Assembly (NCBI GenBank): GCA_964187785.1
Contig: OZ076417.1
Coordinates: forward strand, 25,110,001 to 25,174,000
Direction: 5' to 3'
Source: Amphiscolops sp. MND2022
Taxonomy: Eukaryota
Length of the DNA: 64,000 bases
The notes beneath the pieces are model-generated. The model ran no database searches. It was not told the origin of the DNA and saw only the letters and a list, made by a program, of their open reading frames with translations. Both the position numbers and the translations under genes were made by a program. This document shows positions 1-64,000 of the stretch, piece after piece; position 1 is the first letter of the stretch; every line of letters begins with the position of its first letter.

Positions 1-900
1 ATACGCAAAGCTAACTATTGAGGAAACACAAATGGTGAAAAACCAGCGAAAATTCACTCTCGGAGAAAAATTGCAACTGTATCCGTGATGCATGTTTGAA
101 ACGACCTGTTTGCATTCATTATTAAAACCCGGCGCGCTCCTATAATGCATAAGGCTCGTTGGTGATTCAATTGAAGTTTTAAATAAGTTTGAATTCATTG
201 TTGTCAGCTTATTGGAGGATAATTTGAGCGCGCTCGGTTCCTATCACAAACATGATCACAAAATGTAACTTTCGAAAGGCGACCAATTACTTATCTGAGG
301 TGCTATGAAACGCGTCACCTTGGGTGTCTTACGCGGAAATTAATTTTACAATTAATTTTACAATGCAATCAAGTTTTTGAAGGTTGGAGAACTACTGATT
401 CATCATGCTATGTTGTCATACCATACGTTTTCTTGAAATTTTTGGCAAATGATTATCAAAACGGTGAAATCTGTTTTGCATAAGAAGAGCTAAGCGAGTT
501 CAATACGCTTTTCAAACATTGAGAAATAACTAACGGCGGAGGTTACCGTTGAAAGCGCTGTAGAAATCAAAATTTCAAATGAAAGGTTTCTTTTAAAATA
601 TCAGTGATATTCCTCATTGCTGCGAGGTAATTAATAGAATCTAGAATATCACCTCCGTACACTTGATACTCAAATTTGATGAAATTTCCCACACTGCAGA
701 TTGTTCATGAAGGCTAATAGAAATGGCACAATAGCATTTGAAAAGACTGATGAAAAATTTTCGCAGTCAAAAAGCAAACTTTATTAACTTTTATTAAATA
801 ACTAATCATCAAAAATTGGCAATTATCGCGTTTAGACAACACAACACATGCACTAGCAACTACATTATATCAAGCTCAAACTAATTTACTGGGAGAACAT

Positions 901-2882
901 CAGGGTTGTCATGTTTTAAAACATGTTTTAAAACACGAGCATAAAAAACTGTTTTAAAACATGAGTATAAAACATGTTTTAAAACATTCAGACCCCTATT
1001 AGCATTGGTTGACTCGTATTCCAGATAAAGATATGGGACGAAAGGAGGACCCCATCTGGGCCTTTTTTAAGAAGATTGATGTTGACGGACGCAAGCGAGC
1101 GCAGTGCACACAGTGTCTGGAGGACATAGTCCCACTGGTCGAGCGAATGAGGTCGCATCAAGACAAGTGCAAGTCTCCAGCGGGTTCCGACGGCCCTAGC
1201 GAAGCGAAGAAGCTAAAACAGCAGACGCTGGGTTTCAAGGGGACAAAACAGGTCGAGCAACACGCCATCGATTTACAGTTAACCCGGTTAGTATGTCTCA
1301 AAATTTGATACCCGTAAAATAATTATTGTTATTGTTTATTATTATTTGTAATATTTAGTAATTATTTGTTGTTTAGGATGATTGTGGCAACAAACTCAAG
1401 CTTTAATGCGGCCAATAATAAGCAGTTAAAGAAATTGGTGGCAATGCTTAAGCCTGGGGCTATCATTCCGGATCGCCGCAACATCGGTGGAAATCTTCTG
1501 GATGAGATTTACGAGGAAGAGCAGGCCAAAGTGAAACATTTGATAAGTGGAATGAGCGCCACTATTGCAATCGATGGGTGGTCGACAATTACAAATCAAC
1601 CAATTATTGGAATCTGTATCTACGCGGCGGGGAACTGCTATTTAGTGGATACAATCGACACGACCGGGGATTCACACACAACAGAATTTCTGGTTGATTT
1701 GCTTCTGCATCAGATCGAAGAAATCCAGGAAAAATGGGAAGTCAACATAACTAGTGTTGTCAGTGACAATGCTGCAAACATGGCAGCCATGCGAACACGT
1801 ATCAAGGAGCTGGATCAAAAACTTCATACTTACGGATGCCATGCGCATATCGCTAACCTTCTGGTTATGGACGTGCTGAACACTACGGAATTCAAGTCAG
1901 TCTCCGGCAAGATCATGGCCGTTCTCAAGTTTCTGAAGCATACTCACGCTGGATCTTCGGCTCTTGCAGAGAAAAAACTGCCGCGACCCAATCTGCCATG
2001 TGAGACGAGATGGAACTCGTATTTGGACAGCTTCAGCTACTTTGTGACCCACTGGTCCTCTATAGCCGAGATAGTCAACGAATCTGGACTTACACGAACT
2101 GCGCTTGTCTACAGGAATATGGAGGAGATACAGCTCAAACGTTCAGCATCTGACGCATTAGCATTCCTGAAGCCTTTGGGTGATGCACTGGATCGCTTTC
2201 AGAGCGATTGCTGTACAATTGGAGAGGCGTACGAGATATGGCGCAAAATTGCTCAGCAAACCCCAGATCAATTTGCGATACATTTAGAGAAACGCAGGAA
2301 GATGGCAATAAATCCAGTGGTACTTGCAGCCAATCTGTTGGATCACAGGTATACAGGGAACGAACTCTCTCCGCTTGAAGTACAGGAAGCTATGGAATAT
2401 ATTGGCGAAATGGACGAACTCTATCTTGCTGAGACATCGAAGTTAATTGCACGCGATCAGCCGTTCGTGGAAAACTTGTTCAAGGAAGCATACAAAGAGC
2501 TTAAACCCGACACTTGGTGGAAATCCGGTGTCAAGATGGGATTCAATCCTGCCTTTGCGGAAGCAGCTGGAGCACTGGTTGCATCTGTGGCCTCCTCAGC
2601 TGGCTTGGAGAGACAGTTCTCAACGCTTGGCATGAGCTACGGCAAGCTCCGAGCAAATCTGGATTCCCAGAAGGCCGGAAAACTGGCTTTCTTGTACCGA
2701 CAGCTAAATGTTTAATTCAATATCGGATTGAATTCGAAGAATATTTTGCTGTAATTCTGTTTTCAATGAGCCATTGACCAAGTGGAGGAAAAAAACATAA
2801 AAAACCAAAAAAACGTGTTTTTTTCGATAAAATACATGTTTGTTTGTTTTTTACGTAAAAAACGTTTTTTATGACAACCCTG
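901..2882 (+). mobile_element. Complete hAT DNA transposon (1982 bp)
   Basis: Perfect 12-bp TIRs CAGGGTTGTCAT (901-912) and ATGACAACCCTG (2871-2882). Exact 8-bp TSD GAGAACAT at 893-900 and 2883-2890. Left subterminal AAAACATG/ACATGT arrays. Encodes a transposase. Confidence 0.95.
1033..2715 (+). CDS. hAT transposase with N-terminal BED zinc finger; join(1033..1286,1377..2715), ~530 aa
   Basis: BED finger (IWAFF...CTQC...H...C). A 90-bp GTTAGT...TTTAG intron (1287-1376) joins the two ORFs in frame. Catalytic motifs IDGWS, SDNAANM, CxxH (GCHAH), ETRWNS, LERQFS. Confidence 0.9.
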
Positions 2883-3436
2883 GAGAACATAGACAAAATT
2901 GAGGAGGTGAAAGCATTCGGCTAGTCAATGAATGAAATTGAATCGATGCAATAAATGATCTCAATTGAACAATACCTTTCAGCTGAAAAAGATGATGAAC
3001 CTTAGAAATTTGTAATATAAGACTGAATTATTTGGAGATTTTTGGAGTATCAAAACAGTCGGGCAAAATTAGTTTCGAAAAGTAAAAATTTTCATGTATA
3101 AAATTGGCATTTGCAGTTTCAAGAACACAGAAGTTCTTGAACTGCTTGTTGGCCTTATCCCTGTCTTGGGAACGAAAAACCCTTAGGAATGTATATGGTT
3201 ATAAGGAACTTCAGTTCGTGACACAAGCCTGGCCTTTTATTTGAGATAACCTTTCTTTCCTTTTTTGACTGATGTAATTTGTATACGGAGGTCTGTCAGT
3301 GGTTTTTGTCAAATTTTTAGGAGAAAATTGAAGAACCACGCTAACTAAGACCGTTATATTTTATATTATTTTTCGTGATATTTTTCTATTTTTTCGTTTA
3401 TCTAGAGATAACAAAAAATAATGAAAGCAAACATAC

Positions 3437-6400
3437 CTTCCTGCTGGATGTAGAACTCAGCTTCGTCCTCGGTGGACCTGGGAATGATGCCGGGGTCGAC
3501 CAGAGCAGCGAACCAGAGGTTGGACATGGTGGAGAACAGGATGAGAGACATGCAGATGGGCAGCGCAGGAGAAAAGTTGTTCCACAAGTACGGCGCACTG
3601 AAACGAGAAAGGGCCCTGTTTAATTGTGCTGAAACTATACAATTTGAATGTGTTATTAACCAGGGTTACAAGAAAATAGGGCAGTTATTAAATCTTTCAG
3701 CATTCAGGCCGTAATTCTAAAACTTAAAATAACCAAGTACAATCATTGCGTTATCGTGTTCTTTAAAAGGCTGGCACCTCTCTCGTTCACCTCTGACGTG
3801 ACGTTTCGTTCCAATTTTACCTGATTTTGAAAATGGGACTATTTGTTTCAGATTCGTGAACCCAGATCTCTAGCAATCACCCGTTAAAGTCTCAGTGGTT
3901 ACTCCTGGCCACCTAGACAATCGGAAATGTGAAACAACAAGCCGGGAACGGCATAAGTCGGCGACATATCTAAGGCTCAAAAATAGCAAAAGGACATGAA
4001 AGTGTAAAAAAAACTCAAAGTCAAAATAACAAAAAGAGTGTCAAACTCACGACAAACCCAAATGACGGAGCTGGCGCGCCATGTGCCCGCTAAAAGGGGA
4101 ATTCTTTTGCATTTTCAACATCCATTGTTGCAAAACATCAAAAAATTGAAGTGTGAAAAGAATTTGCGAAAAAAATCCGAAAAAAGTCTGACAATGCTGA
4201 AAAAACTGAAAGGGGGGACCCTTTGGGATTTTTTAACATCCATTCTGTCGCAAAACATCAAAAAATTGAAGGGGGACCCTTTGGGGGAAAATTTTTTTTT
4301 CGAAAAAAGTCTCAATGCCGAAAAAACTGAAAGGGGGACCCTTTAGTCTCTCACGCTATGGTATGTTACGCGGAAAAAGAGGAAAAAACCTTTTTGGTTC
4401 AGTTCGCTAGTCCAAATGAGTCAATTTGGGACCATAAAATTGTGTAGAACTTTTAAGAACTATTTTGGTCAGTTCGTGTGGATTGAAAAAAAAGTCACTA
4501 TAATAGTCGCGTTTCACTTCATGCCGCGCCGACTAAAAACATAAGATATCAGTTTTTGAAAGACGAAGCTAGCAATCAATGGAGCTTCCAAAACTTCATT
4601 ACTCCAATCATAAACGATTCGACAAAACGAAATGGTCAAAACAACACGAATTAGTCAATACGTATCCAGTTAGAACACAAAATCAACTGCTCTTCAAGAC
4701 TTTTCATTGTTTGCCGGACAAAAGTATTTCCTTTTACAGTTTCTGCAACTGTATTCTCTTGTATTGCGAAATGCTATTGTCGCAGCCCCCACAGAGCTGC
4801 GAAACATTAAACGAAGCGAGAACGCCTAAGGAAGAAGGCGGAGAAATTAACGAGAAGGAAACCAACGAAACGCACTATTTCTATTCAAATTAAAGTTGAG
4901 CTGATTGCCTTTTCAACATGCAGATATTAGTGCTAATGTGCTATTTAACCATGATTGCTAATTTAGTTAAAGTTTAAATGAATCAGATAACTTGTTGCTT
5001 CTAATGATTCACGTCATCACTCTGTCCAACCCTTCAGATTCCCCAATCCGAGCAAGTCGTCCGGAGAATTGCCCGTGTGTTAATTTACCAATGTTGCTTA
5101 AAATACCAGTTGACAGTGTTTATCGTTCAATTTAAAAGCCGAAATTTATTATTGAGTGCAGTTTGATATCAGTCTGATCAAAAGATAAGCATTTTCTTCG
5201 TGTAAAATTCATTCCCTTTTCCCGCTTCAGTAGCTAGGTTCATGAATTCCAGTGCCAACTTTGGTTCGGCGTCTCGAATTGGCTGGGAATGAAGAGGAAA
5301 AGGACGCGGAATTGGGATTCGGCAAGAAGTTGATTCCCACTTTTCCTTAAAAGTGAGATGACGCTGAACACCGAGTCCCGATGAAGTCTACCTAATTAGG
5401 ATTTTCCCGCTTCGGAAAGGACGCCGAATTGAACAATGTGTGATCTCCGCGCGAGATTGATCCCGCGTGTCTAGCGTAAAGTATAAATACCTGGAGCGGA
5501 ATTACGAAAATTATAATCTTTGCATCTTTACTTGAACCTGTATTTCACTTTGTAACTCATTTTCACAGTCTTGAATTTTCAATTTGCAAGTAATTTTACT
5601 TTGATCATTGCTTTGACTTTAATATTTTGCCGTTAGTAGCAATAACTACCTTTTGTACTATTTGAACAAAAGCTTGGTAATAGACTGAATTATTTCAACG
5701 GTTTAGAAGAAACCACCATATCCAATTGAATTGGAACCAAGCCAAAATTTTCCGCCCTAACCATGCCAGAGAAAACCCAAAAAAGGAAGTTGCGAAGAGA
5801 TCGGCCATAAGTGATCACGAAGTAGTTGAAACATCCAGCTCAATGGTTGAAGGAAACCTAGTCTGACTGATAGAGATTTCGAGGATGTCACGAACAAGTT
5901 AGAAAATAGGATGTCTAAGAGATACAGAACATAGCCAAAGAGAAATTCTGCGTATACTTGAGAACCTGTCCTCTAAGGTCAGCCTGTCAAACGTCTCACT
6001 AGAACAAGGAAGCTCAAACTCTAGAGCGGTACTCAAGAAGACGACTCCGCCAACTCATTGAGTAGTGAAAACGACATTTTAAAAGGGACCAGTAATAATG
6101 GTCACAACAACCAGAAGTTTTGCTTAATTTATTCAGAGAAAAACATGAGTCTCGATTTCCTTTTCCCCACATAGAGCACACTTGTTCCATACAATTTAGT
6201 TCGGTTTTCATACTATTAGTAAAACGAAACCGCACTTCAAAATTTCAGACTCGAAAAAGGTATTATTGTTAAAAAAAAGTAGCTAAAAGTCTTCCAATTT
6301 GTCTGTGAATCGAAATCAGAATGCACAAACAATGCTTCAAAGCAGATAACTTTGGAACGCGAAGGAAAACATAACTTTTTTACGACTTTTGATGTGAGGA

Positions 6401-7760
6401 TGGATCGAGTTCGACCGAACTGCCATAATAATTGAAATGTGATTTGATTTTAGATTCAATTTTAGGAGTTGAACTGATTATCAAAACCCGGCGCGCTCCT
6501 ATAATGCAACAGTTGTCCGTGATTCTTTTGATAATTTCTGCTTGAGGCTTTCATGTTCAATAAACATAGCAGCATATTTGTTAAGCATATCTGGAATAAC
6601 TATAAACTCCTGTTTAATTATTATATAGCGTACAATTAATCACTGTACTAGTTTACACCGCCTTTAATTCTTCTCGGACGAAAGAAAATATAACTACCAA
6701 GTGTATAGGAAATTTCGTATTCGCCTTTAAATGCAGACGAAGTTCTCGGAGAACGAATAATTAAACACTCATTCACTTCATCTCAATGAATTCGGCGTAC
6801 GAATGAAAAATTAACACTCACTCGCTTCATCGCGCGAATATTGAATACACTAACTGTCATCGGTAGCTTGAGAAACTTAAATCTCACGCTTATGCTCACA
6901 GCCGAACAAAATATTGAATCTTTTTGAGTAGGTACTCAGTTGATAAACATATATGTCTGATACTCGGCTGAAAAACTCCTCCGTACAGTTTCATTATTCC
7001 TGCTATCGCAGAAATAACAAATTTCCATCGCCTGCAACAGGGTGAATTTGTGACTTCATCAAGGTGTAGTACCAAAATTTCGTCGGAACAAAATTGTAGA
7101 ATATGTGCATTCAGAAAAATGTACATCCTTTGCCCTATACCAGGGTTATTTGTGGGGTATTCTTGAAAAAAAATCAATCATGTGGGAAAAAAATCAAAAG
7201 AAGTTAGTTAAGCGCACTTGGTCAGCCCCAATTGATCCAACCTTAGCACCTTTGCCAGCGTTGGTAGTTTTTGGTTTAGAAAATGTCGTCCGAAAAACGT
7301 TCATAACAAAAAAAAAACATACCCGAACAAATACTTCAAAAATGGAAAAGTAGAAAAACAGTGACACCAATGAAACATCAAAAAGTTGAAATTTTCACGG
7401 TCTTAAAAAGACCTGAAGGGTTCACTGGGTTTCATCGCAATCTGTATAACGCAGTAGTAGTTTCCGTAAACTCATTATATAATACAAAACACTAGAAATA
7501 GCAAGTGATAAATAAATGTAACAAATGACGACTACTCACTCGAAAATGAGAAAGAGTATACAGGGCAGCAGTATGAGGAAGTTGGTAACGACAAAAACCC
7601 ACAAACTTTTGGCCATGACTACTTTCCCCTTGCAGCAAATAGTGTTCACGCCCGGGAACCCATCCACGACCCTGCTCCTGCCTATCTCCTGGTCACTGCT
7701 CAACGTTTCATTCCTCGTAATGGGGCGCTTCAAATCCTGCTCGTCCTTTTCCATTCCCAT
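3437..7760 (-). CDS. zDHHC palmitoyltransferase paralog B (ERF2/ZDHHC9/14/18-like), exons 7540..7760 and 3437..3597; remaining exons not found in the window
   Basis: Exon 1 FPGVNTICCKGKVVMA...ILFLIF, exon 2 DAPYLW...AALVDPGIIPRST. GT-AG junctions in phase. The 161-bp exon 2 has the same length and phase as in paralog A. The DHHC exon is presumably left of the window. Confidence 0.8.
3955..4540 (+). mobile_element. Non-autonomous Helentron/HINE-like repeat, copy 1
   Basis: 5' AAGTCGGCG and 3' CGCCGACTA are inverted. 3' hairpin TAGTCG...CGACTA. Internal GGGGGACCCTTT repeats are shared with 35555-35880; related fragments lie near 9440-9560 and 13150-13345. Confidence 0.5.
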
Positions 7761-10700
7761 AGCACCGAAATTAGCCGCAAATTTTTAACTCCATTTTCAA
7801 AGACCATTTATGATTATGAAGAACTGTCTAATGAAAAAATTCGCTTTTCTTGATAAGTTTACAAAAACGCACCTTTGAGATCAATGTATTCGACATTTAG
7901 CTTATAAATGTTTCTGCATTTTTCCACAATACCCCTGAGTTGAGAAAAAATGCAATCCTTCGAAAAATCTTGCAAGATTCTTTCATGCAAGGAAAGAATT
8001 TTTCTCAACCAGGGTAGATAAATCTCTGGCACAAAGCTTCCAAAAACTGAATTACTGATTCAGCAGAATGGTAAAAAACTGCTTTTTCATCAATTTTGGG
8101 ATGATTCTAAAATGGCCTTTACTGTGTTTTTCACAAGTTGAAATACTGGGGTATTTTAGATTTGGGGGGTGACGCAACTGCTCATTTTGTTCGTTGATAG
8201 GTATCCGTTTTTGTGGATTTTCCTGTGATCTGTTTTTCACAATGGAGTAGAAGTCATCAAAAGCTGATATGTTCAAGTCAAGACATTCGCCAGTCTGAAA
8301 AGATTGTAACTGACTGAAAAACTGCTTCGAAGTTTGATCCTAATAGTCATTGTTCACGCCCAACATACTTGGTAATGTATTTAGTAGGTTAGGTGATTCA
8401 AGAGTTCTATCTAAACATCACGTGTGTGAAATGGTAATGAAACAAAATGAGCAACAAGGTTTTGGAAAAAAAAGGCTTTAATCACTTCAAAAAATCTCAA
8501 TGGCTTCAAATGAAGTACAACAAAGAAATGGAAAAGTATGAACTAAATTGTCAGGGAAGTTTTTCGTGGCAGGAAAATGACGTATGAAGATAAGCATTAA
8601 ATGAAACTCGAATTTTCAGAAACGTCAATCAATGCTGTTTCATTTTTCAGTTCTGAGAAATTCAATAAACAAAAACCGCTTTTTAACATGAAGCATATAG
8701 TGAAAACTTGAAACATGAGCGTTGTTTGAAACAGTAGACAAAACCAAAACGTGACTTGAAGTTTGACATGCTCCATATTCGTGGAAAGCAAAATTGAATA
8801 TTTTTTATCACTTGCATTTTTCGGAAACTATCCAATATCGCAACACTGGAGTATATCTTTCAACTTGGGGCCAAGTTTTCTCGCAACAATTCTTAAAATT
8901 CGATCCCTTCGGAGCTCACCAATTTTCCTTTTGAATTTTACCAGACACCAAACAAGTTTCACTAAAAATTTCCAAATCTGAAGCTGTTTTTACCTGAATA
9001 AAAGAATCATCCGGTACACTTGAACAAAAGATGATACACTTAAGGTAAATGAACATTTGCATTCAGTTCAAAAGCTTTCAGCTAACGATAAACTATTGAA
9101 GTAAACACACGATTTCCCTTCCCAACAAAAATTAGCTCACCCATGGCTCAAAGAGAACCGTGTAACACTAGATTGTTGAACAAAATGCGGGAAAAAGTGG
9201 TCTTGGTGGCGTAACAATATTGTTCCAGCTTAAGCAGAAATATCAAAAAGTATGATCCATGAGGAAGGCTAGTTTATATTGTTTTTTTTTCAAAAGTATT
9301 GTGAGCCCAGTAAAATTCACATTTAAAGCATCCAAAATTTGACGAAAAAAAGTGGCTTGACCTTTCGAGCTCACTCCTTCTTCACAGAAGCAAAAAAGCA
9401 CCAATAGGTGATCTTTTTATAACAATATCATTGAATTTGTTCGAAAATTTCTTAATGTCTCCAAAGGCTCCCCCTTGAATTTTTTTATTTTGCAACAAAT
9501 TGGATGTGAAAAAGGCCCGAAAGGGCCCCCTTTTACATTTTCGCCACTATGAGGCAGTTTCAATATTCTCATTTTTCATCTGAAATTGAGATTTTTCAAT
9601 ATATATCCACCAATAATTTTTTCAACACTATTCGAATTTTTGCGTTATACCCGAACTATATTGGATTTTACTAAAGCGGAAAAACAAGCGAACCTATTCC
9701 TTCCAGCACGAAGCCTTTGGTTGTTTCGACACTTTTATCTGAGTTTTTCATCTGAAAAAAGTCCTGAACATGTTTTAAAATCTTTGCGCTTTTTGAGCCC
9801 TAAGGGCGCCAACTTGAGACGTTCCCGTCTTGTTTGTTTTTCGCATGCATTAACATCGGAATTTGGTTTGAGGTAACAACTCTTGACATTTAAAGCGCAT
9901 ATTCTCGGTGCAATATTTGCTTTCAATTTACCTGAAGGATGCTTATCATCCCGTGATCACCCTCGAAAAGTTCCCCCAAATCAATTACACACATGATCTT
10001 GATAAATGTAGAATGAATCTATTCTCCGATATAGTAACTTTACACGACAAATGTTAACATTAGAATTTGTGATCTGAAAGCGAACACCACATATTAATGC
10101 ATTTGAGAGTAAGAACCTTAAACTTCGTCGAGGTTTCTCAAAGAAAGTTGGACCAAAAATTTTCGGAAGGAATTCGAAGAAACTTTTGTTTATTCAAAAA
10201 ATGCTATTCGGAGTTGTTTCTCGGGCAACTTGCACTGACAATTCACTGCATTTCACTGTCAGGTCCTGTCGTTTTCTGCCAAATCCCAGTAATCACAAAA
10301 ATCACAGTTGAATTGTATAATTTTTGAATTATTGGAATCGGAAATTCATTGTCAAAAATATAAAAAATCCAAACGATGGATTAAATTAAAAGCACAATTT
10401 TGGCATCTCTGGAATCAACTGAATAAAATTATAGACAATTTGATAAGCAAAATATACAATAGAATTAATTTGAACTAGCTAGCACATTCAATTTGTGGAA
10501 TGTTGTTTGATAGTTTTCAAAACTACGTTTGGCGAGCTATAACAAAAATATCTTTGAACTAAAGCAAGAGCAGCATTGTCATCAACAGATCTGTTGAAAC
10601 TATAAGCACATTTAAATAGGTCAAAAAAGAACTACTTGCAAGATTTGCATGAGCTTGGAAAAATCTTCCAATAAATGTAAAATACAGTCTACAGAGAAAA

Positions 10701-10910
10701 AATTTCCGTTGGCTAGTATCCAATCATTTTTTTGTTTTCACGGGTACTTTTACCTTGGAATCTATTTCTTCAACTTTGACACGTAAAATGTGGAATCTCA
10801 AACGGATTGCCACTTTTTGCTTTTTAAAAAAAGAATCATGACAATTCTGCATGTTTTACACAAAATTGGAAGTCAAGTAAAGGCATCAAACGTTTCAACA
10901 GGTCTGGTGA

Positions 10911-13900
10911 CTAGACATTGTAGGGAAACACTTTGTTGTGAGGTTGAGAAGCGCTGAGTCTGGGTTTGGCAGGCAGGTTTGAGACGTCCAACCAGACTGG
11001 GCTCCCGGCCACAATGGACTTTTTCAAGCGTAACAACCTGCAAAAATTAAGTCTAAATTAAATTAAATTTGATAAATCACAGTTTGAGATAATGAGATCG
11101 CCAACTTTAGTAGCTCTCCGGAAGCACTTCAGTCTGATTCCTTTTCGAACTATTCGTTAAGACTGATTCAAAATGAAAGGAAGACATGATCCATTTCTCA
11201 GTAATCTCATCAATTTTTCGTTTTGTGGTCTTCATATGGAAAGAAGGCTAATAAAGAAAAATAAAACTCTACCTTAACGAAAATACTGCGACTCAGTTTT
11301 CAGAGAACGAAAAATTACTTTCAACACGCGATCACTCAATGCGATCAAAACCTATTTCGCTTAGTCAAGAGAGAATATTTTGTAAAGATCGCCAGCTGGG
11401 AAAATTTGACTATGATCTTTAGTATTCCATCTTCCGGACATCTAAAAATACACAAAACTAAATTTTACATACTTTGTTCTTTCTTCGCTACCGTCTAATT
11501 TTCAGCCCATTTTCCATCAAGACGAAAATCTCTCGACCGAGACTTTTTTCCAATTTTTGCCATGCTAGTTTTAATGTTTTGGACAAATTTCAGTGTTTAT
11601 TGGCTAGGCTCGAGCCCTAAAATACGTTGTCGATTGAAAAAAGCAGAGCTGAAAATATTCAGGTGCTCAGAGCTGGCGCCTTGTTAAATATCCCAATTTG
11701 CTCGGCGTTTTTCAAACACATGAATACCAAGCGATACTGAAATCCGCCGTCTCTACGTGGCTTTACGTCTTGTGGTGAACTCTATTCTGAAGTTAAACTA
11801 TATCCAATGACAACCAGGTAACAAAAAAAGTGGTTTGTCTGGTCGTCGTTACCTGGGGTGACGAGGCCCACATAGCACCATGCAGCAATTGAGTATACAA
11901 CTGTGTCTGCTGAACGGACTGGTACCCTGTCTGTTCCTGTTGCACGGGGACCAGATGCCCCTCAACTCCTCCACCGTGGTCAACGCCAGACCCACTAAGT
12001 AGGTGTGCTGCATCACGAATGTGGCCACGCCCCCCAGAGTCAGGAAGAGCAGGGCGATGTTGATGAAGGTCACGGGCGACTCTCTGAAGGCCGACACCAC
12101 TTCCTTTTCCTTCACTACCACTGAAAAAAGCACAGCAATGACTCATTTTATCACAACAATGACTTTCATCAAAAAGGTAACATTTACAATTTACGTGAGA
12201 CAGTTCAGCTCACGAAGGAAATTTTGACTTAGAGAAGTATTGTAGGCTTGGCCGATAGTTTAATGATTGCAAACAAAACTGATTACTTCTTAGATTGTAC
12301 ACTTAAATTAAATTGCTACTACAAACCACCATAAAACTATTTGAAACCCCCTTTGAAAAATCATATGTATCCAAAAATTGGCATATTTTTTAACTGTTGA
12401 ATCTCAAGGAAAACAATTATGGAATTGTGTACAGCTTGAACTAGCCCGAGCATTGAGAACGTTCGTCTTGTGAATCAGATATGAATTATTGAGTCACAAT
12501 TTCGAGCCGGCGGATCAAAATCGGCTTTAGAGACTCAATTTGCAAGTTCTAAAAAATGTGAAGTGAAACTCATTGGCGAGCAGGAATAACGTCTAAATGC
12601 AAATCAAACAAGAATAACATCTAAATCCAAGTTATGCTCATTCCCTTTCCAATACATAGATTTTCAGACTTTGTTCCTTTAGGGTTTATTGCGCCCGTTA
12701 AACTCACAGTGCACTAAGTGGAAGACTGCAAAGCCGAAAGCGTAGACTAGGGCAAGAAGCATTGATGATAGAAAAAGATAGAAATGTCTGTAGTTGCGTT
12801 TGCCGATGCAGTTTCCCATGAAGGGACAATGGTGATCGAATACTTCTGAAACACAAAACAGTCAGTCACATTTCATACCTCACCAATTAACAAATCAAAT
12901 TAACACAAACCAGATACGACCAACAGAAAAAATGTAAATAAAAAATTATCAAAAGGCGCATTGACACGAATAAGGAAGTGCCATTCGTTTCATTTCACCA
13001 GCAAGTATTCTTGGCAGGTGGTGAAAAATCTGACAATATTATTTCAGCTTATTCTGTAAGAAAGCATCGTGTCTCGTCAAAACCTTTCGGCATTTGTCAC
13101 AAATACTATATTGAATACTAATACAAATATAAATACAAACAAATAGCCCACAAAATGGAATGCAGGACCCTTTGGATCATTTTGGCATTTTGCAGAATTT
13201 TTATGTTCACTTGGACATGATTGAAAAATACAATGAACTTGTAGAAAATCCACTATATTGGTCTCGCTTAATGTCATGAAGCGCCAACCATAAAAGAAAC
13301 GACTGTTACAAGCGATTTTGGTCTTAACTAAAAGCACCGACTAAAAACGCTGTATGATACAATTACTATCATTGTCGATTGTCGACCTGTCCCTTCTTAC
13401 ACTGGGGGCAATTTCTATCCATTTGAACATTGATGGTCTCTGAGCACTATAATCTATCTCAGCGGGGCATTTAGCCATTGGCCTTTACCGAGTTTGGCAG
13501 CATAGACCATCAGATCAGTAAAAACCGAGCACTACTGGACTGTCGGTTATCCCATAGACGGTCCAATAATTGACAGATAGGACACTAAAATAATAGTAGG
13601 TTTCTCACCGATACAGTTGTTGCAGCGACTGCAGTGAGATGCCCTGGGCGGTCTCCACAGTTTGCACGTGCTACACCACTTCTGCGACACCTCCACTCCC
13701 TGGACAGTCACATTCACCGGCTCGACGCCCAGACCGTCCACGTTCATGACTAAACAAACGCTGCTGAGCCGTGGAAAATATGGACCATTTATTCAATGAA
13801 TAGATTGTGGCTACAGAAATTGGCCGCCTATACGTTCTCCTCGCATTCGTATGCCTTGAAAAAAAAACAAACCGGGAACCTACTTAACGCTCAAAAAGCG

Positions 13901-16900
13901 CAAAACGTGTTTCGAAGCGCTAAGGATTTGTTTTTGAAACGCAAACAAAATAAGTCACACAGTGCCCGAAAGAAAACCATATATTGCTTTTTAATACAAA
14001 TAAATATCTTAGAAAATGAAAGGCAGGGCCCTTTGCATCATTTTGGCATTTTGAATACGAATCATTTTTGAACACGAAGTATTCACGTTACAATACCTTA
14101 ATGGCAAGGAAAAGTGAATGCTTAGTGTCCAGACATCGAGACAACTACAATTCACTTTTATTTCATTCAGGCTAAATCCCCGCAAGTAGTTAAGATTTCC
14201 GCCGGCCTTTCAACGGGGGGGTCCTCGGTTTTCACGGGGTGGGTCCTTGCTCTGAAATTTTAGGACCTATCCCTAAAAGGAAGGGGTCCTTCCAAATTGG
14301 TGTTCGGAAATACTTCGGCTTTTGACTACGAAAGTAAATTATTGGTCGGATTCTTTTTGTATTCGTTTTTTGGATTCTTTTTGTATTCGTTTTTGGAATC
14401 GGATTTTTGCGAAAGTACATGTAAAAGCGTAGACACTCTTGTTTATTCTATGAATGTCTGAAAGTTTGGAAAGTACTAATCTTGAAATTTTGTTGTAATT
14501 GAATTGTAAAGCTGGATTGACTAATACTGGTACAACTTTCTTGTAAATAAAGGGAGTGGTATTTCCAACTTTCTTATCTGTATGAACACTTAATATTATT
14601 AGGAATAGTAATATGCGTTCCTCCAAATGTAGTGGTAGCGGTGTTCTTATTTCTACCTGTAAAATATCTTAACTTCCCAACAAATTCGTTTTGAATCTAC
14701 ATGTTGTTGCTAACCCCTGACCTACCCAAGTTAAATTTAATATAACTGTAAACCACCATTCTTCGTTTCAACTCTTGTTTGAAAACAAAATGAATTTCAC
14801 AAATTCAAGCTTTATTATGCTGTTAACGTTATACAAAGAAAAATTAGTGAATGATATTACTGTAATTCATTATCAATATAAAATTTGAATTTTTTCTGAG
14901 GAGGGGGACCACGGGTGGGAACTTCCACTGCTTCACAGTCTAAAAATACATTTGGTTGGGTATTGGGTAAGTCTTCTTCGAAATCAGACAACTCTGTTAG
15001 GTCAATAACGTCTGGTAATTCACTTTCTTCTATTGCATCTTGATTAAGTCCAGGGTCGGGTGGGGAAAATAAAGCTGGTTGGTTGGAGTTTGACTGTATC
15101 GGTGACTGAATAAAGTCCTCCTCCTCGTCCCCCCAATCGCAATCCGCCCCAATTTCTCTGAATATTACGTCGTCTCGCAAAGAATAATGTCCAAAAGGTA
15201 AGGTATCAACGCCGTTTGGCATTATATATCTTTTATCGTCAAAACAGCTTAGAGAAATTTTTGTCGTCTGCAAGGTAAACAGATTATGTCTTTCACTATT
15301 TATTGTGTAGTTTAATGTTCTAAGTAGTGTTTCTTTTTCGAGAATTCGATAAAATACAGAGTGTTGTAGGTTCTTTTGTGCATGTTTGGTGGTTCCTTTT
15401 GCAGAAATTTTTTGTTGATCACCCATCGCGATTGAATACAATTTTGATTTTAGTGCAACAATGCTGTGTATGATTTTACCACCAACTTCGTCTTTGAATT
15501 TCAAAGTTTCCAACTTTTGATGTTTGGAATATAGTTGATTATCTTCTTTATAGTTTGAAAAGTCAAACTCTGGGTGCACTTGTTCGTTTTCTTTGAGGTC
15601 AGCGTATATGTCTTCCGATTCGATTTCATAAATTAGGGAATCTGTATCGGAGTAGAGCACTAATGTTCGGAAGTTTGGTTTCATGTACATGTAATGAAAC
15701 CAGTACATATGTCGTTTAGATAAATCCAAGATGGTAGCGCCGACTATCGTTGGCTTGTCCCAGTAAATTTTGCCCTGTGCAAACGTTATGGCAGCCAACT
15801 GGTTGTTGAAAATCTTGAACGTTTTCATCCACATTTTGCTTGTTTGCTTTTGCAACTCATCTTGCGTGCGGACAATCTCAATGGACAATCGTTTTCTTTT
15901 ACTTTCCATGGTTTTACAAAAAGCAGAGTTGCTCATTAGTTTGAAAAAGTTTTCTTCAAACTTGTTTGTAGACGCTTTTCGTTTCATTGTGTTTAACTGT
16001 ATATATGGCTGAAGCCATTTTGACTGTTCAAATTGCAACACTCTATGTACTTTGGTAACTTGTAACCCCAGTTCACAGTATAATTTCAATGTCATGTAAT
16101 GTATAGTATAATTGGTTTTGTCGTAGAGTGTTTGGATCAACTTTTTGTTTTTTGTTGAAAAGGTCTTTGTTCCACTCATTTCCAGCAATCGTGTTTGATA
16201 TTCACCGAGCCAAAAAAAATTAATTGTTTCCTTCGTAGGAGCCAAAGGGAAATCAGTGTGTAAATCGTGCAAATGATCAGGATAATGCAAGTCAACTTCC
16301 AATACATATCCAACTGGTGAGTCATTTGGAGTATTTAGTATTTCTTGTGGGTCAACTTCGCCTTCTCTTTTCAATACAAAGTTTTTTAAAGGCAAGGGGA
16401 ACTTTTCCATGATTCCTCCATACAAGTTGTTTGCATCAATAAACAACCCAAATGTTTGCTTCTGTGAAGAGTTGTATGTTGGTAGATATTTGTTATTTGC
16501 TTCAAATTTGCGTTTTGCAAACACGGAAGAAATTCCTCCGCGGATTAGGTTTTCAGCAACTTCAAGGTGTTCTCGATTAGTTAGTAATTCGATATCTGCG
16601 TTGCACACTTTAAGGAAGGCTTCACCGGACAAATTTGACGCGGTATAAAAATGAGCACAATCCAGTCCGTAAGTTGCATAACACACTTTTCTAAACTCTT
16701 CGAATACCGAGGCCAAAATCAAAACATCGGTGTGTAAATATAAATCGTGATAGTGACCTAGTGTTTTGCAATCAAACTCTTGGTATACAAGACTAGCATG
16801 TTGTAAATCCTGATCACTAATTGTGACTTCACCCCCTGCGAGAGTGTTTTTCCAAAACTCTTTTGGGGGAAGCTTTTCCTCGGCAAATTTATCGAAACTG

Positions 16901-19900
16901 TCCATGTATGAATAGGGATAAACACCTTTCCTTTTCAGCAAGTCAATTTGCGACGGTGTTTTGTATGTATTGAATTGACTCTCCAGATAAATGAATTTAT
17001 CCTGTGGTAAGAAACCCGCCAGTTTATCTAGTGACTGGGGCATGAACTTGAAAGAGTCCAAGAATCGCATGTCTTCATATACATTTTTTGTCATTCCATT
17101 CTTGTCAGTATATGAGTTTACCCACACAGAAAATGTGAAGGAAATGTACTTTTCGTCAGTTGTAGGTATAACTGAAAACTTGTTCTTTGGATTACAATTG
17201 TTGATTGCCGAACAAATGTGGTGTATATTGTGTAACTATTTATATGTTTTCAGATAAGTTTTGTATCTTTGTATTTGGTGGGGTTTTGCGTAATTCAAGT
17301 ATCCGTACAAACACGGTTTTTACATGGTAGCAGGATGACCAAAGACTCCAAAACCCCACCAGAATGGACCTCTGACATGAGTTACGAAATTTGGAAATCT
17401 GAAGTTGAAATTTGGGATGCTGCGACCACTATCAGTGACTCAAGAAAAGCACCAACGGTGGCATTGTCGCTTACTGGGGCTAAGCGTGAAATTGCACGGA
17501 ATATACCATTAGAAGAATTGAAGGCCAACGATGGATTGCAGAAATTACTTGATAAGCTAAAAACAAGTTTTGGGCAAGATGAGGATGATAAACTGTTCTT
17601 TGATTATTTACAGTTTGAAAGATTCTCACGTGGAACAAAGTCAATTTCTGATTTCATAACTGAATTCGAAGCCCTTCATAACAGGTTGAAGAAGCACAAA
17701 GTTGAACTTCCGGATGTTTTGCTTGCTTGTAAATTGTTATCAGCAGGTCAATTTGATGATAAGGATACGAAGTTAATTCTCTCTGCAACTTCAAAGCTAT
17801 CCTTTGAAAATGTCAAGGCATCAATGCGGCGTATATTTGCATCAACAGTGAACGCGAAAACACAGAAATCGAACGATTCCACAATTGCTGTCAAAGAGGA
17901 ACCCGCCCAAGAAAATGTCCTATTTGGTAATACCCAGAGTAGATTTCGTTACGGAAATCAAGAAAGAGGTCGCGGGCAAACGAATCGAGGATTCCAAAGA
18001 GGAAGAGGACGCGGAACAAATCCAGTTTTGAAGGATGGACGAGTAACAACTTGCAATTTTTGTGGTTCTCGCTTCCATTTTCAAAAGGACTGCCCGGATA
18101 AGCAATCAGTGGCGTTAGTAGCTGACAACGATTCGGAAGCAGACGAACAATCATACCCCGTAATGATAATGATTACGTCAGCCTTATCGAAGGAAGCTAA
18201 TAAAATGGCTGTTTTGGACAGTGGATGTAGCAAAACAGTCTCTGGGCAAGAATGGATTGACGACTACGTCAAGCACTTGAAGCCTGAAATGCTAAAATTA
18301 GTAAAGAAAACAAAATTTTCCTCATCTGTGACTTTTGGAGGTGGTGAAAAGTGCAACGTTTACGTGCAGTACCATTTACCAATTGTGCTTGGTTCGCATA
18401 TTCGAATTCTAGAGGTAATGAGTATTCCAGGCAAGTTGCCACTATTATTGAGCACTCAGTCTATGAAAAAAGCTGGATTTGTACTCAATTTTATTGAAAA
18501 CACCATTTTAATGGCGGATGGAACAATAATTCATTGCATTGAATCGTCTACCGGGCACATAATGATTGACCTAAAGCAGGAGCAGAACACTTGTCTTCAC
18601 ATGGAAGTCAATAGTAAAGAAATTGACAAGCTGCATAAACAATTTGGTCATTGTAGCGCAGAAAAATTGTCGCAACTTTTGACATCGTCGAAAAGCCAAT
18701 TCAATGAGCGAGACATCAAGGTTACAGTCGAGAGCTGTAAAGTGTGCAGGCAACACGGAAGATCAAGGCCGAAACCTGTAGTATCTCTCCCATTGGCCAC
18801 AAAGACCAACCAAACCATTGCCATTGATCTGCATCAAATAGTTGAATTGGGACCATCCGTTTGGTATATTCATATTATTGACGTTTTTTCCAGATACAGC
18901 ACAGCAACTCTTATTTACAATAAGCATGCAGAGACTATAATTGAGGCAGTACTCCTTAAATGGTGCCTTATCTTCGGTTTTCCTAAATCGTTTCTGACCG
19001 ATAATGGTGGAGAATTTGACAACCATCAGTTCCATGAATTTGCCGAAAAACATGACATAATTGTTAAAACTACTGCAGCGTACTCACCTTGGTCAAACGG
19101 CGTAGTTGAAAGACACAACGCGATAATCACCGAAATGATGAAGAAAATTTTGGCAGATCCAAGTATTAAAGCCAAAAATGAAACCGCTCTTCAAATGGCA
19201 ATCTTTGCGAAAAATTGTTTGATAAACAACGATGGCTTCGCTCCAATACAAATAGTGCTGGGCGAATTACCAAGACTGCCGTCAGTACTTTCGAATCAAC
19301 CTCCCGCATTGGAACCCTCTTCAGTCAGTGAAGCAGTCGCAAACCACCTAAATTGTCTCATTGGAGCACGTAAAGCCTTTCTTGAATGTGAAAACAGTAC
19401 GCGTATTAAGCGTGCCTTGAAAGCTAACATCCGTTCCGACGATGGCCCATTTGAAAATGGGCAGAAAGTCTACTATAAGAGGGACCACGAGCAAGATTGG
19501 CATGGCCCTGGTGTTGTAATTGGTCAAGACGGCTCAGTGGTTTTTGTACGACACGGCGGACGCTTTCAAAAAGTCCACAAAACTAGGATTCGACGAGTAA
19601 ATTGTGAAAATCTGGAGTCACAAAATACCATATCTCCAAAAGAAACAGATATGAAACATGCAACTGAAATGAAGGAACCAGAATCTGACTTATCTACATC
19701 AGACGAGGAGTCCACAAACGTCCCCAGAGACAAGGAATTGCAAAACGACACAACACAGAAAGTTCAAATTGATAAAGCGATTAATCCGGGTCCAGGCAAG
19801 TTGATTAGCTTCAAATCCTCTCAACCAGGTTTTGAAGGGAAGACCATTGAAGCCAAGATCGAAAATAGAGGAGGGAAAGCCACAGGAAAGCACAAAAACT

Positions 19901-22900
19901 GGTGGAACGTCACATATAGTGCACCCCAAGAATTGGCTGGAAACAAAGATTGTATTGACGTCTCAGAATTACAGGAAGCCAGCATAACTAACGTCCTAAT
20001 TGAGAGTTCTGACGAGTTCGCCACTGCCAAACAAGATGAAATGAACAATTGGCTGAAAAATGGAGTTTTTATTGAAGTAAATAACGAGGGACAACGCTTT
20101 ATGACGTGCAGATGGGTGCTGACAGTGAAGCCAAATCGCAAGAAAGCCAGACTCGTGGTTAGAGGTTTTGAGGACCCGGACATGGATTCACTCATTAAAG
20201 ACTCACCGACATGTTCTAGAGATACATTTCGCATTGTTGTGACCATCTGCGCAGCAAAAAATTGGCAATGCCACTCAATGGATATACGAACAGCCTTTTT
20301 ACAAGGTGCTCAACTCAAACGAGACGTCTTTCTATTGCCTCCAATCGAAGCCGGCGTTCAAAACAAGCTATGGAAGTTACAAAAATGTGTTTACGGGCTA
20401 AAAGACGCCGCACGGCATTGGTATGATCGCTTGAAACAAGAAATTATGAAAGCTGGATGCGCCGTTTCAAGGCTAGACCCTTGTCTGTTCTACAAAAAAA
20501 ACGCCCAGTGTGGGCTGATGGGAATTATTGCAACACATGTGGATGATTTCTGGTGGGCAGGAACCTCGGAGTTCGAGGGCAGTGTCATTGAGACGTTAAA
20601 CAGTGTTTTCGAAGTCCGCACACAGGTATCGACCCCTTTCAATCACCTAGGGTTCAATGTATTACAAGGCAAGGACACAATTACTTTGGATTTATCGGAT
20701 TATGTCGAAGAATTGGCCGAATTACCCGTCCCATGTGAAGATTTTGTCAAACTGGATGAAAAAGCAAAGATGAGGTCACTTTTGGGGAAACTGCAGTGGA
20801 TTGGCGGCCAAGCAAGACCGGATTGTTCATATATTTTGAGTCGATTACTCTCCCTCGAAAATTCATGGACGAAAGAACATTTTCTTACTATCAACAAATT
20901 AGTTAGAAGGCTTCGGTATTCAAAAAGGGACTGCCGTCTTGTGTACAACAAGACTCTTGACACAAACAATTGGACGATTATAGTTTTTAGTGATGCATCT
21001 CTGAATAACCTCCCCAACGGAGGTACACAGGCCGGTCACATCATATTTTTGGGGCAACCATTGACATTCCCTTGTTTATTAAATTGGAAGTCGCAAAAAC
21101 TACGTAGAATTGTCCGGAGCACGATTTGTGGGGAGACAATCGCTTGTGTTGACGCTGTAGATGCAGCATACCTTTGCCAATGTCTTCTTAAGGAATTACT
21201 GGATGTAGAAATCCCAATCAAATGTTACACAGACAATAAATCGCTGGTGGAGAACCTCTACTCAACCAAAATTCAACAGGACCGCAGATTAAGAGTAGAA
21301 ATTGCTTATTTACGTGACATGATCGACGGAAAAATCATCGACGAAATAAAATGGGTTCCAACTGTTCAACAATTAGCTGACTGTATGACGAAATTGACTA
21401 ACGCAGCAGCTGACCGATTACAGCAATTTATTAATTCTCCAGCTCCAAAGTGATTTTTTATCTTTTGAATGTGATATTCGATATTTATTGTTAGTCAAAA
21501 CCTACTGTTGCGCAAATGAATTCCAATGTATTTTCATAAGTTGTTTCCGGATATAATATATTGATTTTAATTTGCAAGTTATAACCAGGGAAACACACGT
21601 AAAATAATCCTTATGTTATTTATAATGTATTCATTTTAATTTCTGTAACGCCGTTGTGCAGCTTGATGCGATTAATTGATCAAACGAACGAACACATTTA
21701 AATTAGTGCTGTTAATTCATTTCCTCTTCACTTGGTATAAAGAAACTACCAGCTCACGTTAACCATAACTCATCATCCTTAAACTCGAACAACCATGCCA
21801 TGAATTATTGCAATTTAAAGTTGGAGTGTATGTGTAACTATTTATATGTTTTCAGATAAGTTTTGTATCTTTGTATTTGGTGGGGTTTTGCGTAATTCAA
21901 GTATCCGTACAAACACGGTTTTTACATATATCATATCCAGCCATGTTGTGTGCTATCACGGGGGTGAAGTTTATTGACTTCCTTTGTAGATTACATTCTG
22001 AATGTGCCCACCCTAGGAATGTACCACTGTAATGACAATGGTCCAACACTTTCTGCTCGTCATTCGTGAAAGGTTTTTTACAAATCCAACAATCATTTAC
22101 ATTGTCTTTGTGCGTCGAAGGCTTGCCCTTGTAAATTCGGTGACTTTGTTTTCTATGATAAATGTCTGTTGCCAATTTTTCCAATTCTTTTATTAAATCG
22201 TCCAAGCAATCGGGACCTCGCATGATTCTGTAAGACAAAACTTTATCATTTCCATGTTCTACAATTACAAAAGCATAACCACAAGGCACATGTTTTTCCA
22301 ACTTTACTTGACTGCTAATACTGGGTGAAGGAGCGCATGTAGATAAAGGCACTAGGAGCGCTTCAGTATCAAGGTGAATAACCAGTGGAACAAACCAAAC
22401 TGCTCTTGTATTTTTGAATTGATGTATGTTTTTATGCTCATCGGGTAAAATGATCGCCGCGGCCTCGTTTTCGTAACAGTTGAGCTTGTGTATTTCGAAA
22501 CTCCCGGTTGAACTACAAATATGAAAACAGTTTCTGCAAATTTCATCCCTCGATCTACTTTGTTTATTTTTCAAAAAGTTTACAAAATGTTTCAAATCAG
22601 TAATCAGTACGTAGTGATGAGAACCTCCTTCTGACAACAATAAAAGATCCATGATAAAGTCACTAGGGAATTTAGAGACTCTGAGAGGTAACAAATCTTT
22701 CTTCTCCAATATAAACACATTGACTTGGACTTTGTTGAGTTTTTCGAATCGTTCAAGTTCATGAAACGGCATTGGCATCCGAAAGTTGCCTGCATGCTTT
22801 TTTGCCAGAGGATTATATGTAGGATTATAAGTGCCTGGGTTTGTTTTGCAGCGCCACGAACTTGTTTCAACCAATGGTATGTCTGTGTGCAAGTGGTAAG

Positions 22901-25900
22901 CGGCCGTATAACAATATATAAAGCAATTCTCACCTTCAATGTTCCGAATATTGAGTAGTGAACTACAACCTTGAAGTTCATTTGGAAGTGCGATGTAAGA
23001 GCTACCCCGAATGGGAGAATAGGATGTAAATTTAACAAAAAGGTTTTTAATTTCGGACAAAATCCACCCACTTCCTTGGGATGCAAAAGTAAATAAAGCT
23101 GAAGTAAGTTGTTCTATCAATTGATAATAGTCGTTGTCTGTGATCCCATAAAAGTAAACTGGTTGCAACTTTGTGTTGGTATAAATTGTGATTGTCTCTT
23201 GAGAGTCATCATCAACTTTCGGTTTAACTAACTTCAATTCAGTTGTTAATTGAAATTTCTTGGGTCCATTGCGACATTTTTCTCTAATAAGGTTTTGTAT
23301 TTGATTTTTTTCCTTACAAAGTAGTTCGAATAAATCAATTGATGTGATCCTTCGCTTGAGTTGATACGTTTCCAATGATCCCCAAAAGGCTTTTTCCACC
23401 TGTTGATAACCGGTCATTCTTTCGATGTTGTCATTTTCGCGGGGTGTAAATATTGTTGGTAAACCATGATCATGCTCAAGATGATACGAGTATTTCATAG
23501 CTTCACCGTAAACTATGTTGCAATAAAGGCAATGATTTACTATTATATGTCCATGTTTTTGTAAAAAATGTTGTTTCATCGTATTATGAAATGAAGTATC
23601 ATCATCACCAATTATGGTATCCCGAGAGACTGGATTTCTTTAAATTTTGATTCGACCACCTTTTACGGTATTCCAGGCGCCATGTTTTTTCCAGGAAAAT
23701 TGTATGCATGTTCGACTAACTTTTTTGTTTCCGTATATTGACTGCTGGGCATTATAGGGGGGGAGGAACGGGAATTTTTTTATTTTTTCAAAAAGGTCAA
23801 ATTTTCCATGCACCCCCCTTTTTCGAATTTCATTTTTTCAAAATCGTCTTGCGCACCTACCTGCAAATTTTCAGACCGATCCGACCAACAGTTTTTGAGA
23901 AAATTGACATTTTTTGTCAAAAAATGGCATTTTAAAAAAATGCATTTTTGGTCAAAATCTCAACACTCGGTAAAGCTAGCGCCCTGCGGTTTTCACCAGC
24001 GTTTTCAGCGTCCTCTTTTCTAGTTGTGTGCCAAATTTTGGCTCCGAAACTTTTTTCAATGTTGAGAAATGTTTGTTTTTTTGACCGAAAATGATCAAAA
24101 ATTGAGTTTAAAAAATGTTCAAAATCTCGTAAACTACGCGACTTTTGAAATTTACTCCTGTGGAAAAGTCTTGTAAATTTTTCACAAACTCAACTCTCAA
24201 ATTTGGTTTCTAAACAACTTTGACTGCTTGAACAATCAAATTTCGCCTATAATAGAGGAGTGCAAAGTGAATTTTTCCATTTTTTCAAAAAAATCAAAAT
24301 TTCCATGCACCCCCCTTTTTCGAATTTCATTTTTTCGAAATCGTCTTGCGCACCTACCTGCAAATTTTCAGACCGATCCGACCAACAGTTTTTGAGAAAA
24401 TTGACATTTTTTGTCAAAAAATGGCATTTTAAAAAATGCATTTTTTGGTCAAAATCTCAACACTCGGTAAAGCTAGCGCCCTGCGGTTTTCACCAGCGTT
24501 TTCAGCGTCCTCTTTTCTAGTTGTGTGCCAAATTTTGGCTCCGAAACTTTTTTCAATGTTGAGAAATGTTTGTTTTTTTGACCGAAAATGATCAAAAATT
24601 GAGTTTAAAAAATGTTCAAAATCTCGTAAACTACGCGACTTTTGAAATTTACTCCTATGGAAAAGTCTTGTAAATTTTTCGCAAACTCAACTCTCAAAAA
24701 CGATTTCCTAGGCTACTTTAAACAGAACTCTGCATAAAATGTCTTTAAATTTCGACGTGGTTAGTAAGCTTTTGACAGTATTTGGTTAGATTGGTTAGTA
24801 AGCTTTTGACAGTATTTGTTAGATTGGTTAGAATCGCTTCAAAAGTTTCTTTTCCTGCTGTTTTGCCTTCTTCACTGGTGGTGGCTCCAACGCTGCAGTT
24901 CGAGTACTATCAGGCGTCACAATTTGAGGACTCACTGTTAGATCATCACCATCTTTCGTCTCTTCGTCTTCTGTTGTACAGACCAGAACTTCTGGGGAGA
25001 CTTGTGGTGATGGAGATTCAGGATCATGTTCAACTCCCCAAAAATCTTCAAGTGAATCAACTTCCCTGAAGAAACCCATTTGATTCTCCGTTAATGGAAC
25101 CATTGCGCAGTCGTCTCTACATAGGATGCGTTTGATTTGTATAGGTAGCATTCGTAGGTCACAACGATGAAGACTTTCTATATCCCAGTTAGACGCTGCT
25201 TCACAGTCCACAGAGTCAATCTTTCTCTTTCTTTCCAGAATCGTCTTTTCAGTCGGTTGTTTGCTCAACTTGTGATAGACCATGTTTGGTAACAGAATAT
25301 GTTGCTTTGTTTCCCACCGGTCATTTTCGTCAGACCTCATCTGTTCAATTATTGAGAGCGCTTTTTGAAATTGTGTTTCATAAATGATGAAGCGTTTGCT
25401 TGTAAAATGTGTAAAGACAGTAGCCATAGTTGAATCGTCGACTTGGACAAGACCAACTGTTTGAGCGGTAGCGAATTTATCGAATAACGGCTTGAGTTTT
25501 GAACGCTAGTGAATCTACAGTTTTTTGTTTCTCACGGTGGTCCGATTTCCACATGGTAACAATGTGTTTTGAATTATTACATTGAGTCTATTTTGATTTT
25601 TCAGATGTTTTGAATTTTAACACCAGTGTCGTGGCCTGGGCGTTTGCTGTCTACTTGAAAGATCAACGTGGGTGGCAATGATCTTGATTTATCAGTCGGC
25701 GGTGCAAGCGTTTGTTGTTTACATGAAAGATTAAAGCAGGGTGACCAAACCTTGAACCATAAAAGCCCGCCCACCTCAGACATTGACCTTGCAATATTTA
25801 CCAGGTTCTTCATACTTTTGATTTTGTTTCCAACATTCAGAATGTTCTCTGGTGATTTTACTCTTGCTAAGGACGAGGATTTTGGAGACTATTACTGTGA

Positions 25901-28900
25901 CTTATCAGAAAAATCCAACAGAATATTGCGAGCAACGGTGAAAACATACGAGCATACAGGAACCTACGTGTTTCTAAAACTCTTCAAAAAGAAGCCAGAC
26001 GCCGAATTTGCTCTGGTTCAAAAAATCACGTTGACAAAAGAAGAGTTTGAAATTCTACTGTGGAAAGGAAAATCAGTTCTACAACCGTCGAATATAAAAA
26101 AAGTTACAAAAAAGTGCAAAAAAATTAAGAAACCCTCATTTGTTGATTCTGTGGCGGAGGAGGATGACGGGGACAACGTAGACGGAGAAAACAAGGAGAA
26201 TATTGATCCTAGAAAGTATGGTGGAAGCAATGTTTGAGCGTTCTCCCGATTACTTTAAGCAATTTAGAAAAAACTTTCGCTTCTTTTTATTCAAGGAAAA
26301 ACCCAAAGCTGGCGTGGACTTCCCATTAGATGTTGTTATTTCCATTGGCTTACACTCACCTGTGCATGATGGGCTTTGTAACGCTTTGCCAGACAATCAC
26401 TATCATGTTTTGGCCCAGTGTTTTGGTGAAAATTATAAAGGGCAACCCAAAAGTTATTTATTACCATGTTTATATTCAACCTACGCCTTACTAATTGCAA
26501 ACAGTGATGAAAAGGAAAGATGTGGTGAAATTTTTGAAAAATTGGATCAAGCCGTTCAATACAATTGTGACCCTCCTAATCGAAACCCAAAGAAACTTTT
26601 GCCATCAATCTGTTTTTCTGTTCAAAAATGTGACAAGGCTGTGCAAGTCAGCTCTGGGTTGAGTCAAGGAACAATACAACGCTTGGAAAATGTTATGCTT
26701 GGACCGTATGGTGGTCATTTCCTACTCATTGCTGATATTTTTCAAACTGGTCACGGATCGCTTAATTTTGTGCCTGTACTAACCTTTTCTCTGAATGAAA
26801 TTGTTTGAGAATAAAAATGTTTGAAATTAAACATTAAATTACATGAGAGTTTTTACAAAGCGAAGCAAATCAGTTTCAGAAATGTAAGAAATCAATGGAT
26901 AATACGAACTTAACAAAAAATGAGCAATATAAATACAATACAAACCACACAAGTTTGAATTTTGATTTTGTAACGGCGTCTTTGTGGCATCTTTTAATGT
27001 CTGCTGAACTTGGATTGGTATCGCGGAGATTCTTTTAGCAATATTAGGATAATGTAAAAATAGGTCTAGTCCAAGGGGATCTGCAAAGTTGAAAGTACCT
27101 TTCACGTTGCTCCAAACAATCCAATGTTTCCCAGCGCTGTTTGAGTTTTCTGAATTGACAATTACAAAAGTGTTGTTGGGTAATAGGATAGGAAACTTGT
27201 CTGCGGGATAAATTCCTCCAAACTTGTATTTCAATCTTGGGCTGTTTTTTATTAGGTGGGCAATGTAATCTTCATCCATTTTTCAAGTGGTAGGGTTTAA
27301 CATGACGTTTTTGGAGACTTTTCTATGAGAGTCAATGTAAATTGTTGATGCTTTTTCGCCCAACAGAAACACCTCAGTGTTCACTGCCAGCGCTGCTGAA
27401 AACTTCAACTCGAGCGAAATGGCAGCGTTAGTGAGCTCAGGATAAAGAAAATCATGAGATGCTTGTTGGGTGCTAGTCAGGTCAAACACCATTACAAAAT
27501 GATTAGCATAGTCGGCGAAAGGAATTCCATGTCCATGATGACCAAAGGCGACAGCATCCATTGTTGACATGTAAACTCGTTTCAGATCATCTGTTGCCAA
27601 AGGAGTTCCTGCAACAGGGTATCCATTCCGGTAAACAGTAACTTCGTTTAGGTTATGTTTTTGGTAATGAAATGGATTTGTGTCTTTTGAACCAAGAAAA
27701 GACGCATTACTGACGAGCGCCAAAGCGAATCGTCGAATTGGTTCTCGACTGAAAACGTCTTCCTTACTCCAACTGCGACTACCTGTCGGAATGAGAAAAG
27801 TTTTGGGTAGAACCTCTGTGTACCGATACAGAGCTGGAGTTTTTGTCAGAGTTTTCTCTATGGCTATGAAAACCTGCTCAGAAACTGTCATTTTCCGGAC
27901 GTAAAGATTGGCTTGGGTAATGGTAATTTTGTAAATTTTTGCAACGTCATCATGAATCAAAACAAACTCTGGTTTCGAACGGACAAAAGAAATTCGCAAA
28001 GTCACTCCACTCAGTAAATGTTTATCACAAGAAAATACATCAGCTGCAACTTTTCCAAAAAATGTTAATTCTCCAGACTGTCTCGACTCCAATTCTCTGT
28101 TTGTAAATGGAGTTGTTGTACTGTTCCCAGGATGCTGCTCATATGTATATCCTTGGCAACGTAACCATGTATCTTTGGCTTCCTTGCCATTCGAATATTC
28201 GGTTTCAATAAAGGCCTTGTGTGCGTAAACACCGTTTGCATTGGAAATTTTTATTCCATTAGCAGTAACAGTGCATTCGGAGAATAGAGAGTGTAATGTA
28301 TTATTCACAAAAATAGGAGTGTCTGTTTGTGTTGGATCCGTTGCATCATGTCGTAAGTCATTTCCATCGCTTGTTTAATTTTGCATTTTATCTCGAGAAA
28401 AATTTTTTGTAGGTCCAAAAAATTATTTCGGTCTCCTACAACTTCAAATTCCAATGTTGGTCCATTGGGGGAGTAAATCGGGCCAATCTTTTGTTCAAAG
28501 GAAGAGTCAAATGTAATCAAAACTGGTGATCGCTCAAAAATGTCGAGGGAACTATGTGAAGCTTCGAGTGGTAAAATATTAGGCAACATTTTTGACTTTT
28601 GAAAAGAAATCGGACCGACTTCTCTGTTTGCGTTTTGATTTCGTAATGGTTTTTCGTTTCTTTGAAGAACGTTTGCTTTTTCCACCAATCTGCTTCTTTA
28701 TCGTCTTTTTCATGGCTGTTTTAGCAGCCTCACGTGGCGATTTTCGCTTTGCAATAACATCAAAGACCTCAGGGACACTTTGAACGAGCAATTCTTTGCC
28801 AATTTTTTTGCAGCAGGTAAAATAAAATTTTTTGCAAAGGGTAAAGCCACTCGGCCAATACCGGCTGCCAGTGCACCAATTCCACTACCTCGTTGTCTGT

Positions 28901-31900
28901 TGTAACTGGCGAAATGGGGTAAATACACTTGCTTTGAGTAATAGTCTTCCATTAGGCGAATTTTTTAAATTTTAGGGTCAAAACAACTTGACCTTTACCA
29001 CAAAAGGGTACCAGGATCCCAGTCTCTGTTCTGAGTTGAATGCTTATTGTTTGAATATTTTGAACCAACAGTTTCTTGCATTGTAAATCAAAAAATGATC
29101 TTGTTTCCAAATTCTGGGTTGTCACGACCTTGCCACTTTCAACACGTTTCCCACTATCAATGATTCTCAAAACGGGTGCTTTTACGTCGCCCGTGTTTTG
29201 ATATTCAATCAAATCAGTGTAAACAAGAATTAGACTAATGCCAGAAATCAAATCCACCGGAAAGTCATTCACAACCCATCTACTGTTCAGGATGTCTTCG
29301 TTTCCTATATGAATACCAAAAGCAGTCTCTTTTCCCTTGAATCCAAGTAGGTTGGGAATGTTTCTGTTAGGAAAAGTGTAGCCAGCATATGCATCAAATT
29401 TAATTTCTAGGCCATTTTCGGTGGATCTATGTTTACCGTCTTCCGTGAGTAAATTTACTTTTGAACGCATTTCAAAAAGTAGGTTGTTGATATGACTGTA
29501 CATCGAAGGTCTTATCTTTAGTTTTTGATAATATGGAACAACTGGTTCAGAGTCAATTTCAATTTCCTCTGCTTTTTCTTCATCAATTTCGTCAAGGTTT
29601 TCTTCATCTTCCTTCTTTTTGGTAGTGTGAACGTAATAAAAAAGTCTGTGTAAACGTTATTAATTTCCGAGGGAAAAATAATTTCTGATAGAGCCACACG
29701 CCAGTCGCCTTCCAGGGAAATATTTTGTGGGAGTTGATTTTTGAATGCTGCCAATGTATTGTCACCAAAAATTTCTAATGACGCTGTGGATAATAAATGA
29801 ACTTCAAATTCGTCCATTTTTCTTTTTCACCAAAATCAATTCAGGCTGATAAAACTTGCCCAAGAGTTTTTCCTTCTCAGAGTCCAGTGAGTTGTAAGTT
29901 GGGGGATTGAGAGTTGCGATTTTTTCAATTTGAAAAATTTCGTCGGTAAAATTCTGTTTGTAACCTTTTTTGAAGGGTAAGTTTTCTTTTGACACTCTCA
30001 CAAAGTCACCGACTCTGAATTTCGGCACTCGTAGCTGTTTAGTGGACTTGTAAGAAACCAGAGAAATCAAATGAGGTACATCTTTATCTGAAACCTTCTT
30101 TGGAGCCAATCCTGTCACTCGGTTTACTCGTGAATTTATGATGTCAACAAAGTCATGGAGTTTTTTGATGTATTGATAAGACCATCTCTTTTCCAAATGT
30201 TTATATATAATGTTTTTTAGAGAACGAATATTACGTTCTGCAAAAGCAGATTTTGTCTCACCATGAGTGCTGTAAATGTCAATGTTTTTGGAATCGCAGA
30301 ACTGCTTAAATTCCCCTTTAAACTCTGATCCCTTGTCTGACCAGATTTTTTCGGGAATGGACTTTGTTATCATTCTTTTGAATGCTCTTGTTGAATCTGC
30401 TGCACTTTTTGTTTTCATTGGTTCAACCCGTAGGAATCTCGATAGTACATCAACTGCAACTAGCAAGTATTTCACACCGTTGTTGTATTTTGCTAATTTG
30501 TCCATATAAGCAACATCTATCGACCAAATCTCATTGATTCTGTAAGCTTGAACCTTCAATCGTGGAAAATTTTTTCTGGGAGCGTGATATTTTGTATGAG
30601 CGTCTGTTTGAGCCAAAAATGTTTCCACTTTCCTTTTTGGAAGCTTACTAGCTTTTTTCAAGTTTTCAACGCTACCATAAGCAGCTGGACCTTGTGTGTA
30701 AAGTTTCTCGAGGGTTTTTCTTTCAGATTCCGAGAGATGTCCATATTTTCGATCCAGACGCTTTGCTTTTAGCAATTTCTTCAGATTCTTCGTTGCAGGC
30801 ATCTGATTCGTCTCGAGTGGGTTCTGCTCTCTTTCTTGTTGTACTAGGGTTCAAAATGTTTTTGGCGTTCCGGTTAGGCACTAAATTAGGATTTACCATC
30901 AATTCTTTAAGAATGATAGAGTATGAAGGATCAGTTAGGTTTTTGTTGGGTTGCTGCAGATTATAAAGAAATGTTGAGAGCGAAATTTTTGTGGAAATTT
31001 TGTTTACTGTAATATCGCCTGTTTCATCAAAATCAATTGTTTCGGAAGATTCAATTTTGTTCAAAATTTCTCTCGTTCTTTGTTTTTGTGCCGCTGTGAG
31101 CATATCCAAAGACTTTAAAATATTTTCTTTACTGGTTTTTTCTTTCTTTTCTACTGTTGAGGGGTCCGGAAAAGTATTGTTTCTTTGCAGTAGAGTGAGA
31201 GACTTTGCCTTTTGTTCAACTTCTGGGTCTCTCAAAACTTGCAGTGTGGAGTGTTTCTGTTGAATATAAAAACTTTTTGAGATAAGTACAAATTCTTGGG
31301 TGTTCATAACGGAATTCAATCTGTCAGGTAACAGAAACAAGGCCGAATAATAAAGTTTAACAATTTGAGACCTTTTGGTGACATTAAAATTTTTCTGCGT
31401 TCCTTATTGGAGGTAGACCTTTTACAAAGTAATCTGAGTTGGATTTCGTACTGTTTTAATTCGTCCACGTTGATACCAACCGTTCCATTCACAACACTGA
31501 TTGCACACTCGCAACAAAATTTGAAAAATTCCTTGTCACAATGTCGTAGAAGTTTTTGTTGCTGTACTGAAGTGAGTTTTTCCAAGAGACTGAGTGTATG
31601 CAAATTTTTCTCGCTCATTGTTAATTTCTGTAATTTTTGCTTGTGACGAAGGCAAATAAAATATTGTTGGTCCTGGTCCTACAATGTTTGAACAAAAGCG
31701 TAGACATTCACTTGTCTTTGGATCCAAATCAATGAGTAAATGACCATGTGGTTCTGCAACAGCGTCTGTGTAGCACTCTTTTAGAAATACAGCTTTGTTT
31801 AATTGTCTTCCAAGATATTCAATTTGCTGTGTGTCACGAGGAGAATTAAAAAGAATAATGTGGGTTGTGTTGAGGTCAATTGTACGTGACCACTTACTTT

Positions 31901-34900
31901 GATGATACAAATTATGTTTGACAAAAATACAGTTAATTCCTCTGTGTCGGCCAGAGACTGCAATTTTTGCAAAGTTTTTATCTTGGTAAATTTCTTCGCA
32001 AGAGTCGTCAAATATCAGCAAACACTCCTGAAGCGTCTTTATCAAATCAAAATCCAGACAACTGATAAACTCGATGTTCATCCGTTTTTCCACTTCTTTG
32101 AAAATTTGTTGGAACTCGCGATAAAAGTAGTAAATTTTTTGAAAGCGTGGATAAAAGGTCTTGGATGTGAGCATAGAAAAAATCAGTCGGGTTTTTCCAG
32201 ATCCAGATGGTCCAACAACTGACATGAAAACTCTTTCTGTAGTAAAAATGATTTTGTTCATAATTTTGGGCTAGGTAAAAGATATCCAACTGATCCAGCC
32301 AAAAGTGATGTCCAAAGTGGCATGTCTTCACATGATACTTCAAAAAAGATTAGTTTCACCAGACAAATTGTTATCACAAAGAAAGCTGAGAATACATGAA
32401 AAAAAATATAACTTGCGATCGTGGTATGTTTGTAGCAAAACAAAATTTCCAGGCTGGTCTCTCATTATTATCTTTATCGAACACAATTTCTTGACATGAT
32501 AATACATCTGGTAAATCAACTGTTTCTGAACCCATTTTTCAAAAAGTGTACTACGAAATTATTAAATTCAATTCCAGTTAATTGTACATTATTACACACA
32601 CGTTGTATATCAGAAATGGTTCAAAATTGTTAAATAAAATGTTAGTACAAAAGATACAAAAAAAATGTACTGCGGAACATCATGCATTGTTTCCTTAGTA
32701 CGTGCCGGACCTTGTGTGTCGTTTACACAAGTTTTTTGTTGGCTGTCAATGTTGAGGTAGGTTAAGGTGCAGAGACAAGATTTTTCTTGCCATTGAGGCA
32801 CCGAAGGACTACACTGCAGAGAGAGTTAGTTCCAAAACAAAAAAAGCATTATATCAAATCACACAAAAAGTCAGTTCAAACTTTTGCTCCTTGGTAAGAC
32901 GAATATTCTTTGGGTTTCCAGCATTATAAATGAATTCCATTCTTTATCTTTTGTTTCCAAATCGATTTTGAATTTTGAGCCAGTTTTCCCAGATCCGTAA
33001 TAGAACCAAATTCTGAGGACACTTTTGGATTTGACTACGTCCCTCACTTCTTGTGGTAGATTCGGGCAATTTTTGTCAATTTCGACAGGAGGAGGTGGCC
33101 TGGAAATGTGCATGTTTAAAGGAGGTAGTTTCTTTTTCATCCTGGAAAGTTTTGAGTCTCGTGCACTAGAAGCTACTGACATATTCTTTCCAAAAGTCCT
33201 GCTTGCTTCCACCACACCACTATTGTTTGGAACAGCCTACACACAAACGCTCAAGTTTGGAGTCAACTTTTGATTGGTTTGCATTGCGCCTACTCTCTAA
33301 CCACTGATAAGCAACAGCAGTTTTCAATTTGCTGCAATGCCAGAAATGTTGTTGTTGACTATTCCATGGGAGAAAGTTTGCGTGGTTCCCACAAGAAACC
33401 ACAGCATTAACACATTAATGGTTAATTGGGGGACAACCAAGCCTTTGCAAAATGTAAACTTTTTTAAAATAGTTGGAGATAAATGCTCTCTTCACATGTC
33501 CGTCGACAAAAACAATTGCGTTGGGAAAACGAAGTCGTAAACTGGCCAAATAGTTATGGATAGAAGTGTAAGGGTAAACGCCACTGTCCCAGTCAATACC
33601 GTGTATTCTTTTTGTTAAGAATATTATCGAGTCGCGGTTAATAGTTGAAATTGTGGAAATGGCTTGAGGAGGTTTAAAAAGTAGGGTTTCTTGATAATTT
33701 TTACTGTGAACGCTCAGCTCTTTAACGATAAGACCGTTGTAGTCAAACCCTTCAAAGTCAATAACAAGAATTTCGTTCTCATTCAACATTCCAATTCACG
33801 GAACCAGTGGGCTTGTGCTGAATATTTGAGTTTCAAAATGCTCCAGAGAGGGCGAACTGAGCATGACCAAAACTTTTGCAATCTGGTTCTTCTATCCAAG
33901 CAGTCACACACGTCACTAAACGTCCCCATAAGCTCTTGCGAGTCGCGAACAATCACAAATAATCTGTACACTTTGCAATACTTGTAGAAAATTTCACATT
34001 TGATTTCTGGTTCTTCTTTCAGCAAATATTTCAAATGGCCCAAAGTAATGTTGTTGAAGTTGCAATTTTTTAGATATACCAAACAAAAACTTAGCACATA
34101 CTTTTGATAAGTTTCGAATTTGTCTGAATTGTCTAATGAAAGTCTATGAAAAGTTTGCTGCACTTTTACAACGTCTATTTTTTGGGGGTCCATTTCCAAT
34201 TTTGATTCTCGATTCTCAGCATTCCTTCCTGCTGCTGATATTTGCTTTATAATGAATTTTTATCAAAACACGTTCGTAACATCAGACGAATAATGCATTC
34301 GAACAAAACTGTACATAAATTTCACACCCTCTCGTACCCTATTAAACTTTGGTGTGAATTATACGACAAACTAGATTACTTTTTATTGGCCGATCGATCG
34401 CTTGGCACAACAATACTACAACCCGACTTAGTTGTTGTACCAGTATTAGTCAATCCAGCTTTACAATTCAATTACAACAAAATTTCAAGGTTAGTACTTT
34501 CCAAACTTTCAGGCATTCAAAGAATAAACAAGAGTGTCTACGCTTTTACATGTACTTTCGCAAAAATCCGATTCCAAAAACGAATACAAAAAGAATCCAA
34601 AAAACGAATACAAAAAGAATCCGACCAATAATTTACTAGTCAAAAGCCGAAGTATTTCCGAACACCAATTTGGAAGGACCCCTTCCTTTTAGGGATAGGT
34701 CCTAAAATTTCAGAGCAAGGACCCACCCCGTGAAAACCGAGGACCCCCCCCCCCGTTGAAAGGCCGGCGGAAATCTTAACTACTCCCGCAGACTCTAGGT
34801 ATTTATTACTTACTACACATGGAAGAGTGAATAAATGCTTACCATGCTTGGACTTCATGTACTTGAACTCGTCTTGAGTGGCCCTGGGCAGGATTCCGGG

Positions 34901-36205
34901 GTCCATGCAGGCGGCGAGTAGGAAGTTGATTGCACCGTACAGAAGGATGCCCACAAGACCAAGAGGCACCCCCATCGAGATCTTCCTCCACAGAAAGGGC
35001 CCACTGGAATCACACATTCCACTATTACTTTCTCACTATTTTGTACCAATATGACATGACAGTCGCTTGGAGTACACAAGACTAACAAACAGGGAACGTC
35101 TCAAACAGGCACCCCATTTCAGGCTCAAAAAGCGCGAATTCTTTTGAATATGCTAAAAGGCTGTTTTGATGGAAACTGAATAATTTCAGTGCCAAAAAAT
35201 AAGGGATTTACCTATCTCAAAATTTTAAAAAAACCTAAAATGGGACCCTTTAATGAAATTTCTCAAACGAAAACGGTCAAAACAGAATCAATGGGGACCA
35301 TTCGGTCAAACAAAATAACAAAAGTTGTACTGACAAAAAACCCAAAAAGGTACCCGAATGATCTTATGTAGTTTTGCAAATCAAGTGACAGTGTGAAAAA
35401 TTTATCGAAAGATCGTTTGGCTCATTTTAGATCTTGGGCCAGATTAAAAAAAATTGTCATGTCATAAAAAATTGCCAATTGAAGAGTCGGGCACGTTTTT
35501 TGGGTCCTAAAAAAATCAGGGTCCTAAAAAAATCAAACATGACGAGAACGTCTAAAGTCGGTGCTATATCTGATGCTCAAAAAGCGCAAAATATTTTTGG
35601 AAAAAAACTTGAAATTCTTTTCTTTCGAAAAATGTTGCATAGTGCCGAAAAATGTAAAAGGGAAACCCTTTTTGATTTATAAACATACATTCTGTTGCAA
35701 AATCTCAAAGGGGGGACCCTTTGGGGACATTGAAAGGGGGACCATTTGCACTAAGTTTGCCTGGCCGGTCTTGGCCTTAGGTGGTTTCAGCGATGTTCCT
35801 AAAAAGAGGACCAATCAATGAAAAAAAGTCACTGCTATAGTCGGGCATTTTTCTTTAAAAGGAAAACGCGCCGACTAAAAAGGCCAAATTTTGTCCTTGC
35901 AAAAGATGTTCACTGACTGTGGTAAGTGGTTCCGAATAAGGTAGCTATCAATGCAAAAAAAAACGCGATTTAACGACATGACGCTTCGAACTCTGGAGCT
36001 TTACGGCGTATCTGGTGTCTGATTCTCATAATAGTAGCACTCACTCGAAGGTTAAGAAGAGAATAGCGAGGCCGAGTATGTAGCAGATACCGAACCAGAA
36101 GACAGAAAGATCCTGTCCTGAGATGCAACGTCCCCCACAGAAGATTCGGTTGCGACCGGCATGTTCTTCAGCTTGTGATTCGACCGCCTTCTCAACATCT
36201 AACAT
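10911..36205 (-). CDS. zDHHC palmitoyltransferase paralog A (ERF2/ZDHHC9/14/18-like), 331 aa; exons 36045..36205, 34843..35003, 13609..13749, 12708..12845, 11853..12120, 10911..11037
   Basis: All six exons join in frame through GT-AG sites (996 nt). Motifs [53 protein letters not shown] (DHHC exon, missed by the ORF track) and TTVE (TTxE). Confidence 0.92.
14185..14536 (+). repeat. Polinton left terminal inverted repeat (~352 bp)
   Basis: Reverse complement of 34434-34784 apart from small indels (G-run length, a 4-bp CGAA indel) and a few substitutions. Contains an internal ~20-bp direct repeat. Confidence 0.95.
14857..17223 (-). CDS. polB: Protein-primed family B DNA polymerase, C-terminal part (interrupted by Copia)
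   Basis: [17 protein letters not shown] and YSDTDS motifs; [13 protein letters not shown]. The frame stays open up to the TSD at 17224. Confidence 0.93.
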   Translation of the reverse strand, partial: HHICSAINNCNPKNKFSVIPTTDEKYISFTFSVWVNSYTDKNGMTKNVYEDMRFLDSFKFMPQSLDKLAGFLPQDKFIYLESQFNTYKTPSQIDLLKRKGVYPYSYMDSFDKFAEEKLPPKEFWKNTLAGGEVTISDQDLQHASLVYQEFDCKTLGHYHDLYLHTDVLILASVFEEFRKVCYATYGLDCAHFYTASNLSGEAFLKVCNADIELLTNREHLEVAENLIRGGISSVFAKRKFEANNKYLPTYNSSQKQTFGLFIDANNLYGGIMEKFPLPLKNFVLKREGEVDPQEILNTPNDSPVGYVLEVDLHYPDHLHDLHTDFPLAPTKETINFFWLGEYQTRLLEMSGTKTFSTKNKKLIQTLYDKTNYTIHYMTLKLYCELGLQVTKVHRVLQFEQSKWLQPYIQLNTMKRKASTNKFEENFFKLMSNSAFCKTMESKRKRLSIEIVRTQDELQKQTSKMWMKTFKIFNNQLAAITFAQGKIYWDKPTIVGATILDLSKRHMYWFHYMYMKPNFRTLVLYSDTDSLIYEIESEDIYADLKENEQVHPEFDFSNYKEDNQLYSKHQKLETLKFKDEVGGKIIHSIVALKSKLYSIAMGDQQKISAKGTTKHAQKNLQHSVFYRILEKETLLRTLNYTINSERHNLFTLQTTKISLSCFDDKRYIMPNGVDTLPFGHYSLRDDVIFREIGADCDWGDEEEDFIQSPIQSNSNQPALFSPPDPGLNQDAIEESELPDVIDLTELSDFEEDLPNTQPNVFLDCEAVEVPTRGPPPQKKFKFYIDNELQ
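17229..17324 (+). repeat. Copia 5' LTR (96 bp)
   Basis: Identical to 21831-21926; TG...CA termini. Confidence 0.95.
17325..17333 (+). promoter_or_regulatory. Primer-binding site (initiator tRNA-Met type)
   Basis: TGGTAGCAG directly after the 5' LTR, complementary to the CUGCUACCA 3' end typical of animal tRNAi-Met. Confidence 0.7.
17335..21453 (+). CDS. Copia Gag-Pol polyprotein, 1372 aa, uninterrupted
   Basis: Zn knuckle [14 protein letters not shown]; protease LDSGC; integrase HHCC plus D/TDNGGEF/NGVVER; RT HVDDF; RNase H FSDAS...YTDNKSL...LADCMTK. Confidence 0.95.
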   Translation: MTKDSKTPPEWTSDMSYEIWKSEVEIWDAATTISDSRKAPTVALSLTGAKREIARNIPLEELKANDGLQKLLDKLKTSFGQDEDDKLFFDYLQFERFSRGTKSISDFITEFEALHNRLKKHKVELPDVLLACKLLSAGQFDDKDTKLILSATSKLSFENVKASMRRIFASTVNAKTQKSNDSTIAVKEEPAQENVLFGNTQSRFRYGNQERGRGQTNRGFQRGRGRGTNPVLKDGRVTTCNFCGSRFHFQKDCPDKQSVALVADNDSEADEQSYPVMIMITSALSKEANKMAVLDSGCSKTVSGQEWIDDYVKHLKPEMLKLVKKTKFSSSVTFGGGEKCNVYVQYHLPIVLGSHIRILEVMSIPGKLPLLLSTQSMKKAGFVLNFIENTILMADGTIIHCIESSTGHIMIDLKQEQNTCLHMEVNSKEIDKLHKQFGHCSAEKLSQLLTSSKSQFNERDIKVTVESCKVCRQHGRSRPKPVVSLPLATKTNQTIAIDLHQIVELGPSVWYIHIIDVFSRYSTATLIYNKHAETIIEAVLLKWCLIFGFPKSFLTDNGGEFDNHQFHEFAEKHDIIVKTTAAYSPWSNGVVERHNAIITEMMKKILADPSIKAKNETALQMAIFAKNCLINNDGFAPIQIVLGELPRLPSVLSNQPPALEPSSVSEAVANHLNCLIGARKAFLECENSTRIKRALKANIRSDDGPFENGQKVYYKRDHEQDWHGPGVVIGQDGSVVFVRHGGRFQKVHKTRIRRVNCENLESQNTISPKETDMKHATEMKEPESDLSTSDEESTNVPRDKELQNDTTQKVQIDKAINPGPGKLISFKSSQPGFEGKTIEAKIENRGGKATGKHKNWWNVTYSAPQELAGNKDCIDVSELQEASITNVLIESSDEFATAKQDEMNNWLKNGVFIEVNNEGQRFMTCRWVLTVKPNRKKARLVVRGFEDPDMDSLIKDSPTCSRDTFRIVVTICAAKNWQCHSMDIRTAFLQGAQLKRDVFLLPPIEAGVQNKLWKLQKCVYGLKDAARHWYDRLKQEIMKAGCAVSRLDPCLFYKKNAQCGLMGIIATHVDDFWWAGTSEFEGSVIETLNSVFEVRTQVSTPFNHLGFNVLQGKDTITLDLSDYVEELAELPVPCEDFVKLDEKAKMRSLLGKLQWIGGQARPDCSYILSRLLSLENSWTKEHFLTINKLVRRLRYSKRDCRLVYNKTLDTNNWTIIVFSDASLNNLPNGGTQAGHIIFLGQPLTFPCLLNWKSQKLRRIVRSTICGETIACVDAVDAAYLCQCLLKELLDVEIPIKCYTDNKSLVENLYSTKIQQDRRLRVEIAYLRDMIDGKIIDEIKWVPTVQQLADCMTKLTNAAADRLQQFINSPAPK
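21831..21926 (+). repeat. Copia 3' LTR (96 bp)
   Basis: Identical to the 5' LTR; preceded by a purine-rich tract AAAGTTGGAGTG. Confidence 0.95.
21927..23579 (-). CDS. polB: pPolB N-terminal part (Zn finger, putative terminal-protein/OTU-like region, Endo VII-like finger, start of exonuclease)
   Basis: CLYC...HLEHDH; ENCF...HHYVLI; CWIC...DHCHYSG...HSECN; HNMAGYD. Removing the Copia plus one TSD gives GYD-I-HHICS in frame, a 1339-aa PolB. Confidence 0.9.
23775..24697. repeat. Direct duplication of ~425 bp with 497-bp period in the Polinton intergenic region
   Basis: 23803-24200 is nearly identical to 24300-24697; the duplicated short ORFs at 23808 and 24260 confirm the offset. Confidence 0.85.
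24828..25427 (-). CDS. Polinton hypothetical protein, 199 aa, acidic/proline-rich C-terminal half with basic tail
   Basis: ATG-initiated intact ORF inside the element; no recognised motif. Confidence 0.6.
   Translation of the reverse strand: MATVFTHFTSKRFIIYETQFQKALSIIEQMRSDENDRWETKQHILLPNMVYHKLSKQPTEKTILERKRKIDSVDCEAASNWDIESLHRCDLRMLPIQIKRILCRDDCAMVPLTENQMGFFREVDSLEDFWGVEHDPESPSPQVSPEVLVCTTEDEETKDGDDLTVSPQIVTPDSTRTAALEPPPVKKAKQQEKKLLKRF
25842..26237 (+). CDS. Polinton protein, possible PC4/Sub1-like ssDNA-binding fold with acidic tail
   Basis: ATG at 25842. [10 protein letters not shown]...YVFLKLF...[13 protein letters not shown] resembles the PC4 beta-sheet plus SLTxEQW helix pattern (by eye only). 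Confidence 0.5.
   Translation: MFSGDFTLAKDEDFGDYYCDLSEKSNRILRATVKTYEHTGTYVFLKLFKKKPDAEFALVQKITLTKEEFEILLWKGKSVLQPSNIKKVTKKCKKIKKPSFVDSVAEEDDGDNVDGENKENIDPRKYGGSNV
26230..26808 (+). CDS. Polinton hypothetical protein with HUH-like motif (DNHYHVL)
   Basis: Intact ~190-200 aa ORF whose start overlaps the stop of the upstream ORF. Contains His-hydrophobic-His followed by Tyr residues ([10 protein letters not shown]). Confidence 0.6.
   Translation: MFERSPDYFKQFRKNFRFFLFKEKPKAGVDFPLDVVISIGLHSPVHDGLCNALPDNHYHVLAQCFGENYKGQPKSYLLPCLYSTYALLIANSDEKERCGEIFEKLDQAVQYNCDPPNRNPKKLLPSICFSVQKCDKAVQVSSGLSQGTIQRLENVMLGPYGGHFLLIADIFQTGHGSLNFVPVLTFSLNEIV
26839..27279 (-). CDS. Adenain-like (Ulp1 family) maturation cysteine protease
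   Basis: GKHW, FADPLG and [12 protein letters not shown] give the H-D-Q-C catalytic arrangement. Confidence 0.93.
   Translation of the reverse strand: MDEDYIAHLIKNSPRLKYKFGGIYPADKFPILLPNNTFVIVNSENSNSAGKHWIVWSNVKGTFNFADPLGLDLFLHYPNIAKRISAIPIQVQQTLKDATKTPLQNQNSNLCGLYCIYIAHFLLSSYYPLISYISETDLLRFVKTLM
27283..28589 (-). CDS. Major capsid protein (double jelly-roll), ~435 aa if a 1-nt frameshift near 28371 is repaired
   Basis: [26 protein letters not shown] continues, with one added base, as [34 protein letters not shown]. Typical Polinton MCP motifs follow ([15 protein letters not shown]). Confidence 0.88.
28579..28952 (-). CDS. Small basic core/virion protein, ~124 aa after repairing a frameshift at the T7 run 28803-28809
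   Basis: [20 protein letters not shown] amphipathic glycine-rich segment, a candidate protease-cleavage site, and a Lys/Arg-rich C-terminus. Confidence 0.7.
28952..29817 (-). CDS. Minor capsid protein (penton, single jelly-roll), ~288 aa after repairing a frameshift at 29638-29643
   Basis: N-terminus ...[30 protein letters not shown]; C-terminus [23 protein letters not shown]...[10 protein letters not shown]...VLTLKFKK. Confidence 0.85.
29804..30802 (-). CDS. Retroviral-like (rve, DDE) integrase of the Polinton
   Basis: [35 protein letters not shown]. Exact start codon uncertain. Confidence 0.93.
   Translation of the reverse strand: MPATKNLKKLLKAKRLDRKYGHLSESERKTLEKLYTQGPAAYGSVENLKKASKLPKRKVETFLAQTDAHTKYHAPRKNFPRLKVQAYRINEIWSIDVAYMDKLAKYNNGVKYLLVAVDVLSRFLRVEPMKTKSAADSTRAFKRMITKSIPEKIWSDKGSEFKGEFKQFCDSKNIDIYSTHGETKSAFAERNIRSLKNIIYKHLEKRWSYQYIKKLHDFVDIINSRVNRVTGLAPKKVSDKDVPHLISLVSYKSTKQLRVPKFRVGDFVRVSKENLPFKKGYKQNFTDEIFQIEKIATLNPPTYNSLDSEKEKLLGKFYQPELILVKKKNGRI
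30723..31307 (-). CDS. Polinton hypothetical protein (~194 aa) between ATPase and integrase
   Basis: Intact ORF in the position usual for Polintons; motif [15 protein letters not shown]. Confidence 0.65.
   Translation of the reverse strand: MNTQEFVLISKSFYIQQKHSTLQVLRDPEVEQKAKSLTLLQRNNTFPDPSTVEKKEKTSKENILKSLDMLTAAQKQRTREILNKIESSETIDFDETGDITVNKISTKISLSTFLYNLQQPNKNLTDPSYSIILKELMVNPNLVPNRNAKNILNPSTTRKRAEPTRDESDACNEESEEIAKSKASGSKIWTSLGI
31316..31618 (-). CDS. Small Polinton protein, 100 aa
   Basis: [14 protein letters not shown]...LRLLC...RRKIL pattern, familiar from ORFs downstream of Polinton ATPases. Confidence 0.65.
   Translation of the reverse strand: MSEKNLHTLSLLEKLTSVQQQKLLRHCDKEFFKFCCECAISVVNGTVGINVDELKQYEIQLRLLCKRSTSNKERRKILMSPKGLKLLNFIIRPCFCYLTD
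31536..32261 (-). CDS. A32/FtsK-like genome-packaging ATPase
   Basis: Walker A GPSGSGKT, Walker [23 protein letters not shown]. Confidence 0.94.
   Translation of the reverse strand: MNKIIFTTERVFMSVVGPSGSGKTRLIFSMLTSKTFYPRFQKIYYFYREFQQIFKEVEKRMNIEFISCLDFDLIKTLQECLLIFDDSCEEIYQDKNFAKIAVSGRHRGINCIFVKHNLYHQSKWSRTIDLNTTHIILFNSPRDTQQIEYLGRQLNKAVFLKECYTDAVAEPHGHLLIDLDPKTSECLRFCSNIVGPGPTIFYLPSSQAKITEINNEREKFAYTQSLGKTHFSTATKTSTTL
32258..32535 (-). CDS. Small membrane protein (two hydrophobic segments, C-terminal GYLLPSPKL), ~92 aa after repairing a frameshift at the A8 run 32399-32406
   Basis: MGSETVDLP...[17 protein letters not shown] joins [14 protein letters not shown]...[19 protein letters not shown] when one T is added. 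Confidence 0.65.
32871..33215 (-). CDS. Polinton hypothetical protein, ~114 aa
   Basis: ORF in the co-oriented gene array; no motif recognised. Confidence 0.4.
   Translation of the reverse strand: MVEASRTFGKNMSVASSARDSKLSRMKKKLPPLNMHISRPPPPVEIDKNCPNLPQEVRDVVKSKSVLRIWFYYGSGKTGSKFKIDLETKDKEWNSFIMLETQRIFVLPRSKSLN
33220..33789 (-). pseudogene. DEDD-like exonuclease-fold protein with an in-frame TAA at 33415-33417
   Basis: VIDFEGF...IVKELS...FKPP...HGIDWDSG...LGCP, then stop, then [11 protein letters not shown]...HCSKLK continues in the same frame. Confidence 0.6.
33783..34199 (-). CDS. Polinton hypothetical protein, 138 aa, first gene inside the right TIR
   Basis: ATG-initiated intact ORF overlapping the next gene by 7 nt. 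Confidence 0.55.
   Translation of the reverse strand: MEMDPQKIDVVKVQQTFHRLSLDNSDKFETYQKYVLSFCLVYLKNCNFNNITLGHLKYLLKEEPEIKCEIFYKYCKVYRLFVIVRDSQELMGTFSDVCDCLDRRTRLQKFWSCSVRPLWSILKLKYSAQAHWFRELEC
34434..34784 (-). repeat. Polinton right terminal inverted repeat (~351 bp)
   Basis: Ends ...TTAACTACT; inverse of 14185-14536. Confidence 0.95.
35555..35880 (+). mobile_element. Non-autonomous Helentron/HINE-like repeat, copy 2 (zDHHC-A intron 1)
   Basis: AAGTCGGTG start, GGGGGACCCTTT core, TAGTCGG...CCGACTA 3' hairpin, as in 3955-4540. Confidence 0.5.
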
Positions 36206-36638
36206 CTGAAAGGTCACAAAACGACGACACTCCCAAGGACACCACATCAGTAGAACAACCCCCTCCCAGAAATGACATTCGGTACCGTAACCCCCTATGT
36301 TTTCGGTATTCTATGGAAAACAGAATTGGATATGCTGAGTTACTAAATATGAGTATCAACATGCACTAGAGTTCTAACTGGTTAACATAAGAGAATTAGC
36401 GTTTGATCGCATATAGACAACCAAGACCCGATATATCGAGCCCTCTATTCATGACAATAAAATGACAATAAAAAATGCAAACCGTGACAAAAACTGCCGG
36501 ATGTGATCAACTGACGTAAAAAAAAAATAACAAAATTACATTTACCAAAAAATGTACCAAAAAACACTGAACTGTTAAAAACGCTTCAAAATCTGATTTG
36601 AAAACTTGATGGTCTACTCATCACAATATCAGCCTCAT

Positions 36639-39600
36639 TTACAACAAAAAGTAGGATTCCAAAAACTCAATTAAAGTATCGCATTTAGCAGACAAAACGT
36701 TCAACGCTTCAACGACCAGCTCATCAGGTCTCAAGTAAGAAACACTTTCAACGGAAAACAAAAAATGGTTTCTAATTTTCGACAACTCAATTAGTCCTTC
36801 GAACTCTTCATCTTCCAGCACCTGAAGGGATTGGATACTATTTCAGTTCTTGACTTTTATATTATGTATCAAGAGTTATTTAGCTGATTAATAACATTTC
36901 GCCTGTTGATATTGAATGGCCAGTAGTTTTGTTAATATAATTTTCGAGAACAAAACGGAACAACGAAAGTTCCTGAAAATAAACGAAAGTTATCAAATTC
37001 ATCAGTTACATGTAACATCAACATGCAATTTTTGCCATATTGCCCTCTATTTGTCACAAGGATTATCTTTTAATCGGATTGAAATGCTCCAATATGCAAC
37101 TATTTGTTTTTTTAACCAATTAAATTGAGCAAAAATCCTGAATACATTTCAAAAATTAACTCAAAAGTTGGATCTAAAACAAGTTTTTTTTCATGATTTT
37201 TAGCTCTGAATTGGTTTTTAGTCTTCAAGCCTAAGTGGTGAAAACGCAGTCCGGTTGTATAAACATTTCATCTACCTCAAAAAACTTATTTTGGCAGATT
37301 TTATAAAACTTTCAAAATAAATATATAAATATTTATCAACATTGATCCATCTTTCATATTTCTCCTTCTCAAAAATTTCCAATCCCTATCAGTCAGTACC
37401 TGTCTGTTGCAAGTATCGAGCCTTGCATTTGCAACTTTGGCCACTTCGTTTCCTTGTCGGTCCTTCTCAACAGAGATGACACCCGGTGCGAAGTAGCTCT
37501 GCAGCTTGAGAGCCTGTTCATTGTAGATGGGCTGTTTCAAAATAATGTGAGGCATCAGTCTATACGAAGCTGTTCCTACGGGAGAGAACTTTGCATGGTC
37601 TCTTCCAATGCCTACACAAAATTCATGATGTTTACAGAAAAACAAGTGACCCATCTCAATGATATAGTCTACTTTTTGCTAGATTTCTAAAATACGACAA
37701 GCGATATTTCGCATTTTGATTTGGTGCAATAATTTGTAATTTTTTCTCCACTTGCTAGGGTTTCCAATATTTACTTTTATGGGACCGTTAGTGACTGAAC
37801 CTTTATTTGTAAAAAAAGAATTGGACCAAAACAACTAGCTCGGATTTCTGCTATCATACAAGTTATTATTTTCCGCCCATATTTCATATGGGAAAGGAAA
37901 ATATTTAAATCGAACGGGTTTTTTTTTTACAAAATTTGCCAAGAATTTATTTATATCAAAGCTAAAGCGTTTCACCCATAGAATTCAGCTCACATAAATT
38001 TAGCTTCGTGCGATTTGTATTTGTGGAGATTTCCGGATTTTTTTAGTTGACCCCAAGGACCCCAGAATGACCCCAAAAAGCGAAAATTTGCATTTTTTTA
38101 CGCTTTACTGCAATTTTTGTCAAGTTTCCGATAAATGTCGTGGATTAGAATGTTGAAGAGATTCACAAAGACAAGAATTCGTTGTCCAGTAGTCGTTTAT
38201 GAAGAGATAAATGCGGTTTTTTGGAACAAAAAAGACCCAAAAAAAAACAAAGAAAACCAAAAATTTCCAGATTTTTAACGTTTTAAAGCAATTTTTGTCA
38301 TATTTTCGATAGAATTTGAGGACTAGAATGTTAAAAACGATCAACATGGTACAAGTTTGTTGTCCAGTAGGCGTTTCAGAAGAGATAACGGCTGTTTTTC
38401 ATTTGAAAAATATCTGAACTTGACACCGAAAATGACGAAAGTCCCTAAATTTTCCATTTTTCAAAGTTTCTACGCATTTTCGTCAAATTTTGGAGACTTC
38501 GTGGTTTGGATTGTTTTAAGGGGTCAACAAGGAAAACGTTGGTTGTCCAGTAACCATTTTTAAGAGTTTATTGCATTTTTCCAAATAAAAATGTCTCAAA
38601 TTGACAACGAAATTGACAAAAAACACAAAATTTTCCAATTTTCAAAGTACAGTTTTATGCATTTTTTGTTAAAGTTTCACAGACTTCGTGGATTGGAATG
38701 TTTTAAAGAGTCAACAATGAAAAAATTGGTACGTCCCATAGTCTTTATTCTTTAATGAAGAGATATTTGCAATGTTCTGATTGAAAATGTATCAAATTGA
38801 CACCGGAAATGACAAAAATCTCAAAAGTTTCCAATTTTCAAAGATTTCATGCATTTTTTCCAAATTTTTGACAGACTTCGTCAATTGGAACGTTGAAAAA
38901 GGTCAACAAGGAAAATAAGTGTTGTCCAATATGCTTAGAAAGAAGATAAATGCAGTTTTTCAATAGGAAATTGTCCGGAATCGACATCGAAAAAGACAAA
39001 GTTTCGAAAAAATCAAATTCCTTTTTTTTCTTCACTTTTTGTCAAAATATCGATAAACTCCGTGGACTACAGTGTTTAAACGCTTAAGGCGTGGGCAAAC
39101 TTGTTGTTTCGGTGAGCTTTCGTTACGAGATAAGTTCAATTCGTAAAAGAAAAGGGCCTCAAATTGACCTGAGATGTCAAAATTTGGAAGTTTTGGTCGT
39201 TTTTGATGCAATTTCTGTAGATTTTTCGAAAGATTTTGTTCTAAGTTCGCAATCCACTCAACAACAAAAAACGAGCTATGCAATGTTTTATTTAGGAAAA
39301 CATTACACGTTTTGCTTCACAAACACTTCAGAATGACTCCAAATGAGTCGAAAAATTTCAACTTTGTTTTTGTGCAACTTGTGTACTTTTTGAATCATTT
39401 TGGTGTCAGAATGTCAGCAAACGTTCAACAAAGACTGAACTTTTATTCAATTAGGCTTTCAGGGGAATATTTGCAGATTTCGGTTGGAAAATGGCTGAAA
39501 AGTGACCGTAAAAAGTCGAAAGCTTGAAAAGTTTTGTCGATTTCCCACATTTTCAGTGATTTTTTTTTTAGATTGGAAAATTTTGGTAAACTAAAAAGTT

Positions 39601-42600
39601 CAAAACGCTCGCGTTGATAAACTAGTTCCGGAACACGGTTTTAAAGAATGCCTAATTTATGGTCGGAAGTTTCCTCAAAATGACACATTTTTGGAAAAAC
39701 TAAAAATTTTCAAGTTTTTTAACATTTTCAGGCAGTTTTTTGTTGATTTTTGAACTACTTCCTTGCATAAAATGGTTTTAAACACTCAACACTAACTCAT
39801 CCGGGTATCTCCAGTTGGCAATTTGCAAGAGATAACTGCATGTTTTGTTAGAATTGGTCTCAAAAACACACAAAATCCATGAAACAACAAAAAAGCACGT
39901 TGTTTGACAAACTAATCCCATTTTTTGTTCAAGCCACGAAAGTTTTTAAGGAAGAGAAATTCCAATGACCCCAGCGTTTAAACAAAAAGGTATTCAAAAC
40001 GCAATTGTGGGAAAAAGAGGCATGAAGTTCATCGAGTTTACAGCAAAGATGTCAAACTTTCCGAACTTTCTTTATTTTCGACAACATAGTCCCAAATTTG
40101 GACACTTTCCTAAAAATTACTTCAATGAGAAATATTATAGGCTCAGTACTGAAACGTCTAATTACCGGTAGTGCTCCGTAAAGATATCAGACAAGTTTAT
40201 TCGCACAACTTTCAAATACTTTACTTGAAAACGTAAATTTCAACCTCATTTGTCCAATATTTGTCATTCAAAAACCTCCAAGCAAATTCATTAGAAATGG
40301 AGTACATCTTCCTAAGAAAGATGTTTCGAGCTACTCGTGGGTTAGATGGTGTAAACATTCAACAACAGCTAAACTTGGTATCCAGTAGGCCTATTTTTGA
40401 AGAGACATCTGTAGATTCATGTTCGAAAAGTTCCTCAAATTGACCCTAAACTTGTCAAAACTATTTGCAATTTTTGACACTTCTGGTGAAACAATGTACA
40501 ATAATATAACAAACCGGGATTGCACAACTTTCCTAATTTTGAAACAGACCTAATTTCAAGCTTTTACAATTTTCTCTTTTACCATTTTTGTCGAAACGAG
40601 TTTCAGCTCGCGAAACTGCTTTTCTCAAGCCGAAATGTGCTATGAAAGCAAGGGGTACACTTTGACCAAATGAAAGTACAAAGTCGAAAAAAAACTTAAA
40701 TGAGCTATTTCCCACAATCAAAAAGAAAACTCATCAGTTCCACATGATCAAAAGTAACAAAGAGGTCACCCTCAAGACTCGGGAAACTTGTTTCCTTTAC
40801 AGAAAACCTCAAAAACTAAAAATTTTGAAAATTTTTAAAAAATTTATTTTAAAAAATTTATTGAAAACTCTCTTTTTTCTCGGTAAGTCGCATAGTGCCG
40901 AAAAAACGAAAAGTGACCAGCTCTCTGAAAAAATAAATTAGGGGTTTCCTTTAAAGTGGGTGCGATGAATCAAAGTTTTCTTTTCTTCGAACTTATTGGC
41001 GTTTTTATAGTGCATTGGCTTATTCTTGAGCCTCAAACTTATGTAGTTGTAGAACAGTTCGGGGCGGAAAATATCCCGCTGCTCAGCGGGCGTCTTGTTT
41101 GAAAATCAAATAAACGAACATTCCAAAGTTTTCTTGGGCACTTGAAATGCAGGTTTGCAAAAAATGAAGAAACTTCCTAATTTCATTTTTCATTAATTGT
41201 ATTTACTACTGAATTGGCATATGGGACATCATTTTAGACAATTTTGTAACATTTGGCACCTAATTTGGAACTTTTGTTTCTTTGGCAGGTACTTCTTAAT
41301 TTACTGAAGCCCTTCATCTATTTTATATCAAGATAAATGGTATTATGTAGTTTTTGAAAGGGGTTTTCTATCATTTTATTTTATTTACAGTCCTGTATTG
41401 TCTTTTAGAGACTTAGTGATGTCTTCTCAGCCGTTTAGCAGTCTTGGCAGAGCGGATCATCGGATGCTGTGAGCAACAATCCTGGCGAGTTTCCTTAGTT
41501 TTCAAAACCAAGCTGTTTTATACTGCAATTATAGTTCTTATGATTTTGTTATTCAGTAATTCCAATCATTATGTATAAAGGTTATTTAAATGTCAAATTC
41601 CGATTTGAAGAATAAACATTAAATATCATTTAAAAGTTAAGTATTTGAAGGGTTGAATGAATCAGTTCAAATATGTGAAAGTTCGTCCTCTTTCAACTGT
41701 AGTTGTTTCAGTATGATACACTACCTCCCTTCGAAACACTTCCGGTCCTGTGAAGAACCATCATACGGAAGGAGATAGTGACAACTTCGAGTGAAGATTC
41801 CAATTGAGAATATCCAAAGAAATTATCCAGTGAAGAGAATATCCAAAATGAAATAGGAGGAAAAAAGCCAGCACAAGTATCCAAAAGCCCAGAGGAATAT
41901 ATGTCGATAATCCATTTTTTTTGTTTTTATGGCAAGCCCAAAAATACTGCATTGAATGTTTACAGAAATTATAAATGAAGTCCAGTTTTATGAGTAGAAA
42001 GAAACATGAAAAACGGGAAGTCAAGCTGAAGTGGATGATTCCATTTGGGTTTGGGAGACCAAGCTGCCAAATCCGTTAGCACGTTGCGGAGGTGAACTGC
42101 CGGGAGGATTCCCGGGAAGGTGGTTCGCCTCATTAGGACCGAAGGAATCGAACATGATTGATTTCGATCTTACAGGAAAAGATGATGCATCAGCGGCATC
42201 AGATGTTTTGCTTGAGGATGCACAATGAAAATGAAAACGGTCACCATGTTTGGATTGAAGTGACGGTATTTTGTTTTCGTGTTCTGTAGGGACATCTACC
42301 ATTTGACGAAGCGACAGTTTTCGTTTCAAATCATCGAAGATCTTGGGAACACGAGTTGCCAAATTGTAGCGGCGATAAATATACATGAATAACAGGTGAA
42401 GAGCCGTTGAAAAGACGAAGACAGTCAGTGTGAGCATGAACGATACCTCAAAAGGTACATACTGATTGAATTCTTTAACAAGGGACGGCTTCAATAATTT
42501 CATATTTGATGCGAAAGGTCGCGCAATTTCCTCAAGATGCTTGACTTCTCGTGGCTTCGGGCCTCTAGGAAGTTCCGTTTTAACTTGTTTCATCAACTTC

Positions 42601-45600
42601 ACTCCTGCTTCGGTTCGGAAAAGAGGGAGATCGTCCAATGGCGGCACTTCCGTAATCAATGACTGTAGGGGATTCGGAAGAGAGACTTCCAATTTGATCG
42701 CTGGTACGTGTGTACAGCTCGATAAATCTGAACGAATTTTGATATTAGGTGTCATAATTGGCATCCAGCATTCTAACGTAATCAGGCAGATGTAACAGCA
42801 TGGAAAAGATGTTGTTTTTGTAGAGGCCGATGAGGCCATTGATTCCCAAAAATTGAACTTGTTGCTTGCTGACGTGATAAGCCAAATTCCGAAACCAAGA
42901 TTCGTAGCTTGTTCGATTGTCGGTAAGTTAATTTTAGTGTCACATACTGAAAGAGCTTCCATGGGCGATTCGAAATATAAAAAGGCCAGACAAGACGAAT
43001 GTCCTATCTCTGTCGGAATAGTCTCGGACCAGATTCGGTATCGTGAAGAGCTGAGGCATCGATCAACTTGACTAGCCGACAGTGGCGAAGATTCCATAAG
43101 AATTTCCGAAGGAAAGTCGCTTTTTTAAAATGGCGAAAGCCGTAGCGAGAACGGATTTCACATTGGTCTGCTAAAATTTGCTGCGGACTACGAGGTTGAT
43201 GTTCTCTAGGTTGCGCGGAAATACCCGAACTCTGGGTTGGAGTCGAAACAAGTTGCCTACCCCTTTCACATGAGTCAAGAATATTTTGTCGTTTAGTAGT
43301 TTTATTTGGCTGAGGGCGGCTGGACGAAGAACTACCAGCGTCTGGTTGTGGCGAAGATCGGAGAAACCCAAAGTTCAGTTGGTTCGAACGCTCTTTTGAA
43401 CGTATAGCTCTCTCTGTCTGTCGAAGAATAAATTCATTTGGAGCAGGACACGGTGGAACTTCATTTTGATCCGATTGTGGGGGACCCGCTTCCTCGTGAG
43501 AGGAATCATCCGAAATGTCACGCGAGGGCTAGTAAGAGGTACCTGCCCCTCAGGTATGACGGGATCCGGAGGTACCACATGTCCACCAACCGGAGGGAGT
43601 GGCGCAACCGGTATGACCAGAGCAGGTGCCATCGGTAGGGGAAATGTCAATCCTACCGTTACAGGAGGGATATCCTGTTCCTCAGAGAGGCCTGGTTTCT
43701 CGTGCGGGGGAGGGTCAAGTAAGCTCGGAATTGCTTCGTCAAAAAGTTGCGGTTCGCCTCGAAATCGCCCTAAATGAGGGTCTCGACGGAAGTCATCAGG
43801 ATTAATATCACGCAAATCATCAACCTGATATTGAGGCGAAACTGTGCGCAAACGTATCCGATGAACACATTGGGTAAAATTCGTGCCAACTTTACGGATG
43901 ATATAATTTGAATTCGTTAGAACTGACTTAACACGATATAACGGTGGCCAAATTGGTAAAAAATTACTCGAAAAGTCTGATTGTGTCATCAATTTAGGAT
44001 TTAAAAGTAAGCAATAAGAGAATTTAGGCAATGGTTGAGCGTCAGCCTTGTAATCGTAGTACGCACGATATTTATTGTACATGATAGTAAGTCGTTGTTT
44101 CGTTTCGGCGAACTTTTTCAACATAGCATCTTGCAATGTTTGAATATATTCGTTGGTAGGTTCAAGGCGTTCTAAGGTCGTGTTGCCAAAGCGGACGTCC
44201 AATGGTTTGATTGGCTCACGGTCATGGAAGAGGACAGTCGAAGTACAGTCTATAGCAAAATGATACGAAGTATTGTGGATGAACGTAGCCAAAGATACAT
44301 ACTTGTGCCAATCATTCCATTGCTCGTTCGTGTTCAATTTCAAAATGCGCTTTAAAGCACTATGTGACCGTTCCACGACACCAACTGTCTGCGGGTGTTT
44401 AAGACTAGCATGTTCAAGACGAATTTCGAGCATTTTTGTAAGTTCGTGCATTAATTCCGAAACAAATGCTGTTCCAAGATCAGAGAGAATTTTTGACGGC
44501 ATATAGCTATGTTGGAAAAAAATGGTCGTGAGTGAGAAACCGGTTGCAACGGCGTTTTGATTTGTTTCGTAGGCGCACGTTTCAATTGTAAGCATTGTAA
44601 ACAATTTCGAACCGTAGATACTAAAACTCCGTGAAACAAGGAAAAAAAACCGTTTTCTAAATTCCTCTATCGTTTTGACAATGAACAAATGACCTACAGT
44701 GCGGGAATGATGCAGGCGGTAGACAAGTTTCCGCCATAAAGATTTTGGTACGCAATACTATTTTTCAGTATGATACATTTACTATCTTGACATGTGAGAC
44801 ACAGCTATTTTTCGCAAAGATTGGGGATTATATTTTCGGTGTTACATTTTTTACTGATAAAATTATTATCAGGAGAATCTGCTAATTAAGGCGATTGTAC
44901 CCATTATCTTAGACATTCAATTTGTCCTTCCAATCCCTTAAATTCATGGGTAAAATATAAAATGAACGAAATCCCCATGTAAAATGCCAGCTCTGTTCGC
45001 ATGCAGTCCAAATCATTTCTTACAAATAAGGGTTCAGTTCTTTTTTTAAAGTATTAAAAATAGGGTATGCAGCTTGCAGTGTATATGACACCATTACTTT
45101 CTTCGACAAGCCCTCACTGCAACATGGGCTCCCTAGACGTTTCTCTTTCAACATGAACTGGGTTCCAGTACGCACGGTCTTCATTTAATTTCATTGCGTG
45201 ATAAAAAGTTGCCACATGTCAATCTCAGAAATTCGAAACAGATGCGCCAAAATCAAAATGTTCCTACAGAATAAAAAAGCCTACAACTTTGATAGACTGA
45301 AACGTTTTGGAATGGTTGGATGTAAAATAGTTGTTCTTTCATAAAAATGATATTGTGTCTTTTCAAGTATCCAGTTAAATAAACTTTCCTTTCGTAGAAG
45401 ACGAATTGAATGGTGCAATAGTTATACAAAATGATGTCTTCTGCATATTCTTTTTGAAAATAACAATACTCAAGTCCTGTGTTCACATCGCAAAAGAGGA
45501 GCAAACCTTTGAAACAGAGGCACCGCAAATCAATTTCGTGTCCAGGTAACATTTTAGCAATAAGAATGTCGGGATATAAGGCTTCTGCGACACAGGGGAG

Positions 45601-47170
45601 CCAATCTTTCTGAGAACCCACCGGAACCCATTTCAAATTGGATGCATACACATTGGAATCTTTATATAGCTTCTTCGGGTCTGTTTCATCTGTAAACACA
45701 GTATGAGAAATATTCGGAAGTGGTCGAAAATGCGGTGAAGATATCCTCGAAAGGACCAAAAATTATGCAATCGAGAAGTCAAATGAAATATCTTTTTCAA
45801 TTTATTTTAAAAAATCGTCCACAAATGCGAGTGCATCTTTGATACAAGGTACAATTTCAACAGCTAATTTGAGAAGAAACCCATCATTAAGCTAGCAGTA
45901 GAGTAAAGATAATGAAGCCAATTTTCTAAAGCTAACCTTTTTTAGCCGATAGATTCTTTGTGCATCGGATATGCAGATCGAAAACTATAGTATCTTCCTC
46001 TTGTGGTTCTAAATTATCGCTATTTTCCCTCCATTTCATTACACGAGGATCAATTTTCAGAGGAACTAAGCCAAGGCGATGGCAGAGAATTTCATCTTGA
46101 ACGATTGAGGTGTTGTTGTAAAGAAGAACCTTCTCTAAAAACAAAAGAACCTTTTATAAAAACAAAATCAGAGAATTCTCCGATAAATTAGGAATTGACA
46201 TTTGGGTATGCACCACCTGTCATTTTTAGTCGCCGCCTGAACTTAAATCTGAAGTCTCCAGACTATCAGTTTTTCAGGTTTTCTTCGTAAAAATCTCAAT
46301 TTTAGCAAGTTCTTTTTACAATCTCTGCCTGAAACTACTCGCCTAGGTAGTACTTACAACCTGGCTTAGCGATCAACGCGGGTTTCTCTGCCTGTTTACA
46401 GGGTCTGGTAAGCAAGATTACATGGACTCGCTGGACCAGAAGCTTTATGTCTGCAAAGGTAGACCAAAGAACCCCCCCGACACTAAGCGACAATTTTCAA
46501 TTCTTTAATCCCTCATTTATTTTTTTTCAGTGGTCTGGGTCGGAATTGTGAGACTTTTTTAAAAAAATTTTCGGTAAATTTTCGTTTTTGATATTTTCTC
46601 TTGGGTAAAACCGTTTTTCGGGTACCGAGGGTGACCTCTACGGTCATGTTTTGCAAGCGTAAGATTGATAAGAATCGTCTCAGTAGGTGTTCTTCAGCAC
46701 ATTTCTATGTGATCTTTAAATGGGGCGTGGACTTGGGACGTTACCGGCTTACTTTCAGTTGGGAAATGATTTCAAACTTTTTCCTTTAAGGCATTGTGCG
46801 CCTCTTGTTTGCATATAGAGCCAGCTATTCAAAAACTATCAAAACCTTGGCAGCTCTTTGACATGGCCTTGTTGAATTTTCAATGGAACTTTGTAGAGCA
46901 TTCACCTATTGCAATAGTTGGTATTTCAGAAAGCAAAACCCGTCGAATAGCATTGGAAATTGGAGCGTCGATGCCGATCAAATCAAACTCCAGCGTGGAT
47001 TCTTCTTCCGAAATTAACTGTACAGAGATTCCCCTGGAGTAACTTTCCGCAGACCAGTGCTTGCTCCCAGCTTTCTCCGGATAATTGCCTGGAAAGTCAG
47101 TTCCAGTAGTGTAGTCAACCGTGTGCTTATTCAGAACAATTTTACTTTTGATTTCTTCTGGTAGAACCAT
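36639..47170 (-). CDS. POLR1C: RNA polymerases I and III subunit RPAC1 (AC40), 346 aa; exons 46906..47170, 45937..46134, 45507..45689, 37400..37611, 36639..36821
   Basis: [79 protein letters not shown]. All junctions are GT-AG and in phase. Confidence 0.95.
38130..39200. repeat. Degenerate tandem array, about 6 units of ~180-190 bp, in POLR1C intron 3
   Basis: Recurrent CGTGGATT(A/G)GAATGTT...GTTGTCCAGTA...ATTGACACCG motifs near 38139, 38318, 38500, 38686, 38879 and 39061. Confidence 0.7.
41389..41720 (-). repeat. Gypsy 3' LTR (~330 bp)
   Basis: Starts TGT directly after the polypurine tract; matches the 5' LTR stub at 44763-44777. Confidence 0.65.
42021..43097 (-). CDS. Env-like glycoprotein, C-terminal part (Cys-rich ectodomain, TM helix, cytoplasmic tail)
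   Basis: 358-aa ORF 3' of integrase with spaced cysteines and a single TM segment [22 protein letters not shown] followed by RR. An N-terminal remnant lies at 43171-43371. Confidence 0.6.
   Translation of the reverse strand: MESSPLSASQVDRCLSSSRYRIWSETIPTEIGHSSCLAFLYFESPMEALSVCDTKINLPTIEQATNLGFGIWLITSASNKFNFWESMASSASTKTTSFPCCYICLITLECWMPIMTPNIKIRSDLSSCTHVPAIKLEVSLPNPLQSLITEVPPLDDLPLFRTEAGVKLMKQVKTELPRGPKPREVKHLEEIARPFASNMKLLKPSLVKEFNQYVPFEVSFMLTLTVFVFSTALHLLFMYIYRRYNLATRVPKIFDDLKRKLSLRQMVDVPTEHENKIPSLQSKHGDRFHFHCASSSKTSDAADASSFPVRSKSIMFDSFGPNEANHLPGNPPGSSPPQRANGFGSLVSQTQMESSTSA
43375..44760 (-). pseudogene. Gypsy integrase, frameshifted and partly deleted
   Basis: LHHSRTVGH...CLQC (HHCC), [18 protein letters not shown]. 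The segment carrying the first catalytic Asp appears to be missing. Confidence 0.85.
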
Positions 47171-47399
47171 CTTAAATTGACAGCAAAGAAAAACTACATT
47201 CAACTCTGAAAAACAATTCGTTATAAATATTTTTTCATTTTACTTCATTTTTTTCTCTTTGTTCGACAGATCGTCGTCATTTATCTAGTGCCGTGTAGGT
47301 CATCATGTAGATATGGCACGCAACCGTGGTCTGCAACCAAAAGGAAACGAAATAAACGATAAACTGTTAGAGACCGATGAAGGTCAAAGGACCATTAGA

Positions 47400-47771
47400 G
47401 GTCAACTAACTCAGACTATACCAGACTGAACTAATTTAGTTTAAGAAGCAGAATCTGTCGTCTAAAAGAAAATATCCCAAGTTCCTTAAAAAGTCGCGTC
47501 GTTTACCAGATTACGTGTCCAGCGTGTGCTGGTACCTACATCGGTCAGACTGTCCGACACCTCTCCACGCGCCTAAAGGAACACGGTTTCAAAAATGCCC
47601 CAGTCAACTTACACTTTCGTTCATGCCAACGGACACTCACGGACGCAGACGCTGTCATAGTTGACTCAGTCAGAGATCCCATTACTCTACTTGCTTTGGA
47701 AGCTGTTTACATCAAAAGAAGAAAACCTACCATCAATACAAAAGATGAATTCAAGTCTCATACTTTACAGT
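47400..47771 (+). mobile_element. Penelope-like element fragment (GIY-YIG endonuclease)
   Basis: Translates as LKSRVVYQITCPACAGTYIGQTVRHLSTRLKEH...LLALEAVYIKRRKPTINTKDE. Confidence 0.85.
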
Positions 47772-50700
47772 ATCAAATCAAATCAGAAAAGAAGTCATTT
47801 TATGATTAAAATATTCTTTCGTCCGCTTTTTCTTTCAGTCTCTGGAGAAAATCAGTTCCAAAATCTTTCCTGATATTGCTGAAAATGTTGTTTTTTCTGT
47901 TCTTCCGTTTCAATGGTTGCCTCTGGACATAGTTGTAGACATCGTAAAGGGCACCATCATGTCTGAGAACATGACCCCAGTGCGCACGTCGTGTTTTTTG
48001 TATAAATGTCGAGAGTTCTTCGGTCTTTGTCAAGGCGTACAGATCATTGTTATGTATAGTTTTCGGGTATCTGATGTTAAGAGCACCTCTCAGCTGTTTT
48101 CTATGGATAATGTTGACTTGGTTGTTGATTGTCACATTGCTTGCCCATGTGCTGGCATTATAAACTAGAACAGATCTCACATATGTGTTGTAGATGGCTA
48201 TTTTTTGGGGAATCTTAATATATGGGTCTTTCCAGATGTCATTGTATTTTGCCATTGCCATCCATGACAATCTTTTGCGGTTATTGATGTCCTCCCCATC
48301 CTCCATAAAACTTCCAAGTTTCTTGATCTTCTCTATTCTGGGTTCTTTGGGGTCTAATTCCATAGTTTCTGTCTTATCTTTGTTCAGTTCCAGTTGGTAT
48401 TTGCTGAACACCTCCTCTGCAGTTTTTGTCAAGGTCTGGAAATTTTCATCATTTTGACATATGAAATCCACGTCATCTGCATATTCTATATGCAATGGCA
48501 GTTTTGATTCATCTCTACTGTAATTGTGTTCAGTTTTCGCCAATGGTTTCCTCAGTCTATCCACATCATCTAGGGCTTGCTGCAAGTAGAGAGTGAATAG
48601 TTTTGGCGACAGACTGTCTCCCTGGGGTGCCCCAATATTTGTTCTAAATGTCTCACCAAGGATTTTACCATTTTTTACAGTCATTGTTGTATTTGTGAGT
48701 AAAATTTCAACCAGCTTGTAATCTCCAGGGTCAAGATAGGGTTACAATTTTTTCAAAAGAAGGTGTCGGTTAACTATATCGAATGCTTTAGACATATCAA
48801 TGCCAACTACTTTCAAGTGCAGGGTCCTCTCCAGACATCCTGCAATGAGTAATTTGTGAATTAGTATTACGTCGCTGGTGGATTTAGCCTGTTGGTAAGC
48901 GTATTGGTACTTATCAATGGCGGTGGGCGTTTGGATCGAATGAATTTGCGCGAATATGCAATCTGTCACTGAGATCGAAGTAAAATGGTCAAAGAAAATG
49001 AGATCGAATCCTTGTTTTCAAATACCTAGCGTTTTCAAATAACAATGTTTTTGGCCGTCGGATATGCCCCCCCCCCATTTCCTCTAATGCCCCGCGGCCC
49101 CTTGGGGCCGCTTATGTTCCCATCTTGCTAAGCGAGGTCGAAAAGGAGCAAAGACTCAGCGGGAACGGAGATCGCGAAGCGATCGTAGTGGGAGCTGGTC
49201 TTTGCGACGATGAGGGCGAGCGTGTATACACCGTATATGATCCCATATTAGGTGGGGAAAACTACCTAAATAATTTCAAACGCTTTTAAACACTTTACAG
49301 GATCAAAAACCTAGCAAAACCGGAAAAATTCGATCTCAAAACCTTCGATCCATTTTCGATCTCGCTTTTCGCTCACACAAAAATTCGATCCAAAAATACC
49401 CCACCCTTATCAATCAGCATGTTCAGCATATTTCTGATTCTATGGAGGACAATTTTAGATAGTTTCCTGTACACTGAAAAAAGAATAAGAGGACGGTAAC
49501 TCGAAGGTTCCGTTGGATCCTTTCCAGGTTTCAGGATTGGGGGAATGAGCCCATGCGTTAGTTCCGGGTCTGATCTTGTGATGTAATCGTTCAGATTCTG
49601 TGTCACTTCCTGAATTGGCAAGGATTTTAGATCTTCTGATTTTAATCCATCAGGTCCTGAGGCACGTTTATTCTTCAGTTGTTTCACGAAATGCTCAACT
49701 TCACTGTTAGTTATGTAATTTGGTTCAATTTTGCTCAACGTTATGTTCTTCTGGTCTTCTTTGTAGAAACACGACTCGAAATACTTTGTGAGTTTTCTGA
49801 TTTCAGGCATTTTAGTTCTTACTTTCTTCTTAGAAAGTATTTTCTTCAAGGCTAGGCTTGACTTGGCTGAGTCTTTGGCTGTGTTGATTTCTTCTGCTTG
49901 ATCAAGTAGCCTTCTGGTTAACAAAAACGCTTTTCTACTTTGATAGCATTAAACACTCTGTTACGGTCTTTTTTCAATTTCAGGATGTTATCTGTGTTGT
50001 TGCATTGATATATTCTTCTTCTCATAGTTTTTTGTTGATGACATAGTTTTTTGTTGATGCCCTTGTGTTTGGAGGGTCCTCAACCGTTTAGGAATAATAA
50101 CCTTTGGAGGGTCCCCTCTGGTGCTATATTTTATTTAAACTGACTGCATTGTACTCAACTTCTGTACTGGTACTATTGTTCAATTTTCAAACATAGCATC
50201 AGAGAAAATTTAATTCTTTCTTCTTCAGATCTTTCTGTTTTATCGCTAATTCTTCGAGTACTTTATCACAATTCGATATCCTCTTTTTGATGGTGGGTCT
50301 TTCAAAGGATTGGTGTCTCATGAACTTCGTATTCACCAATCTGTGGTCCGTGTTGATGTGATTATTAATATAGCTTCTTGCATTTATCATCGATGTTTTC
50401 CGACACATTTTGGCAATGATGTAGTCTATTTGGTTGAAGATCTTAAGGTTGTTTCTTCTGCCTTCCCATGTTGTAATATGACAAGCCCTATGTTTGAAGA
50501 AAGTGTTACAAGTAATGAGGTTATATTCTGTCAACATACTGTAGAGATAGTCACCATTTTCATTTCGTTTTCCTCTGGCAAATGATCCTGTGTGTGTATT
50601 GCAATAATTTTCTTTCTTGGTGTCTTCGACTGATTTTCCGAGTTTCGCATTGAAATCACCAGCAATAACAGTGTCTTGACCTTTCAGTTTCTGCACTGTT

Positions 50701-51200
50701 TTTCCTAAGGTGCTATAAAAGATTTCCGTTTCAGTGACATCCTTCATAGTGCGGCCCATTTGCGGTGCATATACATTGATTATTGTAAAGTTATTCTGTT
50801 TTTTCCTCGTTCTAAAGATTTTTACTCTTTTTTGGGTAATTCTGCTGCAGAACTTTGTTTTTTTTTCCTTTCTGTCATGACAGAGATTCTGTCGCAGATC
50901 TTTTCGAACTTCACCACAGCCAGATTTCTGTTCACAGCAAAACCTAGGCCATAATTGTGGTTTTCTCGTTTTTGCATATGAAATATGTAGTTTGTTTCTT
51001 CTGGATCTTCTAGTTGGTCAAATTTCGTTTCTTGAAAGGCACAGATGTCTATTTCTTTCTTCATCAAAACATTTTCCACATCCACTATTTTTTTCTTTCA
51101 GTCCTCTGATATTCCAGGTACCAATTGAAAAAGAGCGTTTTAGATCATTTGTTTTCATTATTGAATGAAAACAGACAGGTGATCACTCCTGCCTTCCTTT
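47772..51200 (-). mobile_element. Near full-length RTE-like LINE, decayed (APE endonuclease plus RT)
   Basis: ATG at 51158: GTWNIRGL, QETK, GDFNAK, IDYI, DHRLV (APE); GAPQGDSLSP, YADD (RT). (TGATT)n 3' tail near 47772-47790. Contains stops, frameshifts and insertions. Confidence 0.88.
48919..49405. mobile_element. MITE (Mutator-like by TSD length) inserted in the LINE RT
   Basis: 9-bp TSD CTTATCAAT at 48910-48918 and 49406-49414. Imperfect TIRs GG..GTGGG..TTTGGATCGAAT. Removing it restores ...IDKYQYAYQ... in the RT frame. Confidence 0.8.
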
Positions 51201-51980
51201 CTTGGGGCCGCTTATATACCCATCTTCCTAAGCGAGGTCGAACAGGAGCAAAGTTCTAGCGGGAACGGAGTATGCATTCTAGTGCGACACGTGCGCTTCT
51301 TTTCCGACTCTTGGTGCTTTTTGTGTTTGATAGCATCTATCTCTTTCCACCATGGTTATGAAAATGTATGCTTGTTTAGCTTTTTCAGAATCGGATTGTA
51401 TTTTTAGATAACTGATGATGATCTGATGATCGAAAAGCTTCTTTACACATTTCTTTTGAATTTATTTTTTAATTTAGTTTTTTATTGTTGTTTGTAAACA
51501 TTACCTCTTATTTTTATCTTCACTTGACTGAATCACTTTTTCAACATACATCTAAAAATAAAGTATTGACAATAGCTAATCTTCATCAATCCGACAACCC
51601 AGCTACGACCAGAAGGAGCCCAGGCCATAATGGGTTATGGACCCAGCAATTTGGTGAGTTTTTCATTTGAAAAAAAAAACATTTTCTGCTTACTCTCACT
51701 ATGCTCGTCTGATCTTTTTTGCTCTCCAATTTTGCTTTTTGCGACTCGGGGTTCGGGCAGTAAGTTCGATTTTCTAAGTTCGAATTTGAACTAGTGCAAT
51801 AAGTTCGAATGGAATAGTTTCGAGGGCTACGTGGAATCAGGTCTAATGAAATAGATCTGAGAGAGGGGGCAAAACTGAGATTTAAATAAATTGATCTAAA
51901 TAATCAGGTCTGAAAATCTCTTCTAATTTGATCTAATTTGAGAAAAAAAAGTCAATTAGGATCTAAAAAGTGATATAATG

Positions 51981-52180
51981 TATAAAACGTGCCTCGGATA
52001 TGTCCCCATTTCCTCTAGTGCCCCGCGGCCCCTTGGGGCCGCTTATATACCCATCTTCCTAAGTGAGGTCGAACAGGAGCAGAGACCTAGCGGGAACGGA
52101 GATCGCGAAGCGATCGTAGTGGGTGCTGGTCTTTGCGACGGTGAGGGCGAGCGTGCATACATCGCATATGCCTCACATTA
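51981..52180 (+). repeat. ~190-bp dispersed repeat family; other copies at 49058-49240, 51204-51272 and a reverse copy split between 53504-53584 and 60191-60313
   Basis: Shared core CCCCTTGGGGCCGCTTAT...GAGGTCGAACAGGAGC...GGAACGGAGATCGCGAAGCGATCGTAGTGGG. Confidence 0.85.
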
Positions 52181-52539
52181 TATTTTCGCTTTAAGAACAC
52201 ATATTAGATCATAAAGAGGTTAGACCTAAGTATATTAGATACAATTAGATCTGAAAGTTAGACCTAACCGTTAGATCTAATTCCATTAGACCCAAGCAAT
52301 TAGATCAAAGGCGTACACTCCAGTGGGTCGGCGGAAGTAGGTCGGAGGAACGGGATCGAAAATCGGAGTTAGTCCTCAGGTCGACATACCAAATTTTTGA
52401 ATGGGATCGAAACAACTCGGATCGAAATTATTATAACGTTTTCAGATATGTTCACATACCCCTAGCGCCCTGAATGCAGGAGCGAAGCGAAGCGGAGCGA
52501 CTTGCCTTATGGCCATGCCTCAATGTTGCTACTTGGCGA

Positions 52540-53360
52540 AGGGAGCCAAGCGGCCGGTTCGGTTTTCTAAGGAACCGAACCGGCAGATGCTTCCAGGAAC
52601 CGGGAACCGGCCCGGTTACTAAATTGAGAACCGGAACCGGAACCGTGAAGAATCTTTGGAACCGGCCAGGAACCGGTCAAAAAACAGATCATCTAAATAA
52701 TTTAATGAAAACAAAAACACACTGCGTTTATATTGTTTAATTCTATCACCATGAAAAGGTTATAGTATACCACAACCAAAAACAAAAGTGTGTACAAAAC
52801 GTACGATACAGTTCAACACAGCAAACTCAATTAACTCAAAAATGAAAATTACCTCAAAAAATGCTTGTTTTTATTCAAAAATACATTGCGAGAATGATTT
52901 TCGGGTGAGAGTCGGTTTTGAAGGAAGCTTTTACTCAAACGACAAAATGAAAATAGCCTTTCAGGGTCAACACTATCGGGTAGGAAATTTTCCAGGAATT
53001 CCATAATGTCAAACACATCTTTTTCATCGCGAGAATTGAAAACTTGAAATGAAGTTGTTCTTTGCGATATTCTGTAGTGACTAATGGCGCATCATCAGCC
53101 TCCCCCACGCCCACAGGCTCACCCATTTTCAAAATCTAAAAAAAAGAAATGCACATTGCACATTTTGACATTTTCGAAAATTATTTGAACATCAATAAAA
53201 TATAAAAAAATATATCCACCACTTAAAAGTCTTTTAATACCTCTTTAAAACTGAGAACAGAACCGGAACCGAGAACCAAAAGTTTGCCGTTCTACGAACC
53301 GGAACCGGAACCGAATTGCTTGGAACCGGAACCGACCCCGGGTAGCCGGAACCAGAATCG
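52540..53360. repeat. GAACCG/AACCGG motif arrays, probable subterminal repeats of a non-autonomous DNA transposon
   Basis: Dense clusters at 52550-52680 and 53250-53355; ends in ...ACCCTG like a hAT terminus. Confidence 0.5.
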
Positions 53361-54622
53361 GAAACCCTGACAGCCATCCCACTCCAGTTTCGAGAAACCA
53401 AGATCGAACTTTCATATCGGGCAAATCCGGTGTAAACTGGACATCCTTCACACAAGATCCTGAGAGCACCACCGCCTGCAGGGTGTAAAGGATCCTTAAA
53501 ACTGAAATATGGGGCATATCCAGTATATGCACGCTCGCCCTCACCGTCGCAAAAACCAGTTCCCACTACGAACGCTTCGCGATCAGTCGTGTTCCTCGAA
53601 GATCAAAACGCTTTTCTATCAAAGCTAGTATTCACAAAACGGCAAATATCAAAGCACATATCAAAGGGACATCGACATCTAAAATAAAACATATGTCAAA
53701 AACAGGAATATATAATAAAGGCATAAATCAGTATACACATCATCCCCCTTCCAAGAGTTCTCATAGCTACTTGCAAGTGAAGTCGTTGAATCTTGTGTTC
53801 GGTTTCCTGACTCGTGCAGGCCTCCTAATCGGGACCTCGGGAGTAGTAGAAGACTTGACAACCAAACATGAGTCTCTACTAGTAACACATGTCGAAGTTT
53901 GTTCCGCCATTATCGTGGTCGTAGTACCATCTGTAGTTGACCTAGCCGTCACTAGATCAGGGGCAACGGTAGTTGGACAGGCAAAGGGAGCAATTTGGAT
54001 AGTACTCGCTAGAATTGTTCTCTCGGACCCGTCTGAATCTTCCTTAGTGAGCCATGCTGTAATATTGCCCTTCCGAACAACATACCTCGCAGGAAAAGAC
54101 GCAGCGTGAGGTCCAACACGAAAAACTACACGCTCTCCGATGAGATAATTGATGACAGCAGGGAGTCGCATCTTCCTTCCAAACAGAACTTCTGAGGGAG
54201 TCTTCCCTCTCGCGGATGAAGTGTTACGGTGTGTGAACAGGACTCACTGCAAAAATGCATTGAAACTGACACGAAGAGACGAGTTCCATGCCCTCATTGC
54301 TTTCTTTACAGTCTGCACAGCCCGTTCCGCGAGTCCATTACTCCTTGGATTGTAGATTGGACTCTCTAGTTTGGTGCAGCCTTGCGCCTGTAACCACGTG
54401 ACAACTTTGTCGTTGATAAATTCTTTTGCATTGTCGGAAACTAGAGTGTGCGGGACCCCCAATCTCCCAAAAAGGGCGGACAAACAATGTATGACTTTTT
54501 CCGTGGGCCGATCGCCGCATATGAACGCTTCTCTCTAACCAGAACCAGCATCGACAAAAATAACAATGTTGCCTACTTCTTGGAGATAAGCCCAATCTAT
54601 GTGTAGTCCCTCCCATGGTTGC

Positions 54623-57600
54623 GCATCAGGCCAAGTATCGATCGATTTCTTAGTTCGTGGTAGGATTATCAGAGCAGGCACTTATGAATTTTTCAACATC
54701 TTTTCCGACCCAGGGCACCAAGACATCAGGTTCACCATGTTCTTAGTCGCCTGGACACCATGGGATTGTTCAATTACAATGTTCCGCATTCTTGGTGGAA
54801 TGTGAGGTCTAGTTCCGTTGTATAGCAGCCCGTTCTCGACTGTGATGAAACCAGATATTTTTTTGAAAATACTCTTTACTTGAGTACCTGCTTTCCAATC
54901 GCCATCGATTACACGCCTGATAATTCGCATCGCCAATTCTTCGCGTTCACATTCACACCTCAACTCTTCGAATGGAATGAGTTTATGCTCGGCAAAATCA
55001 ACACAGAATTCATCAAGATTGGAGCTTGAGTAGTCGAAAAGATGGCACTCGTCGTGAACCTTATCGAAATTCAGTGTACGCATGGCGTCAGCATAAGAAA
55101 TTGAGGAACCTTCTTTGAATTTAATCTCATAATCAAAAGACATAAGCGAAATTGCCCATCTTGTGATTCTTGCTGATACGGTTTTTGGGAGTTCCTTGTT
55201 TGGAGCAAATGTGAATTCCAGGGGACGATGATCAGTTTCGAGGTTGAGTTTCCGGCCAAATAAAAACTGCTCCAAGCGTTTTACCACAAAAACAACCGCT
55301 AGGGCTTCACGCTCAATGTTAGAGTATCTTTGCTCAGCTTGATACAATGTCTTCGATACATAAATTACAGGGTGCCCCTCTTGAGATAAGACTCCGCCAA
55401 TAGCTTTCTAAGACGCATCAGTTGTGATCGTTACTTCCTTTTTCAGAGAATAGACCTGAACAACAGGTTTCGATGCCAGCTCAGACGTGAGTCTTTCGAA
55501 TGCACGTTGACATTTTTTGGTCCACTGGAACTCAGCCTCCGACATCTTCCTCAGATCAGATATTGGGGCACTTTTCGACGAGAAGTTTGAGATGAACCCG
55601 CCGTAGAAGTTGACCAATCCACAAAATTGTTCGACTTCCTTATTACTTTGAGAAGGATGGATTTTCCTGACTTTATTGACAAGGTGATCATCGGGCTCAA
55701 TCCCGCTTTCTGAAATTGTGAAACCGAGAAGTGATTTTCTCCATGACATTTCTAGACTTGATTTCGTTTATGGTGCACACCTTGTCTTTCAGGCGATCCT
55801 AAATTGACCTCCAACGCTTCTCACATTGACTTTTGGTACTTCCATGTACCAGTACGTCGTCCTGGAAACAGAGAGTTCCAACCAATCCTTTGAGAGTGTT
55901 CTCGATTGTTCGCTGGAACATTCCGGATGCGTTTTTCATTCCTTGAGGTAGTCTAAGTATCTTAAAGAGACCCATCGTTGTGTTGATGGCACAAATTTCC
56001 TGCGCTGCATCATCCAGCATTATTTGGTAATGAGCAGATCATAAGTCAATCTTGACGTAAAACTTTGATCCTTCCAGCTTGTGAAATAATGTTTCCATGT
56101 CGGGAAGGGGAAGTCTTCAGTCATGTTCTTATCGTTTACATGAACTTTGAAGTCTGCACAAAGCCGAAAAAGATCCGTTTTTCTTCCTTTGCCACACGAC
56201 TGGCGAAGCACTCATGACACCTCCTGGATCGACTGGGGCGATGATTCCTTGTGCCTGAACTTTCCCCAATTCATTCTTGAACTTGGCATCAGGCCAAGTA
56301 TCGATCGATTTCTTAGTTCGTGGTAGGATTATCAGAGCAGGCACTTATGAATTTTTCAACATCTTTTCCGACCCAGGGCACCAAGACATCAGGTTCACCA
56401 TGTTCTTAGTCGCCTGGACACCATGGGATTGTTCAATTACAATGTTCCGCATTCTTGGTGGAATGTGAGGTCTAGTTCCGTTGTATAGCAGCCCGTTCTC
56501 GACTGTGATGAAACCAGATATTTTTTTGAAAATACTCTTTACTTGAGTACCTGCTTTCCAATCGCCATCGATTACACGCCTGATAATTCGCATCGCCAAT
56601 TCTTCGCGTTCACATTCACACCTCAACTCTTCGAATGGAATGAGTTTATGCTCGGCAAAATCAACACAGAATTCATCAAGATTGGAGCTTGAGTAGTCGA
56701 AAAGATGGCACTCGTCGTGAACCTTATCGAAATTCAGTGTACGCATGGCGTCAGCATAAGAAATTGAGGAACCTTCTTTGAATTTAATCTCATAATCAAA
56801 AGACATAAGCGAAATTGCCCATCTTGTGATTCTTGCTGATACGGTTTTTGGGAGTTCCTTGTTTGGAGCAAATGTGAATTCCAGGGGACGATGATCAGTT
56901 TCGAGGTTGAGTTTCCGGCCAAATAAAAACTGCTCCAAGCGTTTTACCACAAAAACAACCGCTAGGGCTTCACGCTCAATGTTAGAGTATCTTTGCTCAG
57001 CTTGATACAATGTCTTCGATACATAAATTACAGGGTGCCCCTCTTGAGATAAGACTCCGCCAATAGCTTTCTAAGACGCATCAGTTGTGATCGTTACTTC
57101 CTTTTTCAGAGAATAGACCTGAACAACAGGTTTCGATGCCAGCTCAGACGTGAGTCTTTCGAATGCACGTTGACATTTTTTGGTCCACTGGAACTCAGCC
57201 TCCGACATCTTCCTCAGATCAGATATTGGGGCACTTTTCGACGAGAAGTTTGAGATGAACCCGCCGTAGAAGTTGACCAATCCACAAAATTGTTCGACTT
57301 CCTTATTACTTTGAGAAGGATGGATTTTCCTGACTTTATTGACAAGGTGATCATCGGGCTCAATCCCGCTTTCTGAAATTGTGAAACCGAGAAGTGATTT
57401 TCTCCATGACATTTCTAGACTTGATTTCGTTTATGGTGCACACCTTGTCTTTCAGGCGATCCTAAATTGACCTCCAACGCTTCTCACATTGACTTTTGGT
57501 ACTTCCATGTACCAGTACGTCGTCCTGGAAACAGAGAGTTCCAACCAATCCTTTGAGAGTGTTCTCGATTGTTCGCTGGAACATTCCGGATGCGTTTTTC

Positions 57601-57948
57601 ATTCCTTGAGGTAGTCTAAGTATCTTAAAGAGACCCATCGTTGTGTTGATGGCACAAATTTCCTGCGCTGCATCATCCAGCATTATTTGGTAATGAGCAG
57701 ATCATAAGTCAATCTTGACGTAAAACTTTGATCCTTCCAGCTTGTGAAATAATGTTTCCATGTCGGGAAGGGGAAGTCTTCAGTCATGTTCTTATCGTTT
57801 ACATGAACTTTGAAGTCTGCACAAAGCCGAAAAAGATCCGTTTTTCTTCCTTTGCCACACGACTGGCGAAGCACTCATGACACCTCCTGGATCGACTGGG
57901 GCGATGATTCCTTGTGCCTGAACTTTCCCCAATTCATTCTTGAACTTG
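54623..57948. repeat. Apparently perfect tandem duplication of 1663 bp (54623-56285 and 56286-57948) in the RT-RH region
   Basis: ORF pairs 54682/56345, 55408/57071, 55799/57462 and 56020/57683 have identical translations and a constant offset of 1663. Confidence 0.92.
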
Positions 57949-59430
57949 TCTTCCATGGCAAGATAACAGGTTTTGCGTCAGGCTTCAGTTTGATAGTGGC
58001 CTCAACTCCTTTAATTGCAGGCAAGACTTTTACATCAGACAGAGACGCGATGTGAATGTGATCAGCTCGGGTCACGTCTCTGCCGATCAATCCGGATTCT
58101 TTCTCGGACTCGATAACTGCAACTTCAACGCTTTGAATTTTCTTTTCCCATGGGACCTCACACTTTAGATGACCAAGATAAAGCATTCTGTGTCCATCAT
58201 ATGCTTCAATCCATCGGCGGCTAGTGCTCAAGGTTGGAGAGCCAATTTCCGGCCACTTTTTTGATGAGATAATGGTCACTGAAGAACCAGTGTTGTTTTG
58301 CATTCGAACGTCATGACCATTTATCTTGATGTCATGAAATTCAGCTTCGTTTCCATTGTGATGGACTTCTTTTACAGTTGCGATTTGTTCTACATAATAC
58401 ATAGTTTCCTCAGATGAGGCGGGATCTTCGAATTCTTGTTCTTCACAAGTATGGTGCACTGATGGATTTGATTTCCGATAAGTTTTCCCCTCGGTTCGCG
58501 AGGCTTTTTGTCCTTTAGCTTTGCACATTCAAGAAAACTGTCCTTGCTTCGAACAATTGTGGCACTTTTCATCCTTAGCAGGGCACCATTAAGTAGGTGA
58601 AATGACTTTCGTCCACATCGTCCACACTGCTCTGGCTTCTGACGGTGACTCAGATCTTTTTTATTATTGGGGCCACGTTTTCTGCATACGCAACTACACT
58701 TGAAGCCGACAGATGAACTGAGCTCTCAGCAAATCTCTTGGCCTTGGTTCTATATTGAATAAGCTGACGCAGTTCTTCCACAGTCAAGTTGTCGTCTGCT
58801 CTGAGTGCTTCAAGCAACTTGAGCTTTAATTCGCTGTCTCATAGTCCGGCGATGAAATGTAATCGGATCATTTCATCTTCAGGATCCGGAGAAGGTTTGA
58901 GATCGACAAACTTACAATAACGCGCTGCCTCTCGGATCCTAGCAAGATAGTCGGTTTCTGCTTCTTCTCCCCCTTGAGACATCTGAAGGAAGTCAGTACG
59001 TTCTGCAACCACAAGCCTCTCTTGTGGCTTCATGTAATTTTTGAGATCCTCACGAATGTCTATGAATTTCATGTTTTAAATGTTTCTGGGCGCGACGAGG
59101 CGACTGAGTTTTATCAACGCTTCGAGGCCGCATTGGCTCATGAAGAAATCGGTTACCTGATAATCTTTTGCTATGGCAGCGACAGCCAGGTGTCCACTAG
59201 TTCCAGGTGTTGCGTCGATGTCCCTTTCCTTTCCAACCAGCGCTCGTGCCTCGAACGCCTTGAGCCACATCAGTGCTTGATTGGGTTCCTTGAGGTTCAT
59301 TTCCGGTTTACCCATTGATTTTGGTGATGACTTGGAAGAACACGATTCGAACAATTGGATTCTTAATGGCTAAGAATTACTAACGGGGCTTTGAGTCCAA
59401 GACTCTAAAAGCTCACCTTTAGTTGTCTTC

Positions 59431-60012
59431 TCATTTTCTCTTAGCCTCTCTTCGTTGCTCGTGAGTTCTTCGCTTAGTGCCTCTTGTTTTCAAGCTCTTC
59501 CTCAGGTTCGGATAATAATGTAGGACTACACCTAGGGATCTGAGTTCGAGATAGCTGGATTGATGTAAGGCTTTGTATTTCTCGACGAGTACTTCACTGC
59601 GCTGCTCTGACTTGCTCAAAATATCTGTCGTGACTTGGATGATTGGGCAGTCCAATGTTCTCAGGTCTTCAAAGACATTCGGGGACCCTGTACGTTGACA
59701 ATAAACTATGCCGCATAAATTTGTGAGAATTCTCAACGAAGCCACGAGCTTATTTACACTTTGCGGTTGATAGTTATTACTTTTGTGGTGTGTGATAGTA
59801 TTGTTAATCAGATCGTGCCGCAGGAATATTCTCGTATTTTTCAGTTCTTCGGACGTTAGATAGTGATAAACGTCTTTTGACTTGTTCACGGACTCTGGGT
59901 TCAAGCTAAAACCGGGAACGGCGTGGACGAGTTCTCGTAGTTGTTTACGCAAACTGATTTGAAGTTCTTCAATTGAGTTGAACAAGGAACTGGCAGCAAT
60001 AATTTTAAGCAT
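59431..60012 (-). CDS. Extra 193-aa ORF upstream of gag in the Gypsy leader, function unknown
   Basis: ATG 37 nt after the 5' LTR; uninterrupted; basic C-terminus. Confidence 0.55.
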   Translation of the reverse strand: MLKIIAASSLFNSIEELQISLRKQLRELVHAVPGFSLNPESVNKSKDVYHYLTSEELKNTRIFLRHDLINNTITHHKSNNYQPQSVNKLVASLRILTNLCGIVYCQRTGSPNVFEDLRTLDCPIIQVTTDILSKSEQRSEVLVEKYKALHQSSYLELRSLGVVLHYYPNLRKSLKTRGTKRRTHEQRREAKRK

Positions 60013-60597
60013 TCTTTACCTTGAAATGTATCCTGGTCTGGACACAAATTGTCGTGTTCCTCGCAGATCAAAACGCTTTTCTATAAAAGCTAGTATTCAC
60101 AAGACGGCACATATCAAAGGGACATCGACATCTGAAATGAAACATATGTCAATTACAGCAGTATATAAAAAAAGCATAAATCACTATACACATCTCCGTT
60201 TCCGCTAGATCTTTGCTCCTGTTCGACTTCGCTTAGCAAAATGGGAACATAATTAGCTCCAAGGAGCCGCGGGGCACTAGATGAATCGGGGAAATATCAG
60301 AGGCACGTTTTATACTTAGTTCAAAATTCGAACACAGTGATTCGATTATGTTACGGTTTTTGGAAAATTCGAACTTTGTCCAATCGAAATTAAAATTCGA
60401 ACTTATGCGTTCAGAACTTATTACCGTGCCTCCGTCTCGGATATCTACAATTTTTGCTATTTATGCCGTCCGTTACCGCCGTTTCGCTTCCGTTAACTTT
60501 GTAGCTTATCTTCGTGGGAATTCCTGTTTTGCGGCCCCGCTTTTGTTTCAGTTACTTCTTTCTGCCTGTTTCGAGCTTTTGTTGGAGTTTGAGAGAG

Positions 60598-63500
60598 ATG
60601 GATCGACATTTGCAGTATCTCCAGTTCTCTAGCAAGGAAGAAGACTTCGCTGTGCGGCAGGAGCGATTCGAGGGGTTCTGTTTCACGAAGAAGCTGCTGA
60701 ACGTGCTGAATGGAACAGATACTGGCACGAACATAACTTGGGCGTACTTGGTACAGTGTCTCGACAGCCGCAGTATCTTGATGCTGACAAACGACTGCAA
60801 GGGTGACGCATGGCAACTACTGCGGGACCACTTCAACACCGAAACACCGAGGTTGATGACCCCTATTGGAGAAGTTCACAACCTTGCGATTGGAACCCAC
60901 GGAGAGCATGGTTGACTACCTGACTCGAGCGGAGTATGTGATTAAGCTGTTGCAGCTCGCTGGTTAGAAAATTTCTAAAAACATGTTAACTTCGATAGTT
61001 CTTAAGGGTTTGCTTTCCGAATATGACTATTTCAAAACTGTGCACGATTTTTTGAAAGATATGTCGTCTTTTGCGGAAGTAAAGAAAGCATTGAAAAATT
61101 CCGAAAGTTCTCGTAACCTACAAACTGCGACAGGTAGCAATGAAAATGTTGCTTTGTTATCAAAAGGTACTGTTGCGAAAAGTTCCGCGCGTATACCTGA
61201 AAAATTCACTGGGAAGTGTAGCGTTGCGGTACAAGTGGACATAAAAAAGCCACTTGGAGAGTATCCCAGTTCAACTTTTGCAGGCGTTTTGGCCATGAAG
61301 AGAATTAATATTTCAGGAAAAATCCTCTTTCGAACCCTAGGTCAGGTGCTGAGACAGAAGAGTCAAACCTATCCGATGACTTAGTTTTCTTTTGCGATGG
61401 TAGTGAGACTGCACTCACTAGCCAAAAATGCGAGGTGAAGGTGCACACTTTGGTCATCGACTCTGGTGCTTCCTCGCATATCTTCTTTGACCGTTCTCTG
61501 TTCTTCGATTTTAGCGAAGAAACACAAGGCAAAGTAAAAAAATGCGAATGTGACTTTTTCGCAAGTTGAGGGTGTTGGAAAAATTCTTTTACTTTTGGAC
61601 AAACAAGGAATCGAACGTTGTGTGACATTTTCCGACTGGCTTTTTCTTCCTATTATTCTCAAAACTCGATTAGCGTTAGCAAGTTGAGACAAAACGGGGC
61701 TCAAGTGAACTTCGTAGCCTCTCGGGGCATTTTTGTTAACCGAAGAGCAACTATTCTTTTTGAAGAGCACGCTAATCTTTTTAGTTTGAAAGGAAAAACA
61801 TTTGATCTTTTTTCTTTTTTGAGAACGAAGAAGCGGTGCTGTGGCATCATCGCTTTGGTCACAACTAATTCAAAAAAATGAAACGTTTGGCTCATCAAGT
61901 TTCGGGAATGAGCTTGAAACACAGTGCTTTTGATAAAATTTGTTGTTGTGAAGTTTGCAAAATTTTTAAGTCACGACGGCAACCAGTATTGCAAAAAATG
62001 GAGGAAAAAGATCTTCGAAACTTGATTTCGTTTTCACTGTTTTTTTGGGACCGATGCCAACTACTTAGCTTGGTGGCAATCGATACGCTATTTCTTTTAC
62101 GGATAGCTACAGCAGGTACTCAGCGCTATATTTCCTCAAATCGAAAGAAGAGTGCCTAGAAAAATTCAAAGATTTTGTGCGCAAGTGGGAACGCACAGAG
62201 CAATCCGTTCTGATAATGGGAAAGAGTACATTTCCAAGTCCTTTCGAAGTTTTAGTATATCAAACCGAATCAAAGGTGAGCATACTGCCCCTCATTCGCC
62301 TCATCAAACTTGTGTGAGTGAACGTCGCTGGCAAACAACAGTCGAAATGGCTCGCTGCATGCTGAAAACAGCCAAACTCGGCAATGAGTTTTGAGTTCGG
62401 GCCTTACACGCTGTTTTTCACATTTCAAACCGTTGCCTCACAGTTAGTTAACCAATAGGTAAAACGCCCTTCGAAATGTTCTGTGGTGAAAAACCAGATG
62501 TTTCCAATTTGAAAATTTTTGGATTTACTGCTTTCAAACACATTGAAACGCATCAAGACAATCATTCCGATAAAGCCACCATAGAAGTTTTTGTTGGTTA
62601 TTCTGAGGATTCCGAAGCATACATTTTGTACAATCTTTGCTCTAAAAAGACTTCGTTTTCTCGTAACGTCTCTTTTGATAAGACTTTTTTTCACGTTTTG
62701 TTGCGCACCCAAGTCAAAACATCCGAGCGTTTGTAAACGAAAAGCCGGCATCGAAACAAGTTTTGCCTGAAACACAGAAACATTTTTGCGAAAAGTCTTC
62801 ATTTCCTATTATACCGACTGAAACATTGAATGATTTCGAAACTGAAACAACTCCTTCCCCCGTTGATGTTGTTTCATCTGAAAACATTGAAGCCATTGAA
62901 AGTAGTGTTTTTTCGCGGTCTCGAAGTGTGAGTTCTCAAATTTTCTGCGTATCTCGACGACTACGTTCTTTCAACGGATGACAGCGATGAGAACCTAACT
63001 TATCGTGAAGCAATAAAGTCATCGCTTAAAAGCAAATGGATCGAAGCTACTCGAAAAGAGTACAATGCGCTCATTGAGATTAAGACCTGGGTGCTTTCGC
63101 CGCTTCCCCCGGGCCGAAAAGCATTAGAAGCCGATAAGTTTGCAAAATAAAGCGACACGACGACGGAACTATTGAGAAATTCAAGGCTCTTTTTGTAGCC
63201 CAAGTGTTTTCGCATGTTTTTGGGAGCAATCACAACTTTTGTTTTTCAGCTAGACGACCGTTCAGCCTTCTTCAATGCGCACGTGAGTGAAGAAAGTTAT
63301 ATAGAACAACCAGAATGCTTCGCGCAAGCGGGGACTAATGGTGGAACACTTTATTGCAAGCTTCAAAAATGTCTTTATGGTTTACAGCAAGAAGGGAGAG
63401 AATGGAATAAAACATTAACCCAGTGATTTTTGAAAAACGAATTTACAGAGTCAGCTGAGGATCATTACCTTTTTCGTTGCGATGTGACTAATGGTTCCCA

Positions 63501-64000
63501 ACTTTTTGTACTAGTTTTGGCCGACGACATTTTGTACTTTCCAAACAACAACAAAATACTGCATGATTTCAAGGCGAAACTCAGCGATGCATTCAGCATC
63601 GATGATCGTGGGAAAATGACTTGGTTTTTGGGATGCAATGTTGAACAGTCACACGGTCGCATTTCTCTTAACCAGCGGTCTTGTATGAAGGACATTTTGC
63701 GCAAAAGTCCTATGTTTGATTGTAAACCAGTTAGTACTCCAACTATACCCCGTACGAAACAGTCCAAATCGGACTGCCCCATCGAAGGTTGTGGAAAGTC
63801 ATTTGATGTTTGATATTTGCGAACAGAAACAACATCGTAGCTTAGTTGGAAACCTAATGTATTTGTCCGTTGTTAGTCGCCCCGATATTTGCTTTGCTGT
63901 CTAAAACTAAACACAATTTGTGTCAAATCCTGGTAAAGCCCATTGGTGTGCATTGAAACACCTTCTCCAATTTCTCAAGGGTACCTAGTCTCTATCTATT
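60598..64000 (+). mobile_element. Degenerate Ty1/Copia retrotransposon (gag, PR, IN, RT), continuing past the window
   Basis: VIDSGASSH (PR), IRSDNGKEY...SERRWQT (IN), KLQKCLYGL and LADDIL (RT); many stops and frameshifts; LTR not identified. Confidence 0.88.

What the first reader, a model, noticed from the sequence alone, without database searches (positions are those of the whole stretch)
14185..34784. Complete capsid-encoding Polinton virus occupying a 21-kb host intron, co-oriented with the host gene
Both TIRs, the 6-bp TSD and the full replication, integration and morphogenesis gene set are present. The element makes up ~98% of zDHHC-A intron 2 (13750-34842). All but two of its genes are on the same strand as the host transcript, so host transcription reads through the viral genes in sense. 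That could drive viral gene expression, or cause premature polyadenylation or mis-splicing of the host mRNA. Near-identical TIRs suggest a young insertion.
Basis: partly seen in the sequence, partly recalled or inferred. Interest (0 to 1): 0.75.

Follow-up and report, generated by a model that had tools for sequence, protein, structure and literature searches.

The report
Degraded Polinton inside a zDHHC intron
A real Polinton/Maverick virus-like transposon sits in an intron of a palmitoyltransferase gene, in the gene's orientation, but six of its genes are broken, one by a nested retrotransposon, so it is an ordinary dead copy of a multi-copy family.

Summary
The element at 14185-34784 has ~351-nt inverted ends that differ by 3 substitutions and 2 small indels. 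It has AGTAGT...ACTACT tips and a perfect 6-bp duplication, CCCGCA. It fills 97.7% of intron 2 (13750-34842) of a minus-strand zDHHC gene. The exons on its two sides map to adjacent parts of ZDHHC5/9 and join in frame. All hallmark genes are present: polymerase B, rve integrase, A32-type ATPase, adenain-like protease and a double-jelly-roll capsid protein. A penton candidate is identified by position only.

The word "complete" does not hold. I compared the window copy with a fully open sibling copy that is 99.3% identical. Six genes are broken:
- the major capsid gene, the penton candidate and two small ORFs, by one frameshift each;
- one small ORF, by one nonsense change.

A second public assembly holds the same locus with the same Polinton and flanks but without the copia. 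So the junctions are not a misassembly, and the copia insertion is very recent and polymorphic. The family is multi-copy (identical protease on at least 24 contigs), and some copies have every ORF open. This is an ordinary new member of a known kind, and any effect on the host mRNA remains untested.

The parts
14185..34784 (-). Polinton/Maverick element, including a nested retrotransposon. It is about 15.9 kb without the nested element.
   Evidence: Inverted ends and TSD. 99.26% identical over 15,858 nt to sibling copy L001. The same locus without the nested element is 15,895 nt in L012.
14185..14536 (.). Left terminal inverted repeat, starting AGTAGT
   Evidence: The end motif matches the (AGT)2/(ACT)2 motif reported for Mavericks (PMC8097293).
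34434..34784 (.). Right terminal inverted repeat, ending ACTACT
   Evidence: It differs from the left arm by 3 substitutions and 2 small indels.
14179..14184 (.). Target-site duplication CCCGCA, left copy
34785..34790 (.). Target-site duplication CCCGCA, right copy
   Evidence: Six of seven sibling copies with both ends found also have perfect 6-bp duplications.
14857..23600 (-). Protein-primed family B DNA polymerase gene. BROKEN: one nested-element insertion and one deletion relative to the 1388-aa sibling gene.
   Evidence: tblastn outer bounds. Break counts. Relatives carry PF03175, often with PF02945 and C2H2 fingers.
17335..21453 (+). Uninterrupted gag-pol gene (1372 aa from its ATG) of the nested Ty1/copia LTR retrotransposon. 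The whole element is about 4.7 kb, with identical short LTRs and a 5-bp duplication, and lies inside the polymerase gene.
   Evidence: Pfam gag, rve and RVT_2 in copia order. LTR pair 100% identical. Absent from the same locus in L012.
23604..24588 (.). Non-coding stretch with a repeated block of about 0.5 kb. Its length varies among copies.
   Evidence: The same peptide appears twice about 497 nt apart in the ORF list. Most indels against L001 fall here. Sibling element lengths range from 16,160 to 17,089 nt.
24828..25427 (-). ORF199, function unknown, open
25842..26237 (+). ORF131, function unknown, open. One of the two genes antisense to the host gene.
26230..26808 (+). ORF192, function unknown, open. 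The second gene antisense to the host gene.
26839..27279 (-). Adenain-like cysteine protease, open and identical to the sibling copies
   Evidence: Pfam Peptidase_C5, E 4.7e-5, above the curated cut-off. The identical protein is on at least 24 contigs.
27283..28589 (-). Major capsid protein gene (double jelly-roll). BROKEN: one frameshift.
   Evidence: The sibling protein P0001 (435 aa) is 99% identical. Its model has pLDDT 80 and matches PBCV-1, Sputnik and mavirus capsids at E about 1e-16, and adintovirus, MELD-virus and virophage capsids. Break count.
28582..28952 (-). ORF124, in the position of the Maverick 'PW' gene. BROKEN: one frameshift.
   Evidence: Gene order from PMC8097293.
28952..29817 (-). 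ORF288, minor capsid (penton) candidate by position only. BROKEN: one frameshift.
   Evidence: The fold attempt had low confidence, and a profile search of the PDB found nothing.
29804..30802 (-). rve-type integrase, open
   Evidence: Pfam rve, E 4.7e-11..
30723..31307 (-). ORF194, function unknown, open
31536..32261 (-). A32/FtsK-type packaging ATPase, open
   Evidence: Pfam Pox_A32, E 2.1e-6, above the curated cut-off..
32261..32535 (-). ORF92, function unknown. BROKEN: one frameshift.
32871..33182 (-). ORF103, function unknown, open
33223..33789 (-). ORF189, function unknown. BROKEN: one nonsense change.
33783..34193 (-). ORF136, function unknown, open
36045..36205 (-). Host zDHHC-A, predicted exon 1
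34843..35003 (-). Host zDHHC-A exon 2, ending 52 nt before the element's TSD
   Evidence: Matches ZDHHC5 residues 37-82 and ZDHHC9 residues 62-105. GTAAGC donor.
13609..13749 (-). Host zDHHC-A exon 3
   Evidence: Pfam DHHC profile positions 4-29. Matches ZDHHC5 residues 94-129. The acceptor fits the phase.
12708..12845 (-). Host zDHHC-A exon 4, carrying the DHHC motif
   Evidence: Pfam DHHC profile positions 30-78
11853..12120 (-). Host zDHHC-A exon 5
   Evidence: Matches ZDHHC9 residues 216-293, E 2e-12. Joined exons 1-5 give 289 aa with no stop.

Best explanation
This is an endogenous, already inactivated copy of a recently active, multi-copy Polinton/Maverick family. The inferred history is as follows. 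A roughly 15.9-kb linear element was inserted by its rve integrase into a 487-nt intron of a zDHHC palmitoyltransferase gene, which created the 6-bp duplication. It landed in the sense orientation 52 nt downstream of the exon-2 donor. Either after insertion or in the copy that was inserted, it acquired four 1-nt frameshifts, one nonsense change and one deletion. Very recently a Ty1/copia LTR retrotransposon inserted into its polymerase gene on the opposite strand. With its polymerase, major capsid gene and penton candidate broken, this copy cannot supply those functions. It is a passenger in a now 21-kb intron that the host gene appears to tolerate, because all five recognised exons are open and the splice sites are canonical.

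Shown: the element's structure, the gene identities, the break counts, the intron position, and the presence or absence of the copia in the two assemblies. Inferred: the order of events, and that the host gene is still spliced correctly.
For: - Ends and duplication.
- Hallmark genes: integrase, ATPase and protease by Pfam. The capsid protein by fold, with pLDDT 80, pTM 0.81 and Foldseek E about 1e-16 to PBCV-1, Sputnik and mavirus capsids. The polymerase through more than 7,900 relatives, many carrying PF03175.
- Sibling copy L001: 16,204 nt with its own 6-bp duplication and every ORF open.
- Window copy against L001: 99.26% identical, with six genes broken.
- Nested copia: gag, rve and RVT_2 in copia order, with identical LTRs. 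The two Polinton arms abut exactly in L001.
- Locus L012, from a second assembly (ENA ERZ25074608, contig ctg183290): 1 mismatch in 20.6 kb, the same host flanks, the same Polinton, and 4,704 nt shorter, so it lacks the copia.
- Host gene: the exons are collinear on ZDHHC5/9 and on Pfam DHHC. Joined exons 1-5 are open, and the intron without the element would be 487 nt, against 587-1041 nt for its neighbours.
- Family size: the identical protease is on at least 24 contigs (51 index blocks) of one assembly. The 90% cluster of the capsid protein has 131 members.
Against: - Three of the four 1-nt frameshifts lie in homopolymer runs of 6-8 nt, where long-read consensus errors also occur. They appear in both assemblies, but the two assemblies may derive from the same reads.
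- The penton assignment rests on gene order alone.
- No expression data are available, so whether the host gene works and whether the element is silent are both untested.
- The host organism was not identified.
Confidence: 0.88

Rival explanations
1. The small breaks are assembly errors. On this reading the copy is intact apart from the nested copia, and the allele without the copia (as in L012) is a complete Polinton.
For: Three of the four frameshifting 1-nt deletions are in homopolymer runs of 6-8 nt. The two assemblies may share their reads.
Against: The capsid-gene frameshift is at a run of only 3 nt. The nonsense substitution and the 209-nt deletion are not homopolymer artefacts. Contig coverage is about 100-130x according to the contig names. 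Sibling copies in the same assembly keep these same homopolymers in frame.
Confidence: 0.07
2. The exons on either side belong to two different genes or to a pseudogene. On this reading the element is intergenic and not intronic.
For: No transcript evidence is available. A second zDHHC paralogue lies in the same window, so exons could have been mixed up.
Against: Exon 2 matches ZDHHC5 residues 37-82 and exon 3 matches residues 94-129, on the same strand and in the right order. The phases fit only the GT/AG pair at 34842/13750. Joined exons 1-5 give 289 aa with no stop and an intact DHHC motif. The paralogue's exons 1 and 2 lie elsewhere, at about 7.6 kb and 3.5 kb.
Confidence: 0.04
3. The sense-oriented intronic element is functionally engaged with the host gene. 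It could be transcribed by read-through, truncate the mRNA at viral polyadenylation signals, or contribute cryptic exons.
For: The element is co-oriented with the host gene, and all but two of its genes are in the host sense. It carries 17 AATAAA and 11 ATTAAA hexamers in the host sense. It lies only 52 nt from the donor site. Polinton insertions have reshaped a host gene in C. elegans (PMC11414722).
Against: The hexamer count is not above the composition expectation of about 22. The host exons and splice sites are intact. No expression data are available. A further 4.7 kb has since been added to the same intron, which does not suggest strong constraint on it.
Confidence: 0.1

Closest known systems
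Polinton/Maverick elements of animals (adintovirus-like), as described for vertebrates in PMC8097293 and for animals in general in PMC8502044
   Same: - Size of about 16 kb.
- Terminal inverted repeats of a few hundred nt with the (AGT)2/(ACT)2 end motif.
- A 6-bp target duplication.
- Protein-primed PolB, rve integrase, A32-type ATPase, adenain-like protease and a double-jelly-roll capsid protein.
- The gene order integrase, minor capsid, small ORF, major capsid.
- Intronless genes.
- Most genomic copies are degraded by stops, frameshifts and large insertions.
   Different: - In this family nearly all genes are on one strand, with a two-gene antisense cassette. The vertebrate elements have two modules.
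- The polymerase carries an N-terminal C2H2 finger and a weak Endonuclease VII-like stretch, both shared with many relatives.
- The nearest named relatives are from an acoel and an octocoral, at 43-60% identity.
Sibling copies in ENA assembly ERZ25074608 (L001, L005, L009)
   Same: About 99% nucleotide identity, the same gene order, the same ends and 6-bp duplications.
   Different: In those copies every ORF is open. The window copy has six broken genes and a nested retrotransposon.
Polinton insertions at the C. elegans eri-6/7 locus (PMC11414722)
   Same: A Polinton inserted inside a host gene and polymorphic among individuals.
   Different: In C. elegans the insertions caused inversion and gene fission, which trans-splicing rescues. 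Here nothing indicates rearrangement, and the element sits quietly within one intron.
Ty1/copia LTR retrotransposons (for the nested element)
   Same: Domain order gag, protease region, integrase, reverse transcriptase (RVT_2). Short identical LTRs and a 5-bp duplication.
   Different: The LTRs are unusually short, at about 96 nt. No second copy was found in the window or in the twelve fetched loci.

Membership tests
Polinton/Maverick | Terminal inverted repeats with 5'-AG...CT-3' tips | tested here: met
   About 351-nt repeats with AGTAGT/ACTACT tips. Motif as reported in PMC8097293.
Polinton/Maverick | 6-bp target-site duplication | tested here: met
   CCCGCA on both sides. Six of seven siblings also have a perfect 6-bp duplication.
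Polinton/Maverick | Protein-primed family B DNA polymerase | tested here: met
   The window pieces gave no direct Pfam hit and no PDB sequence hit. However, a 99%-identical sibling fragment and many relatives at 40-86% identity carry PF03175 DNA_pol_B_2.
Polinton/Maverick | Retrovirus-like (rve) integrase | tested here: met
   PF00665, E 4.7e-11, score above the cut-off
Polinton/Maverick | Double-jelly-roll major capsid protein | tested here: met
   The model of sibling P0001 (99% identical to the window gene) matches solved double-jelly-roll capsids at E about 1e-16 and TM 0.6-0.67.
Polinton/Maverick | Single-jelly-roll minor capsid (penton) protein | tested here: inconclusive
   ORF288 is in the expected position and is predicted to be mostly beta. 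The model has pLDDT 42, and the profile finds no solved penton.
Polinton/Maverick | FtsK/A32-type packaging ATPase and adenain-like protease | tested here: met
   PF04665, E 2.1e-6, and PF00770, E 4.7e-5, both above their curated cut-offs
Intact (potentially autonomous) Maverick, in the sense of PMC8097293 | All conserved ORFs uninterrupted, plus inverted repeats and a duplication | tested here: not met
   Six genes are broken: the polymerase twice, and the major capsid gene, ORF288, ORF124, ORF92 and ORF189 once each.
Exogenous adintovirus (free linear genome, virions) | Free-ended linear DNA or particles | not testable with these tools
   Only assembled, integrated copies with host flanks were seen.
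Ty1/copia LTR retrotransposon (nested element) | LTR pair, 5-bp duplication, integrase upstream of an RVT_2 reverse transcriptase | tested here: met
   A precise empty site is present in L012.
zDHHC palmitoyltransferase (host gene) | DHHC cysteine-rich domain flanked by transmembrane segments, collinear with known zDHHC proteins | tested here: met
   PF01529 on exons 3 and 4. Exons 2, 3 and 5 are collinear on ZDHHC5/9. The DHHC motif is present in the joined model.

The most novel reading that the evidence does not exclude
The sense-oriented Polinton is transcribed as part of the zDHHC pre-mRNA. On this reading it either perturbs that gene's processing or serves as a host-driven source of sense transcripts, for example small-RNA precursors, against the family's intact copies in the same genome. 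Separately, the copia inside it may be a heterozygous or even somatic insertion, because the two assemblies otherwise differ by a single base over 20.6 kb.
Probability: 0.1. Interest if true: 0.45.

Novelty: new member of a known kind. Interest (0 to 1): 0.2.

Why it matters
The element matters mainly for annotation. It should be masked as a degraded Polinton with a nested copia, and the 21-kb intron should be annotated as one intron of a zDHHC gene. The family behind it is of modest interest. It is multi-copy and about 99% identical among copies, and some copies have every ORF open, in an unidentified genome whose closest named relatives (43-86% identity) come from marine animals and a marine metagenome bin. 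That makes it a reasonable subject for descriptive work on Polinton population dynamics. The presence or absence of the copia gives a dated marker within one locus. Nothing here changes what is known about Polintons.

Tried and rejected
- Pfam on the window's polymerase pieces and on the sibling's full polymerase found no DNA_pol_B_2. A phmmer search of the C-terminal piece against the PDB found nothing relevant. The polymerase identity therefore rests on the precomputed PF03175 hits of relatives.
- The penton candidate folded with low confidence (pLDDT 42.5), so I did not send it to a fold search. Its profile found no solved penton.
- Pfam on the small ORFs (136, 103, 194, 192, 131, 199 and the piece of 189) gave only chance-level hits.
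- A scan of the JGI metagenome contigs for the Polinton-empty allele, using the two flanks joined over one copy of the duplication, found nothing. That collection probably lacks this organism, so the result says little.
- An exact-product look-up of the copia polyprotein found no record. There is no second copy in the window or in the fetched loci.
- Literature searches for 'F54H12.2' and for the assembly accession found nothing. The host organism stays unidentified.
- I rejected misassembly as an explanation, because two assemblies share both junctions.
- I rejected a short intron in the capsid gene as the reason it reads in two frames. The sibling gene is one continuous 435-aa ORF, and the difference is a 1-nt deletion.

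Both give away where some genes are interrupted. I stopped doing so once I noticed, deleted nothing, and repeat none of those places in this report.


Full report

Yes, for the structure of the element.
- An inverted-repeat search finds three adjoining arm pairs. Together they form one terminal inverted repeat at 14185-14536 and 34434-34784.
- Aligned, the two arms differ by 3 substitutions and 2 small indels over about 351 nt, and similarity ends sharply after that.
- The element begins AGTAGT and ends ACTACT, and the six bases CCCGCA flank both ends.
- The tips match the (AGT)2/(ACT)2 end motif, and the 6-bp duplication is the one used to define Mavericks in PMC8097293.

**2. What genes does it carry?**

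- Pfam finds an rve integrase (E 4.7e-11), a Pox_A32-type ATPase (E 2.1e-6) and an adenovirus-type protease (E 4.7e-5). All three score above the curated cut-offs.
- The candidate capsid gene has no Pfam family. A search with its larger open piece found 385 relatives. One is a 435-aa protein (P0001) that is 99% identical and heads a 131-member cluster. More distant relatives are named 'F54H12.2-like' by NCBI.
- A model of P0001 built on 32 relatives reached pLDDT 80 and pTM 0.81. It matches the double-jelly-roll capsid proteins of PBCV-1, Sputnik, mavirus and iridovirus at E about 1e-16 and TM 0.6-0.67. In BFVD it matches a bracovirus-borne protein and adintovirus, MELD-virus and virophage capsids.
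- The polymerase pieces gave no Pfam DNA_pol_B_2 hit of their own. Many of their more than 7,900 relatives carry PF03175, as does a fragment of a sibling copy, often together with PF02945 and C2H2 fingers.
- ORF288 lies between the integrase and the capsid gene, where Mavericks keep the minor capsid gene. Its model was poor (pLDDT 42) and its profile found no solved penton. That assignment is by position only.

**3. Is it complete?**

No.
- The polymerase reading frame is interrupted by a plus-strand 1394-aa ORF. That ORF carries gag, rve and RVT_2 domains in the Ty1/copia order. It is bounded by a 100%-identical short LTR pair and a 5-bp duplication.
It explains why the element is 20.6 kb.
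- For the other genes I used a sibling copy, L001, fetched through P0001. L001 is 16,204 nt, has its own 6-bp duplication AACGTC, and has every ORF open, including a 1388-aa polymerase.
- I compared the two arms of the window element separately with L001. They are 99.26% identical over 15,858 nt, and they abut exactly in L001.

Break counts relative to L001:

| Gene | Breaks |
|---|---|
| Polymerase | 1 nested-element insertion and 1 deletion |
| Major capsid gene | 1 frameshift |
| ORF288 (penton candidate) | 1 frameshift |
| ORF124 | 1 frameshift |
| ORF92 | 1 frameshift |
| ORF189 | 1 nonsense change |

- Integrase, ATPase, protease and ORFs 136, 103, 194, 192, 131 and 199 are open.
- Caveat: three of the four frameshifts are 1-nt deletions in homopolymer runs of 6-8 nt, where consensus errors also occur.

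**4. A second assembly of the same locus**

- Looking up the window's own ORF199 variant returned locus L012, from ENA assembly ERZ25074608, contig ctg183290.
- L012 aligns to window 10126-35429 with 1 mismatch and 4 gap openings. It includes both host flanks and is 4,704 nt shorter.
- Its Polinton is 15,895 nt, has the same duplication and shows the same pattern of split small genes. Its polymerase gene is not interrupted by the copia.
- Two things follow. Second, the copia insertion is present in one sequence and precisely absent in the other. It is therefore very recent and polymorphic, heterozygous or mosaic, which fits its identical LTRs.

**5. The family**

- The window's protease sequence occurs unchanged on at least 24 contigs (51 index blocks) of that assembly.
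- Of eleven sibling loci inspected, three (L001, L005, L009) have all ORFs at full length. One more has all core genes open. The rest have between one and four broken genes.
- Six of seven siblings with both ends found have perfect 6-bp duplications of unrelated sequence.
- This mix of a few intact copies and many degraded ones is what PMC8097293 reports for Mavericks. In that study 96% of copies are degraded by stops, frameshifts and large insertions.

**6. The host gene**

On the minus strand, open frames with canonical splice sites give five exons: 36205-36045, 35003-34843, 13749-13609, 12845-12708 and 12120-11853.

| Exon | Match |
|---|---|
| 2 | ZDHHC5 residues 37-82 and ZDHHC9 residues 62-105 |
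| 3 | ZDHHC5 residues 94-129 and Pfam DHHC positions 4-29 |
| 4 | Pfam DHHC positions 30-78 |
| 5 | ZDHHC9 residues 216-293 |

- Joined as they stand, the exons give 289 aa with no stop and an intact DHHC motif.
- The element takes 97.7% of that intron. Without it the intron would be 487 nt, against 587-1041 nt for introns 1, 3 and 4.
- A paralogue (zDHHC-B) has its first two exons at about 7.6 kb and 3.5 kb.

**7. Orientation and possible effects**

- All element genes except ORF131 and ORF192 are on the host gene's strand. The nested copia is antisense.
- The element carries 17 AATAAA hexamers in the host sense, which is not above the roughly 22 expected from composition.
- Whether read-through, premature polyadenylation or cryptic splicing happens cannot be judged without transcript data.
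- There is a precedent for Polintons reshaping a host gene, at eri-6/7 in C. elegans (PMC11414722). Nothing here points to rearrangement.

**8. Verdict**

This is a real but ordinary feature: a young, already inactivated member of a multi-copy Polinton family, lodged in sense in a zDHHC intron and itself the target of a very recent copia insertion. It is a new member of a known kind, and interest is low.

I stopped once I noticed, deleted nothing, and do not repeat those places here.

Noticed in passing
window 3405-3587 and 7539-7760 (minus strand): A second zDHHC gene (paralogue B) lies in tandem downstream of the first. Its exons 1 and 2 resemble those of gene A at 36-42% identity. The rest of the gene runs off the window.
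   Followed up: partly
window 1009-2715 (+): An open hAT-type transposase of 449 aa, with DUF659 and the hAT C-terminal dimerisation domain. A 99-aa ORF that may be its N-terminal exon lies just upstream.
   Followed up: partly
window 54682-55749 and 56345-57412 (minus strand): Two identical copies of an RT-RNase H ORF pair (221 and 113 aa) lie 1,663 nt apart, next to an aspartyl-protease ORF at 57875-58528. This is a tandem internal duplication in a Gypsy/BEL-like LTR retrotransposon.
   Followed up: partly
window 47806-50759 (minus strand): A LINE-type element with an endonuclease (Exo_endo_phos_2) and an RVT_1 reverse transcriptase, split over several ORFs.
   Followed up: partly
window 63430-63813 (+): An RVT_2 (copia-type) reverse-transcriptase fragment from another copia element. 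It has no nucleotide similarity to the copia nested in the Polinton.
   Followed up: partly
window 23604-24588; L001-L011: The non-coding stretch between ORF199 and the polymerase gene holds a repeated block of about 0.5 kb. It accounts for most of the length variation among family copies (16.16-17.09 kb).
   Followed up: partly
L001:11610-15776 and relatives: The family's polymerase has an N-terminal C2H2 zinc finger and a weak Endonuclease VII-like stretch (below the Pfam cut-off) upstream of the polymerase domain. Many relatives carry the same combination.
   Followed up: no
protein P0154: A polymerase fragment 86% identical to the window's is filed at NCBI under a metagenome-assembled 'Cyanobacteria bacterium J06629_18'. 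This is probably eukaryotic Polinton DNA binned into a bacterial MAG.
   Followed up: no
L012 versus window 10126-35429: The two assemblies differ by only 1 substitution in 20.6 kb, yet they differ by the whole 4.7-kb copia. Either heterozygosity is very low here, or the copia is present in only part of the sampled DNA.
   Followed up: partly
window 17229-17325 and 21831-21927: The nested copia has very short LTRs (about 96 nt), and its gag-pol ORF is fully open. By sequence it looks like a recently active retrotransposon.
   Followed up: partly

Follow-up and report, generated by a model that had tools for sequence, protein, structure and literature searches.

Organization of the nested locus

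A 4,698-bp Ty1/Copia retrotransposon (positions 17229-21926, + strand) lies inside the polymerase (PolB) gene of a Polinton, which in turn occupies an intron of a host gene, in the 64,000-nt window of the Amphiscolops sp. MND2022 genome analyzed here (contig OZ076417.1, positions 25,110,001 to 25,174,000). The element is very probably a young Copia of a low-copy, host-resident, GalEa-like lineage that landed, untargeted, in the PolB gene of a settled Polinton and has likely stayed in place since. Feature coordinates are collected in Table 1.

Table 1 Features of the host gene, Polinton and Copia element (window coordinates).
Feature	Position	Strand	Evidence or remark
Downstream host exons, CxxC...RPPR...HCxxC and DHHC motifs	12780..13760 (bounds approximate)	-	
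Polinton target-site duplication CCCGCA, 6 bp	left 14179..14184, right 34785-34790	+	
Polinton left TIR	14185..14536	+	begins AGTAGT
PolB 3' part (Exo III, polymerase motifs A, B, C), protein-primed	14857..17228	-	motifs and feature match
Copia target-site duplication TATAT, left	17224..17228	+	flank comparison
Copia 5' LTR, 96 bp, TGT...CA	17229..17324	+	
Copia primer-binding site TGGTAGCAGGA	17325..17335	+	11 nt complementary to host tRNA-Met 3' end
Copia single gag-pol ORF, 1,372 aa	17335..21453	+	stop-free
Copia 3' untranslated region	21454..21830	+	
Copia 3' LTR, 96 bp	21831..21926	+	100% identical to 5' LTR
Copia target-site duplication TATAT, right	21927..21931	+	
PolB 5' part (Exo I DTE; Exo II HNMAGYD; weak endonuclease-VII-like zinc finger)	21927..23639	-	
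Private deletion site, PolB 5' end	23584..23603	.	20 nt vs ~343 nt in sisters
Tandem block, ~498-bp units	23760..24698	.	unit number varies among sister copies
Adenain-like protease	26839..27282	-	Peptidase_C5, E 4.8e-5
Major capsid protein gene, two frames	27283..28697	-	break near 28.3 kb; feature match to DJR-like clusters, 0.97
ORF adjoining capsid gene, probably minor capsid protein (by position)	28952..29656	-	no family match
Polinton retroviral-type integrase	29804..30850	-	rve, E 5e-11
Packaging ATPase	31536..32270	-	Pox_A32, E 2e-6
Polinton right TIR	34434..34784	-	
Host DHHC palmitoyltransferase exon, MDPG motif	34843..35000 (upper end approximate)	-	

The inserted element has the TG...CA-ended direct LTRs and the 5-bp target duplication of Ty1/Copia retrotransposons. 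The primer-binding site (PBS) runs into the coding region, its last base being the A of the gag ATG. The single ORF encodes a CX2CX4HX4C zinc knuckle (aa 240), an LDSG protease motif (aa 294), an HHCC integrase motif (aa 434), an rve core (aa 489-585), an RVT_2 domain (aa 918-1127) and the ADxxTK end of RNase H (aa 1348). This gag-PR-INT-RT-RH arrangement, with rve upstream of an RVT_2-type reverse transcriptase (RT), is the Copia order. A weak purine-rich stretch directly 5' of the 3' LTR (21817-21830) is a possible polypurine tract (PPT).

The Copia splits PolB in the opposite orientation and lies directly after the exonuclease motif HNMAGYD, since this motif starts at nt 21950. All 29 sister Polintons fetched carry an empty site with contiguous, colinear flanks that overlap by the 5-bp target only. 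An intact, antisense Copia with identical LTRs behind HNMAGYD had been proposed from the sequence alone, and the stop-free ORF, the LTR identity and the TATAT on both sides bear this out. The accompanying claim that excision would perfectly restore the PolB frame stands for the flanks but not for the gene as a whole, as PolB is also broken at its 5' end, by a deletion private to this copy in the comparison with all 29 sisters, and in motif B near 15.9 kb, which differs from 38 of 38 sisters scored. The 3' part of PolB gave no Pfam, PHROGs or PDB match and is identified through its motifs and through feature matching, which scored 0.97 against DNA_pol_B_2 clusters.

Polintons, or Mavericks, are recognized by terminal inverted repeats (TIRs), a 6-bp target duplication and AG...CT ends. 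The copy studied here spans 14185-34784 with AGTAGT ends and has all of these features together with a protein-primed PolB, integrase, capsid protein, protease and ATPase; its ~350-bp TIRs are identical at 345 of 350 aligned bases. The capsid frame is reduced to 363 aa, compared with 471 aa in seven of ten sisters, and the Copia-bearing Polinton is most likely an already decaying copy. That the insertion simply inactivates this provirus, one option of the sequence-only reading, is supported. Seven sister Polintons of outlying length, fetched as candidates for further nested elements, owe their length to expanded tandem units or to internal duplications, with one exception: L159 has a 407-nt insert with inverted ends.

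The surrounding gene encodes a DHHC palmitoyltransferase, with exons on the - strand on both sides of the Polinton and a splice donor ~50 nt from the Polinton end. The three-level nesting of host gene, DNA virus and retrotransposon read from the sequence was thus confirmed.

Age, residence and origin of the Copia element

A pattern built on the LTR core had four matches genome-wide, namely the two LTRs at this locus and the two of a single copy on C3, and DNA searches agreed. The C3 copy is 91% identical, frameshifted and flanked by its own CCCCC target. It lies outside Polintons: the 49 kb of surrounding sequence that were retrieved contain no match to the Copia-bearing Polinton, and its 10-kb locus has no Polinton protein match. 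The assembly consequently holds no young donor copy, the sole relative in the family being 9% diverged and decayed.

The element had been described as very young, which LTR identity alone does not show: zero differences over 96-bp LTRs only bounds divergence to below 3.1%. Identical LTRs are common among relatives (15/40). A better bound is the age of the Polinton copy that carries it, in which 33 private substitutions over 11,622 positions amount to 0.28%. The probability that a Copia of the same age as this Polinton copy would have kept its LTRs identical is 0.58, so the order in which the two elements arrived is unreadable from their sequences.

All 35 relatives that were scored have the PBS TGGTAGCAGGA, with a match to host tRNA-Met over 11-18 nt; because it fits the host's own tRNA in this way, the Copia lineage looks resident. 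In an RT/RH tree the element nests among the genome's own families (support 0.98-1.0); the homologues with which it groups are from animals (Symsagittifera, Mytilus, a fish), and Tnt1-type Copia is distant.

A one-off ride appears improbable. In this reading the Copia inserted into a Polinton at another locus, in another individual or in a close species, and polymerase from sister copies replicated the composite a single time before it integrated here. Such a ride would account for the missing young donor, and the ~60 near-identical sister Polintons could supply proteins in trans to a copy whose TIRs are nearly identical; trans-complementation is raised, as unlikely, in the available text of PMC12220804. 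However, no second Copia/Polinton composite exists in the assembly, young orphan copies are usual for the Copia clade, and both the fit of the PBS to host tRNA and the position among resident families speak against it. According to the part of PMC11889832 consulted, the mean share of orphan Copia copies per animal genome is 35%. The composite, at 20.6 kb compared with ~16 kb for the Polinton alone, may also exceed capsid capacity. We regard as quite improbable, too, the more specific proposal that the donor-less Copia arrived inside the Polinton, the polymerase-dead composite having been copied, perhaps packaged, through the proteins of ~60 sisters and then re-integrated. If true, arrival inside the Polinton would mean that animal Polintons can carry LTR retrotransposons from one individual, or one close species, to another.

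Distribution of Copia relatives and Polintons

The suggestion that the Copia hitch-hikes in Polintons found no support: the composite occurs at a single locus in the assembly, an outcome that the sequence-only reading had itself named as a refutation, the family's other copy lies outside Polintons and the clade shows no excess inside them. The genome contains 61 exact matches to the PolB motif adjoining the junction, and the LTR pattern occurs at only four sites, so none of the 60 sister Polintons carries this Copia LTR and the share of Copia-hit copies is 1/61. The proposed search for the same insertion in other Polinton copies therefore came back negative, as the empty sites of the fetched sisters likewise indicate.

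Enrichment, the other check that had been proposed, was also negative. Related Copia loci lay inside a Polinton in 1 of 55 cases, compared with 2 of 53 random 10-kb windows (Fisher p=0.61), in a small test with a 95% interval of 0-9.7% for the nested share. As the two control windows hold ~16 kb of Polinton DNA in a total of 530 kb (~3%), ~1.6 nested loci in 55 would be expected. Polinton families that differ from the query set could have gone unnoticed among Copia loci and control windows alike. Four of 18 added candidate loci (L219, L221, L225, L226) had no Copia match and were dropped before counting; the match in L236 was the Copia's own integrase, and integrase-only or 60-nt matches in controls L247 and L136 were left uncounted. 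A background of 0/33 control windows with Polinton structural genes was discarded as too low, because Pfam revealed a divergent Polinton family in L130, to which L131 is related. Adding L130 as a query uncovered the nested case L110, a second Copia of the clade (L110/L218) inside a gene of another Polinton family. The L110 family also occurs outside Polintons (L109, L224), and no member of a near-identical four-copy family (L104-L107) is inside one.

Nesting also occurs in reverse, with two Polintons inside Copia elements (L099, L093), and such two-way nesting is expected of two active, untargeted elements in one genome. A preference of Polintons for retroelements was rejected, with retroelement domains within 2 kb in 2/40 sister flanks (L207, L209) compared with LTR-element domains in 4/66 control stretches (L129, L150, L154, L156). 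No Copia-protein match was found in the 40 sister flanks.

These counts already largely refute a targeted passenger, that is, a Copia clade with a preference for Polintons that would travel with them from host to host in the manner of type-1 Ngaro elements in endogenous virophages, and we consider this very unlikely. The genome does hold two nested cases, counting the ascertained one, and the consulted parts of the literature offer a precedent for preference (PMC8547959) and possible viral carriage of introners (PMC11957031); in both cases, however, the insertion disrupts a gene, which runs counter to the needs of a passenger. Among IMG/VR viral contigs the LTR pattern had no matches, and a Copia relative was found neither among 61 pattern matches nor by RT alignment. 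None of 79 metagenome Copia loci, most of them short and distant, had a Polinton capsid, ATPase or PolB match. An assembly artefact, with a Copia contig mis-joined into a large, 99% identical Polinton family of the kind that can trouble assemblers, is hardly credible, since a mis-join would not create an exact 5-bp duplication at both junctions that is single in the sisters, and this Copia occurs only once in the assembly.

Under the favored reading of an untargeted landing, and by established Copia biology, reverse transcription would have been primed by tRNA-Met and the integrase would have made a 5-bp staggered cut, presumably after the Polinton had integrated in the host intron. The donor may be on the other haplotype or in another individual, or may since have been lost. 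With its polymerase split, the Polinton copy would be unable to replicate by itself, and the insertion may have persisted because it struck a selfish, intronic element and runs antisense to the host gene, at little cost to the host.

The locus illustrates the nesting of mobile elements cleanly, and its four unique junctions offer a cheap population-genotyping assay of composite movement. Were the composite to turn up at another locus or in another host, it would provide direct evidence for the transport of retrotransposons by animal Polintons and for the mobilization of broken copies in trans.

Comparison with known systems

The Copia represents a new GalEa-like family of ordinary mechanism, with a primer site that tracks an unusual host tRNA-Met. 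It was compared with GalEa1, Zeco1 and CoRex1-2 by their published descriptions, as the RT/RH tree contains no named GalEa reference. As far as the accessible text of PMC5445492 and PMC3587641 describes them, GalEa elements share with it TGT...CA LTRs, a 5-bp duplication, one large ORF, a length below 5 kb, the gag CX2CX4HX4C, HHCC integrase and ADxxTK motifs, low copy number, a tRNA-Met PBS directly after the 5' LTR and a variable PPT. The same text gives the GalEa PBS as "strictly conserved" TGGTAGCAGAGC, whereas TGGTAGCAGGA matches it over all of the first 9 nt and then follows host tRNA-Met, and it gives LTRs of 133-217 bp for CoRex1-2, compared with 96 bp here. The metazoan motifs KARLVA, YVDD, TRPDI and DTG(C/A), as described in part, appear as the near variants KARLVV, HVDD, ARPDC and DSG. 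On this evidence we file the element as GalEa-like rather than as a GalEa member. A shallow literature search, weak as evidence, did not find a GalEa-like element in an animal Polinton.

Apart from the Copia, the DNA element resembles animal Polintons/Mavericks (adintoviruses), as portrayed in the part of PMC8502044 consulted, in its PolB, retroviral-type integrase, adenain-like protease, packaging ATPase, capsid protein, TIRs and target duplication; it differs from them in that PolB and the capsid gene are broken. Retrotransposons nested in cryptophyte Polinton-like viruses (PLVs), among them a Copia in a PLV of Guillardia theta, are reported in PMC12220804, the available text of which already takes up inactivation, shuttling and assistance in trans. 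Those cases likewise involve an LTR-type element breaking a critical viral gene, but their hosts are protist PLVs, whereas an animal Polinton with PolB and a retroviral-type integrase is affected here. The same architecture, a host genome harboring an integrated capsid-coding DNA element that itself contains a retroelement, is known from Ngaro retrotransposons in the endogenous mavirus-like elements (EMALEs) of Cafeteria. There, in the portion of PMC8547959 consulted, ~1 in 4 EMALEs is hit by Ngaro and 91% of type-1 Ngaros reside in EMALEs, in contrast to 1/61 Polintons and 1/55 Copia relatives in this genome, and Ngaro uses a tyrosine recombinase where the present Copia has a DDE integrase.

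Structure of the nested insertion

The window Copia carries 96-bp LTRs that start with TGT, end with CA and are identical to each other, and its domains follow the Copia order. On the minus strand, nt 21950 is the first position of the PolB motif HNMAGYD, which immediately precedes the Copia junction, and the Copia flanks were contiguous in 29/29 sister copies (near-identical Polintons of this assembly, fetched from 39 other matches listed), overlapping by the 5-bp target only. These coordinates and empty sites confirm the sequence-only reading that a Copia with identical LTRs was inserted directly after HNMAGYD, antisense to PolB. The proposed three-level nesting of host gene, Polinton and Copia is also real, given the DHHC palmitoyltransferase exons flanking the Polinton on both sides (minus strand), the TIRs and the 5-bp target, and the probability that mis-assembly produced the nest is negligible.

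Features of the nest in the window
Feature	Position (nt)	Strand	Size	Diagnostic features
Copia element	17229-21926	+		LTRs and TATAT duplication at both ends
Copia ORF	17335-21453		single, 1,372 residues	gag zinc knuckle, protease, integrase core, RVT_2 reverse transcriptase
Polinton	14185-34784		20.6 kb	AGTAGT ends, ~350-bp TIRs, CCCGCA duplication

Pfam identified a retroviral-type integrase, a packaging ATPase and an adenain-like protease in the window Polinton, and its capsid gene was identified by feature match. PolB, for which Pfam, PHROGs and PDB gave no recognition, was recognised from motifs and feature match. The PolB 5' end spans 20 nt in the window copy versus ~343 nt in 29/29 sisters, and first Met to Exo II covers 543 codons versus 592 in 5/13 sisters scored, the remainder being broken or cut. 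PolB motif B differs from 38/38 sisters scored, and the longest frame of the capsid region has 363 residues versus 471 in 7/10 sisters. Judging from its sequence, the window Polinton is a decaying copy, and the suggested alternative that the insertion inactivates this provirus is supported.

Only ~50 nt separate the Polinton from the donor site of a host DHHC exon's splicing (window 34790-34843), and most Polinton genes share the orientation of this exon. A ~498-bp unit upstream of PolB (window 23760-24698) varies from <2 to ~9 copies among otherwise 95-99% identical sisters (L157, L158, L162, L164, L166). One sister carries a 407-nt non-coding, MITE-like insert with ~26-bp inverted ends (L159:1133-1539), and two directly adjoin host coding sequence (L212:1430-3283 and L215:3197-3568), a MARF1-like NYN/RRM gene in one case and an exon of an ATP synthase subunit in the other. 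Remains of further mobile elements (window 1318-2715, 41761-44757, 47806-51017, 54682-58528) include a hAT transposase, a LINE represented by pieces of endonuclease and RT, and Gypsy-type fragments of integrase, RNase H and protease, accompanied by a 1,663-bp duplication.

Primer site

A tandem array of at least nine tRNA-Met genes with presumably initiator-like features lies in L116 (C8, ~62.09 Mb). Their 3' end differs from that matched by the published GalEa primer site, and the primer sites of all 35 Copia scored track it for 11-18 nt. The window Copia PBS is TGGTAGCAGGA, with 11 nt matching a host tRNA-Met, and is common to 35/35 relatives (other loci of its clade) scored, with matches of 11-18 nt. 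In contrast, PMC5445492 and PMC3587641 give TGGTAGCAGAGC for GalEa elements. The gag ATG overlaps the last PBS base (window 17236-17337), and the leader must be shorter than ~100 nt; the 5' LTR contains no stops in the gag frame, yet has no upstream ATG.

Copy number, age and origin

A degenerate LTR pattern matched four times in 1.07 Gb, twice in the window and twice on contig C3, and the 5' end and integrase region, used as queries in DNA searches, recovered the same two Copia copies. The C3 copy is 91% identical to the window Copia, frameshifted and flanked by a CCCCC target, with no Polinton match in its surroundings. Since the PolB motif adjoining the junction has 61 exact matches in the genome and the LTR pattern occurs only at the window and C3, 60 sisters are without this LTR. 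The same Polinton and Copia insertion was therefore found at no other host locus, and a single move of the composite, assisted in trans, is very unlikely.

The claim that the Copia is very young held in part: its LTRs are identical, but zero differences over 96 bp bound divergence only at <3.1%. The window Polinton, in which 33 of the 11,622 positions compared with sisters are private (0.28%), gives a better upper bound, because the sisters lack the Copia. Identical LTRs also occur in 15/40 relatives, so the youth of the window Copia is unremarkable in this genome.

An RT/RH tree of 97 sequences, to which 44 of 120 listed database homologues were offered, placed the window Copia together with the C3 copy, families of this same genome and a cluster containing Symsagittifera (support 0.98-1.0). 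The best database match among those listed was 55% identical over RT/RH, so nothing points to a recent acquisition from a distant sequenced host. The nearest named relatives are Symsagittifera roscoffensis proteins (48% overall); database proteins P0002/P0004 are 98-99% identical to Copia families of L076/L082 in this genome. The host is thus probably an acoel or a near relative of acoels. LTR pattern and DNA searches of the 1.07-Gb assembly found no young donor copy. This is the remaining loose end, although orphans average 35% of Copia copies per animal genome (PMC11889832). As one assembly was examined and no donor found, arrival of the window Copia inside the Polinton, which would make it a Polinton-borne retrotransposon, keeps a small probability and is very unlikely.

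Association of the Copia clade with Polintons

We examined 55 Copia loci as 10-kb stretches (40 relatives from the RT search, the C3 copy and the 14 of 18 further candidates that matched the Copia protein) against 53 random 10-kb windows, with ORFs of the window Polinton and of three other families met during the survey as queries. One locus lay within a Polinton gene (L110), two contained a Polinton (L099, L093) and 52 had none, while 2/53 random windows lay in Polintons (~16 of 530 kb). Comparing 1/55 with 2/53 gave Fisher p = 0.61 (p = 1.0 after adding the ascertained window case). This test is small, some of its queries were taken from the two control hits, and Polinton families outside the query set could escape notice among Copia loci and random windows alike. 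A mild excess may exist, but a Ngaro-like preference is excluded. Enrichment in Polintons, expected under the earlier idea of hitch-hiking, was thus not borne out, and with a single composite in the genome, hitch-hiking by targeting Polintons is highly improbable.

The relative in L110:3167-7858 (with L218), which has 145-bp LTRs, interrupts a gene in a Polinton of divergent type. The family of this Polinton carries ATPase, integrase, capsid and PolB-like genes and is abundant, given its presence in 2/53 random windows. Reverse nesting occurs twice. At L099:8018-L120:7428 (C6, ~21.036-21.055 Mb), an other-family Polinton interrupts the 3' LTR of a relative that has an open ORF, and the remainder of this LTR resumes beyond the far TIR. 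The first ORF of this Polinton family (L099:8377-8775) is small and encodes a hydrophobic stretch and a putative EGF-like cysteine pattern. At L121:5598-L093:4168 (C10, ~18.346-18.364 Mb), a related-family Polinton splits a relative near the gag-protease boundary.

Origin of the nest and comparison with known systems

Priming of cDNA by tRNA and integrase-mediated insertion with a 5-bp stagger are established Copia chemistry. The nest very probably reflects untargeted insertion of a resident Copia, whose virus-like particle would make cDNA primed by host tRNA-Met and whose integrase would insert it at an AT-rich site, by chance within PolB. Chance targeting is indicated by the lack of clade excess, and with Polintons at ~3% of the sampled DNA about one such nest is expected among ~55 copies. 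Persistence was plausibly helped by a site in an intronic selfish element, antisense to the host gene.

The window Polinton fits animal Polintons/adintoviruses as described in PMC8502044. PMC12220804 reports retrotransposons nested within Polinton-like viruses, among them a Copia in an element of Guillardia theta, and discusses inactivation, shuttling and help in trans. The present nest is of a known kind, and the sequence-only interpretation is supported in part, for inactivation but not for hitch-hiking; a mostly record-level literature search found no published GalEa-like element in an animal Polinton. According to PMC11957031, most introners in dinoflagellate viral elements were acquired after integration and a subset is compatible with viral transfer. 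Finally, 91% of type-1 Ngaros in Cafeteria are located in EMALEs (PMC8547959), whereas only 1/55 loci of this Copia clade lies in a Polinton.
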